From an uncultured Candidatus Saccharibacteria bacterium (GTDB taxonomy: Bacteria > Patescibacteriota > Saccharimonadia > Saccharimonadales > JALRHH01): DNA of 64,000 nucleotides. How positions within the stretch are numbered: position 1 is the first letter of the stretch; every line of letters starts with the position of its first letter. Shown here one piece after another: positions 1 through 64,000 of the stretch. The stretch lies in assembly GCA_964639295.1 (NCBI GenBank), contig CAZXDT010000001.1, positions 245,068 through 309,067 on the forward strand. Reading direction: 5' to 3'. Below the pieces are notes generated by a model, which saw nothing but the letters and a program-made list of their open reading frames with translations, was not told the DNA's origin and ran no database searches. Position numbers and translations under genes: made by a program.

Positions 1-3000
1 CCACTTCCATCATAGCCACCAACCACATAAAGATAGCCGTTATAGCCAAACCCTGCCCCACGCCGGCGACCAAAATCTGTTAGGTTTGCAGATTCGATCC
101 ACGCACTACCACTCACTGCGACAATATTATTGCTATTGTCTATTTTGGCATACCTAGTCGTTTTAATGTCGTTAACTGCCGGTGTTAGACCACCCATAAG
201 ATATATATAGTTTGCGTATACCGTACCTGCCATTGCGCCAAGACCCGCAACCGAGTTACCAGGTACAATGCCAATTTGTAACTGCCCACTCTTGCTACAA
301 CCTGAAGGGACTCCAGAGGTATTAATTACACACTTGTATACACCGTCAGTATAGCTACCACAACCTATGCCACCAGGGCTCGCACAGCCACCAAGGATAT
401 ATAAATTGCCTGGGTTACTACCGGCAGATGAAGGGTTTGCTCTAGCAAACGAGTAAGTGTAAGAAACATCTTCGGCACCAATAGTAGCCATACTAGCCGT
501 ATTGCTCCATGAACTGATAGAACCATTGGAAGCACTTGGTTTAGCATAGTAGATCTGGTTAACACTCCCGGCTGCAGTAAACCCTCCTATGGAATATATA
601 TATCCATTAAAGACAGCCATACCTGGAGCGCCCACGCTGGCTGGAAGAGATGTTGTGTTATAGCAGTAAGCGGCCGTGGTTGACCAGCTCCCGCATGAGC
701 TTGGCTTGGTGAGTGTCCCATCACTGCCAACAGACGTATACAGTACACCGCGCGATACACTACCACAGCCAGCATTAGTGTTTGAGCAGCCCCCCCATAC
801 ATACAAATACCCGTTTAATACCGCACTACCGTTCAATACATCACCCACAATAGAAACACCAGGTAGATCACAATTATATGGGTTACCGCCAGAACATGTA
901 CCGCTACCACTAGGAACCGAGTTAGCCACGGTACTTGCCTCTCCTTCGGGGTTAATGATCCCGTAATCCACGTCGAAAACGGTATCTATACAGTCCCCTC
1001 CGACAGCATCTTGGCTACGGCAACCACCCAAACGATACAGCCCGCCCTGCCAGGCGATAAAGGTATGCCCCATGCGTGTATTCGATAGACCGGTGATTGT
1101 ATTCCACTCAGATAATGAGCCGTCTGCGTTAATACTTGCCAGCACCATGTCGCTAGCAAGAGTAGTACAATAGCCACTGGCATTCACTGCAGTACACCCG
1201 CCACCTAAATAAATATACCCAGCCCATATGGTGGCAAAATTCCCCCCCATTGTAGCCCTAGCACCCGCGGCAGAAAAATTACTTGTAGACTGCCACGAGT
1301 TCATTGTCCCATCGGAATTAAGCTTGCTATAGTACACCGAACTTCTAAGGTTCGCGGATGACGTTCCCGCTCCTTCGAACCCTCCTATGGTATAGAGAAC
1401 ATCATTGTATACCTGCGCACTCTGCATATGGGTACCAGCTCCGCCGGGCAAAGCCTGCATACCAGTTGTTGTCCAGGTATCTAGGGCACCCGTAGGTAAG
1501 ATATCAGCTTTCTCAACGGTAGTTACACCTCCAGGGGTGGCGTTCGTTTCACCACCCAAAACGTAGAGTCGATTATTGGAAGCAACTGCTGCAAAATAAC
1601 TTTTAGCCGTTGAGCCATTGAGATTTGCCGTGTACCAATAATCAGGGGTTCCTCCGCTTGGATGCCATTGCTGCGGCTCACCAGTAGCTCCAAGCTTTGC
1701 TACGTAGACAGTACTTACACGTGAACCGCCACTATTAACACCACCTAGTGCGTATAAAAAGCCGTTGTAAGCCACTAGAGATAAGCCCTTTAGTGAAGCT
1801 GGCAGGTTATATGCACTATTAGTACACCAGCCTGAACAAGCACCAGTGCCGGGATTTGGACTTTCGATTGCACCAGTATTAGGGTTAAACTTTGCCCAAT
1901 AAACTGATGAACTCGTAGCGGGCCCAGTAGTAGTATAAGAAATCACTACCGCACCTGCGGTACCCGCACTGTTACCACTCGTGGCAGTCGCACCGGTTCC
2001 ACCCTGGCCAGCACCATTTCGTTGGCTATCTGAATTATTTCCTGGTGTTGCACCTGAGCCAGCAGTTTCAACTGTACCGGTACCAGTAACAATATCACTA
2101 CCACCGCCGCCACCGCCGCCAGCTCGGTTGAAGTTAAGAAGTGGGTTGGAGGTACTACCACCACCGCCACCGCCAAAGCGACCGCCACCGCCACCGCCAC
2201 CTTGAAAGGTACCGCCAGCAGCACCACCGCCACCCGTGCCCCCTGCACCGCCCGTTCCAGCTGAACCACCGTTACCACCCGTATTTGCAATACCAGCAGT
2301 ACCGGCTACACCATTGGCACCAGCAGTACCAGCAGCGCCACCAGCACCCGCCGTACCAGCACCACCGCCACCGCCGGTCGCCGTACCACCGGCTACACCA
2401 CTGGTGCCACCGCCCGCACCACCAGCACCCCCAGCAGTTGTCCCAGCAGCACCACCGCCACCGCCACCTGCACCAGCCTGAATCAAGAACGTACCACTAC
2501 GCTGTACAGCTGAGTATCCGCCACCATTACCTCCATCATCGTTGGTAGCGCCCTTTGCACCCGCCGTACCGACACGGACATCTAACGTCTCACTCGGAGT
2601 GACCGACAATACCGCCTTAACATAGCCACCACCGCCACCATTGCCGCCAGCACCACTACCATTGTTCCCTACACCACCGCCACCACCAGCACCCCAAGCC
2701 TTAACAGTTATAGAAGTAACACCAGCAGGAACACTATAGGTGCCAGACCCAGCAGCATAGTAGGTTGATGTCGTCACCACCGAACCCTGCCCACCACCGA
2801 CTACGTAAATATAACCCCCAGCCACAGCGGTACCCTGACCCCATGCCGGCACACTCAAGTTATTTGTACTTGTCCAGTCATCTATACGTGCACCAGTAGT
2901 CTGGCTCTTTTGGATAAGCTCATTATCAACATCAAAGTCAGTGTTCGTTTCATTATTACCACGCATCAGTTTAACAGCAGTGTCCACATACACTGTCGGG

Positions 3001-4019
3001 TCAATGGATAATGGATACCGAGCGTTCTTAAGACCCTTAACCTTGATTGTAAGTTGACTCCCTTTTAGTTCGTAATGCGCCTTTACTGAAGATAGTTTTT
3101 TCTTACCTTCAATCACAACTGGCGCAGGAATGGTAAAAATGTGTTGCGTTTTAGCACCATTACTGCGGGCTTTTTCTAGTAATTCCTTATCTTGGTCAGA
3201 TGCAGTAGCCACGTTACCAAGCAATGCAGAGCTCACGCCATATATGCCAACAGAACCGTCTTTCTCCAAACGCGCTTCTAATCCGTTCGGCAGACTAATT
3301 TCGTAACTAAATTCTGCTGTATCCTTTTTAGAACTTTCCAGAATAATGTCTTCTTTAACACTCGCTGTCCTAGCTGAATACACTAAATAACCGTCATGAT
3401 CAGACATGCGATACATCATCTGGTTTTGGTCTTGCTTACCAGGTGATATTTTAAACTTTGGTTTTAGTGTCATTGTCGTTTTATTTGTGGGATCAGTAAC
3501 ACTCATCCCGGTGGTGGGAGTCTTATCAAAAGCTGCGTTAATGCGTGCTTCTCCAGTAGAGCTCATACCGCTATCAGGATTTAAGGTACCAGTGTAAGAT
3601 GCGTTGTACATAAACTTTTGCTCTTTTGTGTCATATTTGAGCAGCTGCGCCAATGTAGGGTTTTGCTGAGGTAATAGTGAACGAGCTGCACTACTTAGCT
3701 TGTAGGGCTTTTTATCAAGCATCGGCTCTACAACCGCCGCAATCATTGATACAAGCAATAAAATAACGACTACAACTATAAAAACTCTTCTCCATAAGCC
3801 TTTTGATGCCCATCGAGCAAAACTTGACGTTTTAAAACGGTACCAAAATCTGTGTTGATACGAGCCAGCTATCTTACCAATTGAACGTACAAGCCAGTAT
3901 TTCTCGCCGCTATGGCGCTCTTTTGTTGGGACTTTATGGGTTCCACGGATATGAGAAGCCGAGCCAACATGGTGCTGACTATTCCTACGACTACCTTGCC
4001 TCGGTCCTACCCCGTCCAT
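1..4019 (-). CDS. Giant membrane-anchored Kelch-like beta-propeller protein with an embedded glycine-rich domain. Only the 5' portion is present; the C-terminus lies beyond the window edge.
   Basis: Hand translation of the minus strand. ATG at 4017-4019 is preceded by an in-frame TGA. The frame (positions = 2 mod 3) matches the codons at the window edge (..GYNGYLYVVGGYDGS, nt ~1-50). It is absent from the ORF track because no stop lies inside the window. Order of parts: basic tail; TM (RRVFIVVVVILLLVSMIAAVV, ~nt 3740-3800); an N-domain paralogous to the 11271-16193 product (FSYEISLPNGLEARLEKDGSVGIYG, IPAPVV, SIDPTV); a Gly-rich block at ~1935-2790; then repeated xYNGxLYxxGG blades. Confidence 0.8.
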   Translation of the reverse strand, partial: MDGVGPRQGSRRNSQHHVGSASHIRGTHKVPTKERHSGEKYWLVRSIGKIAGSYQHRFWYRFKTSSFARWASKGLWRRVFIVVVVILLLVSMIAAVVEPMLDKKPYKLSSAARSLLPQQNPTLAQLLKYDTKEQKFMYNASYTGTLNPDSGMSSTGEARINAAFDKTPTTGMSVTDPTNKTTMTLKPKFKISPGKQDQNQMMYRMSDHDGYLVYSARTASVKEDIILESSKKDTAEFSYEISLPNGLEARLEKDGSVGIYGVSSALLGNVATASDQDKELLEKARSNGAKTQHIFTIPAPVVIEGKKKLSSVKAHYELKGSQLTIKVKGLKNARYPLSIDPTVYVDTAVKLMRGNNETNTDFDVDNELIQKSQTTGARIDDWTSTNNLSVPAWGQGTAVAGGYIYVVGGGQGSVVTTSTYYAAGSGTYSVPAGVTSITVKAWGAGGGGGVGNNGSGAGGNGGGGGYVKAVLSVTPSETLDVRVGTAGAKGATNDDGGNGGGYSAVQRSGTFLIQAGAGGGGGGAAGTTAGGAGGAGGGTSGVAGGTATGGGGGAGTAGAGGAAGTAGANGVAGTAGIANTGGNGGSAGTGGAGGTGGGGAAGGTFQGGGGGGGRFGGGGGGSTSNPLLNFNRAGGGGGGGSDIVTGTGTVETAGSGATPGNNSDSQRNGAGQGGTGATATSGNSAGTAGAVVISYTTTGPATSSSVYWAKFNPNTGAIESPNPGTGACSGWCTNSAYNLPASLKGLSLVAYNGFLYALGGVNSGGSRVSTVYVAKLGATGEPQQWHPSGGTPDYWYTANLNGSTAKSYFAAVASNNRLYVLGGETNATPGGVTTVEKADILPTGALDTWTTTGMQALPGGAGTHMQSAQVYNDVLYTIGGFEGAGTSSANLRSSVYYSKLNSDGTMNSWQSTSNFSAAGARATMGGNFATIWAGYIYLGGGCTAVNASGYCTTLASDMVLASINADGSLSEWNTITGLSNTRMGHTFIAWQGGLYRLGGCRSQDAVGGDCIDTVFDVDYGIINPEGEASTVANSVPSGSGTCSGGNPYNCDLPGVSIVGDVLNGSAVLNGYLYVWGGCSNTNAGCGSVSRGVLYTSVGSDGTLTKPSSCGSWSTTAAYCYNTTSLPASVGAPGMAVFNGYIYSIGGFTAAGSVNQIYYAKPSASNGSISSWSNTASMATIGAEDVSYTYSFARANPSSAGSNPGNLYILGGCASPGGIGCGSYTDGVYKCVINTSGVPSGCSKSGQLQIGIVPGNSVAGLGAMAGTVYANYIYLMGGLTPAVNDIKTTRYAKIDNSNNIVAVSGSAWIESANLTDFGRRRGAGFGYNGYLYVVGGYDGS

Positions 4020-4074
4020 ATGTGTGTTTGTACCCTCAAAATCCAAGTCTCAATTGGAATTCCTTATGCTTTCC

Positions 4075-4102
4075 AGTATACCGTCCGTACCCCCGTTTTC
4101 AA
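4075..4102 (-). promoter_or_regulatory. Putative sigma70-type promoter for the partial Kelch/Gly-rich gene
   Basis: The minus strand reads TTGAAA (4102-4097), 16 nt, TATACT (4080-4075), about 55 nt upstream of the ATG at 4019. Confidence 0.4.
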
Positions 4103-4337
4103 AGAATAATCGCCAGCATTTTATAGATAAAAATCCTAAACTGAAAACCCCCTGTAATCGGAAGCGTCTTGCAGTTCTGCGCTTGAGCTATTTTGGTCTT
4201 TCTTCTGCGTAACGCAAAGGAGCCGTACTAGAGTACGGTGACTGCGTACCGTAAAGAAGAAGGAGCAAAAGAGCCAAGAAGCCAGCGGGTTGCGAGCTCC
4301 GCTCGTGAGCAGGCTGGCTGACGCAGGATCTGCAAAG

Positions 4338-4369
4338 AAAAAAGGAAGGTGGGATATTCCTTCCTTTTT
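4338..4369. terminator. Bidirectional intrinsic terminator hairpin
   Basis: A-run 4338-4343, stem GGAAGG 4344-4349, 9-nt loop, stem CCTTCC 4359-4364, T-run 4365-4369. It lies ~300 nt downstream of the stop of the 4668-10829 gene on the minus strand. Confidence 0.6.
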
Positions 4370-4546
4370 CTTACTAGGCGTGCGCAATTTGCGAGATGTA
4401 TGGCACAATTTTTGTTTTTTGGTACGAGAGTGTCAAGAACTCGTACTAAATGGTTTTTGTTTTTACCCGTTCGTAGGGACGTACGATCCAGAACCATGCA
4501 TCATTGTGCACGCCATTGTATCTGTTATTTAGCTAGTTTTGTTTAT

Positions 4547-4575
4547 TTATGGTCCGTTCATGGTGGCCCCCTCCT
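4547..4575 (-). other. Four-codon mini-ORF (MNGP-stop) with a perfect Shine-Dalgarno sequence
   Basis: The minus strand reads AGGAGG (4575-4570), 8 nt, ATG AAC GGA CCA TAA (4561-4547). The same SD type and spacing appear on well-supported genes here (nrdR, rpsA, KGG protein). Confidence 0.3.
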
Positions 4576-4667
4576 GGCTTCAATTACATGGGCGGAAATA
4601 AACAAGTTATTCATTTGGGATCTTGGTCGTTTTTGGTGTGTTAGTAAGTTACTCATATCCATATTTC

Positions 4668-7600
4668 CTATGTGTTACTAAATGTGAAGTCTAAGTTTTC
4701 TATATATACATTGCCGCTACTCTTAGATGTAACCGTAATCTTAAATATGACGTAATCACCCGCCACGAAACCGCAAGCAGTCTCATCGCCAGTAAGCGCC
4801 GTTTGGTTCCAGGCGCCGGTTCCTGTGGTAACGGTTGTACTTGATCCACACTGAGTAATTACATTTCCAATAACATTCTTTCGGTATACATTCAGTGTTG
4901 CACCTGCGTTTGTCGCATGGTCTTTATATGCAGTAAGCTTGATGGTATTAGCATCGTAGAAGCCCTTGAATGTTGACGGGAGTTTGTAGTTAACATATAC
5001 ATCGTAAGTCTGGTCCGTTGCCTGAGGTGAAGTCCATCGGTAGAAACTTCGAGCTTCATGGTTGGCACAGAGTGACCCCACGACAAGCACCGTAGACTCA
5101 TTAGCACAGAAGTCCGCGGTCATAACACCCACGCCACTACCGTTAAGCACAGCGCCCGTATATTCTGGGGTCAACGTAATGATGTTGTCTGGAGCCGAAC
5201 CACAGGCACCCCAACCATCTGACTCGTAACACTGGATGCGGCCGGTGGTTGTGTCGTAGTACATTGAACCGTAGTAGGTAGTATTACCGTTAGCCACCGG
5301 CGCACTTGAGAACCGATCAAGCGTAAAGAGTGTTGGCTGGCCACCTAAGAGACCACCACCAATCTGAACATTTGAAGGGGTGGTTGTGGTACTGATTTCA
5401 GTAACACTCAAGTTATCTATATAGAATGTTCGGCCCGTACCATCTGACTGACGTATGACAATAGCATTAGACGAGTTGATAGTGCCAGTTGCTGTAAATG
5501 TACAAGTTATCTTACTCCAGGCAGTACTAGCAATGGCCTGCCCCGTCACACAAGTTGCGTTGTCAGCAGTACCGTTACCGGAGTAGACGACATCGATGGT
5601 ACTAACTGGTCCAGCCGTACTCAACTTGGAAGTAAAGGATACTTGATAGGCCTTTGTGGATGTCAGCGCGATACTTAGTGTGTCTTTTGCGCCTTGAGTA
5701 GAGCCGGTAGTAACGACCTTCACGGAAGCCTGTCCTGTGGCAATGAAGCCTGCAGTTACTGCCTCACGTGTGACAGTTCCACCGCCTGCACCAGCAGCCC
5801 AAGTACTTGCTGGGAATGTCGTGGATGAGCCACCCGCGGTCTCTGCACCACCGTTGGTTGCGTATTCGGTAGCGTAGTTATTGACACTAAAGAGGTTAGT
5901 ACCGATAGAGCTCTGCACTTCTAGCAGACCACCATTAATTGGTGTCGTGCCATTATTACGGATAGTAAAGCCATCTGCGGCGCCACCAGAGGCATTAAGT
6001 ACAAGTTCAGCACCACCTGCAGAAGTCAGGGTGTTGTTGTAGGCGGATTGAAGGTCGGTTGAACTTGAAGCACCAGCGGCGGTCCAGTCTGTACCGTTCC
6101 AGATAAGTGTTGCTGTGCTGTTAGCCTTCATGGCAATGTCAATTGGTGTGCGAGCGCTGTTCAAGCGCATTGTGAAGTCTGACGAGCCACTTCGTGCAGA
6201 AATGTAGAGCAAGCGACCAATAACATTCTGAGCAGGATCAGGAACGGTTAGTGTAAGTCCTGTGGCTGTGGCCTTTACAGGGAGAGTACTGTATACGTCA
6301 ACATTACCTGCTGTTATAGAAACACTCGTTGCAAACGCTTGTTCACTCGCAGAAGTAAAGGCTGTAGTTGCAAGGTTAACAAGACCTTGGGTGCCCGTTC
6401 CAACCCCAGCGCCACCGACTATAGTAACGGCGCCACCATTGGCGTTGCCTGTGCCACCTGCGCCACCACCTTGGAGAGTTAATACGCCACCAGCAAAGGC
6501 ACTAGCACCAGAACCCGCTGCACCAGCCTTGATTGTGAGACCATCACCTGCGGCGTTGGTCGTACGTGTTAAGACGTTGATGTTACGGCCAGAGCCTCCA
6601 TTTTCGCCAAAGGTTAGATCGGCGGTTGGAGTTGCCGCACCTATGTTTACGCCAACGTTACCGTTCAGACGACTAATACCACCTACAGTTAGTGTATTTG
6701 AACCAGAGACCGATACGTTGCCGTTAAAGGTTGATGCCTGAGTAACCGTGAGCGCACCGTTGATTGTGGTAGTTACACCGGTCCTAGATACAGATACGGC
6801 TGTTGCGCTACTTGCCCCCAAGTTCAGGCTGGCAGCAGCATCAAGTGACAAGTTGCCCGCAGAGGTACTCCAGGTTGTAGCCGCAGCACTGGTCAATGTA
6901 AGTGCACCAGTAGTAGTACTAACGGTACTTGCCTGCTGAAATGCCAAGTCACCAGAAGTGTTCAAGACTGCCTTAGTCGTACCACCTGTTCGTAGGTTGA
7001 GCGCAAACGCATCGTTAGTACCAAGATCTGCTGCTGCGCCAAAGGTATTTCCACCTTGTACGAATGCCGCACCCGTACCGGTTGCATTACAGGCAGCAAA
7101 TTGATTGCTAGCGTTCCTACATATATATGTAGCATTGCTTGCTGTACCAAGTGTGCCGACCTGAACAGTATCGTTTAGAATGATCTGTCCAGTTCCGTTA
7201 GCAACAACCGTGAGGTCTTGGTTGGTACCAGTTGTAATATCAGTACCAGCGTTTGTGACAGTGAGTGATCCAGAGGTGCTTAGGTTACCGGAAGCATCGA
7301 CTTGCAACTGGTTAGATGAACCGACGTTTAACGTGCCAGAGACATCAAGGTTACCCGTAATATTAGTATTCTTTAGTAGTTCTATTGTGCCAGTTGGTTG
7401 AATTGCAAAATTACCGAGGTTATCAACCTGCCCCCCATACACCGAGTTGCCACTAGTATCATTGATGTCTAAGGGGTCAAACTCATTGTCAGATATGTAT
7501 GAGAAGTTACTTGTCGCATCAATACTAATAGCGACACCACTTGCTCCTTGGTCATATACGTAGTTACTCGTAATACGAGTGTTGTCGGAATTTATCAGCG

Positions 7601-10600
7601 TAATACCATTTACGCCATTTGCATTGATCTTGTTACCATTAATATTTGTGCCACTTGAAGTATCAAGTGTGATGGCGCTCAGCGTGTTCCCAACGATATT
7701 GCTCATAACTGAGTTATCAACAGAGACATTGGCAGCCGCATTACCGCTGAAGTTAAATACCACAGCGCCTGTCGTGAGACTTAAGTTCGTCATCAAGTTG
7801 CCACTAATGACTGCGACTGAGGCCGAATTAGTTACAACAAGATCGGCTAATAAGGAGTTGCCAGTAAAGTTATAAATTACTGAGTTATCAATAATAATAC
7901 CGCTCGTGCTCTTGTTGCCAGTAAAGTTAACTAGACTTGAACTATTTAATAAGTGAAGCGCATTACCGTGGTCCCAACCACCAAGGCTCAAGCCAGTAAG
8001 TGAAGCGTTAGACAGATCAGACATTTGGTCAAAGTACACACCGTCCTGTGTACCGCCAGTACCAAGACTACCATCGATAGTCATATCACGAATACCAACA
8101 CCGGTACCCGGAACATCTTTGTTCTCTATTAGGTGATCACTGCCACTACCGACATTAAGCTGTACTACGGTGTTCAGACCGGCACCAATAAGTGTTGTGT
8201 TGCTTGGGATTAGTATCGTACCGTTTGCTACAAACGTACCTTCAGTCAGGTACACTTTGCCACCCGCAGCGGCATTCAATGCGGTGTTAATTACCGTTTG
8301 GTCACCCGTGCCGGTTGCTACGTAGTCAGCGGCATCCTTAACGGCCTGAGATGCGCCGCTTGCAGCCACAATCTTAGTTGAATCCGAGCGATCTGCCTGC
8401 CATTTTCCGTTGGCATATATAAGCAACTGTTTAGTTGTGCTGTCGTAATATAACATGCCCTCAGCTGGTGATGCTGGACGTGAGGCAGTGTTGCCACCGG
8501 TGAGCTTCAAGTATTTGCCGGCTGCTATAGTTACGTCACTGTTAAAGGTCGCGGCTTCTGTGACAGTCAGTGAGCCATTGATCGTTGTAACTACACCTGC
8601 CTTAGAGATGTTAACTGCATTGGCATTACCCGTACCCACACCAAGCGCAGCTGCAGTCGCAGTGTCAAGAAGCGGAGTCAAGAAGCTTACATCAGCACGG
8701 CCGCTGCCACTGATCCAGTAGTTACTGGTAGTTTGAGCGCCAGCGTTTTGGTTCTGGATATAGCTAGCAGCGCTACCGACCGCGAAGGCGCTACAGGTCA
8801 CGGTATCATCTAGCTGCGTAATAGCCTGTCCGGCAGTACATGCACCTGGGTAGTTTGTAAGCGCAGTCCAGTCAACGCTGCCGCTAGAATCAATTGTGAT
8901 TGAGTTACTGACGTATGTATCAGTAAGCGCAGTGCCATTCCATACGCCCGCTGTGATAGTTCCAACTGTAGTGATGTCGGTTAAATTGCCGGTAGTAATG
9001 ACAGTACCGGTAGCGTTAGGTAGTGTGTACACTTGATTGCTAGTCAAATCAGCATTTGTAACAGTGCCCGTAAATCGTGCAGCGCCACCCGTGGTGATAG
9101 CAGTAATGATTTGATCGTCCGTTGCGGTTGCGTTACCAACTGTCAGGGTGCCTTGGAATGTCTTGTTACCCGCAAATGTCTGAGTACCAGTACTAACCAT
9201 GCCAGGATTTGTAGTGTCAGCAGCACCGAAAGTAATCGTTGTGCCACTGATACTTGCACCATTAGCGATTGAAGTGTTTGAGAACGTACCGACTGTGTTG
9301 ACACCAACACCGCCTGTTGCTGCACTGCCACCGGTAACACGCCAAACGGTGCTTGAGCTGTCGTAGACTAGTTCAATCGTGGCACCCACTGGAATACTCA
9401 AGCTACCCCCAGTACCGGTCGTAATTTGGTTGTTGCTAGCACTTGCGCCACTCAAGTTAGCAATGGTTGCTACGGCAGAACCCGCGTTCACCAGCGTGAT
9501 GCGACGGCCATCTGCACCGTTAGCAATACCAGTAATCGTCTGTGCGCTAAGACCAGTTAGGCGGAAAAGCGCACCAGTACCAAAGTCGACATCGTTCTGA
9601 CTGCCTACAGTACTGTAGTCACTACCTTTTTGGAATGAGACATTCCCGGCGTTAGTAACAACCAGGCCACCCTTAGCAGTAGTTAGCCCGTTAATATCCA
9701 GTGTTGAGCTGAATGTACCTGCCTCTGTCACTGTCAGCGCACCACCAACGGTTGTTGTCATTGCAGCCTTACCGATGGTGATGGCAGTAGCGTTGGTCGT
9801 GCCAATACTGAGCGTTGTGCCAGTGTAAGTATCAACACTGGCTGCCACTTTCAAATTACCGGCAGCCGTTACTGAGCCAAGTACCGTACCGTTGGTTGCT
9901 TGGTATTCTACGAGGTCAACCGTTTGCCCTGCATCAGCGCCACGGAAAACGCCAGCAGCAGTACCATTTACACCGCTATCCTTGGCCTGAATATTGAAAT
10001 TTGATTGAGTTTGCAGGCCTGTATCATTGTGGATGTAGTAGGCGGAGCCAGTTGCCGCAGGACAGTTACTGACAGAACCGTTAAATACACAGATTGTTCC
10101 TGGGCTGGCTGTGGTCGCCAAAGATGTATCCGGGAACAAGAATTTGCGGTCTGCAGTCATGGTTGCGAAGTCCACCGTGCCGGTAAACGAACCTGTGTTC
10201 TTCTGAAGTGTCTCGGCGCTGTCAGCCACTGTTGCACGGAATGCAAACGGTACTGAGGTGAGTCGGATACGCGGTGTCATTTCCCCGTCCCAGGTTGCAA
10301 GACCAACACCACCAATGTTCATCGTTAACCAAAGCTGCTGGTTCCAGATGTTCGTTGGGAGTGAAGTCTTATCACCGAGGTAAGCACTGAGGTAGCCATT
10401 TTTGACTTCAATCTGTTGGTTACTCGGGTCAGAACTTAATCGAGTTTCAGTCCAGAGACAGTTTGCATCTCCGGTACAGCTGCCCTGGCTTGAGCCAGAT
10501 GAAGTACTTGCATTGAAAATTTTGAATTCAACGTTGTAGATACCATCAGGGACAAGACTACCAGAGCTGTTGAGTAAGCGAGCTTGGAAGTTGAGCGTAG

Positions 10601-10829
10601 CAGGACTTGCCGCCTGTACGTGTTGCGTACCCGCACGCGTAATAGAATATACAGAGGTCAGAGTTACCAAAACCAAGAAAACAACAAACACCCTCTTCGC
10701 AATTAGCGCAAGGGTGTGACGTAACAGTACCGGTATGTTGGTTGGTTTTGACACTTTGTTTTGTAATTTTTTGTATTGGCTTTTTGCAAACGTTTTTGTT
10801 TGATTTTGCGTATCCCTAGGCAGAATCAT
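4668..10829 (-). CDS. Giant (2053 aa) N-terminally anchored fibre protein with a tailspike-like right-handed beta-helix module, a CBM-like jelly-roll segment and a conserved C-terminal domain
   Basis: ORF track, ATG start. Signal anchor is AKRVFVVFLVLVTLTSVYSI. The fibre is T/G/S/N/A-rich. Neck motif GGNTASRPASPAEGMLYYDSTTKQLLIYANGKWQADR (~8395-8505) is followed by KVYLTEGTFVANGTILIPSNTTLIGAG and ~280 aa of imperfect ~22-aa N/G/I/T coils (~7400-8260), as in PbH1/pectate-lyase-like beta-helices. NGGAE...FYIDNLSVTE (~5400-5880) resembles CBM4/9-type modules. The last ~190 aa are shared with the 3332-aa protein. Confidence 0.9.
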   Translation of the reverse strand: MILPRDTQNQTKTFAKSQYKKLQNKVSKPTNIPVLLRHTLALIAKRVFVVFLVLVTLTSVYSITRAGTQHVQAASPATLNFQARLLNSSGSLVPDGIYNVEFKIFNASTSSGSSQGSCTGDANCLWTETRLSSDPSNQQIEVKNGYLSAYLGDKTSLPTNIWNQQLWLTMNIGGVGLATWDGEMTPRIRLTSVPFAFRATVADSAETLQKNTGSFTGTVDFATMTADRKFLFPDTSLATTASPGTICVFNGSVSNCPAATGSAYYIHNDTGLQTQSNFNIQAKDSGVNGTAAGVFRGADAGQTVDLVEYQATNGTVLGSVTAAGNLKVAASVDTYTGTTLSIGTTNATAITIGKAAMTTTVGGALTVTEAGTFSSTLDINGLTTAKGGLVVTNAGNVSFQKGSDYSTVGSQNDVDFGTGALFRLTGLSAQTITGIANGADGRRITLVNAGSAVATIANLSGASASNNQITTGTGGSLSIPVGATIELVYDSSSTVWRVTGGSAATGGVGVNTVGTFSNTSIANGASISGTTITFGAADTTNPGMVSTGTQTFAGNKTFQGTLTVGNATATDDQIITAITTGGAARFTGTVTNADLTSNQVYTLPNATGTVITTGNLTDITTVGTITAGVWNGTALTDTYVSNSITIDSSGSVDWTALTNYPGACTAGQAITQLDDTVTCSAFAVGSAASYIQNQNAGAQTTSNYWISGSGRADVSFLTPLLDTATAAALGVGTGNANAVNISKAGVVTTINGSLTVTEAATFNSDVTIAAGKYLKLTGGNTASRPASPAEGMLYYDSTTKQLLIYANGKWQADRSDSTKIVAASGASQAVKDAADYVATGTGDQTVINTALNAAAGGKVYLTEGTFVANGTILIPSNTTLIGAGLNTVVQLNVGSGSDHLIENKDVPGTGVGIRDMTIDGSLGTGGTQDGVYFDQMSDLSNASLTGLSLGGWDHGNALHLLNSSSLVNFTGNKSTSGIIIDNSVIYNFTGNSLLADLVVTNSASVAVISGNLMTNLSLTTGAVVFNFSGNAAANVSVDNSVMSNIVGNTLSAITLDTSSGTNINGNKINANGVNGITLINSDNTRITSNYVYDQGASGVAISIDATSNFSYISDNEFDPLDINDTSGNSVYGGQVDNLGNFAIQPTGTIELLKNTNITGNLDVSGTLNVGSSNQLQVDASGNLSTSGSLTVTNAGTDITTGTNQDLTVVANGTGQIILNDTVQVGTLGTASNATYICRNASNQFAACNATGTGAAFVQGGNTFGAAADLGTNDAFALNLRTGGTTKAVLNTSGDLAFQQASTVSTTTGALTLTSAAATTWSTSAGNLSLDAAASLNLGASSATAVSVSRTGVTTTINGALTVTQASTFNGNVSVSGSNTLTVGGISRLNGNVGVNIGAATPTADLTFGENGGSGRNINVLTRTTNAAGDGLTIKAGAAGSGASAFAGGVLTLQGGGAGGTGNANGGAVTIVGGAGVGTGTQGLVNLATTAFTSASEQAFATSVSITAGNVDVYSTLPVKATATGLTLTVPDPAQNVIGRLLYISARSGSSDFTMRLNSARTPIDIAMKANSTATLIWNGTDWTAAGASSSTDLQSAYNNTLTSAGGAELVLNASGGAADGFTIRNNGTTPINGGLLEVQSSIGTNLFSVNNYATEYATNGGAETAGGSSTTFPASTWAAGAGGGTVTREAVTAGFIATGQASVKVVTTGSTQGAKDTLSIALTSTKAYQVSFTSKLSTAGPVSTIDVVYSGNGTADNATCVTGQAIASTAWSKITCTFTATGTINSSNAIVIRQSDGTGRTFYIDNLSVTEISTTTTPSNVQIGGGLLGGQPTLFTLDRFSSAPVANGNTTYYGSMYYDTTTGRIQCYESDGWGACGSAPDNIITLTPEYTGAVLNGSGVGVMTADFCANESTVLVVGSLCANHEARSFYRWTSPQATDQTYDVYVNYKLPSTFKGFYDANTIKLTAYKDHATNAGATLNVYRKNVIGNVITQCGSSTTVTTGTGAWNQTALTGDETACGFVAGDYVIFKITVTSKSSGNVYIENLDFTFSNT

Positions 10830-10833
10830 TGTG

Positions 10834-10862
10834 GGGCGGATATATTTTTATCCGCCCTTTTT
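10834..10862. promoter_or_regulatory. Strong GC hairpin 4 nt upstream of the start codon of the 2053-aa gene (5'-UTR structure, or a plus-sense terminator)
   Basis: 9-bp stem GGGCGGATA (10834-10842) / TATCCGCCC (10849-10857), 6-nt loop. The T-run 10858-10862 is present only in plus sense. The ATG is at 10827-10829, and no SD is visible between hairpin and ATG. Confidence 0.5.
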
Positions 10863-11270
10863 CGTTTTAACTTTTGCCAAATGTTTTTGTCCCTAGGTAC
10901 CACTTGTGAGGAGAATGGATCCTATGCCCTCTATTATCCCCTTATCAACAGATTAGGACAAGCGTAATGACACAAGTTTTTTATAGTTCCTTCAGTTTAT
11001 ATGATTTCAGAATTCGTCTTAAAATATCGTTGTTATAAGAACTACAATTTATTAAATAATCCCCGTGTTTTTAGTTTTTCTATCTGTTAGTTATCTGCAC
11101 AAAGTGAATAATAATCGTTGTTAATATAACAATTTACTACTTCTTCCGTATACATTTTTTCATAGTTTTCCACAGGCATTTTTGCCAATTTTGACCGAAT
11201 TTGCACAATTTTGACACATCAAAAAATACCATGAATGATCTTAACGTTGGGTACATAAAATGCGCAAAGT

Positions 11271-14200
11271 CTATACGCCGAGCGGACAGGTATCGAATGG
11301 ACTGAGATCACCCTTCTGTAAGGTCTGACCATGTCGTAAACGTATGTTTGGCGCTGGGCGAACATAATTGTAGTTAACGGAAAAGTCTGTGACACCTGCT
11401 ACATCTGTAGGAGCCTCTCCAAATGTACCTCCGGTTGCACCACCAGCCATGTCATCAAAGGTAATCATGACAAAGACATATCGTGCCTTGACCACTGTTA
11501 GACTACATACAAGATCAGGGGTATTAGGGGCAATGCTTGATGCGCTGAACGTCAGATTTGTGCTCGTCGCAGTCTTGTAGCTTATGTTGCCAAAACTGTC
11601 TGCGAGAGACCCGTTATACATAATGCTATTTACTCTGGCGTTGTCTGCCCCAAGGTCAACTATTTTAGAATAACGCCCGATACGTGGTTGCAACTGCAAA
11701 GCGGCACCTTGGCTGTCCGCTAACAGTGCCGAACCTGTCTTCATACCCCCTAAGATGTAGAAATAACCGTTAGTAATGACGCTGGCGTGAGTATATCTTG
11801 GGTCCGTATAAGAACCAAAGCGGACAGACCACTCACCTGTACTTCCACCGGTGTAAACTTGAGCTGCCTGGGTATCAGACTGGTATGTGGAACAGCTGCC
11901 AGAGCTGTTTGCACTACAGCCTCCACTCAAGTACAGCGTACCGTTACGAGCAGTTAGAGCGGCCCCGTAGCGGGCTATAGAGATACTTGTCGAAGCATTC
12001 CACGTACTACTGACGGTTCCATCAGTGTTAATAGTTGCATACTGTACGTCATCTTTAAAAGTAGTACAGTTGCCTGATGACATGGCACTACAGCCTGCCA
12101 TAACGTATAAATTACCGGCATACGCCACTACGTTTTGCAGGAAGCGACCTGTGGCAAAAGTACCCCCCGTTACAGTCCAGCTGCCTAGGCTACCATCCAC
12201 ATTCACCTGGGCATATTCGACGGTGTCTTTGAAGGTACTACAGTTACCAGACGTAGTTGCACTACAACCACCTATGACATACAAGTAACCATTGTAGGAA
12301 GCGGCCGAGAGACCATAGCGTGCAGTGGCAAGTGTAGTGCCAGCGCTCGCCCAACTATTACCAGTTGTATTACCGTCACTGTTAAGCTTTACTCGCTGAA
12401 CATCATTCAGGAAAGCCGTACAGAAGCCGTTAGTACCACCTGTGGAGCTACAGCCACCCATGACGTACAAATACCCATTGTAAGCAGCCATAGCGTGGCC
12501 ATAACGAGCAGTGGGTACATTGCCCGCTGTGGTTAATGTACCCCATGTTAGGGTGCCGTCCACGGCAATAGAAGCATATCTTGTATCGTTTGTAGAAACC
12601 GTACAACCCGCAATACCTGTAGCTGTACTACACCCCCCTGTTAGATAAATGTAGCCGTTGTAGGCGACTGCAGCCGTTTGAGAACGCGCTGTCGTGAAAC
12701 TTCCCTTATTAGCTCCTGCCTGGGCATATTCACCACCCCCGTTATTAATCTGTGCATTCTGATAGGTGATAAGCATCTGAGCAGTACCGTTACAGTTAAG
12801 AGTTCCTAAGGTTGACCTCGACGAACATCCACCTATGACATACAGATTACCATTAGTGATAACCGTTCCGTGATCATAGCGCTGCGTCGAGAAACTAGTT
12901 GTAGTAGTCCAGCCACCTAGGCTACCGTTCGAGATATTTACTTGTGCTTTATAAACAGTCGCATACGTAGCAGAGGCACCTGCACCATTCTGACCACCGG
13001 TTATATACACGTATCCATTACTAAAGTTCACATTGTAGTCCATGAGTCCATTTGCACTAGCAAAGCTGGAACCGCTACCACCATTAGTAGCGTTGTTTGC
13101 ATCTTTCCAGCCGACTGTACCATCAAGCGTACCGTCGCTTTTGATCGGTATGAACCATACATCATCTGCATCATTTGTCTGGAAACCCCACTCATTGCCA
13201 CCCGCAGTATTATCTCCTCCAACAAGATATAGTCTGTTATTAGCAACAAAGGTCTTAGGCTCAGCACGTCCCACATTGGACGGAAGGTTTGTTGTTGTGG
13301 CAAAAGTCCCAACACCACCGCCTGCAGCTAACGGCGCATAGTAAACGGTAGCATAGCTAACACTTGCACCTCCAGGATTACCGCCATCATTACGTCCGCC
13401 TATGAGGTATATATTTCCATTATATATTTCCATAGAGATCTTAGAGCGCCCATCAGCATCGTTGTAAACAGTGGTACTATTTGTTACAAAATCGGCAAGC
13501 TGGGTAGTCCAAGTAGCAGCGCCACCTGTTCCACGAAGATCACCAGCAGCAGCACAGCCAGTAACTGGAGTATTCACACCAGTACATACTACCGCCGACT
13601 GCACATCACTCCAAAATGTTCGGGCAGTCCCACTAGCATTAGTCCAACCACCCGCCATGTAGACGTAGCCATTGTATGCTTTGGCAGCAAACTCTACTCG
13701 CCCAGGACAACTACTGGCTCCGCTACAAAAATCTCCACCAACGCTTGTAACGTTATTGAAGGTTGCAGAAGCAGTCGCCCAAGTGCCAAGCGTGCCATCG
13801 GCGTTAATTTGAGCATATCGAGTAGTGTTGAGCATATTCACAGTTGCACCTGCATTTGAGACTGTGCCGCCAATAGCGTATATAAAACCACCATAAGAAA
13901 CTGTAGAAAATCCTGTGCGTCCATTTGTGGGTTCATAGTTTGCTGCTGTACCGTAAGCCGCAGTAACACCTGGGGTATCAATCTTCGCCACCTGGACATC
14001 GTTCGTCGTGGCGTTACAACTAGCAGCGGTACACCCACCAATAATGTACATGTAGCCGTTCGTTATAAGTGTGCCTGAGTACTCTCTGGACGTGCCACTA
14101 TATAAAGAGGTTGATTTGATCGGTGCAATTGAGCCATCCGCCTGTACCTGCGCGTACTGTGTGATATGCGTATTACCACCACCTATACCCGTATATGTGA

Positions 14201-16193
14201 AATAGTATATATACCCCTTATACACAGCTGCTTCCGTTTCGAGTGAAGGGCTTGCAAATGCATTTGGTGAGGTAGTCCATGTTGTCCCCAGGGAGCCATC
14301 TGCATTTATGGTCGTATATTGTGTGTCTGTTGCGCGAATACTATTACTCGTACATGTCGAGAAAAGGTTTTGCGTACACCCGCCCATAATATAAATCCGC
14401 CCATTATAAGCAACCGCTGCGCCCCTGTGTCGCCCTATAGGCAGTGCGTTACCTCCATTATTACTCCATGTACCAAGTGAACCATCCGCCCGTAGTTGTG
14501 CGTACTGGATAGTGGTAATCCTAACTGTACTGTTACAATTTATCCACGTTCCGCTACAACCGCCCAGAAGGTATACGTAGCCGTTATATACAGCCGACTG
14601 AGCAACTGCTGTCGCCTGGAACAAATTTGAACCCGCATTCCATGTACCAAGCGAACCAGCAGTGGAACTACAGCCGTTAACACCACTGTTGCTCCCTGTA
14701 CATATTTGCGCATAGTACGTATTCTGGAATGAAGCATTAGTGGCATTACCTCCACCAAGTACATAGATAAATCCGTTATAAACAACAATATTGGTAACAT
14801 CGAGTTGGTTACCAGCCAGCGTAGTTGCCGCAACCCAGTTACCAAGTTTGCCCGCTGTAGCATTCGAGTCACATCCCAAAGGCGTGTTACTACTTGGCCC
14901 TGTACAAATCAGTGCATAGTACACATTATTCGTTCCAACTCCGCCAGTTAGGCTACCGGCAACGCCGTAGAGATACCCATTGTAGGCAGCAGTTCCAGCA
15001 AACCCTGTTGCTGGAAAAAGCGTAGTCCCCGTATTGGCTGCACCAGCCCACGATCCAATAGTACCGCCCGTTAGACTACCCCTGTTTACTCGGTCTGTTC
15101 CAAAATCTATATTGCCTTCGTCGTTACCACCCGTTGCAAAGTCCGATGTTGATGTCACTAGCACACTTGGGTCGATACTGAACGTGCCCTTAATATCTGC
15201 TAGATGCGATGCTACTACTGCTAACTGATTATTATGCAGTTCAAAACGGGCGTTTGCGGAGCCCCTCTCGCCATTAGTTGTGATGACTGGTGCAGGAATA
15301 CCGAATACAAGGTTTGTTTTTTCTGCCTTTTCTCGAGCCTTATCCACTAATTCACGGTCCCTGTCACTGCCGTAGCTCATATTAGTAAACAGAGTTGGAT
15401 CCCCAGAGTAAATACCAATACCGCCACTACCATCTGGGAGCTGCCTGGCCTCAAGTGACTTTGGTAGCTCCAATTTGTAGCTGAAGCTTAAACTATCCTG
15501 CTTGTTGTTTGTAACAACAATATCTTCTTTAAGTCCATTATTTTTTAATGTATAGACTGCTTGAGGACCGCTATCCAACGGGAAGATGATCCTACCCTGC
15601 TCTGCTTTTGCGGGAAGGCTGTTGAACTGTGGGACGAGCTTGAAGCTAAGCTTAGAGTTAACATCATGATATGTAACCCCTTTTTTAGGGTCAGCTGGGA
15701 CATCTAAGGCGTAGAGTGACTTGGTTTTATCACCTGCACCACCAACCTGCTGCTGAAGAGCATCTACTGGGTTGTATTCCTTGATGGCATCCTTGTTGAA
15801 TTCATATGTCTGAGTCTGGGCGTTGAACTTGAGCTTACCGGAAAGAGCCTGGTTGTTTTTACCAACGAGTCCGATTGTATCCTGTGATAGACGATAGCGT
15901 TTGTTAGGAAATATATCTCCTACGTAAGGAGTCACAATGGATACTAGCAAGACAAAGGCCACAACTACATTAGTTGTGCGCCACCCCAGACGATGTTTAC
16001 TGTCCTGGTGCTGCCACCAGGACACAACCTTCTTGAATAGGCGTTTCTTCCTTGTATTCATCTGTCTCACCTCTTCTAAGACAGACTGTGTATCAAAACG
16101 ATGGCTAAACACAGCAACACGACGGACATACTGTGATGTTCGTCGCGTGCTTAGTGTGGTGATGTTTTTTGTTTTTGTCATAGTGCCAGTCAC
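11271..16193 (-). CDS. Giant membrane-anchored Kelch-like protein with ~18 blades, enough for three six-bladed propellers
   Basis: ORF track. The 16193 start is GTG. A better start is ATG at 16061 (MNTRKKRLFKK..), preceded by GAGGTG 6 nt upstream. TM is NVVVAFVLLVSIVTPYV. The N-domain is paralogous to that of the 1-4019 product. There are 18 copies of the [AV]xYNGxxYxxGGC-type blade motif, most with paired Cys (GGCSxxxxxxC). Confidence 0.9.
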   Translation of the reverse strand: MTGTMTKTKNITTLSTRRTSQYVRRVAVFSHRFDTQSVLEEVRQMNTRKKRLFKKVVSWWQHQDSKHRLGWRTTNVVVAFVLLVSIVTPYVGDIFPNKRYRLSQDTIGLVGKNNQALSGKLKFNAQTQTYEFNKDAIKEYNPVDALQQQVGGAGDKTKSLYALDVPADPKKGVTYHDVNSKLSFKLVPQFNSLPAKAEQGRIIFPLDSGPQAVYTLKNNGLKEDIVVTNNKQDSLSFSYKLELPKSLEARQLPDGSGGIGIYSGDPTLFTNMSYGSDRDRELVDKAREKAEKTNLVFGIPAPVITTNGERGSANARFELHNNQLAVVASHLADIKGTFSIDPSVLVTSTSDFATGGNDEGNIDFGTDRVNRGSLTGGTIGSWAGAANTGTTLFPATGFAGTAAYNGYLYGVAGSLTGGVGTNNVYYALICTGPSSNTPLGCDSNATAGKLGNWVAATTLAGNQLDVTNIVVYNGFIYVLGGGNATNASFQNTYYAQICTGSNSGVNGCSSTAGSLGTWNAGSNLFQATAVAQSAVYNGYVYLLGGCSGTWINCNSTVRITTIQYAQLRADGSLGTWSNNGGNALPIGRHRGAAVAYNGRIYIMGGCTQNLFSTCTSNSIRATDTQYTTINADGSLGTTWTTSPNAFASPSLETEAAVYKGYIYYFTYTGIGGGNTHITQYAQVQADGSIAPIKSTSLYSGTSREYSGTLITNGYMYIIGGCTAASCNATTNDVQVAKIDTPGVTAAYGTAANYEPTNGRTGFSTVSYGGFIYAIGGTVSNAGATVNMLNTTRYAQINADGTLGTWATASATFNNVTSVGGDFCSGASSCPGRVEFAAKAYNGYVYMAGGWTNASGTARTFWSDVQSAVVCTGVNTPVTGCAAAGDLRGTGGAATWTTQLADFVTNSTTVYNDADGRSKISMEIYNGNIYLIGGRNDGGNPGGASVSYATVYYAPLAAGGGVGTFATTTNLPSNVGRAEPKTFVANNRLYLVGGDNTAGGNEWGFQTNDADDVWFIPIKSDGTLDGTVGWKDANNATNGGSGSSFASANGLMDYNVNFSNGYVYITGGQNGAGASATYATVYKAQVNISNGSLGGWTTTTSFSTQRYDHGTVITNGNLYVIGGCSSRSTLGTLNCNGTAQMLITYQNAQINNGGGEYAQAGANKGSFTTARSQTAAVAYNGYIYLTGGCSTATGIAGCTVSTNDTRYASIAVDGTLTWGTLTTAGNVPTARYGHAMAAYNGYLYVMGGCSSTGGTNGFCTAFLNDVQRVKLNSDGNTTGNSWASAGTTLATARYGLSAASYNGYLYVIGGCSATTSGNCSTFKDTVEYAQVNVDGSLGSWTVTGGTFATGRFLQNVVAYAGNLYVMAGCSAMSSGNCTTFKDDVQYATINTDGTVSSTWNASTSISIARYGAALTARNGTLYLSGGCSANSSGSCSTYQSDTQAAQVYTGGSTGEWSVRFGSYTDPRYTHASVITNGYFYILGGMKTGSALLADSQGAALQLQPRIGRYSKIVDLGADNARVNSIMYNGSLADSFGNISYKTATSTNLTFSASSIAPNTPDLVCSLTVVKARYVFVMITFDDMAGGATGGTFGEAPTDVAGVTDFSVNYNYVRPAPNIRLRHGQTLQKGDLSPFDTCPLGV

Positions 16194-16219
16194 GGTGCCG
16201 TTTTTATCTCATAGGTTTC

Positions 16220-19200
16220 CTAGAACTTACTGTTATATCTTAGTGTAATATTTCCAAGGAATGTTATTGGGTAGTTTGTGCTGTTAGCCGTACCACTCAT
16301 CCTAATCTTAATGGTCATCCAGTCATTGGTCGTGTAGTTACCACTTAATGACCCTGCTGCTACGTCAGCCCAAGTTGTACCAGGGGTACCCGTGGTATAT
16401 GTTGATGGATAGTTCGTTTCAAAGGTATTATTACTGTCAACTATAGCGATACCGTATGCGGCACTAGAAGCACCGGGTGTAGTACGCATCATCTGAATCT
16501 TAATTGGATCCCCAACCGTATCCCATCCATCCCAGTCCTTAGGAATTGGTACCTGTACAACCACGTCATAACACTGGGCTGATGTCTGTGTCGTAGTCCA
16601 CTGGTAGTTATTCATACGAGGGTTGCTTGCAGTATCGAAGCCACTCGTCATTGTACCGTTGTTTGCACTACTACAACTTGAGTCCGCGGCTGCGTCGAGC
16701 ACCGCCCCAGCAAACTCTGGCTGGAGCACGATTGTCTTAACATTTCTTGCTGTACCGTTAAGCGTAAACGCCCCTGTTGTTGTACCACCAGAACCACTCA
16801 AAGTTATGCCGTTACTCGTAGAACCGATCTGTATGGCACCGCTACCAGCTACGCTGAACAGCGTTGCGGCTGAGTTATTTTGAATCAAGAAGTTGCCAGT
16901 TGCACCAGTGCCACAAGCAGTACAGTTGAGCTTCATGATGATACTTGGATCTGTTGTAGTATCTGCAGCGGTGAAGCTAATGTTCTTGTTGTCAGCAAGT
17001 GTGATGTCAGCAGGTGAAGAAGCGTTGTATACACTCTGGAGGCTACTTACCGTACATGTACCCCATGAAGGGGCTGCAACACCATTACCGGAGATCAGAC
17101 ACTGGCCAGTTGAACCTACTGCAGTTACACCGAATGCACTTGTACCATTGCCAAACAGCACCCCATATTGAGTAAAGCTAGCGGCGCCAGAGCCACCATA
17201 CTGAACACCAACAGTAGATCCATTCCATGTACCGGCTGTCACGACACCACTTGTGTTCACGGCAAAGGCGTTTGCAGTACCTACATTCAATGAGCCCTCG
17301 AAGTCTGCATTTACGGTCGCAGTAAGGCTACCAGTAATGTTTGTAGTCTTCATGAGTTCTATCGTTCCTGAAGGCTGGAGTTGGTAGTTGCCAGATGCAT
17401 TCTCTTGCCCAGCTAATACTCTTGTTGCATCAGTGCCACTAATGGCTCCACCCGCCATAATATTGCTACCCAAGATGGTGCCTGTACCGTTATCTGAAAT
17501 ACCTGCACCGTTAAGACCGTTATTTGCAAAGTAGTTATTGTCTGAGGTACTGTTCGTAACAACAAGTCCATTACAAGTAGTAGTACAGCTTGTGTCTGTT
17601 ATGTTGTTTCCGGTAATAGTGTTACCGTCTGAGGTTGTGAGAGAAACCGCATTGTTGGCTGTAGCACCACCCGTATCACTCACTGCATTTCCACTAATAA
17701 TGTTGTTGTTACTAGACAGTAGTGAGAAACCATTCGCGGCATTTGTATTTACCGTGTTACCGGTAACAGTGTTATTAGAACTTGAACTTAGGAAGACGCC
17801 GTTTAGAGTATTGCCTTGTAGAGTGTTACCTGTAATGGTGTTGAACGAGCTACTGGACATGTAAATACCCATGTTGTCACTACCCTGTGCGGTGTTACCG
17901 GTAATATTGTTATGAGAACTTGAGATAAGCATAATACCTGCGGTAGCATTACCTTCAGTAGTGTTATCGCTAATAGTGTTGTTGTTTGAGTTGCGTATAC
18001 ATATACCTGCACCCAATTGACAAGTCGCAACTGCACCGCTGTACCAGTTATTGCTCTGAACATTACGTATCTTAGCACCTGGACGAGCACTTGTACCCGA
18101 GCCGCCGCCCATGTTATTGAAGTCAATTCCACTCATACCAACGGCTGTGGCTTGTTGGGACTTATTGCCATCAAGACGTAGATCTTGAACCGTTACATTT
18201 GTACCAGTGGTAGTATCAGTGTTAACTATGGCACTAAAGTTAGTGTTTAGAGCGTTAGGGATGGTTATAAGCGTGCCTGCTCCTACACCGGATAGTGTAG
18301 TGTTGTTCGGTATAGAGATGCTTCCATCAATAGTGTACGTACCGGCAAGAAGAACAACTTTCTTACCAGACGCAGTGGTTAACGCACTGTTAATTTGAAC
18401 CTGATCACCATCGAGTGCAGCTCCTGTGTTGCCATCGCCTACATAGTCAGCAGCGTCTTTATCATTCTGGCTACTGTCACTTGCTGCAACGTAGATTGCA
18501 TCGCCACGATCAGCCTGCCACTTACCATTAGAGTAGGTCATGATCCGCTTAGTATCAGTATCGTAGTAAGTCATACCCTCAGTTGGTGAACCAGGACGTG
18601 AAGCAGTGTTGCCACCGACAATACGGAGGTATTGACCAGCGGCAACTGTGACATTCTTATTTAGGTTGATACCTGTAGCGTTGGTTGTGCCGATATTAAG
18701 CAGAGCAGCTGTTGGGGTGTCGATAAGTGGGGTGGTAATGCTCGTATCAGCACGACCTGTGCCACTAATCCAGAAGTTACTTGCAGACTGTTGTCCGGCA
18801 TTCTGGTTCTGTATGTATGAACTGGAACCGGACCCAGCAGCATAACCAGTACAGACAGAGCCTGTAGTACAGATAGTACCGTCTTCGTTAGGTAGTGTCC
18901 AGGTACGTGCGGCAGTTAGGTCGGCATTGGTGATTGTGCCGTCAAAGCGGGCAGCACCAACTGCAGCAACTACAACTTTAATGCGATCCTGTGTTGCGGT
19001 TGCACTATCGACAGTGACCCCTCGTATGGTTGCTACGCCCGTGAAGCTACTGGTGCTTGTAACAGAGAACGTTCCAGTAACATTTGTGTTCTTCGTGAGT
19101 TCAATTGTGCCAGCAGGTTGGATGTAGTAGTTGCCGTTGGCTTCATCCTTTACCTGGCCGTTGAAGATGGTAGTTGTACCACCATCGTTTACAGAACCAC

Positions 19201-22200
19201 CACCAAGCGTGTTGTTAGCTATATAGTTGGACGTACCTGCGTTGATGTTAATTGCGTAATTAGTTGTCGTGGCTGAGCTATCACTAATTGTGTTACCCGT
19301 GATGATGTTGTCTTGGTTTGTTGATGTCAGGAAGAAAGCATCATTGTTAGCGGCTCCACCTGTATCGTATATGGAGTTACCCGTGAAGGTGTTGTGACGT
19401 GCGCCAGAGATACGGATACCGTTGGTCCCGGCCGTAACACTGTTCCCACTGAAGGTGTTGTACGCTGCGGTATTGCCAGCGACGAACATACCGTATGTTG
19501 TATTGTTGACAATGGTGTTACCAGTAACAATGCTGTTTGCAGGAGCACTGCCTGCGCCAGTAGTAAAGTAGATACCTGCTGTAGTGTTGCCGTTAATGTA
19601 GTTATTGGAAATTGTCAGATATGTTGATCCGTTTTCCGCATCAATACCCTTAGCGTTGGCAAGCAATGTGTTATTACTAATAATATCGTTGGTTGAGTTG
19701 GTATCAATGAATATACCCGCGTCATTAGTGTTACCCATTATGGTGTTGTTGCTCACCGTAGTATTAATCGTATTATTGAGGTAAATACCACTGAATCGGA
19801 AGTTCTTTATTGTCAGGTTGGTCAACCTTGCGCCTTGAACTGTAGTACCGCTACCCATGCCGTTTAAGTAGATACCTTGTTCTGTTCCAGAGGCGTTGTT
19901 CGCCTTGTTACCATCTAGTGTTAAGTTAGAGACCGTGACACTAGTACCAGAGGTCGTAGTCGTGTTGGTAATTGCATTTATGGCCCCAGCACCAATGGTG
20001 TTTTTAAGCTTAATAATTGTTCCGGCACCGGCACCTGTTAGGGTGACGTTATCTGGGATGCTTATTGCACCATCGATGATGTACGTACCTTCCATGAGGT
20101 AGACGGTACCGCCGGAGGCAGGCATAGAGCTTAGGGCGCTGTTTATGACTGTCTGTGCACTCGTAGTGCTGGCGTTAACGTAGTCCGCCCCATCATAACC
20201 AACACTTGCGATAGCGGTGCTGACACCACCAGAAGCACTAGTACCAACAATCTTAGTTGCAGTGGAACGATCCGCCTGCCACTTACCGTTTGCGTATACC
20301 AAGAGTTGTTTAGTAGTGGTGTCGTAGTACAGCATACCCTCTACTGGTGAACCTGGGCGTGAAGCAGTGTTGCCACCTGTAATAGTCAGTGATTGGCTAG
20401 CGGCTACAACGACGTTCTTGTTGAGGTTGATCGCTGTAGCGTTAGTTGTACCGATATTGAGAGCTACGGCTGTTGGAGTATCAAATAATGGTGCTGTGAA
20501 GCTTGTGTCTGATCGGCCTGTGCCACTAATCCAGAAGCTACTTGAAGTTTGCTGTGAAGCACTCTGGTTCTGAATGTAGTTACCAGAACCACTACCAGCT
20601 GCAAAGACATTACAGGTAATCGTATCGCCGAGTTGAGTAACTGCCTGGCCAGCAGGACATGCGGCTGGGTAATTATTGAGTGCCGTCCAATCTACTACAC
20701 CAGCGCTACTAACCGAAATGTTGTCCTGTAGGTAGGCGTCAGCTATGGTGTTTCCCTGCCATGTACCAGTTGTAACTGTACCAACACCAGTGATACCAGT
20801 GTAAGAGCCAGATATTCGACCAGTGGCGACCGTGCCACTTGCTAAGTTAGAAGCATCGAGGTTGGTAAGGCTTGCACCGTCACCAGCAAAACTAACAGCG
20901 CTAACTGCACCCGTAAATGTTGCCACTCCTGTGCTTGAGATAGTTAGGCGTGTAACACCGTTCGTTTCAAGACCAAGATCAAAGGCATTATTTGTACCGA
21001 TAGTCATTGTCGCAGCCACTGTGTTACCGCCTTGTAGCACATCACCTGTACCACCTACGCCAGCACAGTTACCACTCGTTCGACAAACAGTCGCATCAAC
21101 AGCAACGTCGTTTGCATTGACCGTAATACCACTACCTGCACCAATATCCAATGTTGTCGAGCTACCGAGTGACACGCTGCCACCGTTCGTTAAACCACCG
21201 CCGGCAGTAACCGTAACGGAACTGTTTTGAAGATCAACATTCGCAACACTACCATCAGCAATTTCTGTTGAGCCAACACCGCCTGCCTTGATGGTTACAG
21301 CGCCACTTGTCACAGCAAAATTACTGCTGCTGAAGCTCGCTATACCCTTGGCGGCCGTCGTAGCATCGTCTATCGTCACTACTGAACCAACGCCAGAAGA
21401 GTTGGCGATAGTCAAAGCACCTGATAGTGAGTCCAGACTTGTCACGCCAGAACCAGCAGCAGCACAACCACCAAAGTATAGATTGCCACTGGCATCTGTC
21501 TTAAGACAGTCGGTATTGCTTCCAGGGGCACTTGGGAGTTTCAAGCTGAAGTTACTTGTTGGATCAGTTGTAGGGGCCTGCAATGAAACAGTATGTGTAC
21601 CAGCAGCATTACGGAAAGCGATTGATCCATCAAGACTACTGCTTGTACCTAGTGATAAACTGTTCGCACCCTGAATCGATACGGTACCGGTAAAGTTAGC
21701 CGTAGAAGAAATTGTCTGTCCATTAATAAGACCGGATGTAATTGTGCCTGTCGTAGTAAGGTTGCCGCTACCCAGAGCGATAGCTGCGTTGTTTGTCTGA
21801 ATACCACCATTAGCGCTCAATAGGCCAGCAACATCTACAGCATCACTGAGTATAGTCTTACCCGTGCCATTTGCATCTAGAGTAAGATCTTGGTTGGATC
21901 CGGTTGTGATATCGGTTGTTACACCAGAGAATGTAAGTCCGGCTGTTAGGCCAAGACCGCTAAATTGTGGTGTTGAGCTCGTATTAATATCTTGAGGTGT
22001 AGACAGTGTGATAACACCTGTGTTGTTGTTCACAATGATCTGATTAGCAGTTCCTTGTACGGTTACAGCACCGGTAAATGTGTTCAGACTAGAGACGCTA
22101 CCGCCGCCACCAGGACAAACTGACCATATTGGGGCTGCTCCAACGCCGTTAGAGACCAAACACTGTCCTGCTGCTACTGCAGCTAGCTTGTTAAGTGTCG

Positions 22201-25200
22201 TAGCGCCTGATGCATACAGTAAATCACCTGTTGTGTAGCTGCTAAGACCTGTACCACCCTTATCGGCATCAAGTGTACCTGTAAGGTATGAAGTATCATT
22301 ACGGCTTACTGTACCAGTTGCAAGCGTGCCTGAACCATTAGTTTTGACCAATCCTACAGAGTTGAGGCCAGAAAGTGTCAGACCGGCAAAGGTTGGAGCT
22401 GAAGTACTGTCGATATTCTGGATAGTGTTAATAACGCCAAGGCTTGCACTAAAGTTAGTTGCGTTGAACTGAGCAATACCCTTGGCAGCAGTTGAAGCAT
22501 CGTTAAGTGTTACGACACCACCTGATCCAGAAGCATTTGCAATGCTCACCACACCTGTTTGGCTGTTGAGGCTGGTAACACCACCACCCGCACCACCAGT
22601 ACAAGCAGTAAATGTTAGTGTACCAGCCCCGTTTGACTGCAAACAGTCACCGTTAGACCCGTAGGCACTTGGTAACTTGAATGTTAGATCTGCAGCTGGG
22701 TCAGCAGCAGGAGCTTGCAAGGCGACAAAGTGGGTACCTGCTGCATTGTAGAACTTGATCGAACCGTCGAAGCTGCTACTTGTACCAAGTGACAAGCTAT
22801 TTGCACCTTGAATAATTACATTACCGGTTGCCGTAACGGTGCTACCAGAATCGCTCAGACTACTGTCACCAATAGTACCCGCAGCCGTAAACTTAGCAAT
22901 CTTATTGATCGTACCGCCGCCGCCGACAGCTCCACCGCCACCACCGCCGACACAGTTGTTTGTGCTGAGACAGATAGTTGCGGTTGCACCAGCTGGATCA
23001 GGCAAGATGTAAGTTGTATCTTGGCCAAGTGAACCAATAACCTGAACCGTACCCTTGTGTGAAGCAACTCCAGTGCCGCCATCGTAGAGTACGAGTGAAC
23101 CTTGTTGGCTGTTAGCACCAATAGTTGCGGTTGCACCTTGAACCTCGAGAGTGCCACTAAACACCGGACTGTTGGTAATTGTGATGTTGCCACAGGTACC
23201 ACCAGCGCCAAGTGTTACCGCATTGCCGCCTCCAGATAGATTTCCAGTACCGCTAGCACAGTTAAGGACAGTGTTACCTTGTACTGCTGTGTTACCAGTT
23301 GAGCCATAGACGACATTAAGTGTGCTTGTGCCACCAGCACCAAGTGTGATTGTACTGCCACCACTTAAACCAGTACCCGCGGAAATAGTTACCGCTGTAT
23401 TACCCTGTACTGCAGTGTTCGCTGAACTTCCGTATACGACAGCCAAGTTGGTACTTGCGCCTAATGAAACTGCACCACCACCACTCAAACCGTTACCTGC
23501 GGTAACCGTTAGAGAGCTGTTCTGCAGTTTGATGTTTGTTACATTGCCATCAGCTATTTTGCTAGTAGTAACAGCATTGTTAGCGATAGTTGCTGTACCG
23601 GTCTCTGAGAGAGTGATATCGCTACTAACAGCGTGATTTTCCCATCGGCTATTTGTAGCGTTATATATAAGTACATGACCGCCAGCCGCACCACTGATGT
23701 TCAAATTAGTACCTTGAAGCTTAGCAATTGTTGGGTTAGGGTATGAGCCTGTTAGGTCTCCACCAGCTGTTCCAGCAGCGGCACAGTTACCAGTGCTCAC
23801 ACAAACCGTACCGGTAAGAGCTGGGAAGGTAATCGTATTTGTCCCTGAAGGAGCAGCAAATCCAAGTGTTGTAATGTTTGCACCACTACCGGCCGCAAGA
23901 CTAGTGTTAGCGTTACCTTGTAGTGTAAGAATTTGACCCGTTGAACCAACGGTCAAAGTACTTGAAGGAGCGAGGCTTGTAATATCAGTGTTAGCACCAC
24001 TTGCAGCTGCACCCAAGTTTGTTCGAGCAGTTCCGGCATTGTTTGCCCCGGTACCACCATTAGCGACAGGAACCTGTCCCGTAAGGCTTATATTACCCGC
24101 TGCACTGAGTGCGATGTTACCACTGGCTGATACCGCCAAGGTACCACTCACGTCTGGAACTGTTATAGTTCGTGCTCCCGTAGCTACACCAGTGAACCTA
24201 AAGTTGTTAGTTCCAGTACCACCAAGGTACAGGTCACGGAATGGAGCCGCATTTGAGCCAAGGTCAATTGTTGTTGATCCTGTTAGTAAGCTCGTGTTAA
24301 GCGCCACACCTGATAGATTAGACAGCGCCTGGTTAGCACAAGTAGCACAACTTCCAGCGCCTGGAGCACTTATAGTAATACTACCACCACCGTTGGTGAT
24401 GGAGACTCCTGAACCAGCAGTCAAGGTGGCTACGGTATAACCGGTGCCATTACCAATGAGTAATTGTCCGTTTGATGGAGTTGTACTAACCCCAGTACCA
24501 CCGAGGGTGACACCGAGCAAACCACTGACTTCACTACCGAGGTTAATATTACCAGTACCGAGAAGCCCAGCACTTGCACGAACTGGTCCACTACCGAGAC
24601 CACTAAGTGTTAACCCCGCAAAGGTTGGTGCCGCACCCACATGAATGTTCTGTGGAGTACTAAGCGTCAGCGTACCTGATCCAGTGGCAACACTGATCTG
24701 ATTCGCCGTTCCAACAACACTTAGTGCACCTGATTCACCATTTACTGATGTTACAGCACCACCGCCAGGGCATGCCTGCCAGCTTGGTGCGCCCGCTGTA
24801 CTTATAAGACAGAGTCCTGCGCCACCAGCAGCCACGCTAGTAAGTGCACTCGTACCATTACCAACTAATACACCATTTGCTGTTAATGTGGCAGCTCCTG
24901 TGCCTCCCTTGGTAACAGGGAGCGTGTTTATAACATCCGAGCCACTTAAGTCAATTGCGCTGACAACACTCATAGTGCCACCAGTTGACTTAACGAAGCC
25001 GTTGCCTAATGAAGATACCGTCAGTGATCCACCGACGGTTGTGTCACCATTATTCGCAACGGCAAGCTTATCAACCCCACCAGATTGTAAGCGTATCAGA
25101 TGCCCGCCTCCAGTATCGTTGATAAATATTGATGCCTCAGGGTCTGTATCAGCTTGAGCTGTTGGTTGTGATAGTAATACTGCTGTACCGCCACCAACCG

Positions 25201-26218
25201 CACAGCTTGCACCACTCGTACATATTGTCTGTGACAAAGCACCAGAGTTAGGGAACTGGAATACACGCCCACCAGCCGTAAAGGTAATCATATCTGAGCC
25301 AGCGTTGATATCAATACTGTTACCAGCGCTGGTTTGGGTGAGCTTATTGGCTTTGATTTCGCCACTTGGGCTAACCGTTAAACTGCCGAATTGTACGTTT
25401 GCGTTAGCATCAAGATCTTGAGGTGTACTAAGTGTTAGTACGCCATCGCTAGTGGAAACACTTATCTGGTTAAGTGAGCCTTGGATTGCAACATCCCCTG
25501 CTTGATTATTGAGTGCCGTAACTCCTGCGGCAGGAATGGCGACCTGACTGAGTGCTGTTACTTGGCTTTGCAACTCAGTGAATTGATCATTACCAACATA
25601 ACTACAGTTATTACTGTCCAAACAGATGGTACCTGATGCGTTAGGCAGGCTAAGAGTCTGGTTGGCTGTAGCATCCTGTGTCTTGATAACGGTTACAAAG
25701 CCACCGCTTGAGACCTTAATGCTACCCCTAGTTATGAAGTCACCGTTGACAAGCAGTGACTGATTAGCTCCCTGTAACTCTGTGGGAACGTTTGTATTGT
25801 CAGCATCCTTGAGGAGTACATCTTGTTGCGCCCCAGCGTTTGACTGCTTGTCTTTGTTCGGGCTATTCCTGACGAGGAACAGCATACTCGTACCTGTTAA
25901 AAGTACTACCAACAGTGTGATTGTGGTAGATATAACCATCGCTTTTCGCTTAGAGAACATAAACACGGGGTTTTTCATTCGTGGCGGCTGGACCATTTGG
26001 GTTTGTGGAGCTGACTCGTGAACATCGAGTGTTTCTACGGAGTACGTCTGGGGGCTGGAAGCGTAGAAGCTCACTGTTTGATTATCGTCAACACCGTCAA
26101 GACTAACCCCAGATTGGAGGTTAGATACAGGTACAGTAACCGGTGGTTGGCGATCGTCCATTTTTTTGTGTAATTTGTTTATTTTGCACGCTTTTGTCGC
26201 GTGCTTTGATTTATACAA
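16220..26218 (-). CDS. Giant (about 3313-3332 aa) N-terminally anchored tail-fibre-like protein with two tandem neck plus beta-helix (tailspike-like) modules and a conserved C-terminal domain
   Basis: ORF track. The 26218 start is TTG, only 4 nt after a TATAAT, so ATG at 26161 (MDDRQPP..) is more likely. TM is AMVISTTITLLVVLLTGTSMLFLV. Phage-tail-fibre-like motifs include GGTGANNAGTARTNLG (~24031-24070) and three copies of ANQIxV...TLSTPQ[DN]. Necks sit at ~20270-20385 and ~18505-18620, each followed by a ~300-aa N/G/T/I-rich beta-helix (~19150-20100 and ~17450-18370). The C-terminal ~190 aa are shared with the 2053-aa protein. Confidence 0.9.
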   Translation of the reverse strand: MYKSKHATKACKINKLHKKMDDRQPPVTVPVSNLQSGVSLDGVDDNQTVSFYASSPQTYSVETLDVHESAPQTQMVQPPRMKNPVFMFSKRKAMVISTTITLLVVLLTGTSMLFLVRNSPNKDKQSNAGAQQDVLLKDADNTNVPTELQGANQSLLVNGDFITRGSIKVSSGGFVTVIKTQDATANQTLSLPNASGTICLDSNNCSYVGNDQFTELQSQVTALSQVAIPAAGVTALNNQAGDVAIQGSLNQISVSTSDGVLTLSTPQDLDANANVQFGSLTVSPSGEIKANKLTQTSAGNSIDINAGSDMITFTAGGRVFQFPNSGALSQTICTSGASCAVGGGTAVLLSQPTAQADTDPEASIFINDTGGGHLIRLQSGGVDKLAVANNGDTTVGGSLTVSSLGNGFVKSTGGTMSVVSAIDLSGSDVINTLPVTKGGTGAATLTANGVLVGNGTSALTSVAAGGAGLCLISTAGAPSWQACPGGGAVTSVNGESGALSVVGTANQISVATGSGTLTLSTPQNIHVGAAPTFAGLTLSGLGSGPVRASAGLLGTGNINLGSEVSGLLGVTLGGTGVSTTPSNGQLLIGNGTGYTVATLTAGSGVSITNGGGSITISAPGAGSCATCANQALSNLSGVALNTSLLTGSTTIDLGSNAAPFRDLYLGGTGTNNFRFTGVATGARTITVPDVSGTLAVSASGNIALSAAGNISLTGQVPVANGGTGANNAGTARTNLGAAASGANTDITSLAPSSTLTVGSTGQILTLQGNANTSLAAGSGANITTLGFAAPSGTNTITFPALTGTVCVSTGNCAAAGTAGGDLTGSYPNPTIAKLQGTNLNISGAAGGHVLIYNATNSRWENHAVSSDITLSETGTATIANNAVTTSKIADGNVTNIKLQNSSLTVTAGNGLSGGGAVSLGASTNLAVVYGSSANTAVQGNTAVTISAGTGLSGGSTITLGAGGTSTLNVVYGSTGNTAVQGNTVLNCASGTGNLSGGGNAVTLGAGGTCGNITITNSPVFSGTLEVQGATATIGANSQQGSLVLYDGGTGVASHKGTVQVIGSLGQDTTYILPDPAGATATICLSTNNCVGGGGGGAVGGGGTINKIAKFTAAGTIGDSSLSDSGSTVTATGNVIIQGANSLSLGTSSSFDGSIKFYNAAGTHFVALQAPAADPAADLTFKLPSAYGSNGDCLQSNGAGTLTFTACTGGAGGGVTSLNSQTGVVSIANASGSGGVVTLNDASTAAKGIAQFNATNFSASLGVINTIQNIDSTSAPTFAGLTLSGLNSVGLVKTNGSGTLATGTVSRNDTSYLTGTLDADKGGTGLSSYTTGDLLYASGATTLNKLAAVAAGQCLVSNGVGAAPIWSVCPGGGGSVSSLNTFTGAVTVQGTANQIIVNNNTGVITLSTPQDINTSSTPQFSGLGLTAGLTFSGVTTDITTGSNQDLTLDANGTGKTILSDAVDVAGLLSANGGIQTNNAAIALGSGNLTTTGTITSGLINGQTISSTANFTGTVSIQGANSLSLGTSSSLDGSIAFRNAAGTHTVSLQAPTTDPTSNFSLKLPSAPGSNTDCLKTDASGNLYFGGCAAAGSGVTSLDSLSGALTIANSSGVGSVVTIDDATTAAKGIASFSSSNFAVTSGAVTIKAGGVGSTEIADGSVANVDLQNSSVTVTAGGGLTNGGSVSLGSSTTLDIGAGSGITVNANDVAVDATVCRTSGNCAGVGGTGDVLQGGNTVAATMTIGTNNAFDLGLETNGVTRLTISSTGVATFTGAVSAVSFAGDGASLTNLDASNLASGTVATGRISGSYTGITGVGTVTTGTWQGNTIADAYLQDNISVSSAGVVDWTALNNYPAACPAGQAVTQLGDTITCNVFAAGSGSGNYIQNQSASQQTSSSFWISGTGRSDTSFTAPLFDTPTAVALNIGTTNATAINLNKNVVVAASQSLTITGGNTASRPGSPVEGMLYYDTTTKQLLVYANGKWQADRSTATKIVGTSASGGVSTAIASVGYDGADYVNASTTSAQTVINSALSSMPASGGTVYLMEGTYIIDGAISIPDNVTLTGAGAGTIIKLKNTIGAGAINAITNTTTTSGTSVTVSNLTLDGNKANNASGTEQGIYLNGMGSGTTVQGARLTNLTIKNFRFSGIYLNNTINTTVSNNTIMGNTNDAGIFIDTNSTNDIISNNTLLANAKGIDAENGSTYLTISNNYINGNTTAGIYFTTGAGSAPANSIVTGNTIVNNTTYGMFVAGNTAAYNTFSGNSVTAGTNGIRISGARHNTFTGNSIYDTGGAANNDAFFLTSTNQDNIITGNTISDSSATTTNYAININAGTSNYIANNTLGGGSVNDGGTTTIFNGQVKDEANGNYYIQPAGTIELTKNTNVTGTFSVTSTSSFTGVATIRGVTVDSATATQDRIKVVVAAVGAARFDGTITNADLTAARTWTLPNEDGTICTTGSVCTGYAAGSGSSSYIQNQNAGQQSASNFWISGTGRADTSITTPLIDTPTAALLNIGTTNATGINLNKNVTVAAGQYLRIVGGNTASRPGSPTEGMTYYDTDTKRIMTYSNGKWQADRGDAIYVAASDSSQNDKDAADYVGDGNTGAALDGDQVQINSALTTASGKKVVLLAGTYTIDGSISIPNNTTLSGVGAGTLITIPNALNTNFSAIVNTDTTTGTNVTVQDLRLDGNKSQQATAVGMSGIDFNNMGGGSGTSARPGAKIRNVQSNNWYSGAVATCQLGAGICIRNSNNNTISDNTTEGNATAGIMLISSSHNNITGNTAQGSDNMGIYMSSSSFNTITGNTLQGNTLNGVFLSSSSNNTVTGNTVNTNAANGFSLLSSNNNIISGNAVSDTGGATANNAVSLTTSDGNTITGNNITDTSCTTTCNGLVVTNSTSDNNYFANNGLNGAGISDNGTGTILGSNIMAGGAISGTDATRVLAGQENASGNYQLQPSGTIELMKTTNITGSLTATVNADFEGSLNVGTANAFAVNTSGVVTAGTWNGSTVGVQYGGSGAASFTQYGVLFGNGTSAFGVTAVGSTGQCLISGNGVAAPSWGTCTVSSLQSVYNASSPADITLADNKNISFTAADTTTDPSIIMKLNCTACGTGATGNFLIQNNSAATLFSVAGSGAIQIGSTSNGITLSGSGGTTTGAFTLNGTARNVKTIVLQPEFAGAVLDAAADSSCSSANNGTMTSGFDTASNPRMNNYQWTTTQTSAQCYDVVVQVPIPKDWDGWDTVGDPIKIQMMRTTPGASSAAYGIAIVDSNNTFETNYPSTYTTGTPGTTWADVAAGSLSGNYTTNDWMTIKIRMSGTANSTNYPITFLGNITLRYNSKF

Positions 26219-26222
26219 CTAA

Positions 26223-26251
26223 ATTATACGTCCTACCACTGTTACCAACAA
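26223..26251 (-). promoter_or_regulatory. Putative sigma70-type promoter of the 3332-aa gene
   Basis: The minus strand reads TTGTTG (26251-26246), 17 nt, TATAAT (26228-26223). This would give a ~55-nt leader before the ATG at 26161, and that leader contains the hairpin GCACGC..GCGTGC. Confidence 0.35.
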
Positions 26252-26486
26252 GCCTGGCAAGACATAAATGTGCTCAAGCTCGATAGTGTGTATTCTGACT
26301 ATGTATTGGTAATTTTGCTGTTAATATCATTGTAATATTAGCATCAATTTTATAATTGTATGCTGTTATAACTCTTCAGGTAATTAACAAAGTAGACTAT
26401 GTTTATGAATTATTATAGCTGTATTTATTACTACGGAAATAATGTGAGTATACTTTTTACGAAAAGTTATCCACAAGCACTTTGCA

Positions 26487-27347
26487 CTAAATCCACAGAA
26501 CTGCGTAAACTGCACCGAGTCCGACCATAAGGACCACGATTGCAACGACGATCACACGGATGAGTTCCTGTCGTATGACCTTACGCGCGAGTGGGTTACG
26601 GCCCAAGGCAACAATCGCACTGGATATAGCCCCGTACAAAATGCCTCCCTCGGCAATCAGTACGATAACAAAGAGTATTAGGGCTACGAGGACTCTTGTC
26701 TCCCCGACCTCTCTGCCCACGATTGCAGTACCGAGCTTAGCAAGTGACGAAGTAGTTTGGCCACCGTTGCTGGCAGCTCCTTGTCTGTTGAGGTTAACCC
26801 GAATCTTAGCGATGGTTGTGCTCTTCTTAACCCCATTGTCTTCTACATCGTATGACGAACGAGTAGTGGCAGAACTACTGTTTGCGGCGGCAATACCGAC
26901 AATAGGTGATGATTCACCTTCTTTAGCCTTCATAAGTACACCCTTAAGGGGTGATAGCACGAGTAAGCTGCCCTGACTCACTTCTCCACCGAGGTCACTT
27001 ACATAGGTATCAACCTCCCCTTCACTCTCTACAAGCACTGATGTAGTGCTTGATGCCACTGTTACGAAGGAGTTGTCGAAATTAGTAACAACCCCAACAA
27101 CACGTTGATTGTTCTGTTGAGTAGCCCGTTCGATTTTAGAATCTTCTGTTTTGTCGTTTGTTAGCGACACGACCATACCAACTTGCAGTCCAGTATCGTC
27201 TGTCTTATAGCCACGTGCTATGGCAAATACAGGCAACGTAACTATTGCAGCCACGAGCAATAAACACAGGGCTGATAAACAGACCGGCAGTAGTGAACGC
27301 TTGATCACGGAATTGCTAATAACCATACCCACTTTTAGCTTATGCAA
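26487..27347 (-). CDS. Hypothetical membrane protein: N-terminal signal anchor, Ser/Thr-rich middle, C-terminal two-helix hairpin
   Basis: ORF track. N-terminal TM is LLPVCLSALCLLLVAAIVTLPVF. C-terminal sequence is VLVALILFVIVLIAEGGILYGAISSAIVALGRNPLARKVIRQELIRVIVVAIVVLMVGLGAVYAVLWI. No family recognised. Confidence 0.7.
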   Translation of the reverse strand: MHKLKVGMVISNSVIKRSLLPVCLSALCLLLVAAIVTLPVFAIARGYKTDDTGLQVGMVVSLTNDKTEDSKIERATQQNNQRVVGVVTNFDNSFVTVASSTTSVLVESEGEVDTYVSDLGGEVSQGSLLVLSPLKGVLMKAKEGESSPIVGIAAANSSSATTRSSYDVEDNGVKKSTTIAKIRVNLNRQGAASNGGQTTSSLAKLGTAIVGREVGETRVLVALILFVIVLIAEGGILYGAISSAIVALGRNPLARKVIRQELIRVIVVAIVVLMVGLGAVYAVLWI

Positions 27348-27483
27348 ATAGTATGCCGGTAAGAGCCTCCAGTGGCAAGTGCTGAATGCGAAACCGCGAT
27401 TTTTATGTACGCGTATTTTGCATATTTTGTGGTCAGAATTGAGCCCTCAAAAAATATAAAAGGTAACGTTCTGAGCACAAAAT

Positions 27484-27516
27484 AAAAAGCAGGGATTGCG
27501 AGATTCCCTGCTTTTA
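27484..27516. terminator. Bidirectional intrinsic terminator hairpin
   Basis: Stem AGCAGGGA (27488-27495) / TCCCTGCT (27505-27512), flanked by an A-run and a T-run. Confidence 0.5.
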
Positions 27517-27619
27517 TAAATAACCGATTTTTGTTTTTGTTTGGTTTGGAGTTTTTAGGTTTTGCTTGGTATTCCTTACGAAACCCGTTGCTCAAAACCT
27601 GATAGAGATTATGCTTCAT

Positions 27620-27777
27620 GTGTCCACAGGATGCAAGTGTTTTTGAATAAAAAAATGATTCATTTTCCACAGACGATTTTGACCCCTGTTAAATCTGGGG
27701 ATATCTATCACCATATGAAGGCCTAAGACTACATACACTATTTGAACCTGTGGAAAATGTGTTCTACTTTTTCCACT
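27620..27777. promoter_or_regulatory. Cluster of four DnaA-box-like 9-mers in a 590-bp intergenic region
   Basis: GTGTCCACA 27620-27628 (+), TTTTCCACA 27663-27671 (+), TGTGGAAAA 27749-27757 (TTTTCCACA on the minus strand), TTTTCCACT 27769-27777 (+). The consensus is TTATCCACA. An adjacent T/G-rich low-complexity tract lies at ~27525-27575. Confidence 0.35.
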
Positions 27778-27883
27778 GATTTATGTAGCGTTTGGGGGTT
27801 AAAAAATAGATTTCTGATGCAATCCTTAGGCCTAAAAATCTAAAATTAGCGTGCTGTTTTAAAGCCTCAAAACACTAACTACT

Positions 27884-27914
27884 AATAAAATACCCGCCAT
27901 ATTCTGGCGGGTAT
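27884..27914 (-). terminator. Intrinsic terminator of rplU
   Basis: Stem ATACCCGCC (27890-27898) / GGCGGGTAT (27906-27914), followed on the minus strand by TTTTATT. It lies 26 nt after the rplU stop. Confidence 0.75.
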
Positions 27915-27939
27915 TTTCAAGCAAAATTATGTAGGCTGA

Positions 27940-28248
27940 CTACGCGATTTTGGTGATCTTGATTTGAGTATTGTGTTGGCGGTGACCACGTACTGTGTGT
28001 ACGCGCTTCTTGGCCTTATAGCGAATTGATGTGACCTTATCGGCCTGGACATCATCCACTAACACTTCAGCGGTTACCTTGGCGCCTGAAACTTCAGGTG
28101 TGCCGACAGTAGCTTTGTCGCCGTCAATAACAAGAAGGGGTACAAAAGTAGCAGTTTTGCCTTCTTGTTTGAGGAGTTCGATTTTGAGGACTTCGCCCTC
28201 TGCGACTAGGTACTGCTTACCACCTGTCGCAATTACAGCTTTTTTCAT
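27940..28248 (-). CDS. rplU: 50S ribosomal protein L21
   Basis: 102 aa. MKKAVIATGGKQYLVAEGEVLKIE...RYKAKKRVHTVRGHRQHNTQIKI is the typical L21 sequence pattern. Confidence 0.95.
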   Translation of the reverse strand: MKKAVIATGGKQYLVAEGEVLKIELLKQEGKTATFVPLLVIDGDKATVGTPEVSGAKVTAEVLVDDVQADKVTSIRYKAKKRVHTVRGHRQHNTQIKITKIA

Positions 28249-28317
28249 GAACTTCTTTCGATTAGAAATTGATTAACCTGACAAGTTTAACAGATTAGGG
28301 ACCGCTTGTAAACACCC

Positions 28318-31176
28318 TTACTGGCGTTCTAAACCTACGACAAGACTCTTACCTTCAACCTGAACTTCAGTTGAGTAGGACTTTTCGCCCTCGTTATGAA
28401 GAGACACTGCCAGGGTTTCAGTCTTAATATCCACTGTGAACTCCGTAATAGCCTCTGTAAGCTCTGCGTCGTCTGTAGTAAGCACAAGTGTTATGCGGTC
28501 ATCGACATTCAGTCCTGCAGCCTTACGAGCGGTCTGGACGTTACGTACCACCTCGCGCATAAGTCCCTCTCTCTTAAGTTCGGGGGTCAAATCCGTATCA
28601 ATTGCCAGTTCTGGGCCTACTTTTACTTCTTTGACGTTCAGTTCATCCTTGAGAATATCTTCAAAGTTCACGAACTCGCCAATCCGAGGCACCGTAACAC
28701 TTGCCAGAGGTTGACGTACTTTGAGACGCGATGATGCACGCAATGATAACCCCTGGTTTACATACTCACGAACTTCTTCCATATCTGTTACGACAAGTTC
28801 GTTGACGTGGCCAGCCGGTAGCCAGTCCTGTAAATGTACGCTTTCGCCCCCTGTAAGTTTCTGGAACAACTCCTCTGCAAGGAATGGCGTAAACGGTGCT
28901 AATACATAGCTAAGGCGCACTAAGACGTAGTGGAGTGTCTTATAGGCCATCGCCTTGTCGCCATCATCCTCACTCTTCCAAAAACGACGACGACTCCGAC
29001 GTACATACCAGTTAGATGCATCTTCGATGAAAGGCAAAATAGGTTTAACGGCATTTGGTATGTCATAGCGCTCCATATGTGTTTCTACCTCTGATACGAG
29101 CTGATGCAGGCGGCTCACAATCCAGTGATCAAGCGGGTTCGTACACTCTGGAGAAGGGTCCTCTAATGTACCACTCCACTCCCAGTTATCTACCTCTGCA
29201 TACATCGTGAAGAAGTCGTACATATTCCACACCATGCTCAGCTTACGGGCCACATCTCCAACTTCTTTATCTTGAAGAGCAAAATCTTCGCCGTTTAGGA
29301 GCGGACTCTGTAAAAGCAAGAAACGAAGGCTGTCCGCACTGTACTGATCCATTAATTCATTCGGATCAGTATAGTTGCCGTAGGACTTACTCATTTTACG
29401 ACCGTCATTACCAGCGACGTTGCCGGTAACAATAACGTTCTTAAAGGCATTCTTACCAAACAATCCAACATTTACGGCGTGGACATAATAGAACCATGCA
29501 CGAACCTGACCGATGTATTCTACGATGAAATCACCAGGGAAATTGGCTTCAAACTTCTCTACATTCTCAAAGGGGTAATGGAACTGGGCGAATGGCATAC
29601 TACCGGCCTCAAACCAGCTATCCATCACCTTATCTATGCGCTTGTAAGTAACTCCGTCAATTTCAAAGGTAATTTCATCTACCCAAGGACGATGGTAATC
29701 ATCAAGTCGCTTACCAGAGAGCTGCTCAAGTTCATCATAACTCCCAATCACCTTCCGGTGGAGCTTGCCATGCTCATCAGTACCTTCCCAGATTGGCATC
29801 GGGGAGGCCCAGAAACGATCTCTAGACAGGTTCCAATCCGGAGCAGTCTGAACCGTCTTCTCGAAACGACCGTGCTTTACGTGCTCTGGGAACCAATTGA
29901 TGTTCTCGGTGTTTTCCTCGAGCATCAATTCCTTTTGGTCCTGGATATTCATGAACCAACTGGGGTGAGCTCGGTACATGAGTTTGGTACCACAACGGTG
30001 ACAGTGTGGATAGCTGTGGCGGACATAGTCAATCTTCCAGACAATACCCTTTTCATAGAGGTCCTTGGCTATTTGTTTGTTGATATCCCAAACATAGCTC
30101 CCCTTCCAATCTAACTCCGTGAAATGACCGGTTTCATCTATGCTGTGCACCACAGGGATCTTGTGTTGCTGGGCGAGAACAAAGTCTTCTTCACCATAAG
30201 CCGGTGCCAAGTGGACGATACCGGTACCGTCTTCAGCACTTACATAGTCGGCAGCCCAGACTTTGTGGGCATTTTCACCCCTGTCTGTGAAAAGTGGCTC
30301 ATATGACTTACCTACTAGATCTTTGCCCTTTAACTCTTGTAGGATGGTGTGCTCAAGTGGCTGGTGTCTTTCATCCGTTAGAACTTTTGCAACTAATTCC
30401 TTAGCAAGCACAAACTTCTCTTCGCCAACCTGTACTTCAACATAGTGAAGATCTTTATTAACAGCGAGAGCTGTATTTGCTGGCAATGTCCAAGGGGTAG
30501 TAGTCCAAGCTAATAGCGTGAGCCCACCTTCAAGCTTAAACTTCACATATACAGATGGATCAGTTACATCCTGGTATGCGCCAGAGTCCATGGTAACCTC
30601 AGCCTTTGAGAGTGGTGTGGCGTCCTGAGTACAGTACATTAGTACCTTTTCACCTTCGTAAATCTTACCCTTGTCATAGAGCATCTTGAAGGCCCACCAG
30701 ACAGATTCCATGTATTTATTATCCATTGTCTTGTAAGCACCCTTGAAATCAACCCAACGGCCTACACGATCGATTGTGTCCTCCCAGAGTGAACTGGTTT
30801 GAACCATATTCTCACGTGCAGCAACGATGTAATTCTCTAATCCATATTCCAAAATCTCGTCTTTGCCCTTGATACCAAGCTTCTTCTCGGTATACACCTC
30901 AGCCGGCAAGCCATGACAGTCCCAGCCCCAGACGCGCTCAACTCGCTTACCTTTCATAGTCCAAAACCGTGGCACAGCATCTTTAACGATGGAGCTCAGG
31001 AGTGTTCCGTGGTGAGGAACACCGGTAATGAACGGAGGACCATCATAGAAGATATAACTATTGCTAGCTGAACGTTGCTCAACTGACTTCTCAAAAGTCT
31101 TGTTATGTTTCCACTGCTGCACTAGGTCCTTTTCATACTCGAGCGCACGGCGGCGACTGTTTGCCTTAAACTTCAT
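28318..31176 (-). CDS. ileS: Isoleucyl-tRNA synthetase (type 2-like)
   Basis: 952 aa. Class I motifs PPFITGVPHHGTLL (HIGH region) and GRKMSKSYGNY (KMSKS). It has the GWDCHGLPAE and editing-domain pattern of IleRS rather than ValRS or LeuRS. SD GGGGAGA precedes the ATG. Confidence 0.9.
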   Translation of the reverse strand: MKFKANSRRRALEYEKDLVQQWKHNKTFEKSVEQRSASNSYIFYDGPPFITGVPHHGTLLSSIVKDAVPRFWTMKGKRVERVWGWDCHGLPAEVYTEKKLGIKGKDEILEYGLENYIVAARENMVQTSSLWEDTIDRVGRWVDFKGAYKTMDNKYMESVWWAFKMLYDKGKIYEGEKVLMYCTQDATPLSKAEVTMDSGAYQDVTDPSVYVKFKLEGGLTLLAWTTTPWTLPANTALAVNKDLHYVEVQVGEEKFVLAKELVAKVLTDERHQPLEHTILQELKGKDLVGKSYEPLFTDRGENAHKVWAADYVSAEDGTGIVHLAPAYGEEDFVLAQQHKIPVVHSIDETGHFTELDWKGSYVWDINKQIAKDLYEKGIVWKIDYVRHSYPHCHRCGTKLMYRAHPSWFMNIQDQKELMLEENTENINWFPEHVKHGRFEKTVQTAPDWNLSRDRFWASPMPIWEGTDEHGKLHRKVIGSYDELEQLSGKRLDDYHRPWVDEITFEIDGVTYKRIDKVMDSWFEAGSMPFAQFHYPFENVEKFEANFPGDFIVEYIGQVRAWFYYVHAVNVGLFGKNAFKNVIVTGNVAGNDGRKMSKSYGNYTDPNELMDQYSADSLRFLLLQSPLLNGEDFALQDKEVGDVARKLSMVWNMYDFFTMYAEVDNWEWSGTLEDPSPECTNPLDHWIVSRLHQLVSEVETHMERYDIPNAVKPILPFIEDASNWYVRRSRRRFWKSEDDGDKAMAYKTLHYVLVRLSYVLAPFTPFLAEELFQKLTGGESVHLQDWLPAGHVNELVVTDMEEVREYVNQGLSLRASSRLKVRQPLASVTVPRIGEFVNFEDILKDELNVKEVKVGPELAIDTDLTPELKREGLMREVVRNVQTARKAAGLNVDDRITLVLTTDDAELTEAITEFTVDIKTETLAVSLHNEGEKSYSTEVQVEGKSLVVGLERQ

Positions 31177-31369
31177 CTATGTCTCCCCTATTTGAGTATT
31201 CTAGTCCAACAAGTACGGAGGCTATTCGTGATACGCTCTCGTCACTTAAGCCATCCCAATCTTCAAAATCAACGTCTAATCCCTGTTTTCTGAGAGAAAT
31301 AGCTAATTGCACTCTATCTAGTACGAGGAGTTCTGTGTCACCATTTGGTTGTAGTATTTCGTGTGTCAT
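31166..31369 (-). CDS. Small acidic hypothetical protein (67 aa) between the T-box leader and ileS
   Basis: ORF track. SD AAGGA sits 6 nt before the ATG. The 3' end overlaps the ileS start by 11 nt, which suggests translational coupling. No family recognised. Confidence 0.6.
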   Translation of the reverse strand: MTHEILQPNGDTELLVLDRVQLAISLRKQGLDVDFEDWDGLSDESVSRIASVLVGLEYSNRGDIDEV

Positions 31370-31384
31370 ATTGATCCTTAAATT

Positions 31385-31577
31385 ACAAAAAATCCCTGTT
31401 TAGTCACTGGAATCCGCATCTCGCGGACGGTACCATCCAGTTTCTAAAAAGAGATTCTTTTTAGCGCTTATTTACCTGATCTGTCGTGTCAGTTCCGTCG
31501 GATTCTACTTGGCTTACGCCGTTCTTCCCGCTCCTCACAGTTGATAGCTGTTTCACGCTGTTAGCGATAGGATTATG
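31385..31577 (-). promoter_or_regulatory. Candidate T-box riboswitch leader (tRNA-Ile responsive) upstream of the small ORF and ileS
   Basis: The minus-strand RNA has a canonical antiterminator at 31440-31407. Its parts are A1 CUGGA, a 7-nt bulge UGGUACC, A2 GUCCGC, loop GAGAU, GCGGAU and UCCAG. UGGU is complementary to ACCA with the A73 discriminator. A Stem-III-like hairpin CUAAAAAGA-AUC-UCUUUUUAG precedes it. An alternative long helix ends in the U-run at 31392-31387. AUC triplets occur at 31480-31478 (followed by A) and at 31503-31501. Confidence 0.65.
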
Positions 31578-31583
31578 TCCTTC

Positions 31584-31612
31584 ATTGTAGACCATTTTGC
31601 AACAGTCTGCAA
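31584..31612 (-). promoter_or_regulatory. Putative sigma70-type promoter driving the T-box leader
   Basis: The minus strand reads TTGCAG (31612-31607), 17 nt, TACAAT (31589-31584). Confidence 0.5.
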
Positions 31613-31614
31613 CT

Positions 31615-31878
31615 CTATGAATTTGCGTAGGCGGCAACTTCGTTCATCAGGGGTAGTTGCTCCCCTGACCAGAATTGCAGGAGTTCTCCAGTATCTCGTA
31701 ACGCTAATATTGTTGGATATTGCACGATATCATACATAGCCGCCATAGTAGCCCCTTCTCGTGTCTCTACACTGATCAGTTCCGGCTTGACCGACTGTTG
31801 TCTTTCAATATCGTGAGCAAACTCCTCTACAGGACGCGCAAACTCGGAATCAGGTCGATATAAAATAGTAATCTTCAT
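31615..31878 (-). CDS. Small hypothetical protein (87 aa), possibly thioredoxin-fold-like but without a CxxC motif
   Basis: ORF track (MKITILYRPDSEFARPVEEF...). The fold guess comes from the beta-alpha-beta start only. No catalytic motif is present. Confidence 0.55.
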   Translation of the reverse strand: MKITILYRPDSEFARPVEEFAHDIERQQSVKPELISVETREGATMAAMYDIVQYPTILALRDTGELLQFWSGEQLPLMNEVAAYANS

Positions 31879-31944
31879 ACCTAAAAGTCTACCATAAGCC
31901 TCATCAAAACATTACCACTTTGCTCTCTGATAATGATCTATAAA

Positions 31945-32253
31945 TTAACGACGAAAGATGCCTCTCTGCTTAACCATAGATAGCATAAACCATGGAACAA
32001 TAATTAGAACTCCTAGTCCAATAAATAGTAGTAGAATAGATCTGATATCTCCATCAGTACTCTCACTAACAGCCCAGAATAGAATGCCACAAGGTATAAA
32101 AACTGTGGCTGTAGCGTTTCCTGCATAGAAACGGTCGCTGCTCGTCCTTGTCCAGTGCTTTGGATTCTTGAGACCCGCAAGAAAGAGCTTTAAAAAAATA
32201 AGATACATAACAAGTAGTGCTCCTAGGGAAAGTATCTTGTATTCCACATTCAT
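31945..32253 (-). CDS. Hypothetical integral membrane protein (102 aa, ~3 TM)
   Basis: ORF track. Hydrophobic segments include LSLGALLVMYLIFLKLFLAGL, VFIPCGILFWAV and ILLLFIGLGVLIIVPWFML. Confidence 0.6.
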   Translation of the reverse strand: MNVEYKILSLGALLVMYLIFLKLFLAGLKNPKHWTRTSSDRFYAGNATATVFIPCGILFWAVSESTDGDIRSILLLFIGLGVLIIVPWFMLSMVKQRGIFRR

Positions 32254-32282
32254 GAGGATAGTATAGCGTACGGGTGAGGTTG

Positions 32283-32439
32283 GTGGCTCTGAATCTTCCT
32301 GACTAGATGTTGTGAGCTTGAGGCGGCCTTGGGGCCGAGAGTTGTTTGAGCAAAAGAGCAGTCCTATGGACTGTGTTTTGTGAGTTCTCGAGGTAGCCTC
32401 AAGGTGACAACAGATAGATCAAGAAGATTCAGTTGCCAC
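32283..32439 (-). other. Long imperfect inverted repeat; candidate structured RNA between the nrdJ terminator and the 102-aa membrane protein gene
   Basis: The arms at 32283-32324 and 32396-32439 pair over ~40 nt (GTGGC/GCCAC, TCTGAATCTTC/GAAGATTCAG, CTTGAGGC/GCCTCAAG). One arm difference is a G-U wobble only in minus sense. The interior holds sub-hairpins (CAGTCC-ATAG-GACTG, CGGCC-CCAA-GGCCG). Two further hairpins lie at 32447-32476 and 32482-32497. Confidence 0.35.
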
Positions 32440-32502
32440 GAGATCTTTTGCTTCTTTTGGATCGGCGCCAAAAGAAGGTGGGCGGACATTCATGTCCGTA
32501 CG

Positions 32503-32536
32503 CAATTAAAAAACGGGGATTTCTCCCCGTTTTTTC
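32503..32536. terminator. Intrinsic terminator of nrdJ (bidirectional form)
   Basis: Stem ACGGGGA (32513-32519) / TCCCCGT (32524-32530), flanked by an A-run and a T-run. It lies 19-25 nt after the nrdJ stop on the minus strand. Confidence 0.8.
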
Positions 32537-32554
32537 GCTAGAGACTAGAGTAGC

Positions 32555-35317
32555 CTATGAGCAACCGGTGGTTGAGCCACAACTGGTACAGACGTAGCAT
32601 GAACCTGCTTTTTGGGTCTGGTTGCCACAGTTGTAACAGAGTGGTGCATCCGTATCGGTCTTGATAGACTTTGGTGCTTCTACCTTAGCGGCTTTTGGAG
32701 CCTCTACAGGCGCAGGAGCAACTGGAGCGATATCTGCTTTAACTTCTGCCACTGGAGCATCTAGCAAGCTCGTCTGCTCTTCTGGCATGTCATCAATTGA
32801 TGCAAGGCCAAGTTCGAGGCGCTCGTCAAATGACAAGTAACTGAGTGCTAGACGCTTAGCGATGTAATCCATCAGAGATGAAGCAGTGCGGATCTCTGGG
32901 TCATCAGTGATGCCAGATGGTGCAAATGACATACTCGTGAATGACTTAACGTAGTCTTTCAGTGGTACACCGTATTGTAGGCCGTGGCTAACTGATATAG
33001 CCAGTGAATCCATGAAGCCCGCCAGGGTTGAACCCTGCTTAGCGAGTCGCATAAACACTTCACCTGGGCGACCATCATCATACTCACCAACAGTTAGGTA
33101 ACCATGGCTACCAGCAACAGTGAATGAGAACGTCTTGGAGTTACGAACCTTAGGTAGTGGTGTGCGGATGGTACCCTTTACAATGATCTTCTCGTTCATT
33201 GATTCAAGAGTTACATCTTCTTTCTTGTCTGCGCCGTCCTTCTTAGCCATAGAGAGTGGCTGGCCAACCTTACAGTTGTCACGGTAGATAGCGACAGCCT
33301 TGAGGCCCATCTTCCATGAGTCAATGTGTAGTTGCTCTACATCTTCAACTGTTGCTTCTTCTGGCATGTTAACTGTCTTACTAATAGCACCAGATATAAA
33401 TGGTTGTACTGCAGCCATCATCTTAACGTGGCCAAGATAGTGAATTGAGTTATCACCCATGGAACAAGCAAAGACATTTTCGTGCTCTTTCTTGAGGTGA
33501 GGAGCACCAAGTATTGTCTTTTCTACATCAATGTAGTTCACAATATCGTCAACTTGTTCCTTGTTGTAGCCAAGTGCCTTGAGGGCACGTGGCACTGTCT
33601 GGTTCACGATACTCATAGTACCGCCACCGACCAACTTCTTGACCTTAACAAGGCCGAGATCTGGCTCAATACCAGTGGTGTCACAGTCCATCATTAGGCC
33701 AATGGTTCCCGTTGGAGCCAAGACTGATGCCTGTGAGTTACGAACACCGTATTGGGTACCAAGTTCAACAGCTTCGTCCCATGCAGTTGCAGCAGCACTG
33801 AGGAGTTCCTCGGATACAAGGCTGGCATCGATGTCACGAACTGCTTCACGGTGTTGCTTGAGTACTCCGAGCATGCCATCACGGTCTTTGTGGAAGCCAC
33901 TGAATGGACCGACACGGTTAGCAATCTTAGCACTTGTAGCGTAACTGTGACCCGTCATAAGCGCTGTAATTGCAGCTGCTTGTGCACGACCTTCGTCTGA
34001 GTCGTATGGAAGACCCTGAGCCATAAGAAGTGCACCGAGGTTAGCGTAGCCGATACCGAGTTCACGGTAAGCCTTAGCGTTCTTGGTAATCTTCTCTGTT
34101 GGGTACTCACTGTAACCAACCAAAATTTCTTGTGCGGTAAAGATCAGCTCAACTGTGTGCTTGAAGGCTTCAATATCAAAGCTAAAGTCGTCTTTCAAGT
34201 ACTTGAGCAAGTTGATACTTGCCAAGTTACAAGCTGAGTCATCAAGGTGCATGTACTCACTACAAGGGTTAGAGGCGTTAATACGACCTGCGTTTGGAGT
34301 GGTGTGCCACTTGTTAATGGTCGTATCGAACTGCATGCCTGGATCAGCACACGCCCATGCGGCTTGGTTGATCTGACGGAAGAGCTCACGAGCCCTGACG
34401 GTCTTAATAGCCTTGCCAGTAGTAACAGCACGGAGATCCCAGTTGTCATCGTTAAGGACGGCTTGCATGAAGTCATCACTAACGCGAACAGAGTTGTTAG
34501 CGTTCTGATACTGTACAGAGAAGATATCCTTACCGTCGACACCCATTTCGAAGCCTGCATCTTGTAAGACACGGGCTTTTTCTTCTTCACGAGCCTTAGC
34601 CCAAATGAATTCTTCTACATCTGGGTGGTCAACGTTTAGGATGACCATCTTAGCTGCACGACGTGTCTTACCACCACTCTTAATAGCGCCTGCAGATGCA
34701 TCCGCACCACGCATAAAGCTCAGTGGACCAGAGGCAGTACCAGCACTCTTGCCAAGCTTCTCCATTGAAGAACGGATAACACTCAGGTTAATTCCAGAAC
34801 CAGAACCACCCTTAAAGACCATTCCTTCTTCGGTGTACCAGTTAAGAATAGCTGGCATAGTGTCCTCAATACCGAGGATGAAACAAGCACTTGCTTGCTG
34901 TGCACGTTCAGGTGCACCGATGTTAAACCAAACTGGTGAGTTAAAAGCTGCGCGCTGTGAGGCAAGCACGTACTTAAGTTCCTCACGGAAGTCTTCACCT
35001 TCTGCTTCGGTTTCAAAGTAACCTTCTTGCATACCCTGACGAGTCACGGTATCTACGACACGATCAATGAGCTTCTTAAGCCCGTCTTCACGGTCTGCAT
35101 CACCAGGAGTACCCGTAAAGTACTTCTGCGCTACGATGTTAATTGCGTTAATAGAAAAGCCCTCTGGAAACTCGACACCGAGTTGCTCAAAGACAGGCTT
35201 GCCAGTTATAGGGTTCATGATTACTGAATCACGCTTAGCCCACTTTAATTGGTCATACCCTTTGCTTTTTGCGGGCGTAAACAGACGCCTGCGGCCCAGG
35301 ATTGTATTTTGTCCCAT
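32555..35317 (-). CDS. nrdJ: Adenosylcobalamin-dependent ribonucleotide reductase (class II)
   Basis: 920 aa. Conserved class II blocks are ACFILGIEDTM, GGSGSGINLSVIR, NPCSEYMHLDDSACNLASINL and VAIYRDNCK. The C-terminal Cys cluster is CYNCGNQTQKAGSCYVCTSCGSTTGCS. SD GAGGG precedes the ATG. Confidence 0.92.
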   Translation of the reverse strand: MGQNTILGRRRLFTPAKSKGYDQLKWAKRDSVIMNPITGKPVFEQLGVEFPEGFSINAINIVAQKYFTGTPGDADREDGLKKLIDRVVDTVTRQGMQEGYFETEAEGEDFREELKYVLASQRAAFNSPVWFNIGAPERAQQASACFILGIEDTMPAILNWYTEEGMVFKGGSGSGINLSVIRSSMEKLGKSAGTASGPLSFMRGADASAGAIKSGGKTRRAAKMVILNVDHPDVEEFIWAKAREEEKARVLQDAGFEMGVDGKDIFSVQYQNANNSVRVSDDFMQAVLNDDNWDLRAVTTGKAIKTVRARELFRQINQAAWACADPGMQFDTTINKWHTTPNAGRINASNPCSEYMHLDDSACNLASINLLKYLKDDFSFDIEAFKHTVELIFTAQEILVGYSEYPTEKITKNAKAYRELGIGYANLGALLMAQGLPYDSDEGRAQAAAITALMTGHSYATSAKIANRVGPFSGFHKDRDGMLGVLKQHREAVRDIDASLVSEELLSAAATAWDEAVELGTQYGVRNSQASVLAPTGTIGLMMDCDTTGIEPDLGLVKVKKLVGGGTMSIVNQTVPRALKALGYNKEQVDDIVNYIDVEKTILGAPHLKKEHENVFACSMGDNSIHYLGHVKMMAAVQPFISGAISKTVNMPEEATVEDVEQLHIDSWKMGLKAVAIYRDNCKVGQPLSMAKKDGADKKEDVTLESMNEKIIVKGTIRTPLPKVRNSKTFSFTVAGSHGYLTVGEYDDGRPGEVFMRLAKQGSTLAGFMDSLAISVSHGLQYGVPLKDYVKSFTSMSFAPSGITDDPEIRTASSLMDYIAKRLALSYLSFDERLELGLASIDDMPEEQTSLLDAPVAEVKADIAPVAPAPVEAPKAAKVEAPKSIKTDTDAPLCYNCGNQTQKAGSCYVCTSCGSTTGCS

Positions 35318-35504
35318 AGTACCCTCACTTATAGTTTTAATGATTATTTTGTTGTTTGTTTAGAGTCGTGGTGTCTCTCCTACCACTAGGCTCTCCTTGA
35401 ACCTTCATACCCTGTGTATACAGTTATACTCCCGTATGGGGGTAGTATCAAGTACCAAGGACAGCCGCTAAGGTGTGGTGACGAATCATCACCCGTCACC
35501 AGGG

Positions 35505-35984
35505 TTATGCCTTAGCGTTCCCTATTTTTCGTTCGCGAATTTGGATCAGTTCGCGTTCGAACCCTGCAATATCCTTGAAGCGTCGATAGACACTTGCAAA
35601 ACGGACATATGCTACTTCATTTAATGCTGCAAGCCGCTCCATAACCATTTCGCCTACCTTGCTTGTAGAAACCTCTTGGTCGCCACAGGCATGGATGTTT
35701 TGCTCAATATCGCTTACTAAGCGTTCGAGCTGCAGGCTGGTCACAGGAGTCTTCTCGCTCGCTCGATACAATCCAGCTAACAGTTTCTCGCGGTTAAAGA
35801 GTTCACGGTTACCGTCATTCTTTACCACAATAATCTGGGGCCGTTCTAGACGCTCATAGGTCGTAAAACGATGCTGACATTGTTCGCAGGCGCGGCGGCG
35901 GCGAATTGCTTCACCATCGGTTACATCCCTTGATTCAATGACTTTTGTATCGGCGTGCTGGCATTGACTACACTTCATGCACAC
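35505..35984 (-). CDS. nrdR: Transcriptional repressor NrdR
   Basis: Zn ribbon (CSQCQH..CEQCQHRFTTYER) plus ATP-cone. The true start is probably ATG at 35978 (MKCSQC), preceded by GAAGGAGGTG. The 35984 start is GTG. Confidence 0.95.
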   Translation of the reverse strand: MCMKCSQCQHADTKVIESRDVTDGEAIRRRRACEQCQHRFTTYERLERPQIIVVKNDGNRELFNREKLLAGLYRASEKTPVTSLQLERLVSDIEQNIHACGDQEVSTSKVGEMVMERLAALNEVAYVRFASVYRRFKDIAGFERELIQIRERKIGNAKA

Positions 35985-36226
35985 CTCCTTCGTCTATTTT
36001 TGATCATTTTTGTGTGAAAAGTCACAGTTCAAATGTTCGAATAGACAAATTATGTATTCGTTTTTGAACGTACCAGAGCTATTTGTGATCCCCATATATA
36101 GCGCTTGTAGGTATAAGAATAGTCCTACCTATAGCGTTTTGCAAGCAAATAACGGTGTATTATAGTCTACGCGGATAACACCTTAGGAATCAGTTCCCAC
36201 CTCAAGCGAAAAACGCTTGTTTTTGA

Positions 36227-37531
36227 TTATTTTTCTTTGGTTTCTTCGGATTCGTCTTTTTTATCGTCGTCATGTGACTGACCACGAAGCTTCTTAAGCC
36301 TGCGCAAAAATGATGGCTTTTCTAGTTCGTCTTCTTCGTCATTGATACCATCAAGAGCATCATGCTGCGCTTCTTTAGCATCTTCAACGTCGTGTGAGTC
36401 ATTGCTGTCATTATCCATTGTCCAGATGTTTGGCAGAGGTGAGTCAGTTTTAAAGCTATCTTTTTCTTCGTCTGTCTCAAGGTTGACTTCCATGTCCTTC
36501 ATGAGTGTCTCATCCAACTTGTTCTGTGGCGCTGGAGCTTCTACCGCAGGAGGCGCTGTTCGTTCACTAAAGTAAGATGCATCAAAACCTGTTGCTACTA
36601 CTGTAATAATAACTTCGCCCTCAAGCTCTGGATTAATCGTTGCACCGAAGATAATATTGGCGTCTGGGTCAGCAGCAGCAGTAATAGTCTCTGCAGCGGC
36701 GTTAATTTCGTGCATAGACATATCCATGCCACCGATAACGTTGAACAGGACACCTCTAGCACCATCAATAGATACTTCGAGTAGTGGTGACTCAACAGCC
36801 TGCTGAGCAGCCTTAACAGCACGGTCATCACCCGCTGCACGGCCGATACCCATAAGCGCTGAACCAGCGTTGCTCATAACAGCCTTAACATCGGCAAAGT
36901 CCAAGTTAATAAGACCGTGTACCGTAATAAGGTCAGAAATACCTTGCACACCCTGGCGTAGTACGTCATCGGCTACCTTAAATGCTTCAAGTAGTGGTGT
37001 TTGTCTATCGATCGTTTGGAGTAGTCGGTCGTTAGGTATAACAATTAATGTATCCACTGCGCTGCGTAGATTTGCTATGGCTGCATCAGCGTTACGACGG
37101 CGCTTCTCACCCTCAAATGCAAATGGCTTTGTAGCAAATCCTACAACAAGTGCACCAGCTTCTTTCGCTGCCTCTGCAACGATGTGACCAGCGCCACTAC
37201 CGGTGCCACCACCTGCGCCTATAGTAATAAATACCATGTCTGCACCGGCTACGGCCTTCTTAATCTCAGCGAGAGATTCTTGTGCAGCCCGCTCACCAAC
37301 AGTTGGATCGGCACCAGCACCAAGACCTCTTGTTGTGTCACTTCCTATATGGATTTGGGTCTGTGCTTTAGAAAAATGAAGTGCTTGCGCGTCAGTATTA
37401 ACCGCGATGAACTCGACGTTTTCAACGCCTGAGTCAACCATACGGTTAACGGCCGCGCCACCCGCGCCCCCAACACCAATAACTTTAATACGAGCGAACG
37501 TTTCGATAGCAGGTGCAACTTGTTGTGGCAT
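36227..37531 (-). CDS. ftsZ: Cell division protein FtsZ
   Basis: 434 aa. [17 protein letters not shown], the GGGTGSGAG tubulin signature, NTDAQAL, and an acidic C-terminal tail. Confidence 0.97.
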
Positions 37532-37644
37532 TCGTAGATTCCCTTCCTTACGATGGAGTTATGCAAGGAGTATACCTGATAGACTCCATCTGTTCAATCC
37601 ACTGTCCCCAGATCAGACGCAGTGGATTAATTAGTTACAATAAT

Positions 37645-38910
37645 TTAGCGCTTCAATTTCTTGAAAAGGCCATCTATTAGGCCAAATACACCACTGTTAG
37701 GTTGGCCAGTTGTCGCAAAGCCAGATGGCACTAGCAGCATGTCAAGCATCATGAGGCCAACAGCAGCTGTATACGCAGGATCTTGAACCGTATCAATTAA
37801 TCCACCCATTGGTTGTAAAACACCGTTTCGAGCAGCAAGTTGAAGCTTCTCTTTAGTAAACTCTGCAAGACCAGGAAGCTTTGAAGTACCACCCACTAAC
37901 ACAACGCCACCGGGGAGTTTGCGCGATCGGTGGATCTTCTTAAGCTCCTTGTCGACTATTTCGAGTAATTCTTCAACCCTGGCTTCAGTAATAAGATGTA
38001 CGTCACTAGCATCAAAATAATGCTTCTTACCGTCATGTTCAACTAAGATGCTACCTGTAGGTCGATCTTCAGCCAAGCTAGCGCTGTTAATTTTCACTTT
38101 CTCGGCTACATCAAGATCGGTTTTAAGCCCTATTGCTAAGTCGTTAGTAATGTTTGTGCCACCCACGGGCAACACAGCCACATGCTGGACCTCTCCGTCC
38201 TCAATAACAACTAAGTTAGTCGTACCTGCGCCAATATCAAGCAACAGCGTACCTGACTCCTTCTGTTGGCGGTTCAGCACTGCTTCAGCAGCGGCGAGAC
38301 TTGATACCGTACGGTGCATTGGCTGGACCTTTGCCTTCTCTAGTACGAGATCGATATTCCTAAGGTTAGGCGTAGCTGCTGCAACGATATGTGTGTCTAC
38401 TTCTAGGCGAATACCATGCATGCCTACTGGGTCCTTGATGTTATCCTGACCATCAACCCTATAGTTCTTAGCAAATACCTGAATAATTTCCCTGTTCGGA
38501 GGCAGCTGTACAATTGTTGCGGCTTCTTCTACACGCAGCCGATCATTGCCGTCAATTTCTCTGTTGGCAGCACTAATAGCAATCGTACCTTTAGAATTGA
38601 TCCCAGCTACATGTGATCCATTTACGTTTACGGTCGCGCCTTGAATATGAACACCGGAGACGCGCTCTGCCTCTGTAATAGCCTGGATAATTGCCTCTGT
38701 TACGTCATCAACGTGAACGATAGCACCTTTACGCATGCCTAAATTAGGTGCACTTCCGTGACCGATAATAGATAGCCGCCCTGGATCGGCGGCATCAACC
38801 ATACCCACTACACAGCGGACAGTACTGGTTCCAATATCTATACCAAAATAATGTTGCGATGATTGATCGCGCATGCAAGCAGTATACCGCTTAAGGATGA
38901 AAACTAGCAA
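37645..38910 (-). CDS. ftsA: Cell division protein FtsA
   Basis: Actin-like ATPase (FGIDIGTSTVRCVVG, LLDIGAGTTNLVV, GGVVLVGGTSKLPGL). The 38910 start is TTG. An alternative ATG at 38874 (MRDQSSQHYFGIDIG) lies 6 nt after a TATACT. Confidence 0.9.
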   Translation of the reverse strand: MLVFILKRYTACMRDQSSQHYFGIDIGTSTVRCVVGMVDAADPGRLSIIGHGSAPNLGMRKGAIVHVDDVTEAIIQAITEAERVSGVHIQGATVNVNGSHVAGINSKGTIAISAANREIDGNDRLRVEEAATIVQLPPNREIIQVFAKNYRVDGQDNIKDPVGMHGIRLEVDTHIVAAATPNLRNIDLVLEKAKVQPMHRTVSSLAAAEAVLNRQQKESGTLLLDIGAGTTNLVVIEDGEVQHVAVLPVGGTNITNDLAIGLKTDLDVAEKVKINSASLAEDRPTGSILVEHDGKKHYFDASDVHLITEARVEELLEIVDKELKKIHRSRKLPGGVVLVGGTSKLPGLAEFTKEKLQLAARNGVLQPMGGLIDTVQDPAYTAAVGLMMLDMLLVPSGFATTGQPNSGVFGLIDGLFKKLKR

Positions 38911-38917
38911 ACAAAAG

Positions 38918-39670
38918 TTACAGTGTCGTGAGAATTTCTACTCCGTCTTCAGTCACAAGAACCGTATGTTCAAAGTGAGCTGCCAACGAGTTATCTGCTG
39001 TGACTATGGTCCAGCCATCATCTGTTACAAAAATACCATCTTTACCAAGCGTAGCCATAGGCTCGATAGCGACTGTTGAGCCAACCTCTAGGATTCCTCC
39101 GGTTCGTGCCTTGCCATAATTGGGTATATCTGGGGCTTCGTGCATCTCGTGCCCAATACCGTGACCTACTAGCTCACGAACGATACCCAACCTGCCAGCG
39201 TGTAGGACCGATTCAATAGCTGCTGAGATGTCACCAATTTGTGTTGGCCCTGCTATCGCATTAATACCAGCAATGAGGCTCTTTTCGGTATACTCGAGTA
39301 AGCGCTGCTTATCTCCTATTGGTTCCTCACCCACAACCATAGTAAATGCACTGTCAGTTTTCATGTTTTTATACGTGATAACAAGATCAAACCCGACCAC
39401 ATCGCCTTTTTGCAGGACATAATCTGTTGGTATGCTGTGCACCACCTGAGTATTTGTAGATATACAGATACTGGCGGGGAAATTGACCTCAGAGGTACGG
39501 TAAGTTGCAATTGCACCACGAGCGGCTATTTCCCCTGCAACCCAGTGGTCAAGTTCCCTCTCACTAACCCCTGGCACTACCTGAGTACGTAAATCACGAA
39601 ATATACCAGCAAGTATCTTGCCACCTTCACGCATAGCCTGTAACTCTGATGGGGTCTTGAACTGCGTCAT
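38918..39670 (-). CDS. map: Methionine aminopeptidase, type I
   Basis: 250 aa. Metal-ligand pattern GDVVGFDL..., HGIGHEMHE, IEPM, FEHTVLVTEDG. Confidence 0.93.
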   Translation of the reverse strand: MTQFKTPSELQAMREGGKILAGIFRDLRTQVVPGVSERELDHWVAGEIAARGAIATYRTSEVNFPASICISTNTQVVHSIPTDYVLQKGDVVGFDLVITYKNMKTDSAFTMVVGEEPIGDKQRLLEYTEKSLIAGINAIAGPTQIGDISAAIESVLHAGRLGIVRELVGHGIGHEMHEAPDIPNYGKARTGGILEVGSTVAIEPMATLGKDGIFVTDDGWTIVTADNSLAAHFEHTVLVTEDGVEILTTL

Positions 39671-39685
39671 ATTCTGGTCGTCAAC

Positions 39686-40222
39686 TCAAACTGAAGCAAT
39701 TGCCTTAACAATTGCTTCGTGAATAGTCTCAATATCACCGACACCGTCAATATCAAATATAGGTACGCCGTTGTTCTTTAGGTCTGCGATGATTGGCCGT
39801 GTTGATTGTTCATATTCACGGAACCGTTCACGGATAACTTCTGTCTGATCATCCTGTCGGCCACGCTGTAATAGCCGATCTAGCACCACTTCTTCTGACG
39901 CCTTAAGGTGTATGACCGCTGTAATATCTAGTTGGCCGTGTTTACGTTGTGATAAAAGCCAGTCAGCCTGCGCAACGGTTCGAGGGAATCCGTCCATGAC
40001 AAACTCGTGTTCGATATCAACAATACGAAAAATCTTTTGAACAAGGGTAATGATTTCAGAATCGTCGAGTAGTTTACCTTCAAGCATCTGACGGCGACGT
40101 TCACCACCTATGAGCATACGTAGAAACTCACCAGTTGAAAGCCATGGGAATCCAAGACGATCGGCAAGTAGGCGACCCTGCGCACTCTTACCAGAACCTG
40201 CAACTCCCATAAAAATAATCAC
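39686..40222 (-). CDS. adk: Adenylate kinase (short form)
   Basis: 178 aa. P-loop GVAGSGKSAQG, DGFPRTVAQA, RGRQDDQTEVIRERF. Confidence 0.85.
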   Translation of the reverse strand: MIIFMGVAGSGKSAQGRLLADRLGFPWLSTGEFLRMLIGGERRRQMLEGKLLDDSEIITLVQKIFRIVDIEHEFVMDGFPRTVAQADWLLSQRKHGQLDITAVIHLKASEEVVLDRLLQRGRQDDQTEVIRERFREYEQSTRPIIADLKNNGVPIFDIDGVGDIETIHEAIVKAIASV

Positions 40223-40713
40223 AGTACGATCATTCCCTTCACTGCAGCGGCAATACGGCCGCCATCTGCAGTTGCTCCAACTCGTGCTTTTACCTGGCCA
40301 ATAGCCTGGCCCATTTGTGCCTGAGTTATTCCACCCATTTCCGTGACTACTTCTGCAACTATAGTACTGAGCTCCTCGTCACTTATCTGCTTCGGAAGAT
40401 ATTGCTCAATGACTCGCTTCTCGAGTAACTCAGCGTCAGCCTTCTCCTGACTTCCACCTTGAATGTACATATCAGCACTCTCTTGGCGCTTCTTGGCTTC
40501 TTTGCCAAATAGATCAATAATCTCAGGGTCAGTGAGGCCCGTATCACGATTACCCTTAGCAATCTCCACATTCAAAATAACGCTCTTTAGCCCACGAAGT
40601 GTCGTGGATAGCGTCTTATCACCACCAAGCATGGCGGTCTTGAGGTCAGCGTTCAATTGATCCTTTATACTCATTTCACTGTTAGTGTACCAAATACTAC
40701 CTCTATAGAACAA
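40219..40713 (-). CDS. GatB/YqeY domain protein
   Basis: MSIKDQLNADLKTAMLGGDK...LSTIVAEVV...MGQAIGQVKARVGATADGGRIAAAVKGMI is typical of YqeY. The likely start is ATG at 40674. The stop overlaps the adk start by 4 nt. Confidence 0.85.
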   Translation of the reverse strand: MFYRGSIWYTNSEMSIKDQLNADLKTAMLGGDKTLSTTLRGLKSVILNVEIAKGNRDTGLTDPEIIDLFGKEAKKRQESADMYIQGGSQEKADAELLEKRVIEQYLPKQISDEELSTIVAEVVTEMGGITQAQMGQAIGQVKARVGATADGGRIAAAVKGMIVL

Positions 40714-40801
40714 ATAAACTCCGGATTTATTCCGGAGTTTATTTATCCTTATTCAGGAAGAGCAGCAAAGCGATGAGGAACCCGCACGGGGTTCCTCATA
40801 A

Positions 40802-41023
40802 TTACTTACCGCCGAGCTTGATCTTTTGGATCTTAATGCTCTTGCGCTGACGACGGATGATCGCCTTTGCGCGACGTTCACGCTTGCTCAGCGGCTTTTC
40901 AAAGTACTGATTCTGCTTGGCAACAGCGATAACGCCAGCCTGCTGCACTTTACGTGTAAAGCGACGCAGCAAATTTTCTGTAGATTCCTTAGAATCTTTA
41001 CGGGTTACTTGTATCATGTTCAA
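40802..41023 (-). CDS. rpsU: 30S ribosomal protein S21
   Basis: 73 aa, basic. ...ENLLRRFTRKVQQAGVI...YFEKPLSKRERRAKA... Two hairpins follow at 40714-40800. Confidence 0.9.
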   Translation of the reverse strand: MNMIQVTRKDSKESTENLLRRFTRKVQQAGVIAVAKQNQYFEKPLSKRERRAKAIIRRQRKSIKIQKIKLGGK

Positions 41024-41056
41024 TATTCTATCTTAACAGGGGCAAATTTGCAAATG

Positions 41057-41413
41057 CTAGTTATTAACCTGTTTGTTCTTTTGCGTAATGCGTTGTGACT
41101 TCAACACTATACTTTGGAGTTCTTTAAAGATTGCGAAGTGCTTATTCGTAGAGTAAATCTTAGTGTTACCCTGACGCTCAGATATAAGGAAGCCAATCTT
41201 CTCAAGGCGCTTAAGCTCACGCTGAATATTACCAGCGTCTTCTTTGATCAGCTTAGCAAGACCGCGAACGTGCGTCTTGAAATCCGGGTACTTGGCGTAC
41301 ACGACAATAATTTTCCGTCTAACTCGTGAAGTAATGAATACGTCTAACATAAGTCTCTCTATTGTTATTCGAACAACGTAAAGTATACGGCAGCGCGTAA
41401 CGTATTTCAACAT
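41057..41413 (-). CDS. Small winged-helix transcriptional regulator (ArsR/MarR-like)
   Basis: The likely start is ATG at 41350 (MLDVFITSRVRRKIIVVYAKYP...). The wHTH pattern is HVRGLAKLIKEDAGNIQRELKRLEKIGFLISERQGNTKIY. Confidence 0.7.
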   Translation of the reverse strand: MLKYVTRCRILYVVRITIERLMLDVFITSRVRRKIIVVYAKYPDFKTHVRGLAKLIKEDAGNIQRELKRLEKIGFLISERQGNTKIYSTNKHFAIFKELQSIVLKSQRITQKNKQVNN

Positions 41414-41442
41414 AATTTCGCGTTTGCCCCTATAATATCGGT

Positions 41443-43377
41443 ATGCAGTACTACGAGGTGTTGGTCAGCAGTCAACGATATCACGGTGTTGAACCACTTA
41501 CTTATAGTTATGAAACACCCTTAGAAATTGGTGTAGTCGTAACTATCCCTTTAGGCCGCCAAAAGGTACTCGGCATTGTAAGTGGTGAGGTCAAAAAGCC
41601 TAGCTTTAATACAAAATCAGTTATTGACGTTGTCACTGACAAACCAATTCCTTATGAACTTATCGAGCTCCACGCATGGCTCATGCACTATTACCCTGGG
41701 CCCACAGGCCTCATAACACAGCTATTCTTGCCCAGCTCCTTGGCTACTTCGCCCAGGAAAAAGACTGATATAAAAAAATCCGAAGCTAAGGTCGTCAAGC
41801 TACCCCCACTAACAAGCGAGCAGAAGTCCACGTTAGCACAAATAAAACAGTCTACTGGATCATTCCTATTGCATGGTGACACCGGCACGGGCAAGACTCG
41901 AATCTATATTGAGCTGGTCAAATTAAACCTGGGGCTTGGCAAGTCAGCGTTAGTCCTAACCCCTGAAATTGGCCTTACCCCACAGTTAGCCCAATCTTTT
42001 GAAAACACCTTTCCAGGACAAGTCGTTATCGTTCACTCTACTCAAACACCCGCTGAACGCCGCGATAGTTGGCAGCGGATCCATGCAGCAACCGAGCCGC
42101 TGGTTGTAATTGGGCCCCGTTCTGCCCTGTTCGCACCGATTCATGATGTAGGGGTGGTCACCATAGATGAGGCCCATGATGGAGCTTACAAGCAAGAACA
42201 AATGCCCTATTATCAAGCCACTCGGGTTGCGGCCCAGTTGGCTCATCTGCATAATGCTAAACTGGTCCTAGGAACCGCTACCCCTCTCATTCATGATTAC
42301 TTTGCATTCAGTGCTAAGCAGTTGCCTATTCTCAGAATGGAAGAATCTGCCACCGCCAATACCGTTGAGGCTGTGGTTGATACTGTGGATCTGACAAAAC
42401 GAGAGCACTTCTCTCGGTCACCTTGGTTATCTGATCAATTACTAAATCAGATCGAGCTGGCACTCAGTGAAGGAAATCAAAGTCTAGTGTTTCTTAACCG
42501 CCGTGGTACGGCGCGTCTTGTGCTCTGTCAAAACTGTGGCTGGCAAGCAACTTGCCCCCGTTGTGACCTGCCCTTAACGTATCACGGTGATCATCACCAC
42601 CTCCGTTGCCACACTTGTGGCTACACAACCACCACACCCAGTAACTGCCCCGAGTGCGAATCTACAGATATTCAGTTTAAGAGTGTCGGTACTAAAACTA
42701 TCGTTGATGAGCTAAATCGTATTTTTCCTAAGTCTAAGATCCAGCGCTTTGATAGTGACACCAAGAAATCTGACCGTCTGGAGCAGCAATACGAGTCTGT
42801 GAAAGCCGGAGATGTAGATATTCTTGTGGGTACTCAGATGCTCAGCAAGGGGCTTGATTTACCAAAGCTAGCCGTTGTTGGCGTTGTCATAGCAGATACG
42901 AGCCTCTACTTCCCGGACTACACCGCTGACGAGCGGACATTCCAAATGCTGAGACAAGTTATCGGACGTGTAGGACGTGGGCATACAGCTGGACATGTTG
43001 TAATTCAAACCTACTCTCCTGATAGTCCAACCATTCAAGCTGCCGTAGATCGAGACTACTCTCGGTTCTATGAAGCACAGCTTGCAGAGCGTAAACTCTA
43101 TCACTTCCCACCGTTCTACTTTATGCTCAAAATAAGCTTAGAGCGTGCCAGCCAACCATCTGTTACTAAGGCAGCTCAAGACTTAGCAGAACAAATTCTT
43201 AGATCAGGTGTAGCCGTCGAATTATCTGGTCCTGCGCCTGCGTTTGTGGAGCGAATTGCAGGTAAATATCGGTGGCAGATCGTCATTAAAGCCAAGCAAC
43301 GTTCGGAACTTCTCAAAGTCATAGGCATACTACCAAAAACTTGTTCATACGATATTGATCCATCACATCTGTTGTAA
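41443..43377 (+). CDS. priA: Primosomal protein N' (replication restart helicase PriA)
   Basis: 644 aa. Walker A HGDTGTGKT, the DEAH box in VVTIDEAHDGAYK, and Cys-rich Zn fingers CQNCGWQATCPRCDLPLTYH...CHTCGY...CPEC. Confidence 0.93.
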   Translation: MQYYEVLVSSQRYHGVEPLTYSYETPLEIGVVVTIPLGRQKVLGIVSGEVKKPSFNTKSVIDVVTDKPIPYELIELHAWLMHYYPGPTGLITQLFLPSSLATSPRKKTDIKKSEAKVVKLPPLTSEQKSTLAQIKQSTGSFLLHGDTGTGKTRIYIELVKLNLGLGKSALVLTPEIGLTPQLAQSFENTFPGQVVIVHSTQTPAERRDSWQRIHAATEPLVVIGPRSALFAPIHDVGVVTIDEAHDGAYKQEQMPYYQATRVAAQLAHLHNAKLVLGTATPLIHDYFAFSAKQLPILRMEESATANTVEAVVDTVDLTKREHFSRSPWLSDQLLNQIELALSEGNQSLVFLNRRGTARLVLCQNCGWQATCPRCDLPLTYHGDHHHLRCHTCGYTTTTPSNCPECESTDIQFKSVGTKTIVDELNRIFPKSKIQRFDSDTKKSDRLEQQYESVKAGDVDILVGTQMLSKGLDLPKLAVVGVVIADTSLYFPDYTADERTFQMLRQVIGRVGRGHTAGHVVIQTYSPDSPTIQAAVDRDYSRFYEAQLAERKLYHFPPFYFMLKISLERASQPSVTKAAQDLAEQILRSGVAVELSGPAPAFVERIAGKYRWQIVIKAKQRSELLKVIGILPKTCSYDIDPSHLL

Positions 43378-43430
43378 GCGTAACCACAAGCAGTTTGCCA
43401 CAACCCTGTTCTACGGTATACTAACGAGCA

Positions 43431-44009
43431 ATGACTAAAGACGATATCATCACGTTACCAAACAAACACCTCCGACAACGCTCCAAGAAAGTAGGGCTTG
43501 TTAGTAAAGAGATCGAGAAGCTCATTACAGATATGGAAGCGGCGACGCTTGACTGGGAAGACAGCCGCGCGCACGAAGTTGGTGTTGCTCTTGCGGCCGT
43601 ACAAATCGATTCCATGCTGCGAGTTGTCGTTATCCGAAATAACTTCGACGACAAAACTGATCGTACGTTCCAAGTATTCATTAATCCTGAAATTACTAAG
43701 TACGAAGGTAAACAAATCGAAGATTATGAGGGATGCCTCAGTGTCAAAGATATCTACGGAAGAGTCAAACGTTACGAGAAAGTTCGTATTAAAGCTCTCG
43801 ATGAACATGGCAATCCTGTCAGATTAACTGCTGATGGCTTCCTTGCACGTGTTTTTCAACATGAGATCGACCATACTAATGGGATCGTCTTTATTGACCA
43901 CATCAAAGATGACAAGTCTGCTTTCTTCCATCTAGACGACGAAGGTCATCTTGAACCGCTCAACTACGAAGAAGACGTCGTGAACAACAACGACCTCTGG
44001 GAGGACTAG
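43431..44009 (+). CDS. def: Peptide deformylase
   Basis: Motifs GVALAAVQI, EGCLS and HEIDH. Confidence 0.93.
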   Translation: MTKDDIITLPNKHLRQRSKKVGLVSKEIEKLITDMEAATLDWEDSRAHEVGVALAAVQIDSMLRVVVIRNNFDDKTDRTFQVFINPEITKYEGKQIEDYEGCLSVKDIYGRVKRYEKVRIKALDEHGNPVRLTADGFLARVFQHEIDHTNGIVFIDHIKDDKSAFFHLDDEGHLEPLNYEEDVVNNNDLWED

Positions 44010-44906
44010 ATGTCAAAAGATGCAATTGTTTTCTTCGGTAGCGGCCCTGTGGCTGCTAAATCTCTTGAACTACTATCAGAAACCTTTGAGATCGAAGCCG
44101 TTGTCACTAAGCCGTCGACCGTTCACCAAATGACTAGCACACTTAAGAATGTACGAGTTTGCTCTGTAAACACCAAGTCTGAGCTGGATGAGCTTATTGC
44201 TACAGAGACATTTACTAGCAAGCTTGCTGTACTAATTGACTTTGGCATCATCGTGTCTAAGACAGTCATAGACTCTTTCCCGCTTGGTATAGTCAATAGT
44301 CACTTCTCTGTTCTGCCCGAGCTACGGGGTGCAGACCCTATATCGTTTGCAATTCTTAGTGGTCAGCCTAAAACTGGAGTGAGCTTAATGCTCATCGATG
44401 AAGGTATGGACACTGGGAAGATTCTTACGACCAAAAGTCTTGCAATCAACCCAAGTGACACAACACCTACACTTACCTACAAGCTAATCACTCTGAGTAA
44501 CGATCTACTCGCTGAGTTTATTCCTCGGTATGTACTGGGAGAAGTGTCTCCTCGCACCCAGTCACATCCAGAACGCGCAACATATTCACGCAAACTAACC
44601 AAGGAAGATGGTATTCTCGATTGGAACAAGCCTGCAGCAGTGCTGGAGCGCGAAATACGAGCATTTGTAGAGTGGCCTAAAAGTCGAGCAACTCTCGCCG
44701 GTAAAGATGTTATCATCACAAAAGCTCATGCCGTTCCTAGCCAGGCCAAAGACAGTAAGCCTGGAGATATCGATATCGTGGATCAAGTTAAAGAATTTGG
44801 CATAGTCACAGGCAGTGGTACTCTCTGGGTTGATCAGCTCAAGCCTGCTGGCAAAAATGAAATGACCGCCGAGGCATTCCTCGCCGGCCATAAAAACTTA
44901 TTATAG
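44010..44906 (+). CDS. fmt: Methionyl-tRNA formyltransferase
   Basis: 298 aa. It starts directly after the def stop. Motifs: IVFFGSGPVA, NSHFSVLPELRGADPI, and a C-terminal domain. Confidence 0.9.
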   Translation: MSKDAIVFFGSGPVAAKSLELLSETFEIEAVVTKPSTVHQMTSTLKNVRVCSVNTKSELDELIATETFTSKLAVLIDFGIIVSKTVIDSFPLGIVNSHFSVLPELRGADPISFAILSGQPKTGVSLMLIDEGMDTGKILTTKSLAINPSDTTPTLTYKLITLSNDLLAEFIPRYVLGEVSPRTQSHPERATYSRKLTKEDGILDWNKPAAVLEREIRAFVEWPKSRATLAGKDVIITKAHAVPSQAKDSKPGDIDIVDQVKEFGIVTGSGTLWVDQLKPAGKNEMTAEAFLAGHKNLL

Positions 44907-44910
44907 ATTT

Positions 44911-45240
44911 CTACTGTTGAGGTGGTGGAGTTACGGAAGCAGCAACAATTTGCGGTGCTGTCGCCTTAATCTCTGCCTTGAGTTTATCAAGCTCGGCAGC
45001 AACCACCTGTTTGTAATCAGGGAAGTTGGTTTCAAGCCATTTTAGCGCACCAGCTTCGTCATTAGCATCAATGAAACCCTCAAACTCATCAAGTTGTTCG
45101 TTTGTCATCTGCTGTGCAAGCGTCATACCAACACGCATTTCGAGTGTCTCATAAATGTGACCAAGCATGACCTTCTTGTCCTCTGGTGCAAGTGTGCCGA
45201 GGCCAAGTTCCTGTAGTAAATTGTCGTCGAGTTTGAACAT
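44911..45240 (-). CDS. Small conserved hypothetical protein (109 aa)
   Basis: ORF track (MFKLDDNLLQELGLGTLAPEDKKVMLGHIYETLEMRVG...). From memory it resembles a small family common in CPR genomes (possibly DUF5663). This is unverified. Confidence 0.65.
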   Translation of the reverse strand: MFKLDDNLLQELGLGTLAPEDKKVMLGHIYETLEMRVGMTLAQQMTNEQLDEFEGFIDANDEAGALKWLETNFPDYKQVVAAELDKLKAEIKATAPQIVAASVTPPPQQ

Positions 45241-45259
45241 ATGATTACCTTCCTTTAGA

Positions 45260-46540
45260 TTATTTTACCAGATATGCGATCATTCCAAGGATAATGATAC
45301 AAACCGCAGCCCAAAAACCACGCTTCATAGCCTGTTGATACATGTCAGGTGTCTGGGGTTTATTAACGAATGGCAAGCCTGACACATCCTCTAGGTTGCG
45401 CCGTGCGACTGTCTGGGAACGAGCGGTGCGCCTCTGTTCTTCTGCCTGAGCAGCCATGATTGCACCAATTGATGCAGCTGCTGTCGGGCTTGATAAGTCA
45501 TCTTTTACTTCATGACTGCGTTCAAAGGCGATTTCTACTGGTACGTCATGCTCCGCAGCGTTTGCCACCTGCTCCATAATCTTGTACTGCTCACGCTTAG
45601 CGACCTCTTGTTCCTGAATGGTAGTCTCAGCATGCTCTACGCGAGTCTGGAGCTTTGGTACTTCAGTTCTTGCAAGCTGTTCGGGCTTAGGTTGTTTTTC
45701 TACCTTTAAGGCTGGCAGGTTTTCAAGTGCTGGTATCCTCTCACGCTTGAGCTTCTCTAGTTGCTCCTTGTTCTGTCTTACAAGTTTGTCGAGTTGTTCG
45801 CGTGCCATATCACTCTGTTTTACTGTCTTTTCCAGTGTCTCGGTCTTTTCAGAGAACTTTGTATCAAGCTTTCGATCTGCACGCTTACGAGCAAGATACT
45901 CCGCACCAACGAGCACCACTGGCAGAGCCATTCCTGTGCCCCGCTCAACAACTGTTTCTTTCTCAGGAGTATTGGTGGTAGATCTTTCAAAAATGATTGG
46001 GTTTGTTGTAAATTCCCTCGCTGCATCAGGCTGAACTGGAGCTGCTATACCTTCATTGGCCGCTAACGTAGGTACTTCTTCTATCAACACATCTTCAGAA
46101 GTCTCGAGATGAGTATTTGTCTCATCCAACGGCTCAGATGTTTCTGGCGCTTTCTCACTGACTATTTCTTGCTGTGCAGGGGTCTCAGCCTCCTGAGCCT
46201 CGGTCTTCGTTTCCTCAGACTCATCATTAGGACTATTCTTTACTTCTGGCTCCTGCCAGCCAAAAAACAACGATTCTAAGTTTGGTCGCTTGGCTGTCTT
46301 AGAATCCTGTGACTGAGGTGGTTCAACAATATCTTTGAATAAGCCTTTAAAAAATTTCCTGAATTTCTTCTTAGGCTTATCACTTTCTTCATCATCGTCA
46401 GACTCGATAGAATCTTTCTTAGCTTCACCAAAAATACCCAATCTACGGAGGTGCTTTTGAAGAGCACTTTCTTTCTTGGGGGTAGACTCAGTAGACTGAT
46501 TTTCTTCTTGTCCACCAGGACCGGTTAAACTATCTACCAT
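45260..46540 (-). CDS. Hypothetical tail-anchored protein: acidic and Lys-rich, disordered or coiled-coil, with a C-terminal TM
   Basis: 426 aa, E/K/T-rich with low complexity. The C-terminus is FWAAVCIIILGMIAYLVK. Confidence 0.6.
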   Translation of the reverse strand: MVDSLTGPGGQEENQSTESTPKKESALQKHLRRLGIFGEAKKDSIESDDDEESDKPKKKFRKFFKGLFKDIVEPPQSQDSKTAKRPNLESLFFGWQEPEVKNSPNDESEETKTEAQEAETPAQQEIVSEKAPETSEPLDETNTHLETSEDVLIEEVPTLAANEGIAAPVQPDAAREFTTNPIIFERSTTNTPEKETVVERGTGMALPVVLVGAEYLARKRADRKLDTKFSEKTETLEKTVKQSDMAREQLDKLVRQNKEQLEKLKRERIPALENLPALKVEKQPKPEQLARTEVPKLQTRVEHAETTIQEQEVAKREQYKIMEQVANAAEHDVPVEIAFERSHEVKDDLSSPTAAASIGAIMAAQAEEQRRTARSQTVARRNLEDVSGLPFVNKPQTPDMYQQAMKRGFWAAVCIIILGMIAYLVK

Positions 46541-46589
46541 AACAGATACAGATTATACCATAATTTAAGGCTAGAAGCAATACTCTACC

Positions 46590-48371
46590 CTAGAGAGTAC
46601 GTGTAATGATCTCTCGTGTGAAGAGCTCAATGTGGTCACCCTCTTGGAGATCAAGCTTTGAAGTAGTTGCAATAGTCATACCGCACATTTCACCTTCAAA
46701 TACTTCTTTAGCATCTTGTGGGCCACGCTGAAGCTTAGTTACTTCAACATCAGCCAATAATTCGCCGTCACGTGTCACACGAGCGAGTGCTGGAACAACT
46801 AATTTACCCTTAGTTACTTCACCTCCGCAAATAACATCAGACTTCGTTGTTTTAAATACACCTTTTACTACAAGTCGGCCAACTTCAGTCTCAACGACCT
46901 CTGGTGGGAGCAACTTAGTAAGCTCTTCTTTTGCATCATCAATGAGCTCATAAATTACTCGATAGAGTCTTACGGGCACTTTATCACGTGATGCAAGTTG
47001 CTTGATATTGTTAGCAACCGAGACGTTAAAGCCATAAATAATCGCATCACTACTGTGAGCCATATGAACATCATTTTCACCTATTGGGCCAACACCAGAA
47101 CCAACAATTCGTATAGCCACTTCTTCGGTGTCCATTGCCTTGAGGCTATCAATAACAGATGTTAATGAACCCTGTACGTCCGCCTTCACAATAATGTTCA
47201 ACTCGTTCACTTCATTACTGCGGTTGATGATACGGATTAACTCCGTGCTGTTCATCTCTAGACGGCCACCAGCCTGGTTACGTGTAATGTGGGCTGCTGC
47301 TTGAGTACGAGCAATCTTCTCGTCTTTTACGAGGTTAAACTCATCACCAAACTCAGGCATATCCTTAAACCCAGTAATTCTTACAGGGGTAGACGGCAAG
47401 GCTTCTTTGACTGCCTTACCCATTGTTGTCTCCAAGTTACGGATACGGGCATATGTTCCACCAGCGACGATGAAATCACCAGGGTGGATCTTGCCAGACT
47501 CAACAAGCGCCTCAGCAACAGGTCCACGACCCTGTTCCATGTGTGACTCAATGATCAAGCCAGTTGCTGGCACATCTACATCTGCCTTGAGGTCTTCTAC
47601 ATCGGCGACCAATAGAACCATGTCGAGAAGCTCGGGAATTCCCTTGCCTGTCTTTGCTGAGACTTCCTGAACAGGGGTGTCACCACCTGGCCACCCATCC
47701 CACATAAGGCCGTGCTCGCTCAGTTGGCTGTACAGACGGTTAACATCTGCGCCCTCTTTATCCATCTTGTTTGCCGCAACAATGATCTTAACGTTGGCTT
47801 TACGGGCAAAACGGATCGCTTCAAGCGTCTGAGGCTTGATACCATCGTCCGCAGCAACAACAATGATAACCAGGTCAGTTAGCATAGCCCCGTGCTCACG
47901 AAGGGCTGCAAATGCCTCGTGGCCTGGTGTATCAAGGAAAGTGATTTTACGGTCACCGTGATCTATCTGGTAAGCAGAGATGTGCTGAGTAATACCGCCA
48001 GCCTCACCCTTGGCAACCTGAGCACCACGAATGGCATCAAGCAGGCTTGTCTTGCCATGGTCAACGTGACCCATCACAGCCACTACTGGTGGACGTGATA
48101 CACCTTTATCGCTCGCGATGTGCTTCTCACGTGGGGCAGCTTCTTCTACTTCCTTACGCTTGAGTTCAATGTCGAGGTCTAATTCGCCAACAATGATCTG
48201 TGCAGTGTCGAAGTCAATTCGCTCGTTAACAGTGGCCATAACCCCGTTCTTGAACAGTTCGGTTATAAGCTTAGTCACCGGCAGCATCAGTTTATCGGCG
48301 AGGTCGCCAACGGTTGTCATATCTTCGATTTCAATTTGAGTCGCCACGATGTTCCTCGTCCTTTCTGGCAT
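46590..48371 (-). CDS. infB: Translation initiation factor IF-2 (short N-terminus)
   Basis: GTPase motifs [22 protein letters not shown] and ANKMDK, followed by IF-2 domains. Confidence 0.95.
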
Positions 48372-48398
48372 GCTGCCGATTTAAAACCTACATAGGGT

Positions 48399-49475
48399 TT
48401 ATTTTGCGTCTTTGAGACTTAACGCGATCTTACGTCCTTCAGTATCGATATCGAGTACCTTGAACTTCTTCTTCTCGTTAAGCTGGAAGATCTTCTCTGG
48501 ATCAGCACCTTCGTCATCAGACATTTCTGAAACGTGTACGAGGGCTTCAACAGATGGGCTCAGCTGCACGAATGCGCCGAATGGTGTGATTCGAGTAACT
48601 TTGCCTTCTACAACGTCACCTTTTTTGAACGCTTTAACTTCGTTCAACCAAGGGTCCTCTTGCATTTGCTTGAGGCTCAATGACAAACGGTCTTTATCGA
48701 TAGCAATGATCTTAGCTTCGACAGTTTGGCCGTTCTTAACGTAGTTACGAGGATCTTCGACACGTTCCCAAGAGATTTCTGAGATGTGAATGAGACCTTC
48801 GATACCGTCAACGTTAACGAATGCACCGAAGTCGATAACACCAGTTACGACACCTTCTACGACGTCACCAGCCTTAAGCTTAGAGAATCGTGAAGCCATG
48901 TCATCCTTGACAGCTTCCTTCTCTGAGAAGATAAGCTTATTGTCTTTACGGCTGATGTCTAGGATTCGAACACGAAGCGTCTTGCTGGTTAGAGCGTTAA
49001 GCTTCTGGAGGATCTCATCCTTATCAGCGCCAGATACACGAGGGTAGTGACCAGCTGCCAGTTGTGAAACAGGCAAGAATCCACGAATACCTTCGAGTTC
49101 TACGAGCAAACCACCACGGTTAGCATCATATGGGCTGATCTCGATAATCTGTTGATCATCAAATGCCTTCTGTAGTTCATCCCATCCGCGGTCCTTAGCA
49201 GCACGACGCATACTGAGTAGCGCGTGGCCTTCGTCCATTTCGGGGTCAACAACAGAGGTAACAACCTCTTGACCTTCTTCTAAAGTCTGACCATGACCGA
49301 TTTCTCGGCGCATGACAACCCCAACGCCGCGAGCTCCGAGGTCAATCCAGACTTCGTTCTTGCGAACAGAGGTTACAACGCCTTCTACGACGTCACCTGC
49401 TTTTAATTGTTGAATGTCACTACCGGCGAGAAGCTCGTCCATAGTGAGAGTACTTGATTTTGACATGTTAAACAT
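48399..49475 (-). CDS. rpsA: 30S ribosomal protein S1 (four S1 domains)
   Basis: Four repeats of the GDVVEG.V....FGAFV type. The likely start is ATG at 49466 (MSKSSTL), 10 nt after AAGGAGG. Confidence 0.9.
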   Translation of the reverse strand: MFNMSKSSTLTMDELLAGSDIQQLKAGDVVEGVVTSVRKNEVWIDLGARGVGVVMRREIGHGQTLEEGQEVVTSVVDPEMDEGHALLSMRRAAKDRGWDELQKAFDDQQIIEISPYDANRGGLLVELEGIRGFLPVSQLAAGHYPRVSGADKDEILQKLNALTSKTLRVRILDISRKDNKLIFSEKEAVKDDMASRFSKLKAGDVVEGVVTGVIDFGAFVNVDGIEGLIHISEISWERVEDPRNYVKNGQTVEAKIIAIDKDRLSLSLKQMQEDPWLNEVKAFKKGDVVEGKVTRITPFGAFVQLSPSVEALVHVSEMSDDEGADPEKIFQLNEKKKFKVLDIDTEGRKIALSLKDAK

Positions 49476-49636
49476 GCCTCCTTATTTCTGCGGCAACTCG
49501 TAAGCTGTAACTCCGTTCAGAATTCCAAGTTAGTATAACAGAGGCGCGCAAGAAGAGCAAAGTTCACTTTGATATTCTGAGCACCGGTAGTTATGTCGAA
49601 GACATTTCTGTTCTACCCCAATAAGTAAAGGGTTGT

Positions 49637-50497
49637 ATGGTCATGAAAAACTATCAAGAAGATACCACTTCGTATATAGTAATTGCCATGTACGCAGCAG
49701 TCGATATTGGGGGAACAAAAACACTTGTCGCATCATTTGATGAGTCAGGAAATATCACGGAACAGGTAAAATTCCCAACTCCGCCGGATTATGAAGTATT
49801 CATAAGCGAAATGGCTAAGATTGTTGCAAATTTATCAACAAAGGAATTTCAGTCAGTGGTTGTTGCCGCACCAGGTAAAATTGACCATTTAGAGGGGTTA
49901 TTAATTGCTGGCGGTAATCTAGCCTGGAAGCATACACCGATTCAAACTGACTTCGAAAAGCTCTTTTCCGCACCTGTTCAGTTAATAAATGATGCCAAGG
50001 CTGCCGCGGTCGCAGAAGCACACGCAGCAGGTCCTGATTTCGAGACAGTTGTATATATCACAATTAGCACGGGTATAGGGGTGGGTGTGTGTACGAACGG
50101 GGTTTTAGATCATACTTTACTCGATGCAGAGCCTGGCAGGATGAACGTTCAAAATGGAGACACTATGACACCTTGGGAAACCCTTGCTTCGGGCAAAGCC
50201 ATCGTCAAAAGGTATGGCAAACAAGCAGGTGAACTGGACGACCCTGCCGCCTGGAAACAAATCTCACATGAGCTTGCTAAAGGCATGTTGACTATTATTG
50301 CTATGGTTCAGCCTGATCTTATCGTTATTGGGGGTGGCGTAGGTAGTCATTTCGAGAAGTTTGAGAAACCTTTACTTGAAGAGCTTAAAAAGTACGAGAA
50401 CCCACTTGCACCAACTCCACCTATTCGTAAAGCATCTCACCCTGAAGAAGCAGTAATTTATGGTTGTTATGAACTCGCAAAAGACCTCCACAAGTAA
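49637..50497 (+). CDS. ROK-family sugar kinase (glucokinase-like)
   Basis: AVDIGGTKT, NDAKAAAVAE and GTGIGVGV-like blocks, plus PDLIVIGGGV. An alternative start is at 49688. Confidence 0.8.
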   Translation: MVMKNYQEDTTSYIVIAMYAAVDIGGTKTLVASFDESGNITEQVKFPTPPDYEVFISEMAKIVANLSTKEFQSVVVAAPGKIDHLEGLLIAGGNLAWKHTPIQTDFEKLFSAPVQLINDAKAAAVAEAHAAGPDFETVVYITISTGIGVGVCTNGVLDHTLLDAEPGRMNVQNGDTMTPWETLASGKAIVKRYGKQAGELDDPAAWKQISHELAKGMLTIIAMVQPDLIVIGGGVGSHFEKFEKPLLEELKKYENPLAPTPPIRKASHPEEAVIYGCYELAKDLHK

Positions 50498-50999
50498 AAT
50501 ACTTGATCAGCTCAAAGAGATAGCTCCCGAGGTAATATTCGAGGCTAGTGATTCGTTTTACTGGTCGCCCAAGACTCAGACCGTAACATATAACAAAGCT
50601 TCACTAGCTGATCCTGAAGGCCTCTGGTCCCTGTTACATGAAGCATCCCATGGATTGCTTGGACATACTATATATAAGACAGACTTCGAACTCCTCACTC
50701 TCGAAGTAGCAGCCTGGGAACATGCTAAACAACTTGGAGTTAAATTAGGCATCGTTCTTGATGAGAACTACATTCAGGACTGCTTGGACACATATAGAGA
50801 CTGGCTACATCGTCGAAGTACCTGCCCTACTTGTGGTAGTGTTGGTCTACAACACAGCACCTCTGATTATATGTGCCACAACTGTAACAGTGTATGGCAC
50901 GTCTCAGAAGCCCGTTTTTGCCGCCCCTACCGACGTAAATATGCAGCCACAAAAGAAAAATCGCCTAGTTCCGTGAAGAACCAGACGACTTTCCAGTAA
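50460..50999 (+). CDS. Hypothetical HExxH metallopeptidase-like protein with a C-terminal Cys4 zinc ribbon
   Basis: HEASHGLLGH (HExxH) and CPTCGS...CHNCNS. The likely start is ATG at 50469 (MNSQK), overlapping the ROK gene by 29 nt. Confidence 0.6.
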   Translation: MVVMNSQKTSTSKILDQLKEIAPEVIFEASDSFYWSPKTQTVTYNKASLADPEGLWSLLHEASHGLLGHTIYKTDFELLTLEVAAWEHAKQLGVKLGIVLDENYIQDCLDTYRDWLHRRSTCPTCGSVGLQHSTSDYMCHNCNSVWHVSEARFCRPYRRKYAATKEKSPSSVKNQTTFQ

Positions 51000-51011
51000 A
51001 GCTAGAGTAAA

Positions 51012-51224
51012 CTACTCTGCGCTTTTAGTACGGCGGCTAATACGGCCACCCTTAGCACCAGCGATACGAGCTAGCTCGCGGTTTGCAAAGAAACCACCAG
51101 TTTTACCCTTTTTACCACCTTGAGCACCAATTTTAGCGTAAAAATCAGCACCGTACTTAGTCTTGTTTGTTGCAGCCGCTGCGCGACCACCTTCTTTAGT
51201 TCCTGCCATTGTGAGGCCTCCCAA
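51012..51224 (-). CDS. KGG-repeat general stress protein
   Basis: The GGKKGKTGGF and AGAKGG repeats are typical of the KGG stress-protein family. The true start is probably ATG at 51209 (MAGTKEGG), 7 nt after GGGAGG. Confidence 0.8.
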   Translation of the reverse strand: MGGLTMAGTKEGGRAAAATNKTKYGADFYAKIGAQGGKKGKTGGFFANRELARIAGAKGGRISRRTKSAE

Positions 51225-51240
51225 ATTAATTTAGAGAAAC

Positions 51241-51286
51241 AAAAAGAGGGCCTGCTATCCATTGGATAGTGGTTCCCTCTCTTTTT
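51241..51286. terminator. Bidirectional terminator hairpin after the 174-aa gene
   Basis: Stem AGAGGG (51245-51250) / CCCTCT (51275-51280) with an inner hairpin, flanked by an A-run and a T-run. Confidence 0.55.
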
Positions 51287-51353
51287 ATTTCTTCTTTCGA
51301 AGATACCTGTATATTAGCACATTAAGCTTAAGCTGTCAATAGTGCTTGCGGTT

Positions 51354-51878
51354 TTACTTTTTATTGGTTGTTGTACCTGTTTGAGTTTGATTTGCACCGA
51401 TGTTAATAGGAGCTACTTCTATGATTTTCTTCGTAGATGGTCGATAGAGTATTGCCTTACTACTTTTAGAGTACAGGAGTACTCTGTCGCCGTTCTGGGC
51501 GTTAGCAAAGAATGCCTGGCTTTTCACCTTAGATGCATCAACTACCGTTGCAACTGTAGGGGTTTCATCTGTCGGCAACTCAATAAGCTTACCCACTTCA
51601 CTATTCAACTGTTTTGCGTCATCGGTGGCAGATGGCTGAGATTGCGAGAGTTTGGAGACCTCGTTTTTTAGATGATTACGGTCCTTGAGTACAAGAACCA
51701 ACCCCGTTACTAGGCTGATAATTAATACAAAGATGATGAGTAATACAACCTTCCCAGGACCCCTTCGCAGTTGTGCTGGTGCGATGACCTGTTCAGGAAC
51801 CTCTGGAGTATCCTCTATTGTATCTACTGGCTGTTCATTGTTCTCTATATCCGACTCTTGTATATCAATATTTGCCAC
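51354..51878 (-). CDS. Hypothetical single-pass membrane protein (174 aa) immediately downstream of the 3443-aa gene
   Basis: Acidic N-terminus, TM VVLLIIFVLIISLVTGLVLVL, and an extracytoplasmic C-domain. It lies 85 nt after the giant gene's stop with no terminator between them. Confidence 0.65.
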   Translation of the reverse strand: MANIDIQESDIENNEQPVDTIEDTPEVPEQVIAPAQLRRGPGKVVLLIIFVLIISLVTGLVLVLKDRNHLKNEVSKLSQSQPSATDDAKQLNSEVGKLIELPTDETPTVATVVDASKVKSQAFFANAQNGDRVLLYSKSSKAILYRPSTKKIIEVAPINIGANQTQTGTTTNKK

Positions 51879-51963
51879 ATTTCCCCCTGAAACCCTTGCT
51901 TACGCTTATTGTTGCTATTGTACCCTGATATATAACACCGTACAACACTACCCTAGCTAGGCA

Positions 51964-54900
51964 TTAATGCTTCCAGACATCAGCACGCCATGTTTGTGTG
52001 TCAGCGGTGTTAATGGCAGCTGCACCGATGTTACTGTTTTGGTGACAAGCACGGATAGTGACCGTGTTGGCAGCAGAAACATATGCCATCCAGTCTAGGT
52101 TAACCGTTTCTATTCCTCCTGCAACTGCCGTTGGAGAAGCATATACCGTATCACCTACAGCTGCACCGGTAACAGTAATCGTACCGTAAGCCGCACAGGA
52201 GTTTATGTTGATACTTGCAGAGACTAAATTGGCTGCAGTTGCTGAAAGGTGTTTCAGTATCGCAGTTCCACCGCTACCGATAGTAGCGCTAGTAGTTGAT
52301 ACTGCGGCTAAAGTGGTAGTTCCTGTGACAGTAAGGTTATTGTTTAGATTGGTCACACCCGTAACGGTTAGAGTGGTGCCTACAGATAACGAAGCCAGAG
52401 TAGTGGCTCCTGTCACATTTAATGTACTCCCCAGAGTGGCCGCGCCTGTAGCATTGAAGGTTCCACCCACCGAGAAAGTGAACAACGGATTAGTGTCGTT
52501 AATACCGACATTACCAGAAGCACCCAGGATAGTTATGATATCCGTCCCGGGTGTATTGCTAGCTGCAATATTCGCACGTGTATCCTTACCAATGCTGAAG
52601 TTACCGCTATCATCAAATAAGAATGCAACCTTGGCTGATCCTGCTTTGAGTGAACCAATCTTTCCTGCAACATCGTCAATTATCATTGATGCTCCAGCGG
52701 CTGTTTGTTGTATCAGTACGTTACCGTTAGTCGTAGCAATGTTACCTGTGAATGTAGACGTACCGGTTACGCCCAGGCCAGCATTCAATGTGGTTAGCCC
52801 GCCTACAGTTAACGTCTTTGTGCCTGTAATGCTGGTGTTACCATTTATTGAAACAGCACCGCTACCTGTCTTGAACGTACCGGAAGAAGCACTCTGGTCG
52901 AAGTTACCAACGACCAATGTGCCACTGACCGTCGCGTCGTTGTTAACTGTTAATGCTGTTCCAGCAGCGCTGAAGACGTTGGCAACACTGAAGGTGTTAG
53001 CTTGGTTCTTGTAGGCAACGTTTGTCAGTGTACCCGCAGTGTTAATGTTTGCACCGTTCAACTGTATTGAGCTAGTACCGTTCACATCAGCACCTTGGAC
53101 AGTTCCTGATGCTGTAACACTGGTAAAGCTTGGGGTAGCACTCAGGCCAATAGAGGTACAAGTACCCCCTGCACCGAGTGCGAAGCTGCCACCGCCCCCA
53201 GTTAGATTAGTGCCTGTTACAGCAGCGCAGTTAAACGTCGTGTTACCCTGGACGGCAGTACTTGCAGTAGAACCGTATAGGACACTTATCGTCGGTGTAC
53301 TGCCCTCGCCAGTGTTCCCTGAGGTTGATAGTCCCGTAAGTACCCCAAGAGTTGCTACATAGTTACCTGTCGTCTGAGTACCTAAGGTCACAGCATCTGC
53401 CACAATCTCACCGTTACTGATAGACGTACCAAGAGTGGCCTCGAGCTGGCCAGCGTTAAATTGAAGGCCCGTACCTGTTAGGTCACTAAATGCTTCTCCA
53501 TTAAGAGTCAACGTCTTGGTAGCCCCGATCGTTATACCATTACTCGCAGTAATCAGGCCAGCAGCAGTAAGTGTCCCTGTAAAGTTGGCTGAACTACTTA
53601 TTGTCTGTCCGTTTACGAGTCCGGTCGTGACATCCCCGTTAGTAGCCACCTGGAAGGCATCTGCCGTGCCTGCTTTAAAGCCAGCGGACACATCAAGCGC
53701 ACCGGTGATATTAGTACTATCCTGCAGCTCTATTGTGGAACCAGCATTAATGATCACCTGATCGATGCTGTTAAGCGTAATGTCGTTGCCAGCCCCTGTA
53801 CTATTGATTGTAATAGCACCTGTTGCCGTAAGATCCCCTATATTTGTCAGATTACCGCTGTTATCGATGCGTGTTGTAGAGTTTGTCTGTAGCCCACCGC
53901 CGGTTGTATTGATGTTACCAGATCCACTGTAAGTAGTACCGCCAGATATGGCACCATTGAGTGTAATACTCGTAGCACCGCTGATTGCACCAGTATTTGT
54001 TATACCGCCGCTGTTATTGTTGAATCCGCCACTGATCGATGCACCACCAGAGGCAACTGTGAGACCGGTAAGGCCAGTGAGTGTGCCAGCGATTGTGCTG
54101 TTGCCTGTTACTCCAATACCCCCAGTGGTGACCGTTAGGCCTGTTCCAGCGGTAATAACACCTTCTACATTCAATCCTGCAACCTGGCTGCCGTTAGAGT
54201 TAGTGATACTCAACGTAGTACCTCCACCCGCATTCAAGAGATCTAAGACAGTTGTCCCAGCTGCACTACGCTGTAATGTAGATGCATTTAAGATAATGTT
54301 TCCTGACCCACTGGTGAGTGTTAGGTCGTTTGCTCCGGTGGTAGAAACAGTTAGTGCACCGGCATTCGTCAGAAGTGGTGTACGCACTGCGGTAGTAAAG
54401 CTCACGTCATTATTTGTAGAGATCGCACCACAAGTGCCACCTGATCCTAAGGTGATTGCATTACCACCTCCGCTGAGATTACCTGAACCACTAGCACATG
54501 TCAGAGATACGTTACCCTGAACTGCCGTGCTTGCAGCTGATCCGTAGAGAACACTTAATGTAGGCGTAGAGCCTTCACCCGTATTACCGGATGTAGAGAG
54601 ACCGGTTAGGGAGCCAAGCGTAGCCACGTAGTTGCCAGTTGTCTGTGTGCCAAGAGTCACGGCATCGGTTCCAATTTCTCCGTTGGTAATAGAAGTACCC
54701 AGGGTAGCCTCGAGCTGACCTGCGTTGAACTGAAGACCGGTGCCTGTTAGATCAGTGAATGCTTCACCGTTAAGAGTGAACGCCTTTGTAGCACCAACGG
54801 TTAGACCATTATTAGCAGTAATAAGTCCCGCAGCTACTAGTGTGCCTGTAAAGTTAGCACTGCTAGAAATAGTCTGTCCGTTTACGAGTCCGCTCGTGAT

Positions 54901-57900
54901 ATCCCCGTTGGTAGCAACCTGGAAAGCATCAGCAGTGCCGGCTTTGAACCCAGCAGATATGTCGAGTGCACCAGTGATGTTTGTATTGTCTTGAAGCTCA
55001 ATAGTTGAACCAGCATCAATAATCACCTGGTCGATACTGTTTAGCGTAATATCATTACCAGCACCTGTACTATTTATTACCAATGCACCACTAGCCGTTA
55101 GGTTGCCTATATTAGTCAGGTTACCACTGTTATCCACGCGAGTAGTAGAGTTAGTCTGCAATCCACCACCAGTTGTATTGATGTTACCAGAACCACTGTA
55201 CGTAGTACCTCCAGAGATGGCGCCGCTTAATGTAACACTTGTGGCGCCGCTTACAGCACCGGCGTTGGTGATACCACCACTGTTGTTGTTGAGGCCACCG
55301 GAGATTGAGGCGCCGCCAGCAGTAACCGTCAGTCCTGTACCAGAGGCTATAGTGCCTTCAACACTGAGGTTGGCTACCCTTGTTCCGTCGCTGTTAGTGA
55401 TAGCAAGTGTTGTAGCTGCAGAAGCATCCAGAAGGTCAATAGAATATGTACCTGCCGCACTTCGGCGAAGTGTTGTATCATTTGCAGCGATGTTGGTCAC
55501 ATTACTGGCACTATCGAGTGTCAAATCAGCTGTTCCACCGCTACTCAGTGTTACCGCTCCAGAACCGGTGAATGTGCCTGATGTAACAGAGGTAAATGAT
55601 GGTGTTGTACTAATTGCAATATTGCCACAAGTGCCCCCGGATCCAAGGGTGATTGTGTTGCCACCGCCGCTTAGATTTCCCGTGCCAGTTGCACAAGTTA
55701 TTTGTACATTACCTTGTACGGCTGTGTTCGTTGTTGATCCATAACTAACCGCTAGACTTGTTGAGCCACCTGAGCCAAGTGTCAGAGTGCCACCACCGCT
55801 TAAGCCATTACCAGCAGTAACGATAATCTGGGTATTACCCTGCACGGCGGTATTTGCCACTGCACCGTAGAGAACTGCAAGTGTTGGGTTAGTACCTTCA
55901 CCAGTATTACCACTTGTTGAAAGACCAGTGAGAGTACCCAAGTTAGCTACATAATCACCAGTAGTATCCGTTCCAAGAGCCACGCTATTTGTATTTACAG
56001 TAAAGCCACCGCTAAATGTTCCACTGATATCACCGACAGCTGGTGATTCACCGACGTTAACATAAGCGCTATCAAGATTAGTACCGAAGTTTGATGTTGT
56101 TAGCACAGTACCGCTTGTGCCTGAGAATGTATATGTTGCGGGGGCGCCACTTGGGGTAGCAATTGCAAAAGTTGCATCATTGGTGCCCTTCTCAAATTTA
56201 AGGTCACCATTCTCCATAATACGAACCACTTCGCTACCTGCAGTGTTAAAGATAATATCGTCCGCACCTGCAGTAGCAGTAGTACCAACAGTTATAGGCC
56301 CTGTGCTCTGTAATAAAGGAGTAGTCACTGATGTACTAAAGCTAACTGCATTATTAGTTGAGATAGCGCCACAAGTACCACCGGCACCAAGGGTGATAGT
56401 ATTGCCCCCGCCCGTTAAGTTACCGCTGCCGCTCGCACAAGTAACAGTTGTATTACCCTGCACGGCGCTGCCGGCAGCTGAACCATACTGGACCGTAAGG
56501 GTTGTATTCCCACCAAGCGCTACGCTACCACCGCCAGAAAGGCCTGTGCCTGCGTTTACGCTTATGCTGCTGTTCTGTAGTGCTGCATTGGCCAAAGTAG
56601 TAGTTCCGGCTGCTGTGAGGCGTCCCTGAGCGTCTACGCTAAAGGTTGGAACTGCAGTGGAAGAGCCATAGGTAGCTGCAGTGACTGTGGTATTCGCAAG
56701 GTTAAATGTGGTTGTACCACCAGTACCAAGAGTGATAGTACCTCCACCTGATAATCCTGTACCTGCTGTAAAGGTTGCCTGCGTGTTACCTTGTACCGCA
56801 GTGTTTGCGCCTGAACCGTAGAGTACACCAAGAGTCGGTGTTGAACCTTCACCTGTATTACCTGTAGTCGAAAGACCAGTCAATGTACCCAAAGTCGCGA
56901 TATAGTTACCGGTCGTTTGGCTTCCAAGACTTACTGCATCAGCATCGATTTCACCGTTAGAGATGGAGGTGCCAAGTGTAGCAGCAATAGTTACGCTTCC
57001 CGCTCCGTTGCCGATATTAATACCACCACCAGCGCTTAAAGTTGCCATCGTAAATCCACTACCGTTGCCAATAAGCAGTTGACCATTTGCTGCAGTAGAA
57101 GTATCAAGGCCAGTACCGCCCCTATTGTTGGTTAGAGCACCGGATGTTATCTGATTCGCATTAATTGAGATTGCAGCAGTGCTCGCAGCAGTGAGGCGCC
57201 CCTGAGCGTCTACGCTAAAGGTCGCTACACTACTTGCGCTGCCGTAATTTCCGGCTGTCACTGTAGTATTTGCCAAGTTCAAGGTAGTACCACTACCGAG
57301 CGCTGTAGACCCACCTCCTGTTAGACCCGTGCCAGCGGTAACAGTTACTGAACTATTGACGAGCTTTGTATTAGTAATTGATGCGTCTGCGATTCGTGCA
57401 ATGTTGAGAGTACCGGAAGCATTGGCTAAGTCTAAGTAGTACGCTCCATTTTGGCCACCCAGGAGGCTTGCATTTACATTAGTAACAAGTGATCCATCAA
57501 GTGCCGGGAGGAGACCACCGGCTGTGGTCTGGACAAGCTGTGACACACCATTAAAGGTATTGCCGGCCAATGTAACATTATTGCTCAAACGAGCATCACT
57601 CAAGGTGTTAGTCGCATTAGCTAAGTTAAGATAATATGAACCAGCCTGGCCACCTAAAAGGGCCGCATCAACATTGGTCAGCGCACTACCATTCAATGCT
57701 GGTAAGGCACCACCAGCAGTTAACTTAACTAACTGACTTGATCCGTTAAACGTATTTCCTTGTAGGGTCACATTGCTGCTGAGACGAGCATCAGCTAAGC
57801 TACCCGTAGCGTTTGTAAGGTCGTTGTAGTAGCTGCCGCTCTGACCATTTAGAGTTGCAGTGTTAACATTTGTTAAGCTAGCCCCTGAACCTGAGAAACT

Positions 57901-60900
57901 AGTGGCGGTAACACTACCCCCAAGTAATTGGAGGTCTTTGCCATTATCAATTTGAACAGCTGAGCCATTCTGGGCAAGCCATGAACTTCCCAGACTCTGG
58001 GTGCCTGTATACAGAGGAATTCTACTCGTAGTCCCTGATCCAGTAATTGTCCCCGCTGCACCACCATCATCGTTGTCACATACTATTTGACCACTTGAGT
58101 TAACTGTTAGGACGCCGCCATTATCATAGCCAGTACAGTCAAATCCGTTCAATACTACGTTCCCTGTTGCACTCAGTACCAAGTCACTTGCTACCCCTGT
58201 TGCTGATACTGTCAGGTTACCATTGTTCGTAAGGAGTGGTGAACTTACGGAAGTGCCGAATGTTGGGTTAGCCGTTGTGTTAAGCGTTACGCTACCACCT
58301 GAACCCAAGGTAACAGAGCCTCCACCAGAGAGATTTGTGCCAGCTGTAACAGTAATACTTGTGTTTCCTTGCACTGCTGTATTTGCTGTAGAACCGTAAG
58401 CTACCGCTAGACTCGTTGAACCACCGAGAGATGGAGTACCACCACCGGTTAAGCCGTTACCAGCTGTTACAGTAATAGAACTGTTTTGGAGCTTGGAGTT
58501 AGTTATAGTCCCGTCAGCGATGCGTGCAATGCTTAACGTACCGGTAGCATTCCCAACATCAAGGTAGTATGCTCCGTTTTGTCCAGCTAGAGTACTTGCA
58601 TTGACCCCAGTTAACTGCGAACCATCAAGTGCTGGAAGCAATCCACCAGCCGTAAGCTTGACCAATTGGCTTGCTCCATTAAACGTGTTGCCAGAAAGCG
58701 TTACGTTACTGCTTAGGCGGGCGTCACCGAGGGTATTTGTTGCGTTTGTAAGGTCGAGATAATAAGAGCCACTTTGTCCTCCGAGTAACGTCGCGTTTAC
58801 GTTTGTAACCAGCGAACCATTAAGAGCTGGCAAAAAGCCCGCTGCAGTCGCCTGTACCAGCTGAGAGTTACCATTAAAGGTATTACCCGCCACTGTAACG
58901 TTACCGCTGAGGCGAGCATCCGCAAGAGTGCCGGTGGCATTCGTAAGGTTCAAGTAGTAGGCTGCGGTTTGTCCACTTAGTAGAGTTGCATCAACATTGG
59001 TCAGCGCACTACCATTTAGTGCTGGCAATGCACCTCCTGCGGTTAGCTGGACAAGCTGGCTTGCTCCATTAAAGGTGTTCCCCTGTAATGTCACATTGCT
59101 ACTCAAGCGAGCATCACTAAGAGATCCAGTCGCATTAGCCAAATTGCTGTAGTAACTACCGTTTTGGCCGTTTAGAGTTGCTGCATTAACGTTTGTAAGT
59201 CCCGAGCCAGATCCAGAGAATGTCGTAGCAGTCACCGTGCCGTTAACAATCAAGTTTCCACCGAGGAGCTGCAGGTCTTTACCACTATCCAGCTCCATGA
59301 CAGAACCGTTTTGTAGCCACCATGAGTTTGAGATAGTAGAACCACTAGAGAACAATGCTAAGCGATTTGCTGAACCTGCTCCTGAGATTGCACCACCTGC
59401 TCCACCATCATCGTCACTACAACTAAGTACGCCACCTACCCCCACTGTCAATACACCGCCATTAAGGTTGCCAGAACAGTCGAAGCCACTGAGTACTATC
59501 TGATCTGCACTGTTCAAGGTAATATCGTTCCCGGCACCCGTACTTGAAAGGGTGATTCCTCCGTTGTTAGTAATTAGAGGCGTTGTGACGGACGTACCAA
59601 AGTTAACGGCAGCAGCAGTTGTGATCGCATTACAGCTCCCACCAGCTCCAAGGGTGATCGTATTTCCACCCCCAGTAAGGTTGCCCGTACCACTCGCACA
59701 AGTAACAGATGTATTACCTTGCACTGCAGTGTTTGCAGATGATCCATATATAACTGCCAGGCTAGTTGAACCACCGAGGCTTACAGTATTTCCACCAGAG
59801 AGGCCGTTCCCTGCAGTAACTCCTATGGTGCTATTCTGAAGCGCTGCATTTGCCAGAGTTGTCGTAGTAGCTGCGGTTAGTCGTCCCTGTGCATCTACTG
59901 TAAAGGTAGGAACAGCAGTTGCAGAGCCATAACCAGCTGCCGTAACAGAGGTGTTTGCAAGGTTAAGTGCTACTGAACCACCAGTACCTAAGGTGATAGT
60001 CCCGCCGCCGCCTAGACCCGTGCCAGCTGTTACAGTGATTTGGGTATTACCCTGAACGGCGGTGTTCGCTGATGATCCATATAATACAGACAATGTTGGT
60101 GTAGCGCCCTCACCACTGTTACCTGTAGTACTCAGTCCGGTAAGTACACCAAGTGCTGACATATATGCACCTGTAGTATCAGCACCAAGCGATACAGTAT
60201 TCGCACCTATTGTAGTAACACCAGATCCATTAACGGTTAGGTCGCCAGACAAGGCAGTACTAACCCAACTGGTGCCATTTGCTACCAATAAATTGCCTGT
60301 TGTAGGAATTGTAACACCTAAATTGTTTCCATTTATTTTTACAACGTTAGGATTTGGATATGTTCCAGAAAGATCTCCGCCGGCTGATCCGCCAGGAGCT
60401 ACCCCTGTTATCGTTGTGTTAGATACACCAGTTACACGTCCTTTGGCATCAACAGTGAGTACAGGTACCTGTGTACCACTCCCGTAGGTTGCAGCAACTA
60501 CCCCTGATGAACCTAAGGTTAACACGCCCGCTGCAGTTAAACTAGCATCCCCTGTTAACGTTGTAAATGTTGGTGTTCCGGAAGCATTTGCTAAGACCAA
60601 CTGACCTGATACACCTGCTGTTGTCGTCTGTACAGCACCAGTACCATTACCGAATAGTAGACCGTTAGTCGCAAACGCAGTATTACCAGTACCACCGTAC
60701 TGGACTCCTATGGTTGAACCCTGCCATACACCACTTGTAAGTGTTCCCACTGCAGTAATATTAGCTAGGTTCCCTGTTGTTATGAGGGTACCACTAGTGT
60801 TAGGCACCGTTAGAGTACGGCTCGTACCACTTGCTATGCCTGATAGTTCAAAGAATGCCTTCTTCGTAGCATCAACGTTATCTTGTAGTGATAGGCCGTT

Positions 60901-62295
60901 ATCAGTGAAGCTCCAGTTACCGGTGATGATCTCTGTTGCAGTGCGTCTTGTTATGCCGGAGTTGGTGTAGTCTAGAGCGATTGCTGCTTGGTTAAACCCG
61001 TCATCTGTGACATCAAAGTCATTACCGTTGAAATCGTAAGCAGCTGGGGTGGTCAGTATTGTGGTACCGCTCTCTTTAGCGGCCACTGTCCCACCCGACG
61101 TATCAGAGGCACAGCCCCATTCACTACCACTCCACTTGAGTATGTCACTTGTACTACAACCCCCAAGAAGCCTAATACCTTCAGGGCTCAATTCCATTCC
61201 AGAGGTAGAAGACGTGGTTGTTGTTGTGCCGGAGCTTGCTAGACGTAGTTCGATAGCATCACCTACAACCATTGTCCCGGTTGCAGTGTTAACACTGAGT
61301 GAAATAGAGCCCGTTGTACCGCCTCCACCAAGCCCGAGACCTGCAACTATGTCGGTTATGTCTGCGCCGGGTCCAGCGGGTCCCTGAGGGCCCACAGGGC
61401 CCTGTGGACCTGTTGCACTACTCAGGTCAACTGATCCACCATTCTTAACCATTGCTTGGAGCTCTGGTGACAGGTGGTCAAATGTAATAGCACCATTTGC
61501 TATATCAACAGACTGAACATTACCATCCTTAATCTGTTTACTAGTAATAGGTACTATGGCGAGATTACCTGGCTCTTGACCGGCAGTGTATCCCTGGAGA
61601 TTAATAGCTCCGCTCTGGGCAGCTCCATTGCGGTCAGCGTCGGAACTACTCCTGTTAAACACGCTACTAAGATTAGGAGAAAGGCCCATGCTTAAGATGG
61701 CATACACACCAAAAGTAATGGCTAACATATAAAAGCCAACTCTCCACGGGCTAAATGGCATGTGTAACGTTGGCGTAGCAAGCGAACCAGACTGATCTTG
61801 TTCGAGGAGTTCGAGTGTTTCCACCTCTTGTTCTAGGAAGGATTCTTTGTCTTTGGCAGTGTTTTTCTCTATAGAAGATTCGAATACATTAGGAGCTTTT
61901 TGGGGAGTAGGAACGTGTATTTGACCCAAAAGTGCTGCGCTCGTTGCATAGGACTCAACCATGGCACGGTCATATAAGCGCTTGCCTTTTGCACTACGGT
62001 TAGCAGGTAACTTACCTTCTGAATCAAGCCTACGAACGGTTGATGACGACACTCCCAGAAGCTTTGCTACCTCTGTTGATGAAAGCGGTTGCGTAGATCG
62101 AAATGCTTCTAGTTCAGCAATAGAGAAGTGACGGTTTTTACCATCCAATCGTTCTGCTCGGAGTGTGCCAGCCTTTTCCCAACGTCGTACAGTATCAATA
62201 GAAACACCCAAGAATACGGCCGCATCACCTATAGTAACGTGCTGTTTGTTCTCATCAGTACTGATAGTACCTTTGGTACTCAAACTTTTTGACAT
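51964..62295 (-). CDS. Giant (3443 aa) protein: two N-terminal HTH (excisionase/MerR-like) domains, a single TM helix, and a ~3240-aa tail-fibre-like extracellular region
   Basis: ORF track, ATG start. HTH copies are at aa 20-65 and 71-116 (nt 62238-61948). TM is WRVGFYMLAITFGVYAILSMGL (61743-61681). Collagen-like GPQGPVGPQGPAGPG lies at 61410-61366. There are nine LxVxYGSxxxTAVQGN units, two blocks of 64-aa repeats and a 2 x 420-aa tandem repeat. Confidence 0.9.
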   Translation of the reverse strand: MSKSLSTKGTISTDENKQHVTIGDAAVFLGVSIDTVRRWEKAGTLRAERLDGKNRHFSIAELEAFRSTQPLSSTEVAKLLGVSSSTVRRLDSEGKLPANRSAKGKRLYDRAMVESYATSAALLGQIHVPTPQKAPNVFESSIEKNTAKDKESFLEQEVETLELLEQDQSGSLATPTLHMPFSPWRVGFYMLAITFGVYAILSMGLSPNLSSVFNRSSSDADRNGAAQSGAINLQGYTAGQEPGNLAIVPITSKQIKDGNVQSVDIANGAITFDHLSPELQAMVKNGGSVDLSSATGPQGPVGPQGPAGPGADITDIVAGLGLGGGGTTGSISLSVNTATGTMVVGDAIELRLASSGTTTTTSSTSGMELSPEGIRLLGGCSTSDILKWSGSEWGCASDTSGGTVAAKESGTTILTTPAAYDFNGNDFDVTDDGFNQAAIALDYTNSGITRRTATEIITGNWSFTDNGLSLQDNVDATKKAFFELSGIASGTSRTLTVPNTSGTLITTGNLANITAVGTLTSGVWQGSTIGVQYGGTGNTAFATNGLLFGNGTGAVQTTTAGVSGQLVLANASGTPTFTTLTGDASLTAAGVLTLGSSGVVAATYGSGTQVPVLTVDAKGRVTGVSNTTITGVAPGGSAGGDLSGTYPNPNVVKINGNNLGVTIPTTGNLLVANGTSWVSTALSGDLTVNGSGVTTIGANTVSLGADTTGAYMSALGVLTGLSTTGNSGEGATPTLSVLYGSSANTAVQGNTQITVTAGTGLGGGGTITLGTGGSVALNLANTSVTAAGYGSATAVPTFTVDAQGRLTAATTTTLANAALQNSTIGVTAGNGLSGGNTVSLGGSTSLAVIYGSSANTAVQGNTSVTCASGTGNLTGGGNTITLGAGGSCNAITTAAAVNFGTSVTTPLITNNGGITLSSTGAGNDITLNSADQIVLSGFDCSGNLNGGVLTVGVGGVLSCSDDDGGAGGAISGAGSANRLALFSSGSTISNSWWLQNGSVMELDSGKDLQLLGGNLIVNGTVTATTFSGSGSGLTNVNAATLNGQNGSYYSNLANATGSLSDARLSSNVTLQGNTFNGASQLVQLTAGGALPALNGSALTNVDATLLSGQTAAYYLNLTNATGTLADARLSGNVTVAGNTFNGNSQLVQATAAGFLPALNGSLVTNVNATLLGGQSGSYYLDLTNATNTLGDARLSSNVTLSGNTFNGASQLVKLTAGGLLPALDGSQLTGVNASTLAGQNGAYYLDVGNATGTLSIARIADGTITNSKLQNSSITVTAGNGLTGGGTPSLGGSTSLAVAYGSTANTAVQGNTSITVTAGTNLSGGGSVTLGSGGSVTLNTTANPTFGTSVSSPLLTNNGNLTVSATGVASDLVLSATGNVVLNGFDCTGYDNGGVLTVNSSGQIVCDNDDGGAAGTITGSGTTSRIPLYTGTQSLGSSWLAQNGSAVQIDNGKDLQLLGGSVTATSFSGSGASLTNVNTATLNGQSGSYYNDLTNATGSLADARLSSNVTLQGNTFNGSSQLVKLTAGGALPALNGSALTNVDAALLGGQAGSYYLNLANATNTLSDARLSNNVTLAGNTFNGVSQLVQTTAGGLLPALDGSLVTNVNASLLGGQNGAYYLDLANASGTLNIARIADASITNTKLVNSSVTVTAGTGLTGGGSTALGSGTTLNLANTTVTAGNYGSASSVATFSVDAQGRLTAASTAAISINANQITSGALTNNRGGTGLDTSTAANGQLLIGNGSGFTMATLSAGGGINIGNGAGSVTIAATLGTSISNGEIDADAVSLGSQTTGNYIATLGTLTGLSTTGNTGEGSTPTLGVLYGSGANTAVQGNTQATFTAGTGLSGGGTITLGTGGTTTFNLANTTVTAATYGSSTAVPTFSVDAQGRLTAAGTTTLANAALQNSSISVNAGTGLSGGGSVALGGNTTLTVQYGSAAGSAVQGNTTVTCASGSGNLTGGGNTITLGAGGTCGAISTNNAVSFSTSVTTPLLQSTGPITVGTTATAGADDIIFNTAGSEVVRIMENGDLKFEKGTNDATFAIATPSGAPATYTFSGTSGTVLTTSNFGTNLDSAYVNVGESPAVGDISGTFSGGFTVNTNSVALGTDTTGDYVANLGTLTGLSTSGNTGEGTNPTLAVLYGAVANTAVQGNTQIIVTAGNGLSGGGTLTLGSGGSTSLAVSYGSTTNTAVQGNVQITCATGTGNLSGGGNTITLGSGGTCGNIAISTTPSFTSVTSGTFTGSGAVTLSSGGTADLTLDSASNVTNIAANDTTLRRSAAGTYSIDLLDASAATTLAITNSDGTRVANLSVEGTIASGTGLTVTAGGASISGGLNNNSGGITNAGAVSGATSVTLSGAISGGTTYSGSGNINTTGGGLQTNSTTRVDNSGNLTNIGNLTASGALVINSTGAGNDITLNSIDQVIIDAGSTIELQDNTNITGALDISAGFKAGTADAFQVATNGDITSGLVNGQTISSSANFTGTLVAAGLITANNGLTVGATKAFTLNGEAFTDLTGTGLQFNAGQLEATLGTSITNGEIGTDAVTLGTQTTGNYVATLGSLTGLSTSGNTGEGSTPTLSVLYGSAASTAVQGNVSLTCASGSGNLSGGGNAITLGSGGTCGAISTNNDVSFTTAVRTPLLTNAGALTVSTTGANDLTLTSGSGNIILNASTLQRSAAGTTVLDLLNAGGGTTLSITNSNGSQVAGLNVEGVITAGTGLTVTTGGIGVTGNSTIAGTLTGLTGLTVASGGASISGGFNNNSGGITNTGAISGATSITLNGAISGGTTYSGSGNINTTGGGLQTNSTTRIDNSGNLTNIGDLTATGAITINSTGAGNDITLNSIDQVIINAGSTIELQDSTNITGALDVSAGFKAGTADAFQVATNGDVTTGLVNGQTISSSANFTGTLTAAGLITASNGITIGATKTLTLNGEAFSDLTGTGLQFNAGQLEATLGTSISNGEIVADAVTLGTQTTGNYVATLGVLTGLSTSGNTGEGSTPTISVLYGSTASTAVQGNTTFNCAAVTGTNLTGGGGSFALGAGGTCTSIGLSATPSFTSVTASGTVQGADVNGTSSIQLNGANINTAGTLTNVAYKNQANTFSVANVFSAAGTALTVNNDATVSGTLVVGNFDQSASSGTFKTGSGAVSINGNTSITGTKTLTVGGLTTLNAGLGVTGTSTFTGNIATTNGNVLIQQTAAGASMIIDDVAGKIGSLKAGSAKVAFLFDDSGNFSIGKDTRANIAASNTPGTDIITILGASGNVGINDTNPLFTFSVGGTFNATGAATLGSTLNVTGATTLASLSVGTTLTVTGVTNLNNNLTVTGTTTLAAVSTTSATIGSGGTAILKHLSATAANLVSASININSCAAYGTITVTGAAVGDTVYASPTAVAGGIETVNLDWMAYVSAANTVTIRACHQNSNIGAAAINTADTQTWRADVWKH
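53240..55760 (-). repeat. Tandem duplication, 2 x ~1.26 kb (~420 aa), inside the 3443-aa gene
   Basis: The units are ~54500-55760 and ~53240-54500. Long collinear protein identity runs through GGASISGG[LF]NNNSGGITN...TTYSGSGNINTTGGGLQTNSTTR[VI]DNSGNLTNIG...LQFNAGQLEATLGTSI[ST]NGEI...LTGLSTSGNTGEGSTPT[LI]SVLYGS. The DNA copies differ at many third-codon positions. Confidence 0.85.
57400..59185 (-). repeat. Two blocks (57400-57875 and 58520-59185) of ~64-aa (192-bp) tail-fibre-like repeats, ~3.5 units each, within a ~1.3-kb super-repeat
   Basis: The unit is GQxGxYYL[DN]LxNATxTLxDARLSxNVTLxGNTFNGxSQLVxLTAGGxLPALxGSxLTxVNAxxL. Each block is preceded by a GFDC[ST]G...C.[DN]DDGGA segment. Confidence 0.85.
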
Positions 62296-62486
62296 TCTCT
62301 ACCCTGTTATTGTTTCGTTCCAGCTCATCTCACACGATGTTATGAAAGCTTATGCATAGTTTAGTACGCATGCTAATGCTTATACAAGGGACCTATGCAA
62401 AAATTGTATTCATAAGGGTTAGACCGATTAAGTAACAGGGTTATAACTGTAGTGCTAACCAGTCATTGTGAGTAATTTCAGCCGGG

Positions 62487-62495
62487 TTATCCACA
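62487..62495 (+). promoter_or_regulatory. Perfect DnaA-box consensus 9-mer (TTATCCACA) upstream of the 3443-aa gene
   Basis: Exact TTATCCACA lies 192 nt upstream of the ATG at 62295. A second exact copy is at 26467-26475, upstream of the 3332-aa gene. Confidence 0.4.
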
Positions 62496-62525
62496 GACAC
62501 ACCATAAAATAGGTATTCAGCTGAT

Positions 62526-62598
62526 ATTGAACACTTTATAGAGTCTTTCATCCATAGATTGAACACCTTCTTTGAAAGATAATCTAGGTATTGAACAC
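62526..62598 (+). promoter_or_regulatory. Three direct ATTGAACAC repeats phased at exactly 32 bp
   Basis: Copies are at 62526-62534, 62558-62566 and 62590-62598, in the divergent intergenic region between the 3443-aa gene and the HIT gene. Confidence 0.6.
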
Positions 62599-62604
62599 AA
62601 GCAG

Positions 62605-62663
62605 CGTGAAAAGTATTCCATACCTGTCGTGAAATGTTTCTTTAGTTAGTCGTGAAATGTATT
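62605..62663 (+). promoter_or_regulatory. Three direct CGTGAAA[AT]GT[AT]T[TC] repeats phased at exactly 23 bp
   Basis: Copies are at 62605-62617, 62628-62640 and 62651-62663. The last two share the 12-mer GTCGTGAAATGT. Confidence 0.6.
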
Positions 62664-62679
62664 CTGCACACGTAGTTTA

Positions 62680-62729
62680 TATACCATATGTGAGATGTAC
62701 GCAGTTTCTATCACCTCATATATGGTATA
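62680..62729. promoter_or_regulatory. 15-bp inverted repeat (14/15 match) with a 20-bp spacer, upstream of the HIT gene
   Basis: TATACCATATGTGAG (62680-62694) pairs with CTCATATATGGTATA (62715-62729). A third TATATGGTA copy lies at 62761-62769, 5 nt before the ATG at 62774. Confidence 0.55.
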
Positions 62730-62773
62730 CAAATCAGAGTAGATATTGTACGACGTACCCTATATGGTAAGCT

Positions 62774-63289
62774 ATGGATATGAAGAGCCCTTGTGAAGTA
62801 TGTGAAATACTGCCGAATATCGAACCAAGGTTCACAATTATTGATACCCCCAACTGGAATGTGAACCTCCGGGAGACTGACCAAACCCTGCTTGGTACCT
62901 GTTACATTACCGCAAAACGCCATGTACCAGAGGTAGATGAGCTAACTCCAGATGAGGATTTAGATTTCATAGTTGTCAGAAATAGCCTTATTAAGGCTAT
63001 TAGAGCCAGTTTTAGCCCCATCACTATTAATACCTCATGTCTTAAAAATAATGCCTTTAAAGATAACCCAGACAACACATTAACAGAGGCGGGGCATGTA
63101 CACTGGCATGTAAAACCTAGGTACACAACGAGCCCGCAGATACTAAATGGAGAGGTGTTTACAGACCCTATGCCCGGTGAATATTTAGAGCTGTCTCGTA
63201 TCCAACGTCATGTCCCCTCTCCTGAGACAGCACTACAGATAGCTTCACTGATCAGGAGTAATTTGCCGGAATACCCTCCTCAGGTGTGA
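62774..63289 (+). CDS. HIT-family (histidine triad) protein
   Basis: 171 aa with the histidine triad HVHWHVKPR and an N-terminal CxxC. Confidence 0.8.
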   Translation: MDMKSPCEVCEILPNIEPRFTIIDTPNWNVNLRETDQTLLGTCYITAKRHVPEVDELTPDEDLDFIVVRNSLIKAIRASFSPITINTSCLKNNAFKDNPDNTLTEAGHVHWHVKPRYTTSPQILNGEVFTDPMPGEYLELSRIQRHVPSPETALQIASLIRSNLPEYPPQV

Positions 63290-63350
63290 CAGCTTTTGCA
63301 TATATAGGCAAAGACTCTCACTAAAAACGAATAACTATTTTAAGGAATAG

Positions 63351-63381
63351 AAAAAGAGAGTCCTTTTTGGACTCTCTTTTT
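63351..63381 (+). terminator. Intrinsic terminator of the HIT gene
   Basis: Stem GAGAGTCC (63356-63363) / GGACTCTC (63369-63376) followed by TTTTT. Confidence 0.7.
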
Positions 63382-63454
63382 ACTTTTAATGCATCGAGGC
63401 TTAAGCCTCGAGAAAGATCACCTCAGGTGAGATTTTAATTTCGTTAGAAATTAG

Positions 63455-63491
63455 CAGAAAAAGATAAAAGCCATCCTATTCGGATGGCTTT
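63455..63491 (-). terminator. Intrinsic terminator downstream of the 5S rRNA (end of the rRNA operon)
   Basis: 10-bp stem AAAGCCATCC (63467-63476) / GGATGGCTTT (63482-63491), followed on the minus strand by a U-rich tract. Confidence 0.6.
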
Positions 63492-63498
63492 TATATAA

Positions 63499-63612
63499 TT
63501 CGGCACCGTGCTATTTTCCCAGGGGTGAACCCCAAGTATTGTAACCGCGGCGAGGCTTAACTTCTGTGTTCGGTATGGGAACAGGTGTCGCCCTCGCGCC
63601 ATGGGCACCGAA
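63499..63612 (-). rRNA. rrf: 5S ribosomal RNA
   Basis: The reverse complement reads UUCGGUGCCCAUGGCGCGAGGGCGACACCUGUUCCCAUACCGAACACAGAAGUUAAGCCUCGCCGCGGUUACAAUACUUGGGGUUCACCCCUGGGAAAAUAGCACGGUGCCGAA. It has the conserved CCGAACACAGAAGUUAAGC block, and the termini pair as helix I. Ends are good to +/- 3 nt. Confidence 0.93.
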
Positions 63613-63799
63613 CGGATACCATCCCGTAGAATGATATCTATCGATGTCCATAACGATGCGCTATGTAACTATAAAGATAGAAATATATATTCGAATATTG
63701 AAAACAAACGCCTTATTATCGTGCTTGGAAGCACCAATAACTAGTCAATGTACTTTTCTCTTGAACAGGCCAGAGTAAACTCTGAGTCGTTCAAGAGAA

Positions 63800-64000
63800 C
63801 GTAAAAAGTCTGTGGGACTATTAGTACGCTTCGGCTCAATACATTACTGCACTTTCACCTTGCGCCTATCAACCTGATCGTCTATCAGGGTCCTCATAGA
63901 GAAATCTAATCTTGGAGTCAGTTTCGTGCTTAATATGCTTTCAGCACTTATCTATTCCGCACATAGCTACTCAACAATGCCATTGGTATGACAATTGATA
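63800..64000 (-). rRNA. rrl: 23S ribosomal RNA, 3' end (continues beyond the window)
   Basis: The plus strand aligns to the reverse complement of the 23S 3' domain as I remember it from E. coli: ATTAGTAC..GCTCAA..CGCCTATCAAC..GTTTCGTGCTTA.ATGCTTTCAGCACTTATC..TCCGCA..TAGCTAC..TGCCATTGG.ATGACAA. The 3' end is placed by analogy, +/- 10 nt. Confidence 0.9.

Follow-up and report, generated by a model that had tools for sequence, protein, structure and literature searches.

A giant modular protein of Saccharibacteria combines phage-like beta-helix and carbohydrate-binding modules and may adhere to host glycans

Phage-like fibres with proven glycan binding on a bacterial predator are known from Bdellovibrio bacteriovorus, i.e., the MAT fibres (PMC10769870), which are long, start with a signal peptide and a conserved N-terminal beta-rich domain (~130 aa in MAT), and continue into a mosaic of exchangeable distal domains, in members with and without a Peptidase_S74 chaperone. 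The 2053-aa protein described here has an analogous plan and likewise belongs to a bacterium living at the expense of other bacteria; a glycan ligand has been demonstrated for one MAT member (PMC10769870), and the present fibre is known from sequence and models. It is also about twice as long as MAT, its architecture is that of right-handed, pectate-lyase-type beta-helices, strung in series in relatives, and it ends in a carbohydrate-binding module (CBM) and a jelly-roll, with a C-terminus that is conserved and not variable.

Other described systems resemble single parts of the protein. Phage tailspikes and pre-neck appendages (phi29 gp12, CBA120 TSP2/3, HK620) present the same order, in which a neck leads into a beta-helix capped at its N-terminal side by a pectate-lyase-type element, but the gene described here lies on a cellular chromosome, its product carries an export signal and lacks a virion-attachment domain, relatives have up to four helices per chain, and no conserved catalytic acids were found in the monomeric helix. 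The Streptococcus pneumoniae surface protein PfbA (PDB 3zpp/4mr0) matches in fold and profile through a non-enzymatic right-handed beta-helix, and differs in being small, sortase-anchored and without neck or CBM cassette. Saccharibacteria in culture have Actinobacteria as hosts, and the envelope proteins that they require include ones with domains for binding or degrading polysaccharides (PMC10633639).

The host-finding and host-holding machinery of Patescibacteria is little understood beyond type IV pili, and host range is not yet predictable from genomes. The gene lies in a 64,000-nt stretch of DNA (the window), in a neighbourhood of other giant surface proteins and bacterial housekeeping genes (IleRS, class II RNR, FtsZ, FtsA, PriA and IF-2, plus rRNA genes); the window is chromosome of Saccharibacteria, ultra-small parasitic bacteria of the CPR, and not phage. 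An earlier note, made from the sequence alone, had described a 2053-aa fibre with a neck, a tailspike-like beta-helix and a CBM-like segment. The open reading frame is confirmed, the motifs quoted in the note all fall within about 7 nt of where it placed them, and the features of gene and protein are as follows.

4668..10829 (-), gene for the 2053-aa fibre protein (ORF; ATG start at 10829)
10638..10715 (-), hydrophobic segment, aa 39-64 (Kyte-Doolittle scan; the sole strongly hydrophobic one)
10230..10610 (-), conserved N-terminal beta-rich domain, aa ~74-200 (homologue comparison; without Pfam family)
8379..8498 (-), neck motif, aa 778-817 (motif search, AF2 model, family HMMs)
7398..8378 (-), right-handed parallel beta-helix, aa 818-1144 (AF2, Foldseek, family profile)
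6072..6359 (-), small beta-sandwich, aa 1491-1586 (AF2 pLDDT ~80-93; HMM census; weak Phage_depo_C match)
5388..5870 (-), CBM_4_9-type jelly-roll, aa 1654-1814 (Pfam, AF2, Foldseek, family profile)
5193..5330 (-), second neck-like motif, aa 1834-1879; GSMYYDTTTGRIQCYESDGWGACG (highly conserved; HMM census)
4671..5180 (-), C-terminal jelly-roll-like beta-sandwich, aa 1884-2053 (AF2 model, Foldseek)

An alternative GTG start at codon 26 coincides with the position at which several homologues begin. The hydrophobic segment may be either a signal peptide that is cleaved off or a signal anchor, and a possible AXA site for cleavage (VQA|AS) comes directly after it; the anchoring in the earlier note was thus an assumption. 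Downstream of it the protein has eight close Cys pairs, which fits an extracellular location; strongly charged residues (Lys, Arg, Glu) make up 5.5% of the protein. The N-terminal domain is common to 115 of the 120 homologues tested and to 386 database proteins, and its profile retrieved only Saccharibacteria/Patescibacteria-type proteins among the best 120 of the 386 matches, with no sequence link to MAT.

The neck (GGNTASRP...KWQADR, aa 778-814) was found at 8388-8498, about 7 nt from the position given earlier (~8395-8505), and is predicted by AF2 to be a three-stranded element. It directly precedes the beta-helix in every case within the family, and the equivalent neck of the relative P0001 scores 25.8 bits with DUF2793. 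The AF2 model of neck and coils (mean pLDDT 90.2, pTM 0.82) shows a right-handed beta-helix with high confidence. Its N-cap is of the pectate-lyase type, its coils are short (~18-23 residues), and the invariant residues N242, N261, N297, N320 and N346 (numbering of a 391-aa segment starting at aa 770) make up an Asn ladder. Regular coils run from aa 858 to ~1124, in line with the coils placed at ~7400-8260 (aa 857-1144) in the earlier note, and HMMs built from relatives detect exactly one neck-helix unit. The best-ranked Foldseek matches of the helix model are known right-handed beta-helices (AlgE4/6, RbmB, chondroitinase B, the adhesin PfbA, and the CBA120 and HK620 tailspikes), and a family profile of 25 related modules matches the AlgE6 A-module with E 1.2e-25 and the phi29 pre-neck appendage gp12 with E ~1e-13. 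The right-handed beta-helix fold is settled because of these Foldseek and profile matches. AlgE A-modules (PDB 2pyg, 5lw3) match the full length of the helix best, both in structure and by profile, at a TM-score of ~0.5-0.57, although the 2053-aa protein has no R-modules and presents the helix in the context of a fibre.

Over 98 aa, neck and N-cap share 38% identity with the minor tail protein gp166 of Streptomyces phage Frankenweenie, and a second family module matches 17 Streptomyces and 5 Staphylococcus phage genes for tail, tailspike or pre-neck appendage proteins, with no other matches among 50,697 phage genomes. CBM-like domain arrays are common in predicted viral tail proteins. The resemblance to tail proteins of phages with Gram-positive hosts bears out the tailspike-like character proposed for neck and helix.

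Pfam searches, which the earlier note had suggested, succeeded for the CBM and fell short for the protein's own helix. Scanned as a whole, the protein gave no report of CBM_4_9 or of a beta-helix family; with aa 1640-1830 scanned alone, CBM_4_9 (PF02018) passed its gathering score of 25.9 with 30.5 bits (E 5.4e-7; the match covers positions 15-126 of the 136 in the profile). The helix remained below threshold with PF12708 (Pect-lyase_RHGA_epim; 22.6 bits vs 27), NosD (19.7 vs 23.6) and Beta_helix (17.3 vs 25.9), whereas Beta_helix passes easily in the neighbouring giant protein g3332 (111 bits) and in P0001 (159.7 bits). The helix of the 2053-aa protein is a degenerate short-coil subtype.

The CBM-like stretch (NGGAETAGG...FYIDNLSVTE) occupies aa 1659-1811, i.e., 5397-5855, close to the ~5400-5880 read earlier. 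It is a jelly-roll in the AF2 model (model residues 215-375; block pLDDT mostly 71-89, with one block at 60), and Foldseek gave target TM-scores of 0.65-0.70 for CBM22, 0.56-0.68 for CBM16 and 0.61 for CBM4-2. The family profile searched against the PDB found CBM22 (7.6e-6) and CBM16 (1.6e-4), and with the isolated Pfam match this upholds the assignment as a CBM4/9-type module. The module shares the jelly-roll, the N-terminal 'NGG.E' and the C-terminal 'YIDN.S' signature with CBM22, CBM16 and CBM4 (Xyn10C CBM22 tandem, 4xup; CBM16, 2zez), but identity is only 12-18%, the conserved pair Cys1760-Cys1776 is specific to the family, and the module is attached to a fibre, where a glycoside hydrolase would be usual for a CBM. 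Modules of this type bind carbohydrate through a cleft lined with aromatic and polar residues. In the family alignment a conserved aromatic platform at the surface was not apparent, which counts against glycan binding; W1677, Y1728, F1732, Y1749 and W1771 are conserved throughout the family and may belong to the core.

The small beta-sandwich is the first element of the conserved C-terminal cassette that contains the CBM. The second neck holds the pair Cys 1867/1876, and the terminal jelly-roll, which gave no Pfam or PDB sequence match, has conserved cysteines at aa 1908/1921 and 1994/2019. Three elements had been absent from the earlier note: the neck-like motif at aa 1857-1873, the jelly-roll at aa 1884-2053 and the beta-sandwich at aa 1491-1586.

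The protein joins a large family of an already known kind. Its 271 homologues are giant Saccharibacteria proteins, many of them with precomputed PF13229, PF05048 and PF02018, so that relatives have been annotated automatically with the same two domains. Members carry zero to four neck-helix units and, after these, a beta-sandwich, one to five CBMs, the second neck and the C-terminal jelly-roll. The N-terminus and C-terminus are 57-81% identical between members; the neck-helix units are 28-48% identical and vary in copy number (0-4) and position. Within the cassette, variability is greatest in the CBM (mean pairwise identity 39% vs 50-72% for the other modules). The family thus appears to diversify where ligand binding would be expected, i.e., in the neck-helix units and the CBM. 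In relatives that have the same neck-helix units, the chain terminates in Peptidase_S74 and YadA_head repeats are present, each scoring above its Pfam threshold; by analogy, these relatives hint that the 2053-aa protein, modeled here as a monomer, may form trimers.

The combination of a CBM4/9/16/22-type jelly-roll with a tailspike-like neck and beta-helix makes a glycan ligand a reasonable inference, in line with proposals by others on envelope proteins of Saccharibacteria (PMC10633639). A glycan target, as suggested earlier, is therefore plausible; a depolymerase is not supported. Our assessment leans slightly towards a surface-displayed, modular Saccharimonadia fibre that is built like a phage receptor-binding protein and adheres to host envelope glycans. 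The term fibre is misleading where it evokes a phage, as the gene lies on a bacterial chromosome. In the protein the N-terminal export or anchor segment and the conserved N-terminal domain are followed by long Thr/Gly/Ala/Ser/Asn-rich beta-fibre stretches, then by the single neck and beta-helix unit, and finally by the cassette of small beta-sandwich, CBM_4_9 jelly-roll, second neck and terminal jelly-roll. Its most likely function would be to recognise and adhere to cell-envelope glycans of the bacterium carrying the episymbiont; the variable beta-helix and the variable CBM would be the ligand-binding elements, and the number and type of helix and CBM units would set specificity.

A structural role in the cell's own envelope is an unlikely alternative that draws on the same C-terminal cassette. 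The signal peptide would be cleaved, the CBM and terminal jelly-roll would bind the organism's own wall glycopolymer, as in an S-layer-type protein, and the beta-helix and fibre stretches would form a protective or spacing coat with no part in host recognition. The cassette is indeed the conserved core of the family: in a census of 124 proteins (120 homologues and the four giants of the window) the terminal domain occurs in 87, of which 57 lack any beta-helix, and terminal domain and second neck are 54-66% identical. C-terminal carbohydrate-binding wall anchors are common among monoderm surface proteins and offer a precedent, and the possible AXA site would suit cleavage. Conservation is higher in the terminal jelly-roll than in the internal modules, whereas phage receptor-binding proteins show the reverse; this fits a self-anchoring C-terminus and counts against the host-adhesion reading, and the cassette itself could be the wall-binding end. 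NCBI names the relative P0045 'S-layer family protein', but no model matched when P0045 was scanned against NCBIfam, and searches for known wall-anchor families (SLH, CWB2 and others) gave no match. Furthermore, the variability of the CBM is unexpected for a conserved self polymer, and target recognition accounts better for the changing copy number and the phage-like modules. We consider it somewhat less probable again that the protein is an active, surface-tethered depolymerase or modifying enzyme (lyase, hydrolase or epimerase), the depolymerase of the earlier note, with a beta-helix that cuts or remodels host capsule, teichoic acid or exopolysaccharide and a CBM that targets the substrate. 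Beta-helix plus CBM is a common architecture among carbohydrate-active enzymes, and the closest solved relatives of the helix include AlgE epimerases, alginate epimerase/lyase, RbmB, chondroitinase B, alpha-1,3-glucanases and phage tailspikes; the non-enzymatic adhesin PfbA, however, matches about as well as the tailspikes, and the short-coil helix is degenerate. The AlgE catalytic residues Tyr149, Asp152, His154 and Asp178 (PMC7385640) align to G955, H959, L961 and N982, and the 25 family modules conserve none of the four. None of the 12 charged residues in the central helix (aa 929-1079) is conserved in the family alignment, the invariant positions being those of the Asn ladder and cap; fairly conserved Asp residues (D905, D915, D919, D1093, D1124) occur only near the helix ends, and could be cited in favour of an enzyme. 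'Depolymerase-like' accordingly describes the fold and not catalysis; enzymatic glycan cleavage is possible, and the sequence gives it no support.

The similarity to Streptomyces and Staphylococcus phage tail proteins, together with weak PHROG (virion structural protein, tail spike), BppL_N and Phage_depo_C matches, could also indicate a prophage or phage-derived tail fibre gene that serves a virus or tailocin. We regard this as highly improbable, since no capsid, portal, terminase, tail-tube or integrase family was found by Pfam in ten large neighbouring proteins, the protein has an N-terminal export signal, and the C-terminal cassette, without a tblastn match in the 50,697 phage genomes, is a regular component of Saccharimonadia genomes. 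The scan of species-representative genomes confirmed the cassette at 190 places, and nearly all of the 80 listed are Saccharibacteria or Saccharimonadia MAGs.

An extension of the host-adhesion reading, speculative and in our view rather doubtful, is that these proteins are trimeric 'poly-tailspike' fibres, a cellular counterpart of phage receptor-binding proteins that shares and swaps host-recognition modules. One to four neck-beta-helix cassettes would then be strung along one chain; cassettes and variable CBMs would be swapped between Saccharimonadia lineages and set host range; and the cassettes would have a common origin with the tail proteins of phages infecting the same Gram-positive (actinobacterial) hosts, so that episymbiont and phage would take their host-recognition modules from a shared pool.

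With a conserved scaffold that carries variable, phage-like beta-helix and CBM modules, the family supplies defined candidates for binding tests, and may give a sequence marker for correlation with host identity. The practical value is limited, as the organism is uncultured, relatives already bear the same domain annotations and the function is predicted. In cultivated Southlakia epibionticum the only beta-helix surface protein, SEML1_0645, is non-essential in Tn-seq; this counts against a host-adhesion role to the extent that SEML1_0645 and the 2053-aa protein are comparable. The tandem jelly-rolls of the 2053-aa protein were aligned to the CBM22-1-CBM22-2 pair.

The strings quoted in the earlier note were all recovered in the 2053-residue product under study here, the fibre protein, at positions differing by at most a few bases, and the range given there for the β-helix coils corresponds to aa 857–1144. 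The exact protein was not found in the contig index searched. The relevant features of the window are as follows.

3–4049, minus strand: Kelch-like open frame of 1349 codons or more, running off the left end, just downstream of the fibre gene
4668–10829, minus strand: open reading frame of the fibre protein, 2053 aa, with its translation
5397–5855, minus strand: CBM-like stretch, aa 1659–1811, located in the translation
8388–8498, minus strand: neck motif, aa 778–814, located in the translation
8359–8543, 18477–18661 and 20238–20422: three copies of neck-encoding DNA, from a DNA repeat scan
11271–16193, minus strand: 1640-aa protein with multiple Kelch β-propeller repeats, upstream, between two β-helix giants
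16220–26218, minus strand: 3332-aa protein with two neck-helix units (aa 1948–2367 and 2535–2924), upstream of the fibre gene
51964–62295, minus strand: 3443-aa protein starting with two MerR-type helix-turn-helix domains
63498–64000, minus strand: 5S rRNA gene and 3' end of the 23S rRNA gene, at the right edge

Scanning the whole protein against Pfam was unproductive, and residues 770–1160 were therefore scanned separately. Three concordant β-helix matches were obtained, all of them under threshold (PF12708, 22.6 versus 27; NosD, 19.7 versus 23.6; Beta_helix, 17.3 versus 25.9). The AlphaFold2 model, built from an alignment of 24 related modules, is a β-helix with a pLDDT of 90.2 and a pTM of 0.82, and Foldseek places it among right-handed parallel β-helices, with the AlgE4 and AlgE6 epimerase A-modules (E 6e-8 to 5e-7, TM ~0.5–0.57) accompanied by alginate epimerase/lyase, RbmB, chondroitinase B, the adhesin PfbA, and the CBA120 and HK620 tailspikes. 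Single-sequence PDB searches were uninformative and family profiles were needed; a 25-module profile aligned with the AlgE6 A-module over the entire helix (E 1.2e-25), and matched NosD (3e-14) and the phi29 pre-neck appendage (~1e-13). Since model, Foldseek and family-profile matches agree, the right-handed β-helix fold and its superfamily are established; the helix of the fibre protein is a degenerate short-coil subtype.

Wherever module HMMs detect the neck motif in this family, a helix directly follows it. Neck and helix cap share 38% identity over 98 aa with gp166, a minor tail protein of Streptomyces phage Frankenweenie, and a second module of the family, searched against 50,697 phage genomes, matched only 17 Streptomyces and 5 Staphylococcus phages, in genes annotated as minor tail, tailspike or pre-neck appendage. 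The tailspike likeness claimed previously is thus upheld at the level of architecture by the position of the neck, the identity with gp166 and these phage matches. The neck of P0001, a relative, scored 25.8 bits on DUF2793, slightly below the family threshold. PHROGs yielded weak matches only, an NCBIfam search nothing meaningful, including for a relative named 'S-layer family protein', and the C-terminal cassette had no tblastn match in phage genomes.

The window is bacterial chromosome, not phage: it encodes isoleucyl-tRNA synthetase, class II ribonucleotide reductase, FtsZ, FtsA, methionine aminopeptidase, PriA, formyltransferase and IF-2, and ends on the right with 5S and 23S rRNA genes. 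On this gene context a prophage origin of the fibre gene was rejected. The gene belongs to a cluster of giant surface-protein genes. The left-end frame is assigned as another such protein because it combines Kelch-like repeats with a hydrophobic segment and extended runs of poly-Gly. The 3332-aa neighbour (Beta_helix score 111 bits) is 39% identical to the fibre protein over 710 aa and has neither a CBM nor the C-terminal cassette. It has stretches in common with the 3443-aa protein at 59–60% identity; the MerR-type pair is an odd N-terminal start for a protein of that size. In a scan of the 23-kb region 4000–27000, the neck DNA was the only part of the fibre gene repeated elsewhere, recurring at each of the two necks encoded by the 3332-aa gene. 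Recent recombination between the necks of the two genes was considered but seems less likely, the DNA copies being only 62–72% identical.

The CBM4/9-type assignment proved correct. Scanned alone, aa 1640–1830 matched CBM_4_9 with a score of 30.5 against a gathering score of 25.9 (E 5.4e-7), and a profile of the CBM matched CBM22 (7.6e-6) and CBM16 (1.6e-4). The AlphaFold2 model of aa 1440–2053 (mean pLDDT 71.5, with disordered linkers) contains three well-folded β-sandwiches, aa 1491–1586, the CBM jelly-roll at aa 1654–1814, and aa 1884–2053. Its top Foldseek match is the tandem CBM22-1–CBM22-2 of Xyn10C, and the ~400 aligned columns imply that both jelly-rolls are matched; next come single modules of CBM22, CBM16 and CBM4-2, with target TM-scores of 0.56–0.70. 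The terminal jelly-roll and the second neck-like motif were both overlooked in the earlier note; a profile of the terminal jelly-roll found no sequence relative in the PDB.

The sequence gives no support to the depolymerase-like role that had been proposed for the helix. In AlgE, the closest enzyme family, the catalytic residues are Tyr149, Asp152, His154 and Asp178 (PMC7385640); these align to G955, H959, L961 and N982 of the fibre protein and are not conserved in the alignment of its family, and on these residues an AlgE-type enzyme was rejected. None of the 12 charged residues of the helix body (aa 929–1079) is conserved, and invariance in the module alignment is seen in an asparagine ladder and in the cap. 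Some activity might still reside at an inter-subunit site. Relatives with the same neck-helix units carry a Peptidase_S74 chaperone at the C-terminal end and YadA_head repeats, which hints at a trimer.

The homologues in the database number 271, each a giant protein of 1100–3600 aa; their named sources are Candidatus Saccharibacteria or Saccharimonadales. The C-terminal part was confirmed at 190 places in species-representative genomes; of the 80 listed, nearly all lie in metagenome-assembled genomes of Saccharibacteria or Saccharimonadia, with an identity of only 73% for the closest match among them. HMMs for six modules were used to scan 120 homologues and the four giants of the window. Neck-helix units number 0–4 per protein at varying positions, followed in order by the β-sandwich, one to five CBMs, the second neck and the terminal jelly-roll; helix and CBM occur together in 22 of these 124 proteins. 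Among the closest homologues, the N-terminal region and the C-terminal domain are each 57–81% identical to the fibre protein and the neck-helix units 28–48%. Within the cassette, the CBM is the least conserved module (mean pairwise identity 39%, versus 50–72% for its neighbours).

The best reading of these sequences is a protein that would be exported and displayed on the surface as a fibre, whose variable helix and variable CBM would bind glycans of the host envelope. Three findings in the literature agree with this reading. Saccharibacteria in culture grow on Actinobacteria and depend on envelope proteins whose domains bind or degrade polysaccharides (PMC10633639). In another patescibacterium, surface targeting is preferential for very large proteins, which have adhesion domains (PMC13059738). 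In Bdellovibrio, the phage-like mosaic adhesive trimer (MAT) fibres bind glycans of the prey (PMC10769870). No Bdellovibrio MAT proteins were among the best 120 of 386 matches to a profile of the N-terminal domain. The reading is weakened in that either end could be the anchored one, with a single hydrophobic segment (aa 39–64) and a possible cleavage site, and in that the conserved C-terminus could bind the cell's own wall. By analogy, it is also weakened by cultured Southlakia epibionticum, whose only β-helix protein is dispensable in Tn-seq.

The idea that surface proteins target glycans is accepted for the phylum, and JGI and NCBI already label relatives 'parallel beta-helix repeat protein' and 'carbohydrate binding domain-containing protein'. 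Our literature search found no published description of the fibre family or its serial neck-helix units, and no report tying the family to tail proteins of phages with Gram-positive hosts.

The 16 cysteines of the fibre protein form eight close pairs (118/124, 247/256, 664/679, 1237/1247, 1760/1776, 1867/1876, 1908/1921 and 1994/2019), several of them invariant among relatives, which suggests local disulfides. A strong 10-bp hairpin with a T-run (10833–10858, plus strand), terminator-like on that strand, comes within 4 nt of the ATG of the fibre gene on the minus strand, and could block antisense transcription or fold within the leader of the fibre mRNA.

Follow-up and report, generated by a model that had tools for sequence, protein, structure and literature searches.

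An isoleucine-specific T-box leader of undescribed type 5' of ileS in a Saccharibacteria genome: a minimal codon-reading arm, a terminator wrapped around the tRNA-binding element and an inferred mechanism

The leader located 5' of ileS in this Saccharibacteria genome is a genuine T-box of an undescribed variant, which joins a minimal codon-reading arm to a terminator wrapped around the tRNA-binding element, and whose mechanism is deduced from its structure and conservation. It is isoleucine-specific and most likely controls a small-ORF-ileS operon by transcription attenuation, a reading to which we give a probability of roughly 0.7. Each of its modules can be identified, is conserved and covaries; the leader harbours two mutually exclusive helices and a U-run, and it matches tRNA-Ile. 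An Ile T-box leader had been proposed at this place by a sequence-only reading, and this proposal is upheld by an end-to-end alignment with RF00230, a conserved bulge, an AUC-purine specifier and a tRNA-Ile with anticodon GAU and A73.

Locus, detection and passenger genes

The window (the whole stretch of 64,000 nucleotides that was analysed) contains the following elements of the locus, in the order of transcription:

31607..31612, minus strand: -35-like hexamer TTGCAG (3/6 positions as in TTGACA)
31584..31589, minus strand: -10 hexamer TACAAT, with a 17-nt spacer from the -35
31387-31572, minus strand: Ile-specific T-box leader, 5' of the 67-aa ORF and ileS, Saccharibacteria (CPR) genome
31375..31379, minus strand: Shine-Dalgarno (SD) AAGGA of the small ORF, P(unpaired) 0.80 in the window, outside any conserved helix
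31166..31369, minus strand: 67-aa acidic passenger ORF, whose last 11 nt overlap ileS (stop 8-10 nt inside ileS)
28318..31176, minus strand: ileS, isoleucine-tRNA ligase of 952 aa, the gene probably regulated (Pfam tRNA-synt_1, Anticodon_1 and DUF5915)

The identity of ileS is confirmed by a match to NCBIfam TIGR00392 (808 bits, cutoff 621). The sequence features listed by the sequence-only reading were each found at their minus-strand coordinates. This includes both hexamers and their spacer, but the qualification of "good" promoter was too generous for a -35 element that keeps 3/6 positions and for a TTGCAG/TACAAT pair not picked up by a generic promoter scan of the window. TTGC-type -35 elements recur 5' of the orthologous leaders, and TACAAT ends 25 nt upstream of the model start (orthologue median 24.5 nt). 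Promoter-like pairs with at least 9/12 matches precede 38 of 76 leaders vs 10 of 228 coding controls.

RF00230 aligns with the leader of the window over its full length (model positions 1-219), with 24.3 bits and E = 0.0015 in a 401-nt search. This match, visible only with permissive filters, falls at the place where the sequence-only reading had proposed to look for it, but far under the gathering score of 93; the Rfam scan of the whole window at that score reported no T-box. The gathering score reflects no biological property; it was set in curation, to suit T-boxes with a long Stem I. Orthologous leaders reach at most 39 bits against RF00230, and five of seven have no match at E <= 10. Annotation based on Rfam misses this leader class (24-39 bits vs a gathering score of 93), which needs a covariance model of its own. 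The lineage model R1 finds a single match in the window (153 bits) and one match per locus in all 79 orthologous loci with upstream sequence, always on the ileS strand and 5' of ileS, among genomes whose IleS proteins share 70-86% identity. Over 720 kb, R1 gave no match besides those 5' of ileS. A second GAUGGNACC match near 12023 (minus strand) was discarded as due to chance, because it lies in a long ORF and has no R1 match.

Several passenger genes, all of them optional, can occupy this place, and the 67-aa ORF is one of these rather than a fixed part of the system. This ORF has no match in Pfam and NCBIfam and a single homologue, 63% identical, in the same leader-ORF-ileS layout; two other loci contain related sequence, L038 an N-terminal domain (E = 5e-8) and L019 a decayed copy. 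Leader and ileS have no gene between them in 49 of the 79 orthologous loci, whereas whole genes are inserted in the other 30, and the distance and sequence from the U-run to the start codon vary among orthologues. Thus, of the small-ORF-ileS operon initially proposed, the control by an Ile T-box stands while the ORF as a set component does not. One passenger, a GNAT, was considered as a known tRNA-acetylating toxin and rejected, since it has only generic GNAT/RimI-like scores, below cutoff.

The presence of an ORF between leader and ileS could also evoke an attenuator driven by a leader peptide. Together with a protein-binding operator (discussed below with the specifier loop), this explanation is hardly credible: the ORF has only 4 Ile among 67 residues, is preceded by the terminator and is missing from 49/79 genomes, and both were rejected, on ORF absence and Ile content for the former and on the codon (not anticodon) held by the loop for the latter.

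Decoding and discriminator modules

The 5' half of the leader carries the elements that would read the codon, all on the minus strand:

31532..31572, minus strand: ultrashort Stem I, with a basal helix UCC (31572-31570) / GGA (31534-31532)
31566-31556, minus strand: mini-hairpin CGCU-AAC-AGCG inserted in Stem I
31554-31553 / 31536-31535, minus strand: K-turn-like GA / GA of Stem I
31547-31541, minus strand: 7-nt apical specifier loop CUAUCAA, carried by the 4-bp stem ACAG/CUGU of Stem I
31542..31545, minus strand: specifier AUC (31545-31543), complementary to anticodon GAU, and purine A (31542)
31499..31530, minus strand: Stem II, with base CGGG/UCCG and an apical hairpin (five base pairs, all covarying)
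31526-31522 / 31509-31503, minus strand: S-turn AAGAA / AGUAGAA of Stem II
31476..31497, minus strand: Stem IIA/B pseudoknot, IIA being CG..CG and the loop CUGA (31492-31489) pairing with UCAG (31479-31476)
31486-31482, minus strand: F-box-like CGACA, at the F-box position

All four pairs of the 4-bp stem of Stem I covary (99-100% paired). Of 74 leaders, 52 have the neighbouring GA 5' of this stem and 62 have it 3' of the stem. For the basal helix, the subfamily with a fixed register does better than permuted partners (1/5000), while the permutation test with a free register (inserts of 2-30 nt) is not significant (3.46 vs 3.32). Of the 77 complete leaders, 75 have AUC at positions 3-5 of the loop (the remaining two are misalignments), and A follows it in all leaders except two. 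Stem I lacks the distal platform of long Stems I (25 nt vs 71 in RF00230), in the window as in all orthologues. Both Stem I and the specifier, which the sequence-only reading had left to be modelled, could thus be modelled, but the distal-loop motifs that it had sought are absent from the leader; as they do not exist, they could not be found by eye.

The short hairpin with its 7-nt loop superficially resembles an anticodon arm, as would a tRNA-like mimic through which IleRS would bind its own leader and autoregulate, like E. coli thrS. This operator is the explanation that was given above the same very low credit as leader-peptide attenuation: the loop holds the codon AUC and not the anticodon GAU, so that it complements tRNA-Ile rather than mimics it, and the UGGN bulge, complementary to NCCA, would have no role.

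A Stem II S-turn and a IIA/B pseudoknot with an F-box are present in all but glycine T-boxes. Here, the UAGA of Stem II is invariant and the GAAGAA run nearly so. In the MAFFT alignment, the four pairs of the IIB helix all show compensatory changes (79% paired), as does IIA. The sequence GAUCA (31481-31477) was considered as specifier and rejected, because it belongs to the 3' strand of helix IIB in the pseudoknot, which covaries with the IIA loop. The AUC candidate initially retained (31480-31478) is a real sequence that belongs to the pseudoknot, the specifier being 31545-31543.

The 3' half carries the discriminator:

31465..31475, minus strand: linker with the conserved RAG (AAG, 31469-31467) before Stem III, the AAG columns being invariant or nearly so
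31444..31464, minus strand: Stem III, CUAAAAA-GAAUCUC-UUUUUAG, the putative switching helix (98.4% paired, 5/8 pairs covary)
31406..31443, minus strand: AA(A) linker and antiterminator element, made of A1 (CUGGA/UCCAG) and A2 (GUCCGC/GCGGAU, closed by G.U)
31440-31407, minus strand: antiterminator proper, CUGGA[UGGUACC]GUCCGC-GAGAU-GCGGAU-UCCAG
31435-31429, minus strand: 7-nt T-box bulge UGGUACC, between A1 and A2

RRRxG-Stem III-AA is the discriminator signature of T-boxes, to which the AAGCG-[Stem III]-AAA of the leader corresponds (PMC7583486), and the GAA columns following Stem III are invariant or nearly so. A1 is 100% paired (4/6 pairs covary) and A2 is paired at 94-95% (4/5 covary). The T-box antiterminator fold and the hairpin preceding it, recognized by the sequence-only reading as Stem III-like, are both present and covary among orthologues; the UGGUACC bulge and both flanking helices, whose conservation in orthologous leaders would have been in doubt if the proposal were wrong, are conserved and covarying in 79 leaders. 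UGG is invariant among these (UGGU, n = 74; UGGA, n = 5), and the UGGA of the five exceptions would be expected to mismatch A73. The G.U pair closing A2, or "steric sensor", is found in only 40 of 80 leaders. G.U pairs are numerous, as this example illustrates, and this points to an RNA of the minus strand, since the other strand would carry A-C mismatches.

No tRNA gene was found in the window and in 60 loci. The tRNA-Ile considered here is that of a relative, taken from a syntenic rRNA operon (L084, 14618-14694), the gene of the host itself lying outside the window. It has anticodon GAU, A37 and A73-CCA, in agreement with the earlier proposal that UGGU serves a tRNA-Ile with an A73 discriminator.

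The putative nested terminator and switch

31387..31456, minus strand: nested intrinsic terminator, in which AAUCUCUUUUUAG (31456-31444) pairs with CUAAACAGGGAUU (31403-31391), U6 being at 31392-31387

AAUCUCUUUUUAG consists of the loop and the 3' strand of Stem III, and the 13-bp terminator helix, the only one adjoining the U-run, encloses A1, the bulge and A2. The sequence-only reading had described a long helix ending in U6 that competes with the antiterminator. This helix is present, but it is not a rival of the antiterminator: it encloses A1/A2 and competes with Stem III. The nested helix was obtained with RNAalifold in an unguided prediction. The generic terminator scan is uninformative on this point: it allows loops of at most 8 nt and is blind to an insert of 38 nt.

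In the terminator base, 8/10 pairs covary; columns 131/132, which have two alternative partners, covary with each of them. Every leader examined has a run of 4-7 U directly after the helix. The enclosing helix belongs to the MFE structure of 78/78 full-length leaders, with a mean ddG of -14.6 +/- 3.6 kcal/mol, the nested terminator being counted here by enclosing pairs (a stricter classifier gave 45/78). When the 3' tail is blocked, Stem III forms in 75/78 leaders. For the leader of the window, the full-length fold reaches -31.0 vs -21.0/-21.9 kcal/mol, and Stem III is part of the MFE of the nascent RNA; dinucleotide shuffles of the 3' domain (-31.0 kcal/mol) give -16.1 +/- 2.7 (z = -5.5, 0/200 as good). 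In the OFF folds, A1/A2 are retained in 78/78 leaders and the UGGN bulge is intact in 73/78, so pairing of the acceptor end alone cannot stop termination.

The ON and OFF structures both covary in the alignments. The 41 leaders aligned with MAFFT show 95.1% pairing for the ON structure and compensatory changes at 27/35 of its pairs, with none of 500 shuffles as good and slid registers at 32-46%; over all 80 sequences, this structure is 97.1% paired and 26/31 pairs covary. The OFF structure is 94.0% paired and 30/37 of its pairs covary.

These features suggest the following sequence of events. Transcription would start just 3' of TACAAT. The 5' half would fold into the decoding module (K-turn-like base, 4-bp stem with its AUC-A loop, Stem II S-turn and IIA/B pseudoknot), which would bind the anticodon GAU of tRNA-Ile, and the 3' half would first fold as the discriminator (RAG, Stem III, AA, A1, UGGUACC bulge and A2). 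An uncharged tRNA-Ile would pair with UGGU through its A73-C-C-A end, and Stem III would be kept stacked on A1 and latched to it. Locked in this way, Stem III would be shielded during the transcription of the next 20 nt, and because of this protection the polymerase would go on to transcribe the ORF and ileS. With a charged tRNA, or with none, Stem III would be unlocked and the newly made CUAAACAGGGAUU would displace its 5' strand; paired with the loop and 3' strand of Stem III, it would form the 13-bp helix under an intact A1-bulge-A2, and U6 would complete the signal for termination. In this model, tRNA binding, sensing of the charge and termination are putative events, and the protection of Stem III would be the decisive step. 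To our knowledge, such a protection, on which the model depends, has not been demonstrated for any T-box. It is known that an antiterminator without Stem III barely binds tRNA (PMC7583486), and that Stem III stays stacked with uncharged tRNA and swings away with charged tRNA (PMC12647780). The distal platform of Stem I is held to be essential for transcriptional T-boxes, in which tRNA must be captured quickly (PMC7583486); given this rule, the platform-free Stem I found here counts against the transcriptional reading.

The same Stem I would be at home in a translational T-box similar to those of actinobacterial ileS, where uncharged tRNA-Ile would free the SD, while the helix and U-run would be incidental, or would serve RNA stability alone. 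Decoding modules of this type have been described only for translational T-boxes (10.1101/2023.02.28.530422; PMC7583486), and the SD is partly paired in the full-length folds of many orthologues (mean P(unpaired) 0.57). This SD is predicted to pair for the most part with the U-run next to it or with the U-rich spacer, by weak local A/G.U pairs that involve no conserved covarying strand; in actinobacterial sequestrators, by contrast, the partners are the 3' strands of A1/A2. In the window itself, the SD is free (P(unpaired) 0.80). A conserved helix sequestering the SD was looked for across the leaders and none was found. Furthermore, the covarying helix ends exactly at a run of 4-7 U in every leader, which is the signature of intrinsic terminators, whereas the stretch from the U-run to the start codon is variable and has received genes in 30/79 genomes. 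Translational control is therefore improbable as the main mechanism, and attenuation of transcription remains the preferred reading, to which the weak pairing of the SD in many orthologues may add a translational contribution.

The persistence of A1/A2 in the OFF fold raises another issue, since the classical logic of mutual exclusion is missing, as is the platform that binds the tRNA elbow. The leader could accordingly be a relic derived from a T-box, whose modules would be conserved while the hairpin and U-run would act as a constitutive partial terminator or attenuator, insensitive to tRNA. This is quite unlikely, for AUC-A, S-turn, F-box, RAG, AA and UGG are under strong purifying selection in 79 genomes in which IleS identity is 70-86%, and the strand common to Stem III and to the terminator base covaries with both of its partners, which suggests that both states matter.

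Significance and comparison with known T-boxes

Published reports of T-boxes in CPR were searched for and none was found; supplements might mention TM7, or leaders of the ultrashort-Stem-I (US) type with terminators. It is conceivable, though we hold it at somewhat below even odds, that Saccharibacteria carry a distinct unannotated class of T-boxes, in which the nested-terminator OFF state keeps A1-UGGN-A2 folded and swaps out Stem III. If so, the decision would be read entirely from the locking of Stem III onto the antiterminator by uncharged tRNA. The choice would be made co-transcriptionally without any contact with the tRNA elbow, which would contradict the rule of an indispensable distal platform in Stem I, and the Candidate Phyla Radiation would have in this leader its first characterised regulator of the riboswitch type. 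Such a class would unite an elbow-less minimal decoding arm and transcriptional control, which are treated as separate in the field, with a new terminator topology. As the acceptor-binding helices survive both states, the leader isolates one variable, the docking of Stem III, which a single-molecule study of 2025 proposed as the step separating charged from uncharged tRNA (PMC12647780).

Saccharibacteria are ultrasmall episymbionts, whose amino acids must be imported. For the biology of CPR, the leader offers a concrete putative sensor of Ile-tRNA charging, conserved universally in the loci examined, while regulation in CPR/Patescibacteria has been described as virtually unknown (PMC11665869).

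The closest known systems are the US T-boxes of Actinobacteria (M. tuberculosis, M. smegmatis and N. farcinica), to which the leader is likened here by their published description. As in these, ileS is the controlled gene, and Stem I is short, has a K-turn and presents AUC in its terminal loop (PMC10651847; PMC11297988; 10.1101/2023.02.28.530422); there is no distal double-T-loop platform, and the S-turn of Stem II, the IIA/B pseudoknot with its F-box, the RAG linker, Stem III and the UGGN bulge between A1 and A2 are all shared. The F-box is CGUCA in Mtb ileS (PMC11297988) and CGACA in the Saccharibacteria leader. By definition, US T-boxes have a short Stem I whose terminal loop holds the specifier, lack a distal platform and regulate ileS (10.1101/2023.02.28.530422), and the leader shares these traits, regulation being deduced. 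However, the actinobacterial elements are described as translational, and in their OFF state antisequestrator sequence pairs with the SD region to form a sequestrator, whereas all the Saccharibacteria leaders end with a helix and a U-run, with an SD outside the conserved helices and an OFF helix that spares A1/A2 and consumes Stem III. Their hosts also differ, since the present one belongs to Patescibacteria/CPR and not to Actinobacteria.

The leader shares with the transcriptional T-boxes of Firmicutes (B. subtilis glyQS and tyrS; RF00230) a tRNA-directed alternative, in which transcription either reads through or stops at an intrinsic terminator with its U-tract (the tRNA response and termination being deduced in the present case), as well as the RRRxG-Stem III-AA core, the 7-nt UGGNACC bulge, a specifier followed by a purine and a full-length, though weak, alignment to RF00230. 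Unlike them, it has no long Stem I: the internal loop that houses the specifier, the AG bulge and the distal loop (the IDTM, which binds the tRNA elbow) are all missing. Canonical T-boxes recruit the 3' strands of A1 and A2 as the 5' strand of their terminator (PMC7583486), whereas that of the Saccharibacteria leader consists of the loop and 3' strand of Stem III, in a terminator that encloses A1/A2.

The leader and its relatives

All the sequence features listed by the sequence-only reading are present on the minus strand. The layout of the leader and of ileS is as follows.

31612-31607, minus strand: -35 hexamer TTGCAG, read from the sequence
31589-31584, minus strand: -10 hexamer TACAAT, 17 nt from the -35 hexamer
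31572-31570 / 31534-31532, minus strand: basal helix of Stem I, UCC / GGA
31545-31543 and A31542, minus strand: specifier AUC followed by A, apical loop positions 3-5
31469-31467, minus strand: linker RAG (AAG), invariant
31464-31444, minus strand: Stem III hairpin CUAAAAA-GAAUCUC-UUUUUAG, preceding the antiterminator
31440-31407, minus strand: antiterminator 5'-CUGGA[UGGUACC]GUCCGC-GAGAU-GCGGAU-UCCAG-3'
31392-31387, minus strand: U6 ending the long helix AAUCUCUUUUUAG / CUAAACAGGGAUU
31379-31375, minus strand: Shine-Dalgarno sequence (SD) AAGGA
31369-31166, minus strand: 67-aa ORF, overlapping ileS
31176-28318, minus strand: ileS (Pfam and NCBIfam TIGR00392, 808 bits)

The promoter starts directly after the stop codon of an upstream 87-aa ORF. 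It had been described as good: its hexamers and their 17-nt spacing do exist, but the -35 hexamer is identical to the E. coli consensus at just 3/6 positions and a generic promoter scan did not pick it up in the window. Pairs of -35/-10 hexamers with at least 9/12 matches lie upstream of 38/76 leaders versus 10/228 coding controls, and the median distance from the -10 end to the start of the leader model is 24.5 nt (25 nt in the window). A class II (B12-dependent) ribonucleotide reductase of 920 aa, which has a TSCPD domain, is encoded two genes further upstream from the leader (32555-35317, minus strand).

No Rfam match for T-box was obtained at the gathering threshold in the whole window. 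With permissive filters, the search with Rfam's general T-box model RF00230, which had been proposed as a check, does give a full-length alignment to 31576-31405 (24.3 bits, E = 0.0015), but under the gathering score of 93; the T-box core aligns well, with 25 nt in place of the model's 71-nt distal Stem I. Taken alone, this match would be suggestive of a T-box and not decisive. It is the comparative evidence that decides. An IleS protein scan, with one genome per GTDB species, led to 80 loci (70-86% identity), nearly all labelled Saccharibacteria, Saccharimonadales or Patescibacteria, besides a few generic 'bacterium' and one Verrucomicrobiia, which identifies the window as DNA of a CPR bacterium. 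R1, a covariance model built on 41 leaders of this lineage, has a single match in the window (31387-31558, 153 bits) and one match per locus in the 79/79 loci having upstream sequence, always upstream of ileS and on its strand, with no additional match anywhere in the 720 kb searched. Under standard RF00230, orthologous leaders reach at most 39 bits and 5/7 are missed outright; this leader class is not visible to routine (Rfam) annotation. A T-box-core-like sequence, ACUGAUGGAACCGUCAGU (window ~12015-12031, minus strand), was rejected as a chance match, being inside a long coding region and without R1 match.

The unique R1 match, the covariation of all T-box modules among orthologous leaders, the AUC specifier and the matching tRNA-Ile of a relative uphold the initial identification of an Ile T-box, to which a probability of about 95% can be given. 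All general T-box features open to a check are present in the leader.

Predicted tRNA recognition elements

Stem I, which the sequence-only reading could not trace, is modelled here as a short arm: above a basal helix and a GA...GA motif of the K-turn type, a 4-bp stem carries an apical loop of 7 nt (CUAUCAA in the window). The 4-bp stem is 99-100% paired and 4/4 pairs covary; GA is found beside it in 52/74 leaders (5' side) and 62/74 leaders (3' side). The 5' domain by itself has an unremarkable fold energy in the window (z = +0.6), as expected for a domain consisting of non-canonical motifs, which explains why Stem I escaped the eye. The 3' domain of the window folds at -31.0 kcal/mol, much more stably than its composition would lead one to expect (z = -5.5; 0/200 shuffles as good).

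The basal helix of Stem I is not significant in a permutation test with free register. With the register fixed, the 21 leaders with a simple GYUY bulge have 2.57 of 4 pairs versus 1.87 +/- 0.19 in permuted partners (1/5000). This helix occurs as UCC/GGA, GAC/GUC, AAC/GUU, AGC/GCU or GGC/GCU, and in the window a mini-hairpin (31566-31556) takes the place of the bulge.

Positions 3-5 of the loop are AUC in essentially all leaders, and the next base is A in all but two. The specifier had initially been sought at GAUC-A, which is ruled out as this stretch is the 3' strand of the IIB pseudoknot helix. This Stem IIA/B pseudoknot joins a CUGA loop (31492-31489) to UCAG (31479-31476), with compensatory changes in 4/4 IIB pairs. 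The base of Stem II covaries and its S-turn has the consensus AAGAA / AGUAGAA. CGACA occupies the F-box position of the window leader; the counterpart in Mtb ileS is CGUCA (PMC11297988). AUC is also present in the Stem III loop (GAAUCUC, 31451-31457) of many leaders; it was discarded as a decoding element because its conservation is accounted for by pairing with GGGAUU at the terminator base.

Stem III is 98% paired (5/8 pairs covary) and is followed by an invariant AA. With the RAG linker, this arrangement matches the published discriminator signature RRRxG-Stem III-AA (PMC7583486). A1 is 100% paired, with covariation in 4/6 pairs, and 4/5 pairs of A2 covary. In the T-box bulge UGG is invariant; the fourth base is U in 74 leaders and A in five. 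These five have UGGAACC in place of UGGUACC (L018, L022, L061, L075, L076), so that their tRNA-Ile is predicted to have U73, unless an A-A mismatch is tolerated. In eight further leaders, the ACC after UGGN becomes AAC or AUC. From solved T-box structures, the aminoacyl group is regarded as being sensed sterically, primarily by a G.U wobble that closes helix A2 at its base; here, the A2 closing pair (window 31428/31412; alignment columns 361/423) is G.U in 40/80, A-U in 16, G-C in 10 and U-A in 10.

Neither the window nor the ileS loci searched contain a tRNA gene. The window's end falls inside an rRNA operon.

62774-63289: HIT-family hydrolase gene
63498-64000, minus strand: 5S rRNA and 3' end of 23S, at the window edge

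The relative L084 (837-kb contig) has the same HIT-gene/5S/23S synteny. Its operon (10532-16471) comprises 16S, tRNA-Ile(GAU), tRNA-Ala(UGC), 23S and 5S beside the same HIT-family gene, so that this synteny is conserved. The tRNA-Ile, GGGCUUG...CU-GAU-AA...CAAGCCC-A-CCA, has anticodon GAU, A37, discriminator A73 and an encoded CCA. GAU is complementary to the AUC specifier and A73-C-C-A to the UGGU bulge. Two ORFs of the window are giant, with 3332 and 3443 aa (16220-26218 and 51964-62295, both minus strand); a 3353-aa counterpart adjoining the HIT gene in the relative L088 has precomputed MerR/HTH and Peptidase_S74 domain matches.

Expression platform and passenger genes

RNAalifold, run without guidance, predicts a single long hairpin for the 3' half, in which a basal helix carries A1, the 7-nt bulge and A2. 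This helix is formed by the Stem III loop and 3' strand together with the 13 nt after A1, stopping at the U-run. It is therefore Stem III that it competes with, and the antiterminator stays intact inside it. The long helix noticed earlier thus exists and runs into U6, but its competitor is Stem III and not the antiterminator.

Support for the two folds, both scored on one MAFFT alignment
ON (Stem III, A1/A2 and pseudoknot): 95.1% of cells paired; compensatory changes in 27/35 pairs; 0/500 shuffles reaching the observed value
OFF (nested terminator): 94.0% of cells paired; compensatory changes in 30/37 pairs; 0/500 shuffles reaching the observed value
Slid registers (control): 32-46% of cells paired

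Columns 131/132 covary with both partners (AU/GC with 123-124, UA/CG with 190-191), the signature of a helix-switching strand. When the 3' tail is blocked, mimicking nascent RNA, Stem III and A1/A2 fold in 75/78 leaders. Full-length folds have 7-18 enclosing pairs (mean 16) in 78/78 leaders, keep A1/A2 in 78/78 and leave UGGN unpaired in 73/78. Over these 78 leaders, the enclosing state is more stable than the Stem III state by 14.6 +/- 3.6 kcal/mol (window: -31.0 kcal/mol versus -21.0 tail-blocked or -21.9 for truncated RNA).

A U-run of 4-7 directly follows the helix in every leader. A textbook intrinsic terminator elsewhere in the window (10833-10868, plus strand; GGGGCGGATA-TATTTT-TATCCGCCCT then TTTTCGTTTT) indicates that the organism uses hairpin and U-tract termination. 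The leader probably works by transcription termination. A minor effect on translation is conceivable, since full-length folds give the SD of leaders abutting ileS no more than moderate accessibility (mean P(unpaired) 0.57); however, its predicted partners lie mostly in the adjoining U-rich tail and not in a conserved leader strand, the window SD is free (P(unpaired) 0.80) and the leaders have no actinobacterial-type sequestrator helix.

For transcription termination, we infer the following mechanism. tRNA-Ile would be caught by the decoding module through AUC:GAU, helped by the Stem II S-turn, while UGGU of the discriminator would pair with its ACCA. With uncharged tRNA, Stem III would remain stacked on A1, latched by the RAG/AA purines, and could not be displaced by the terminator 3' strand, allowing polymerase read-through. 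With charged or no tRNA, the AU-rich Stem III would be free and invaded, the 13-bp helix and U6 leading to termination. As the step that switches the leader, we lean towards this protection of Stem III. It is plausible because an antiterminator without Stem III hardly binds tRNA (PMC7583486) and because, in the full-length Mtb ileS T-box, Stem III is coaxially stacked with uncharged tRNA (PMC12647780). With a charged mimic, this Stem III is free to leave before the OFF helix forms (PMC12647780).

The ileS gene starts 13-86 nt past the U-run in 49/79 genomes, and one or two passenger genes are inserted in the other 30. Some are small acidic ORFs (51-83 aa) without family assignment. At least 11 loci (L023, L030, L050, L051, L054, L060, L061, L064, L068, L072, L074) carry a GNAT acetyltransferase gene (~182 aa; PF00583, E ~1e-12) between the U-run and ileS, preceded in L050 and L074 by a 79-81-aa small ORF; the remaining passengers are assorted enzymes. 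The GNAT passengers have only generic GNAT/RimI-like scores, under cutoff. NCBIfam NF040702 is a family of IleRS-GNAT fusions, so a GNAT-IleRS link exists elsewhere. Many unrelated passengers end in '...DEV*' (or YEV, NEV, HEV) because the conserved ileS start ATGAAGTTTAA, when read in the -1 frame, yields the TAA at which they stop. The 11-nt passenger/ileS overlap (window 31166-31176; equivalent position in many loci) suggests translational coupling of the passenger to ileS.

The 67-aa ORF of the window, thought unusual in this place, is real and rare, but is one occupant of a variable slot, outside the switch. Its sole homologue among 5.8 billion proteins is 63% identical and has the same leader-ORF-ileS layout. 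L038 has a related N-terminal domain (E = 5e-8) and L019 a decayed copy; the closest relative, L001, is without the ORF. As a leader peptide it was rejected, with only 4 Ile/67 residues and a position downstream of the terminator.

Comparison with known T-box classes

Published surveys list T-boxes from Firmicutes, Actinobacteria, Chloroflexi, Deinococcus-Thermus and a few Proteobacteria (PMC2494555; PMC1262725), and the short-Stem-I model of TBDB was run on Actinobacteria only (PMC7778990). Full-text searches found no paper on T-box riboswitches together with Saccharibacteria, CPR, Patescibacteria or TM7, a mention in a supplement being possible.

The decoding half matches that of the ultrashort Stem I (US) ileS T-boxes of Actinobacteria, whose short Stem I has a K-turn and presents the specifier in its terminal loop. 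Both are without the double T-loop and have a Stem II S-turn and a IIA/B pseudoknot, which compensate for its absence in US ileS T-boxes (PMC11297988; PMC10651847; 10.1101/2023.02.28.530422). The US class is described as translational (10.1101/2023.02.28.530422; PMC7583486). Reviews hold that a transcriptional T-box needs the distal platform and that only a translational one can do without it (PMC7583486). The terminator of a canonical transcriptional T-box takes its 5' strand from the 3' strands of A1/A2 (PMC7583486), which is not so in the window leader. The leader misses one defining feature of each named T-box subclass. US-type leaders with terminators may also exist in some Actinobacteria. 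The leader is best described as a new variant in which a US-type sensor is joined to a nested terminator that swaps out Stem III.

Follow-up and report, generated by a model that had tools for sequence, protein, structure and literature searches.

Xis and Cox proteins bind phased direct repeats cooperatively and bend the DNA, beside an inverted-repeat core. In pap-type control regions, sites about three helical turns apart serve a cooperative protein such as Lrp, and in fim short inverted repeats flank the promoter. Candidate-phyla bacteria have few regulators and live attached to host cells, and to our knowledge almost nothing is known about gene regulation in Saccharimonadia or in other candidate-phyla bacteria. 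In Streptomyces, BldC is a monomer whose sites are direct repeats arranged head to tail in variable number; it occupies them cooperatively, at two protomers per 22 bp, and distorts the DNA (PMC5859096). Here we describe a locus in which two arrays of direct repeats lie between the divergent genes of a giant surface protein and a HIT-family protein, a sharply defined and testable candidate control region of the giant surface protein for which promoter predictions and site-by-site conservation can be given.

The window, by which we mean the whole 64-kb stretch of DNA that was analysed, is from a Saccharimonadia (candidate-phyla radiation) chromosome, and both the HIT protein and the spacer DNA have their nearest named relatives among Saccharimonadales/Saccharimonadia assemblies. 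To the right of the HIT gene lie 5S and 23S rRNA genes on the minus strand. The features of the locus are as follows, from left to right.

51964-62295, minus strand: giant gene, encoding a 3443-aa surface protein.
61939-62244, minus strand: coding region of the tandem winged helix, aa 18-119 of the 3443-aa giant protein.
62296-62773: divergent spacer of 478 bp between the giant gene (left) and the HIT gene (right).
62300-62410, minus strand: near-invariant block with 0.87-0.98 pairwise identity.
62301-09 / 62433-41: long-range inverted repeat ACCCTGTTA / TAACAGGGT, which encloses P1.
62350-62359 and 62393-62402: TATGCATA-type sites flanking P1.
62387-62382 and 62363-62358, minus strand: predicted promoter P1, with -35 TTGTAT (62387-62382), an 18-nt spacer and -10 TAAACT (62363-62358), then ATGCATAAGCTTTCA.
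62486-62495, plus strand: DnaA-box-like site GTTATCCACA, with a perfect TTATCCACA at 62487-62495.
62526-34, 62558-66 and 62590-98, plus strand: A array of three ATTGAACAC sites at an exact 32/32-bp spacing.
62605-16, 62628-39 and 62651-62, plus strand: B array of three CGTGAAAWGTWT sites at 23/23-bp spacing.
62680-62694 / 62715-62729: inverted repeat (dyad) TATACCATATGTGAG / CTCATATATGGTATA, whose core 15-mers match at 14/15 positions.
62743-62754, plus strand: conserved box ATATTGTACGAC, with 0.90 identity and present in the orthologue L012 despite its missing HIT gene.
62765-62773, plus strand: putative extended -10 of HIT, TGgTAAGCT, overlapped by the TATATGGTA copy at 62761.
62780-63289, plus strand: HIT-family gene, with the second ATG as its conserved start (Pfam HIT at gathering score, 33 homologues, start alignment).

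All A and B copies lie in the same orientation, on the plus strand. We use TTGAACAC and CGTGAAAAGT as shorthand for the A and B cores, respectively. The inverted repeat extends to 22-nt arms (62676-62697 / 62712-62733) with 86% complementarity and has a conserved 20-nt centre, and copies of TATATGGTA are found at 62719 and 62761. The motif coordinates given in a preliminary description of this DNA all proved correct on recheck, except for one slip of 1 nt; the last TATATGGTA copy, placed there 5 nt before the ATG, ends 4 nt before the ATG at 62774 and 10 nt before the conserved ATG at 62780.

The repeats are real, and none of them is a chance pattern. An equally spaced triple of any 8- or 9-mer was found in 0/5000 dinucleotide shuffles of the spacer and a triple of 7-mers in 0.06% of them, while an inverted repeat matching at 14/15 positions came up in 1/300 shuffles. 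Outside the spacer, the 64 kb hold zero further mismatch-free copies of the ATTGAACAC and CGTGAAAWGTWT motifs, and a short-word BLAST of the spacer against the remaining window gave nothing beyond chance. The lone perfect TTATCCACA is unremarkable by itself, with 18 matches at ≤1 mismatch in the window versus 16.6 expected; its conservation is what counts. TRF detected only the 23-nt array (period 23, 2.6 copies, 78% matches) and missed the 32-nt array because only a 9-10-nt core repeats there. Several familiar identities were considered: the A sites or dyad arms were rejected as promoter hexamers, the partner hexamers being absent or unconserved, and of parS half-sites (CGTGAAA), NrdR boxes (32-bp pairs), LexA and CRP, none matches the full consensus.

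Orthologous spacers were gathered via HIT homologues, exact-protein look-ups and two pattern scans. Scanning with a pattern of the near-invariant block gave one match in genome contigs (JALRHH010000001.1), one in metagenome contigs and zero in a collection of viral contigs, so that few sequences were gained. Eight distinct orthologous spacers were obtained (the window, L004, L005, L006, L007, L008, L012 and L014), the L013 spacer being nearly identical to that of L007 and counted with it. The gene order in all of them is giant gene, spacer, HIT where present, and 5S/23S; L012 has lost HIT and kept the spacer. HIT homologues of ≤60% identity are found in other contexts with short upstream regions, and this, together with the retention of the spacer in L012 without HIT, places the large spacer with the giant gene. 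A literature search on giant or HTH proteins of Saccharibacteria returned nothing relevant.

In six orthologous spacers the motif cores have a pairwise identity of 0.87-0.89 as opposed to 0.49-0.54 for the remaining columns, and random placement of equal-sized blocks reached the observed core conservation in 0/10000 trials. This test is an independent one because the motifs were defined on the window alone. Looking at individual sites, core identity is 0.90, 0.83 and 0.56 for A sites 1-3, compared to ~0.49 for spacers, and 1.00, 0.92 and 0.91 for B sites 1-3. Clade A shows no change in the right arm of the inverted repeat, and identity over the whole block (62688-62727) is 0.89-0.95. The DnaA-like box is present in 8/8 orthologous spacers and also in the distant homologue L021; it takes the forms TTATCCACA, TTATGCACA or TTATACACA in the orthologues, variable only at the N of TTATNCACA (C, G or A). 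Among the 20 loci retrieved, the B motif and the box occur in syntenic spacers only.

The phasing of the sites is kept as well. A sites are 32 bp apart in all six clade-A orthologues and 31 bp apart in L008, and B spacing in the orthologues is 22-24 bp. Measured along the region in six orthologues, the distances are 40 nt from the box to A1, 32 nt from A to A, 14-16 nt from the last A to B1, 22-24 nt from B to B, 29 nt from B3 to the left dyad arm, 35 nt from the left to the right dyad arm, 30 nt from the right dyad arm to ATTGTACGAC, and 35 nt from ATTGTACGAC to the HIT ATG. Neutral DNA that has diverged this far, near saturation, should carry indels, yet there are none here, which points to a constraint on spacing. 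The only sizeable indels between orthologues are losses of whole 32-nt and 23-nt units: the third A unit is absent as a whole 32-nt unit from L005, L007 and L008, and the middle B unit as a whole 23-nt unit from L005 and L007, with copy numbers of 3 or 2 for the A and B arrays among orthologues. The order of sites in L008 alternates A-B-A-B. L012 has one B site only, and a perfect (TACT)9 microsatellite replaces its A array. The A and B arrays are a clade-specific addition, since L021 is without both and keeps only the promoter block and the DnaA-like box. The preliminary description had named missing conservation of the repeats in orthologous regions as a ground for refuting its reading; the motifs are in fact kept in the eight orthologous spacers. 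Taken together, conserved cores, variable spacers, kept phasing and copy changes by whole units support the view that the motifs behave as discrete functional sites.

Conservation at the locus is highest in non-coding DNA. The block at 62300-62410, absent from the preliminary description, ranks highest, and both it and the dyad block are more conserved than the coding flanks (0.6-0.88). From this block we infer a sigma70-type promoter of the giant gene, P1, with a start at ~62351 and a leader of ~56 nt. L008, L012 and L021 have unrelated promoter-spacer sequences and yet share TTGnnT, a spacer of 17/18 nt, TAnACT and, without variation, TATGCATAAGCTTTC; in L021, TTATCCACAGA lies directly upstream of its -35. 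On the other side of the spacer, most HIT orthologues, the non-syntenic L016 and L018 among them, have TGn followed by TAnnnT 6-7 nt upstream of the conserved ATG, and the HIT mRNA is probably leaderless and read from this extended -10 promoter. It is possible that TTGTAC (62747-62752), inside the ATATTGTACGAC box, serves as its -35. The copy of TATATGGTA near the HIT ATG, counted as a third one in the preliminary description, is indeed present and overlaps the -10 of the predicted leaderless promoter. Since a generic (stricter) sigma70 scan called no promoter in the spacer, both promoters rest on comparative evidence.

P1 is also enclosed by the long-range inverted repeat, which is kept in clade A with its right arm fixed 40 nt from site 2. 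On the minus strand its proximal arm holds a Shine-Dalgarno-like AGGGU before the ATG, and comparable inverted repeats of 12-23 nt flank the promoter of L021. The repeat around P1 and its counterparts in L021 fit either an invertible promoter or a helix that sequesters the Shine-Dalgarno sequence, and both are taken up below.

We consider it probable, from comparison of the sequences, that the repeats are protein-binding regulatory sites. The giant gene would be read leftwards from a sigma70-type P1 within the block at 62300-62410 and HIT rightwards, as a leaderless mRNA, from the extended -10 at 62765-62773, with the motifs occupying the stretch between both promoters as separate protein-binding sites. 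These would be one DnaA-box-like site, 2-3 A sites three helical turns apart, 2-3 B sites 22-24 bp apart, and a 15-bp dyad with a conserved centre. On these sites, upstream of both promoters, a protein complex may assemble cooperatively, bend the DNA and set promoter activity, and the whole region could then be read as a rigid protein-DNA assembly platform. If the winged helices of the giant protein sit on the array, there would be feedback on the protein's own promoter and coupled control of HIT. For this statement taken as a whole, a divergent control region whose sites nucleate a complex with the giant-protein winged helix as binder, we would put the chances for and against as about even. 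The repeats had previously been called operator arrays, and this name is apt insofar as they are discrete, phased and conserved putative binding sites. It does not suit them in the sense of promoter-overlapping operators, as the arrays are upstream of both promoters, ~175-310 bp from the predicted giant-gene start and ~120-255 bp from the HIT start.

The presence of HTH domains at the 5′ end of the adjacent giant gene, which the preliminary description had noted, was borne out by the finding of two MerR/excisionase-type winged helices (Pfam MerR 5.7e-19 and HTH_17 1e-14, two stretches each). They are followed by a predicted membrane helix at ~aa 185-205 and then by collagen-like repeats. The N-terminal winged-helix domains are nearly invariant in 9 orthologues, and the putative recognition helices SIDTVRRWEK and SSSTVRRLD are conserved in orthologues; L021 has 58% identity in the N-terminal domains. 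Top matches in a PDB sequence search were BldC (6AMK, 6AMA), RacA, Pukovnik Xis (4J2N), MerR and P2 Cox (4LHF). An AlphaFold model (AF2) of the N-terminal domains has a pLDDT of 78.6, and its single-domain Foldseek matches include BldC (rmsd 1.3 Å, 50 residues), Xis (1.7 Å, 54 residues) and RacA (2.2 Å, 56 residues). Whole-model alignments of the N-terminal region also bring up TraN (4P0Z), which we take to be a single-chain tandem of BldC/Xis-like winged-helix domains. At least 306 protein clusters begin with this N-terminal module, and many of these proteins are 1,500-5,000 aa long. A word-based search with the N-terminus gave 10 relatives only, all short.

Next to the spacer, no candidate regulator is encoded apart from the giant protein, and the most likely candidate binder of the same-orientation repeats is its tandem BldC/Xis-type winged helix. 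The A and B motifs are found nowhere else in the window, and B and the box only in syntenic spacers, which fits a locally acting binder; the A-B-A-B alternation in L008 is what a two-domain module reading a composite site would lead one to expect. On the other hand, the site spacing is 23 and 32 bp versus contiguous 9-11 bp in BldC and Xis filaments, and at a 23-bp spacing the B sites are not on one helix face. L012 and L021 have the same recognition helices as their array-bearing relatives. Because L021 keeps these without the arrays, the arrays cannot be the sole or ancestral target of the domain family, and with the arrays missing in L012 and L021 and the domains kept, the deeply conserved candidate targets would be the TATGCATA start-point site and the DnaA-like box. 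Binding of the A/B arrays by the domains of the giant protein itself is a tentative proposal, and one that we would sooner doubt than accept.

A more far-reaching and speculative version, which we think rather unlikely, is that the giant fibre protein is both a membrane-tethered regulator and a tether, of a new type, its winged helices polymerising on the A/B repeats, the box and the TATGCATA sites. If true, the locus beside the rRNA operon would be kept at the membrane, the state of the extracellular fibre, be it its assembly or its contact with a host, would be coupled to transcription of the fibre gene and HIT, and the same logic would be common to hundreds of related giant proteins in uncultivated bacteria. 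Should the domain bind the sites, this would be a new link of a cell-surface fibre to transcription or chromosome positioning; should it not, the locus would still be a clean case of conserved, helically phased regulatory architecture in an uncultivated lineage.

The sites could also be occupied by trans-encoded factors, with DnaA at the TTATNCACA box and perhaps at TTWTGCAWA sites flanking P1, and other small regulators or nucleoid proteins at A, B and the dyad. One copy of TTWTGCAWA, 1-2 mismatches from TTATNCACA, overlaps the P1 start at 62350, a second lies on the opposite strand (62394-62402), and in orthologues there is one following B3. The one variable position of the conserved box is the degenerate position of the DnaA consensus, and the 478 bp hold 5 box matches with ≤2 mismatches versus ~1.3 expected (a uniform-composition estimate), and one of these, unchanged in every orthologue, overlaps the predicted start of P1. 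A perfect box is found a second time at 26467, upstream of another giant gene. The arrays being dispensable in L012 and L021, though the winged-helix domains there are unchanged, would also be in keeping with factors encoded elsewhere. However, the lack of A and B motifs in the other 62 kb speaks against a global regulator, just one of the boxes makes a good DnaA site, and the giant protein is the only candidate regulator encoded beside the spacer. We regard occupation by trans-encoded factors as a serious contender, albeit an unlikely one.

Less likely than a protein-DNA platform are readings of the region as an RNA leader, an invertible switch or a replication origin. For the motifs to act in RNA, a distal promoter near the dyad would have to give the giant gene a ~370-nt leader in which ACCCUGUUA pairs with UAACAGGGU and hides the ribosome-binding site, the repeats binding an RNA-binding factor. 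The stretch 62290-62446 does fold better than shuffles on both strands (z = -2.5 and -3.1, with 0/200 shuffles as good), and clade A preserves the 9-bp long-range helix, three of its G-C pairs having become G-U on the minus strand; its proximal arm holds the AGGGU that precedes the ATG. The covariation term from RNAalifold, though, is +0.95 and gives no support, the helix is missing in clade B, and a good promoter, P1, lies within the supposed leader. There is no Rfam match either: at gathering score the whole window gave only 5S/23S, and at E ≤ 10 the spacer gave only microRNA noise. Moreover, variable segments of exact constant length are typical of DNA helical phasing and not of RNA loops. 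The dyad itself shows four two-sided changes in L008 that preserve its symmetry, and one-sided changes in clade A that, depending on the position, would allow a wobble pair on the plus or on the minus strand, a pattern that a symmetric protein site would explain at least as well as a hairpin. The evidence favours DNA-level sites over RNA, and we find action in RNA improbable. Small ORFs were considered for the spacer and rejected, as the 28-codon frame of the block does not stay in one frame in L008, and losses of 32- and 23-nt units break any frame across the arrays.

A phase-variation switch is, in our estimation, just as improbable. A site-specific recombinase would flip the stretch 62310-62432 with P1, which lies between the 9-bp inverted repeats, and the phased repeats would be sites for Xis/RDF-like accessory factors. 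Inverted repeats at 62301-09 and 62433-41 do flank a promoter upstream of a giant surface-protein gene, the 12-23-nt inverted repeats of L021 likewise flank its promoter, and the candidate binder is of an excisionase-type fold. Microsatellite tracts are a known route to phase variation, and the perfect (TACT)9 of L012 is in the same region. Nevertheless, no recombinase was found among the scanned ORFs of the window, the orientation is the same in 12/12 independent assemblies with no inverted copy found, and the inverted repeat is missing in L008.

As a DnaA-dependent chromosomal element, the locus would be a replication origin or a DnaA-titrating locus, and the repeats initiator or accessory sites. 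The conserved DnaA-type box together with weaker box-like sites, a rigid spacing as in origins, and the adjacent rRNA operon would all suit this, and cumulative GC skew falls over the entire window, which would place an origin at or beyond the right end; skew is negative up to the window end, with little sequence to the right in which a switch could be seen. Against it, the spacer has a single box with ≤1 mismatch, the four others having 2 mismatches, and it is 37% GC with a lowest 30-mer of 23%, giving no distinct AT-rich unwinding element. Pfam DnaA was not found among the scanned ORFs of the window. In all orthologues the 5S/23S operon to the right is on the minus strand and is transcribed towards the spacer, so that a rightward fork would run into it head-on; ~85% of the genes in the window are on this same minus strand, which suggests an origin further right. 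We see little prospect for an origin at this locus, even less than for an RNA leader or a switch.

Finally, that the repeats are neutral remnants of tandem duplication or chance similarity is very hard to credit and appears already contradicted by the conservation data, for although TRF calls the 23-nt array an imperfect tandem repeat and unit number varies among orthologues, the units are alike only in their 9-12-nt cores and otherwise unrelated, these cores are at 0.87 versus 0.49 in genomes whose flanking proteins are 61-76% identical, and such phasing occurs in 0/5000 shuffles.

With the region read as a platform of protein-binding sites, its likeness to known systems can be set out. It resembles oriC and dnaA-autoregulation promoters in its perfect TTATCCACA, variable only at the N of TTATNCACA, and in the weaker box-like site on the predicted P1 start. 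Unlike oriC, it has just one strong box and no unwinding element, dnaA was not found in the ORFs scanned, and the rRNA orientation speaks against an origin. Plasmid iterons are direct repeats of ~22-23 bp, as is the B array, but here there is no rep gene, the cores of 9-12 nt repeat (12 nt in B) and not units of 17-22 bp, and the setting is the chromosomal core with housekeeping and rRNA neighbours and two repeat families of different periods. An identity as plasmid iterons fails, as tandem 17-22-bp units next to a Rep initiator gene were not found.

The pap and fim control regions of E. coli share with this locus a divergent spacer of ~400-500 bp upstream of a surface-structure gene. They differ in that here the 478-bp spacer has no GATC, no Lrp or recombinase gene was seen, there is no sign of switching, and the motifs are unrelated. 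In a classical MerR operator a dyad lies in an overlong -35/-10 spacer of 19-20 bp, whereas the P1 spacer is only 17-18 bp and its partial dyad is lost in L014, L008 and L012; the giant-protein domains are also missing the coiled-coil part of MerR regulators. The membrane-tethered one-component regulators ToxR and CadC likewise join a cytoplasmic DNA-binding domain to a membrane helix and offer a parallel for possible action on a neighbouring promoter, but have OmpR-type domains and small periplasmic sensors where here the external part is a giant collagen-like fibre. RacA, a chromosome anchor, is among the best sequence and fold matches, and unlike the giant protein is soluble and binds GC-rich dyads near the origin.

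Closer in kind are the Xis/Cox arrays (lambda X1-X1.5-X2, Pukovnik Xis 4J2N, P2 Cox 4LHF), where winged-helix monomers of the same fold class are at work. Here, however, there is no integrase or mobile element, synteny beside the rRNA operon is stable in all relatives, and the spacing is much wider. The BldC operators at the Streptomyces whiI and smeA-ssfA promoters are also direct repeats of the same orientation, their number varying by target as it does here by orthologue, and the candidate binder is, like BldC, a MerR-like winged helix without a coiled coil (34% identity and 1.3 Å rmsd, for one domain). BldC sites abut and have the consensus AATTN4C (PMC5859096), while the cores TTGAACAC and CGTGAAAAGT are 32 and 22-24 bp apart. 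With its 68 aa, BldC is a free protein, whereas the tandem domains here are fused to a membrane helix and a 3,200-aa extracellular part, and their binding is predicted. Phased transcription-factor arrays are a known kind of element, and the novelty here lies in their being paired with a giant, membrane-anchored protein of tandem BldC/Xis-like domains.

The strongest conservation in the entire locus (0.87-0.98) falls in the roughly 110 nt that adjoin the ATG of the giant gene, window positions 62300-62410. This block likely holds a sigma70-type promoter for the giant gene, which lies among the following features:

62300-62410, minus strand, inside this block: putative giant-gene promoter, TTGTAT, 18 nt, TAAACT, then the invariant ATGCATAAGCTTTCA
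62350-62359; 62393-62402; and, in orthologues, after B3 (the last site of the B array): three occurrences of the motif TTWTGCAWA
62301-62309 / 62433-62441: 9-bp inverted repeat whose arms enclose the promoter block

Both promoter elements and ATGCATAAGCTTTCA are retained even in a distant homologue. The TTWTGCAWA occurrences, which differ from the DnaA consensus by 1-2 mismatches, include an 8-bp palindrome, TATGCATA, that covers the inferred transcription start. The giant gene's Shine-Dalgarno-like AGGGT falls within the proximal arm of the inverted repeat, and the repeat could serve as an invertible switch or form an RNA helix that hides the ribosome-binding site. Searches for covariation and for inverted copies found neither.

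At the other end of the spacer, in 62765-62782, the conserved start codon of the HIT gene is the second ATG (62780), and a TGn plus TAnnnT element lies 6-7 nt ahead of it. Because this distance is so short, the HIT mRNA is probably leaderless; the same arrangement of element and ATG is seen in HIT genes of two unrelated contexts, L016 and L018. Between HIT and the 5S rRNA are two strong hairpins that resemble terminators:

63351-63381: symmetric hairpin, which could terminate in both directions
63464-63494: second hairpin

Perfect TTATCCACA has only one other copy in the window (within 26450-26475), upstream of the giant gene at 16220-26218, with flanks (AGTTATCCACAAGC) identical to those of the box in L012, a relative with an orthologous spacer. 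On the other strand, at a distance of 5 nt from this copy, is a B-like CGTAAAAAGTAT. At 62742-62756, the conserved box GATATTGTACGACGT of the spacer agrees at 14 of 15 positions with the opposite strand of 62182-62196, where the first winged-helix domain has the codons for its DTVRR recognition helix, but with a BLAST E of 5.6 this match is probably due to chance.

In L012 the HIT gene has been lost, and the position of the A array is occupied by a microsatellite:

JALRHH010000001.1, 3187-3222: perfect (TACT)9 tract

Tracts of this kind are a recognised source of phase variation. Both the dyad-centre motif (CTATGCAGTTTCTATCA) and GAAAGCTTTTGCATAG occur a second time in L012, at 3700-3960, within a non-coding stretch of about 1 kb that separates the spacer from the 5S rRNA.

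Three further giant ORFs are present in the window:

4668-26218, minus strand: ORFs of 2053, 1640 and 3332 aa

The first 300 residues of each had no match in a Pfam scan, and these ORFs therefore lack the N-terminal winged-helix module. The giant protein itself (51964-62295; N-terminus 61651-62295) belongs to a large uncharacterised family with at least 306 cluster representatives (E <= 1e-10), many of them 1,500-5,145 aa long and some with 4-9 copies of the winged-helix domain, whose N-terminal tandem winged helices are BldC/Xis-like.
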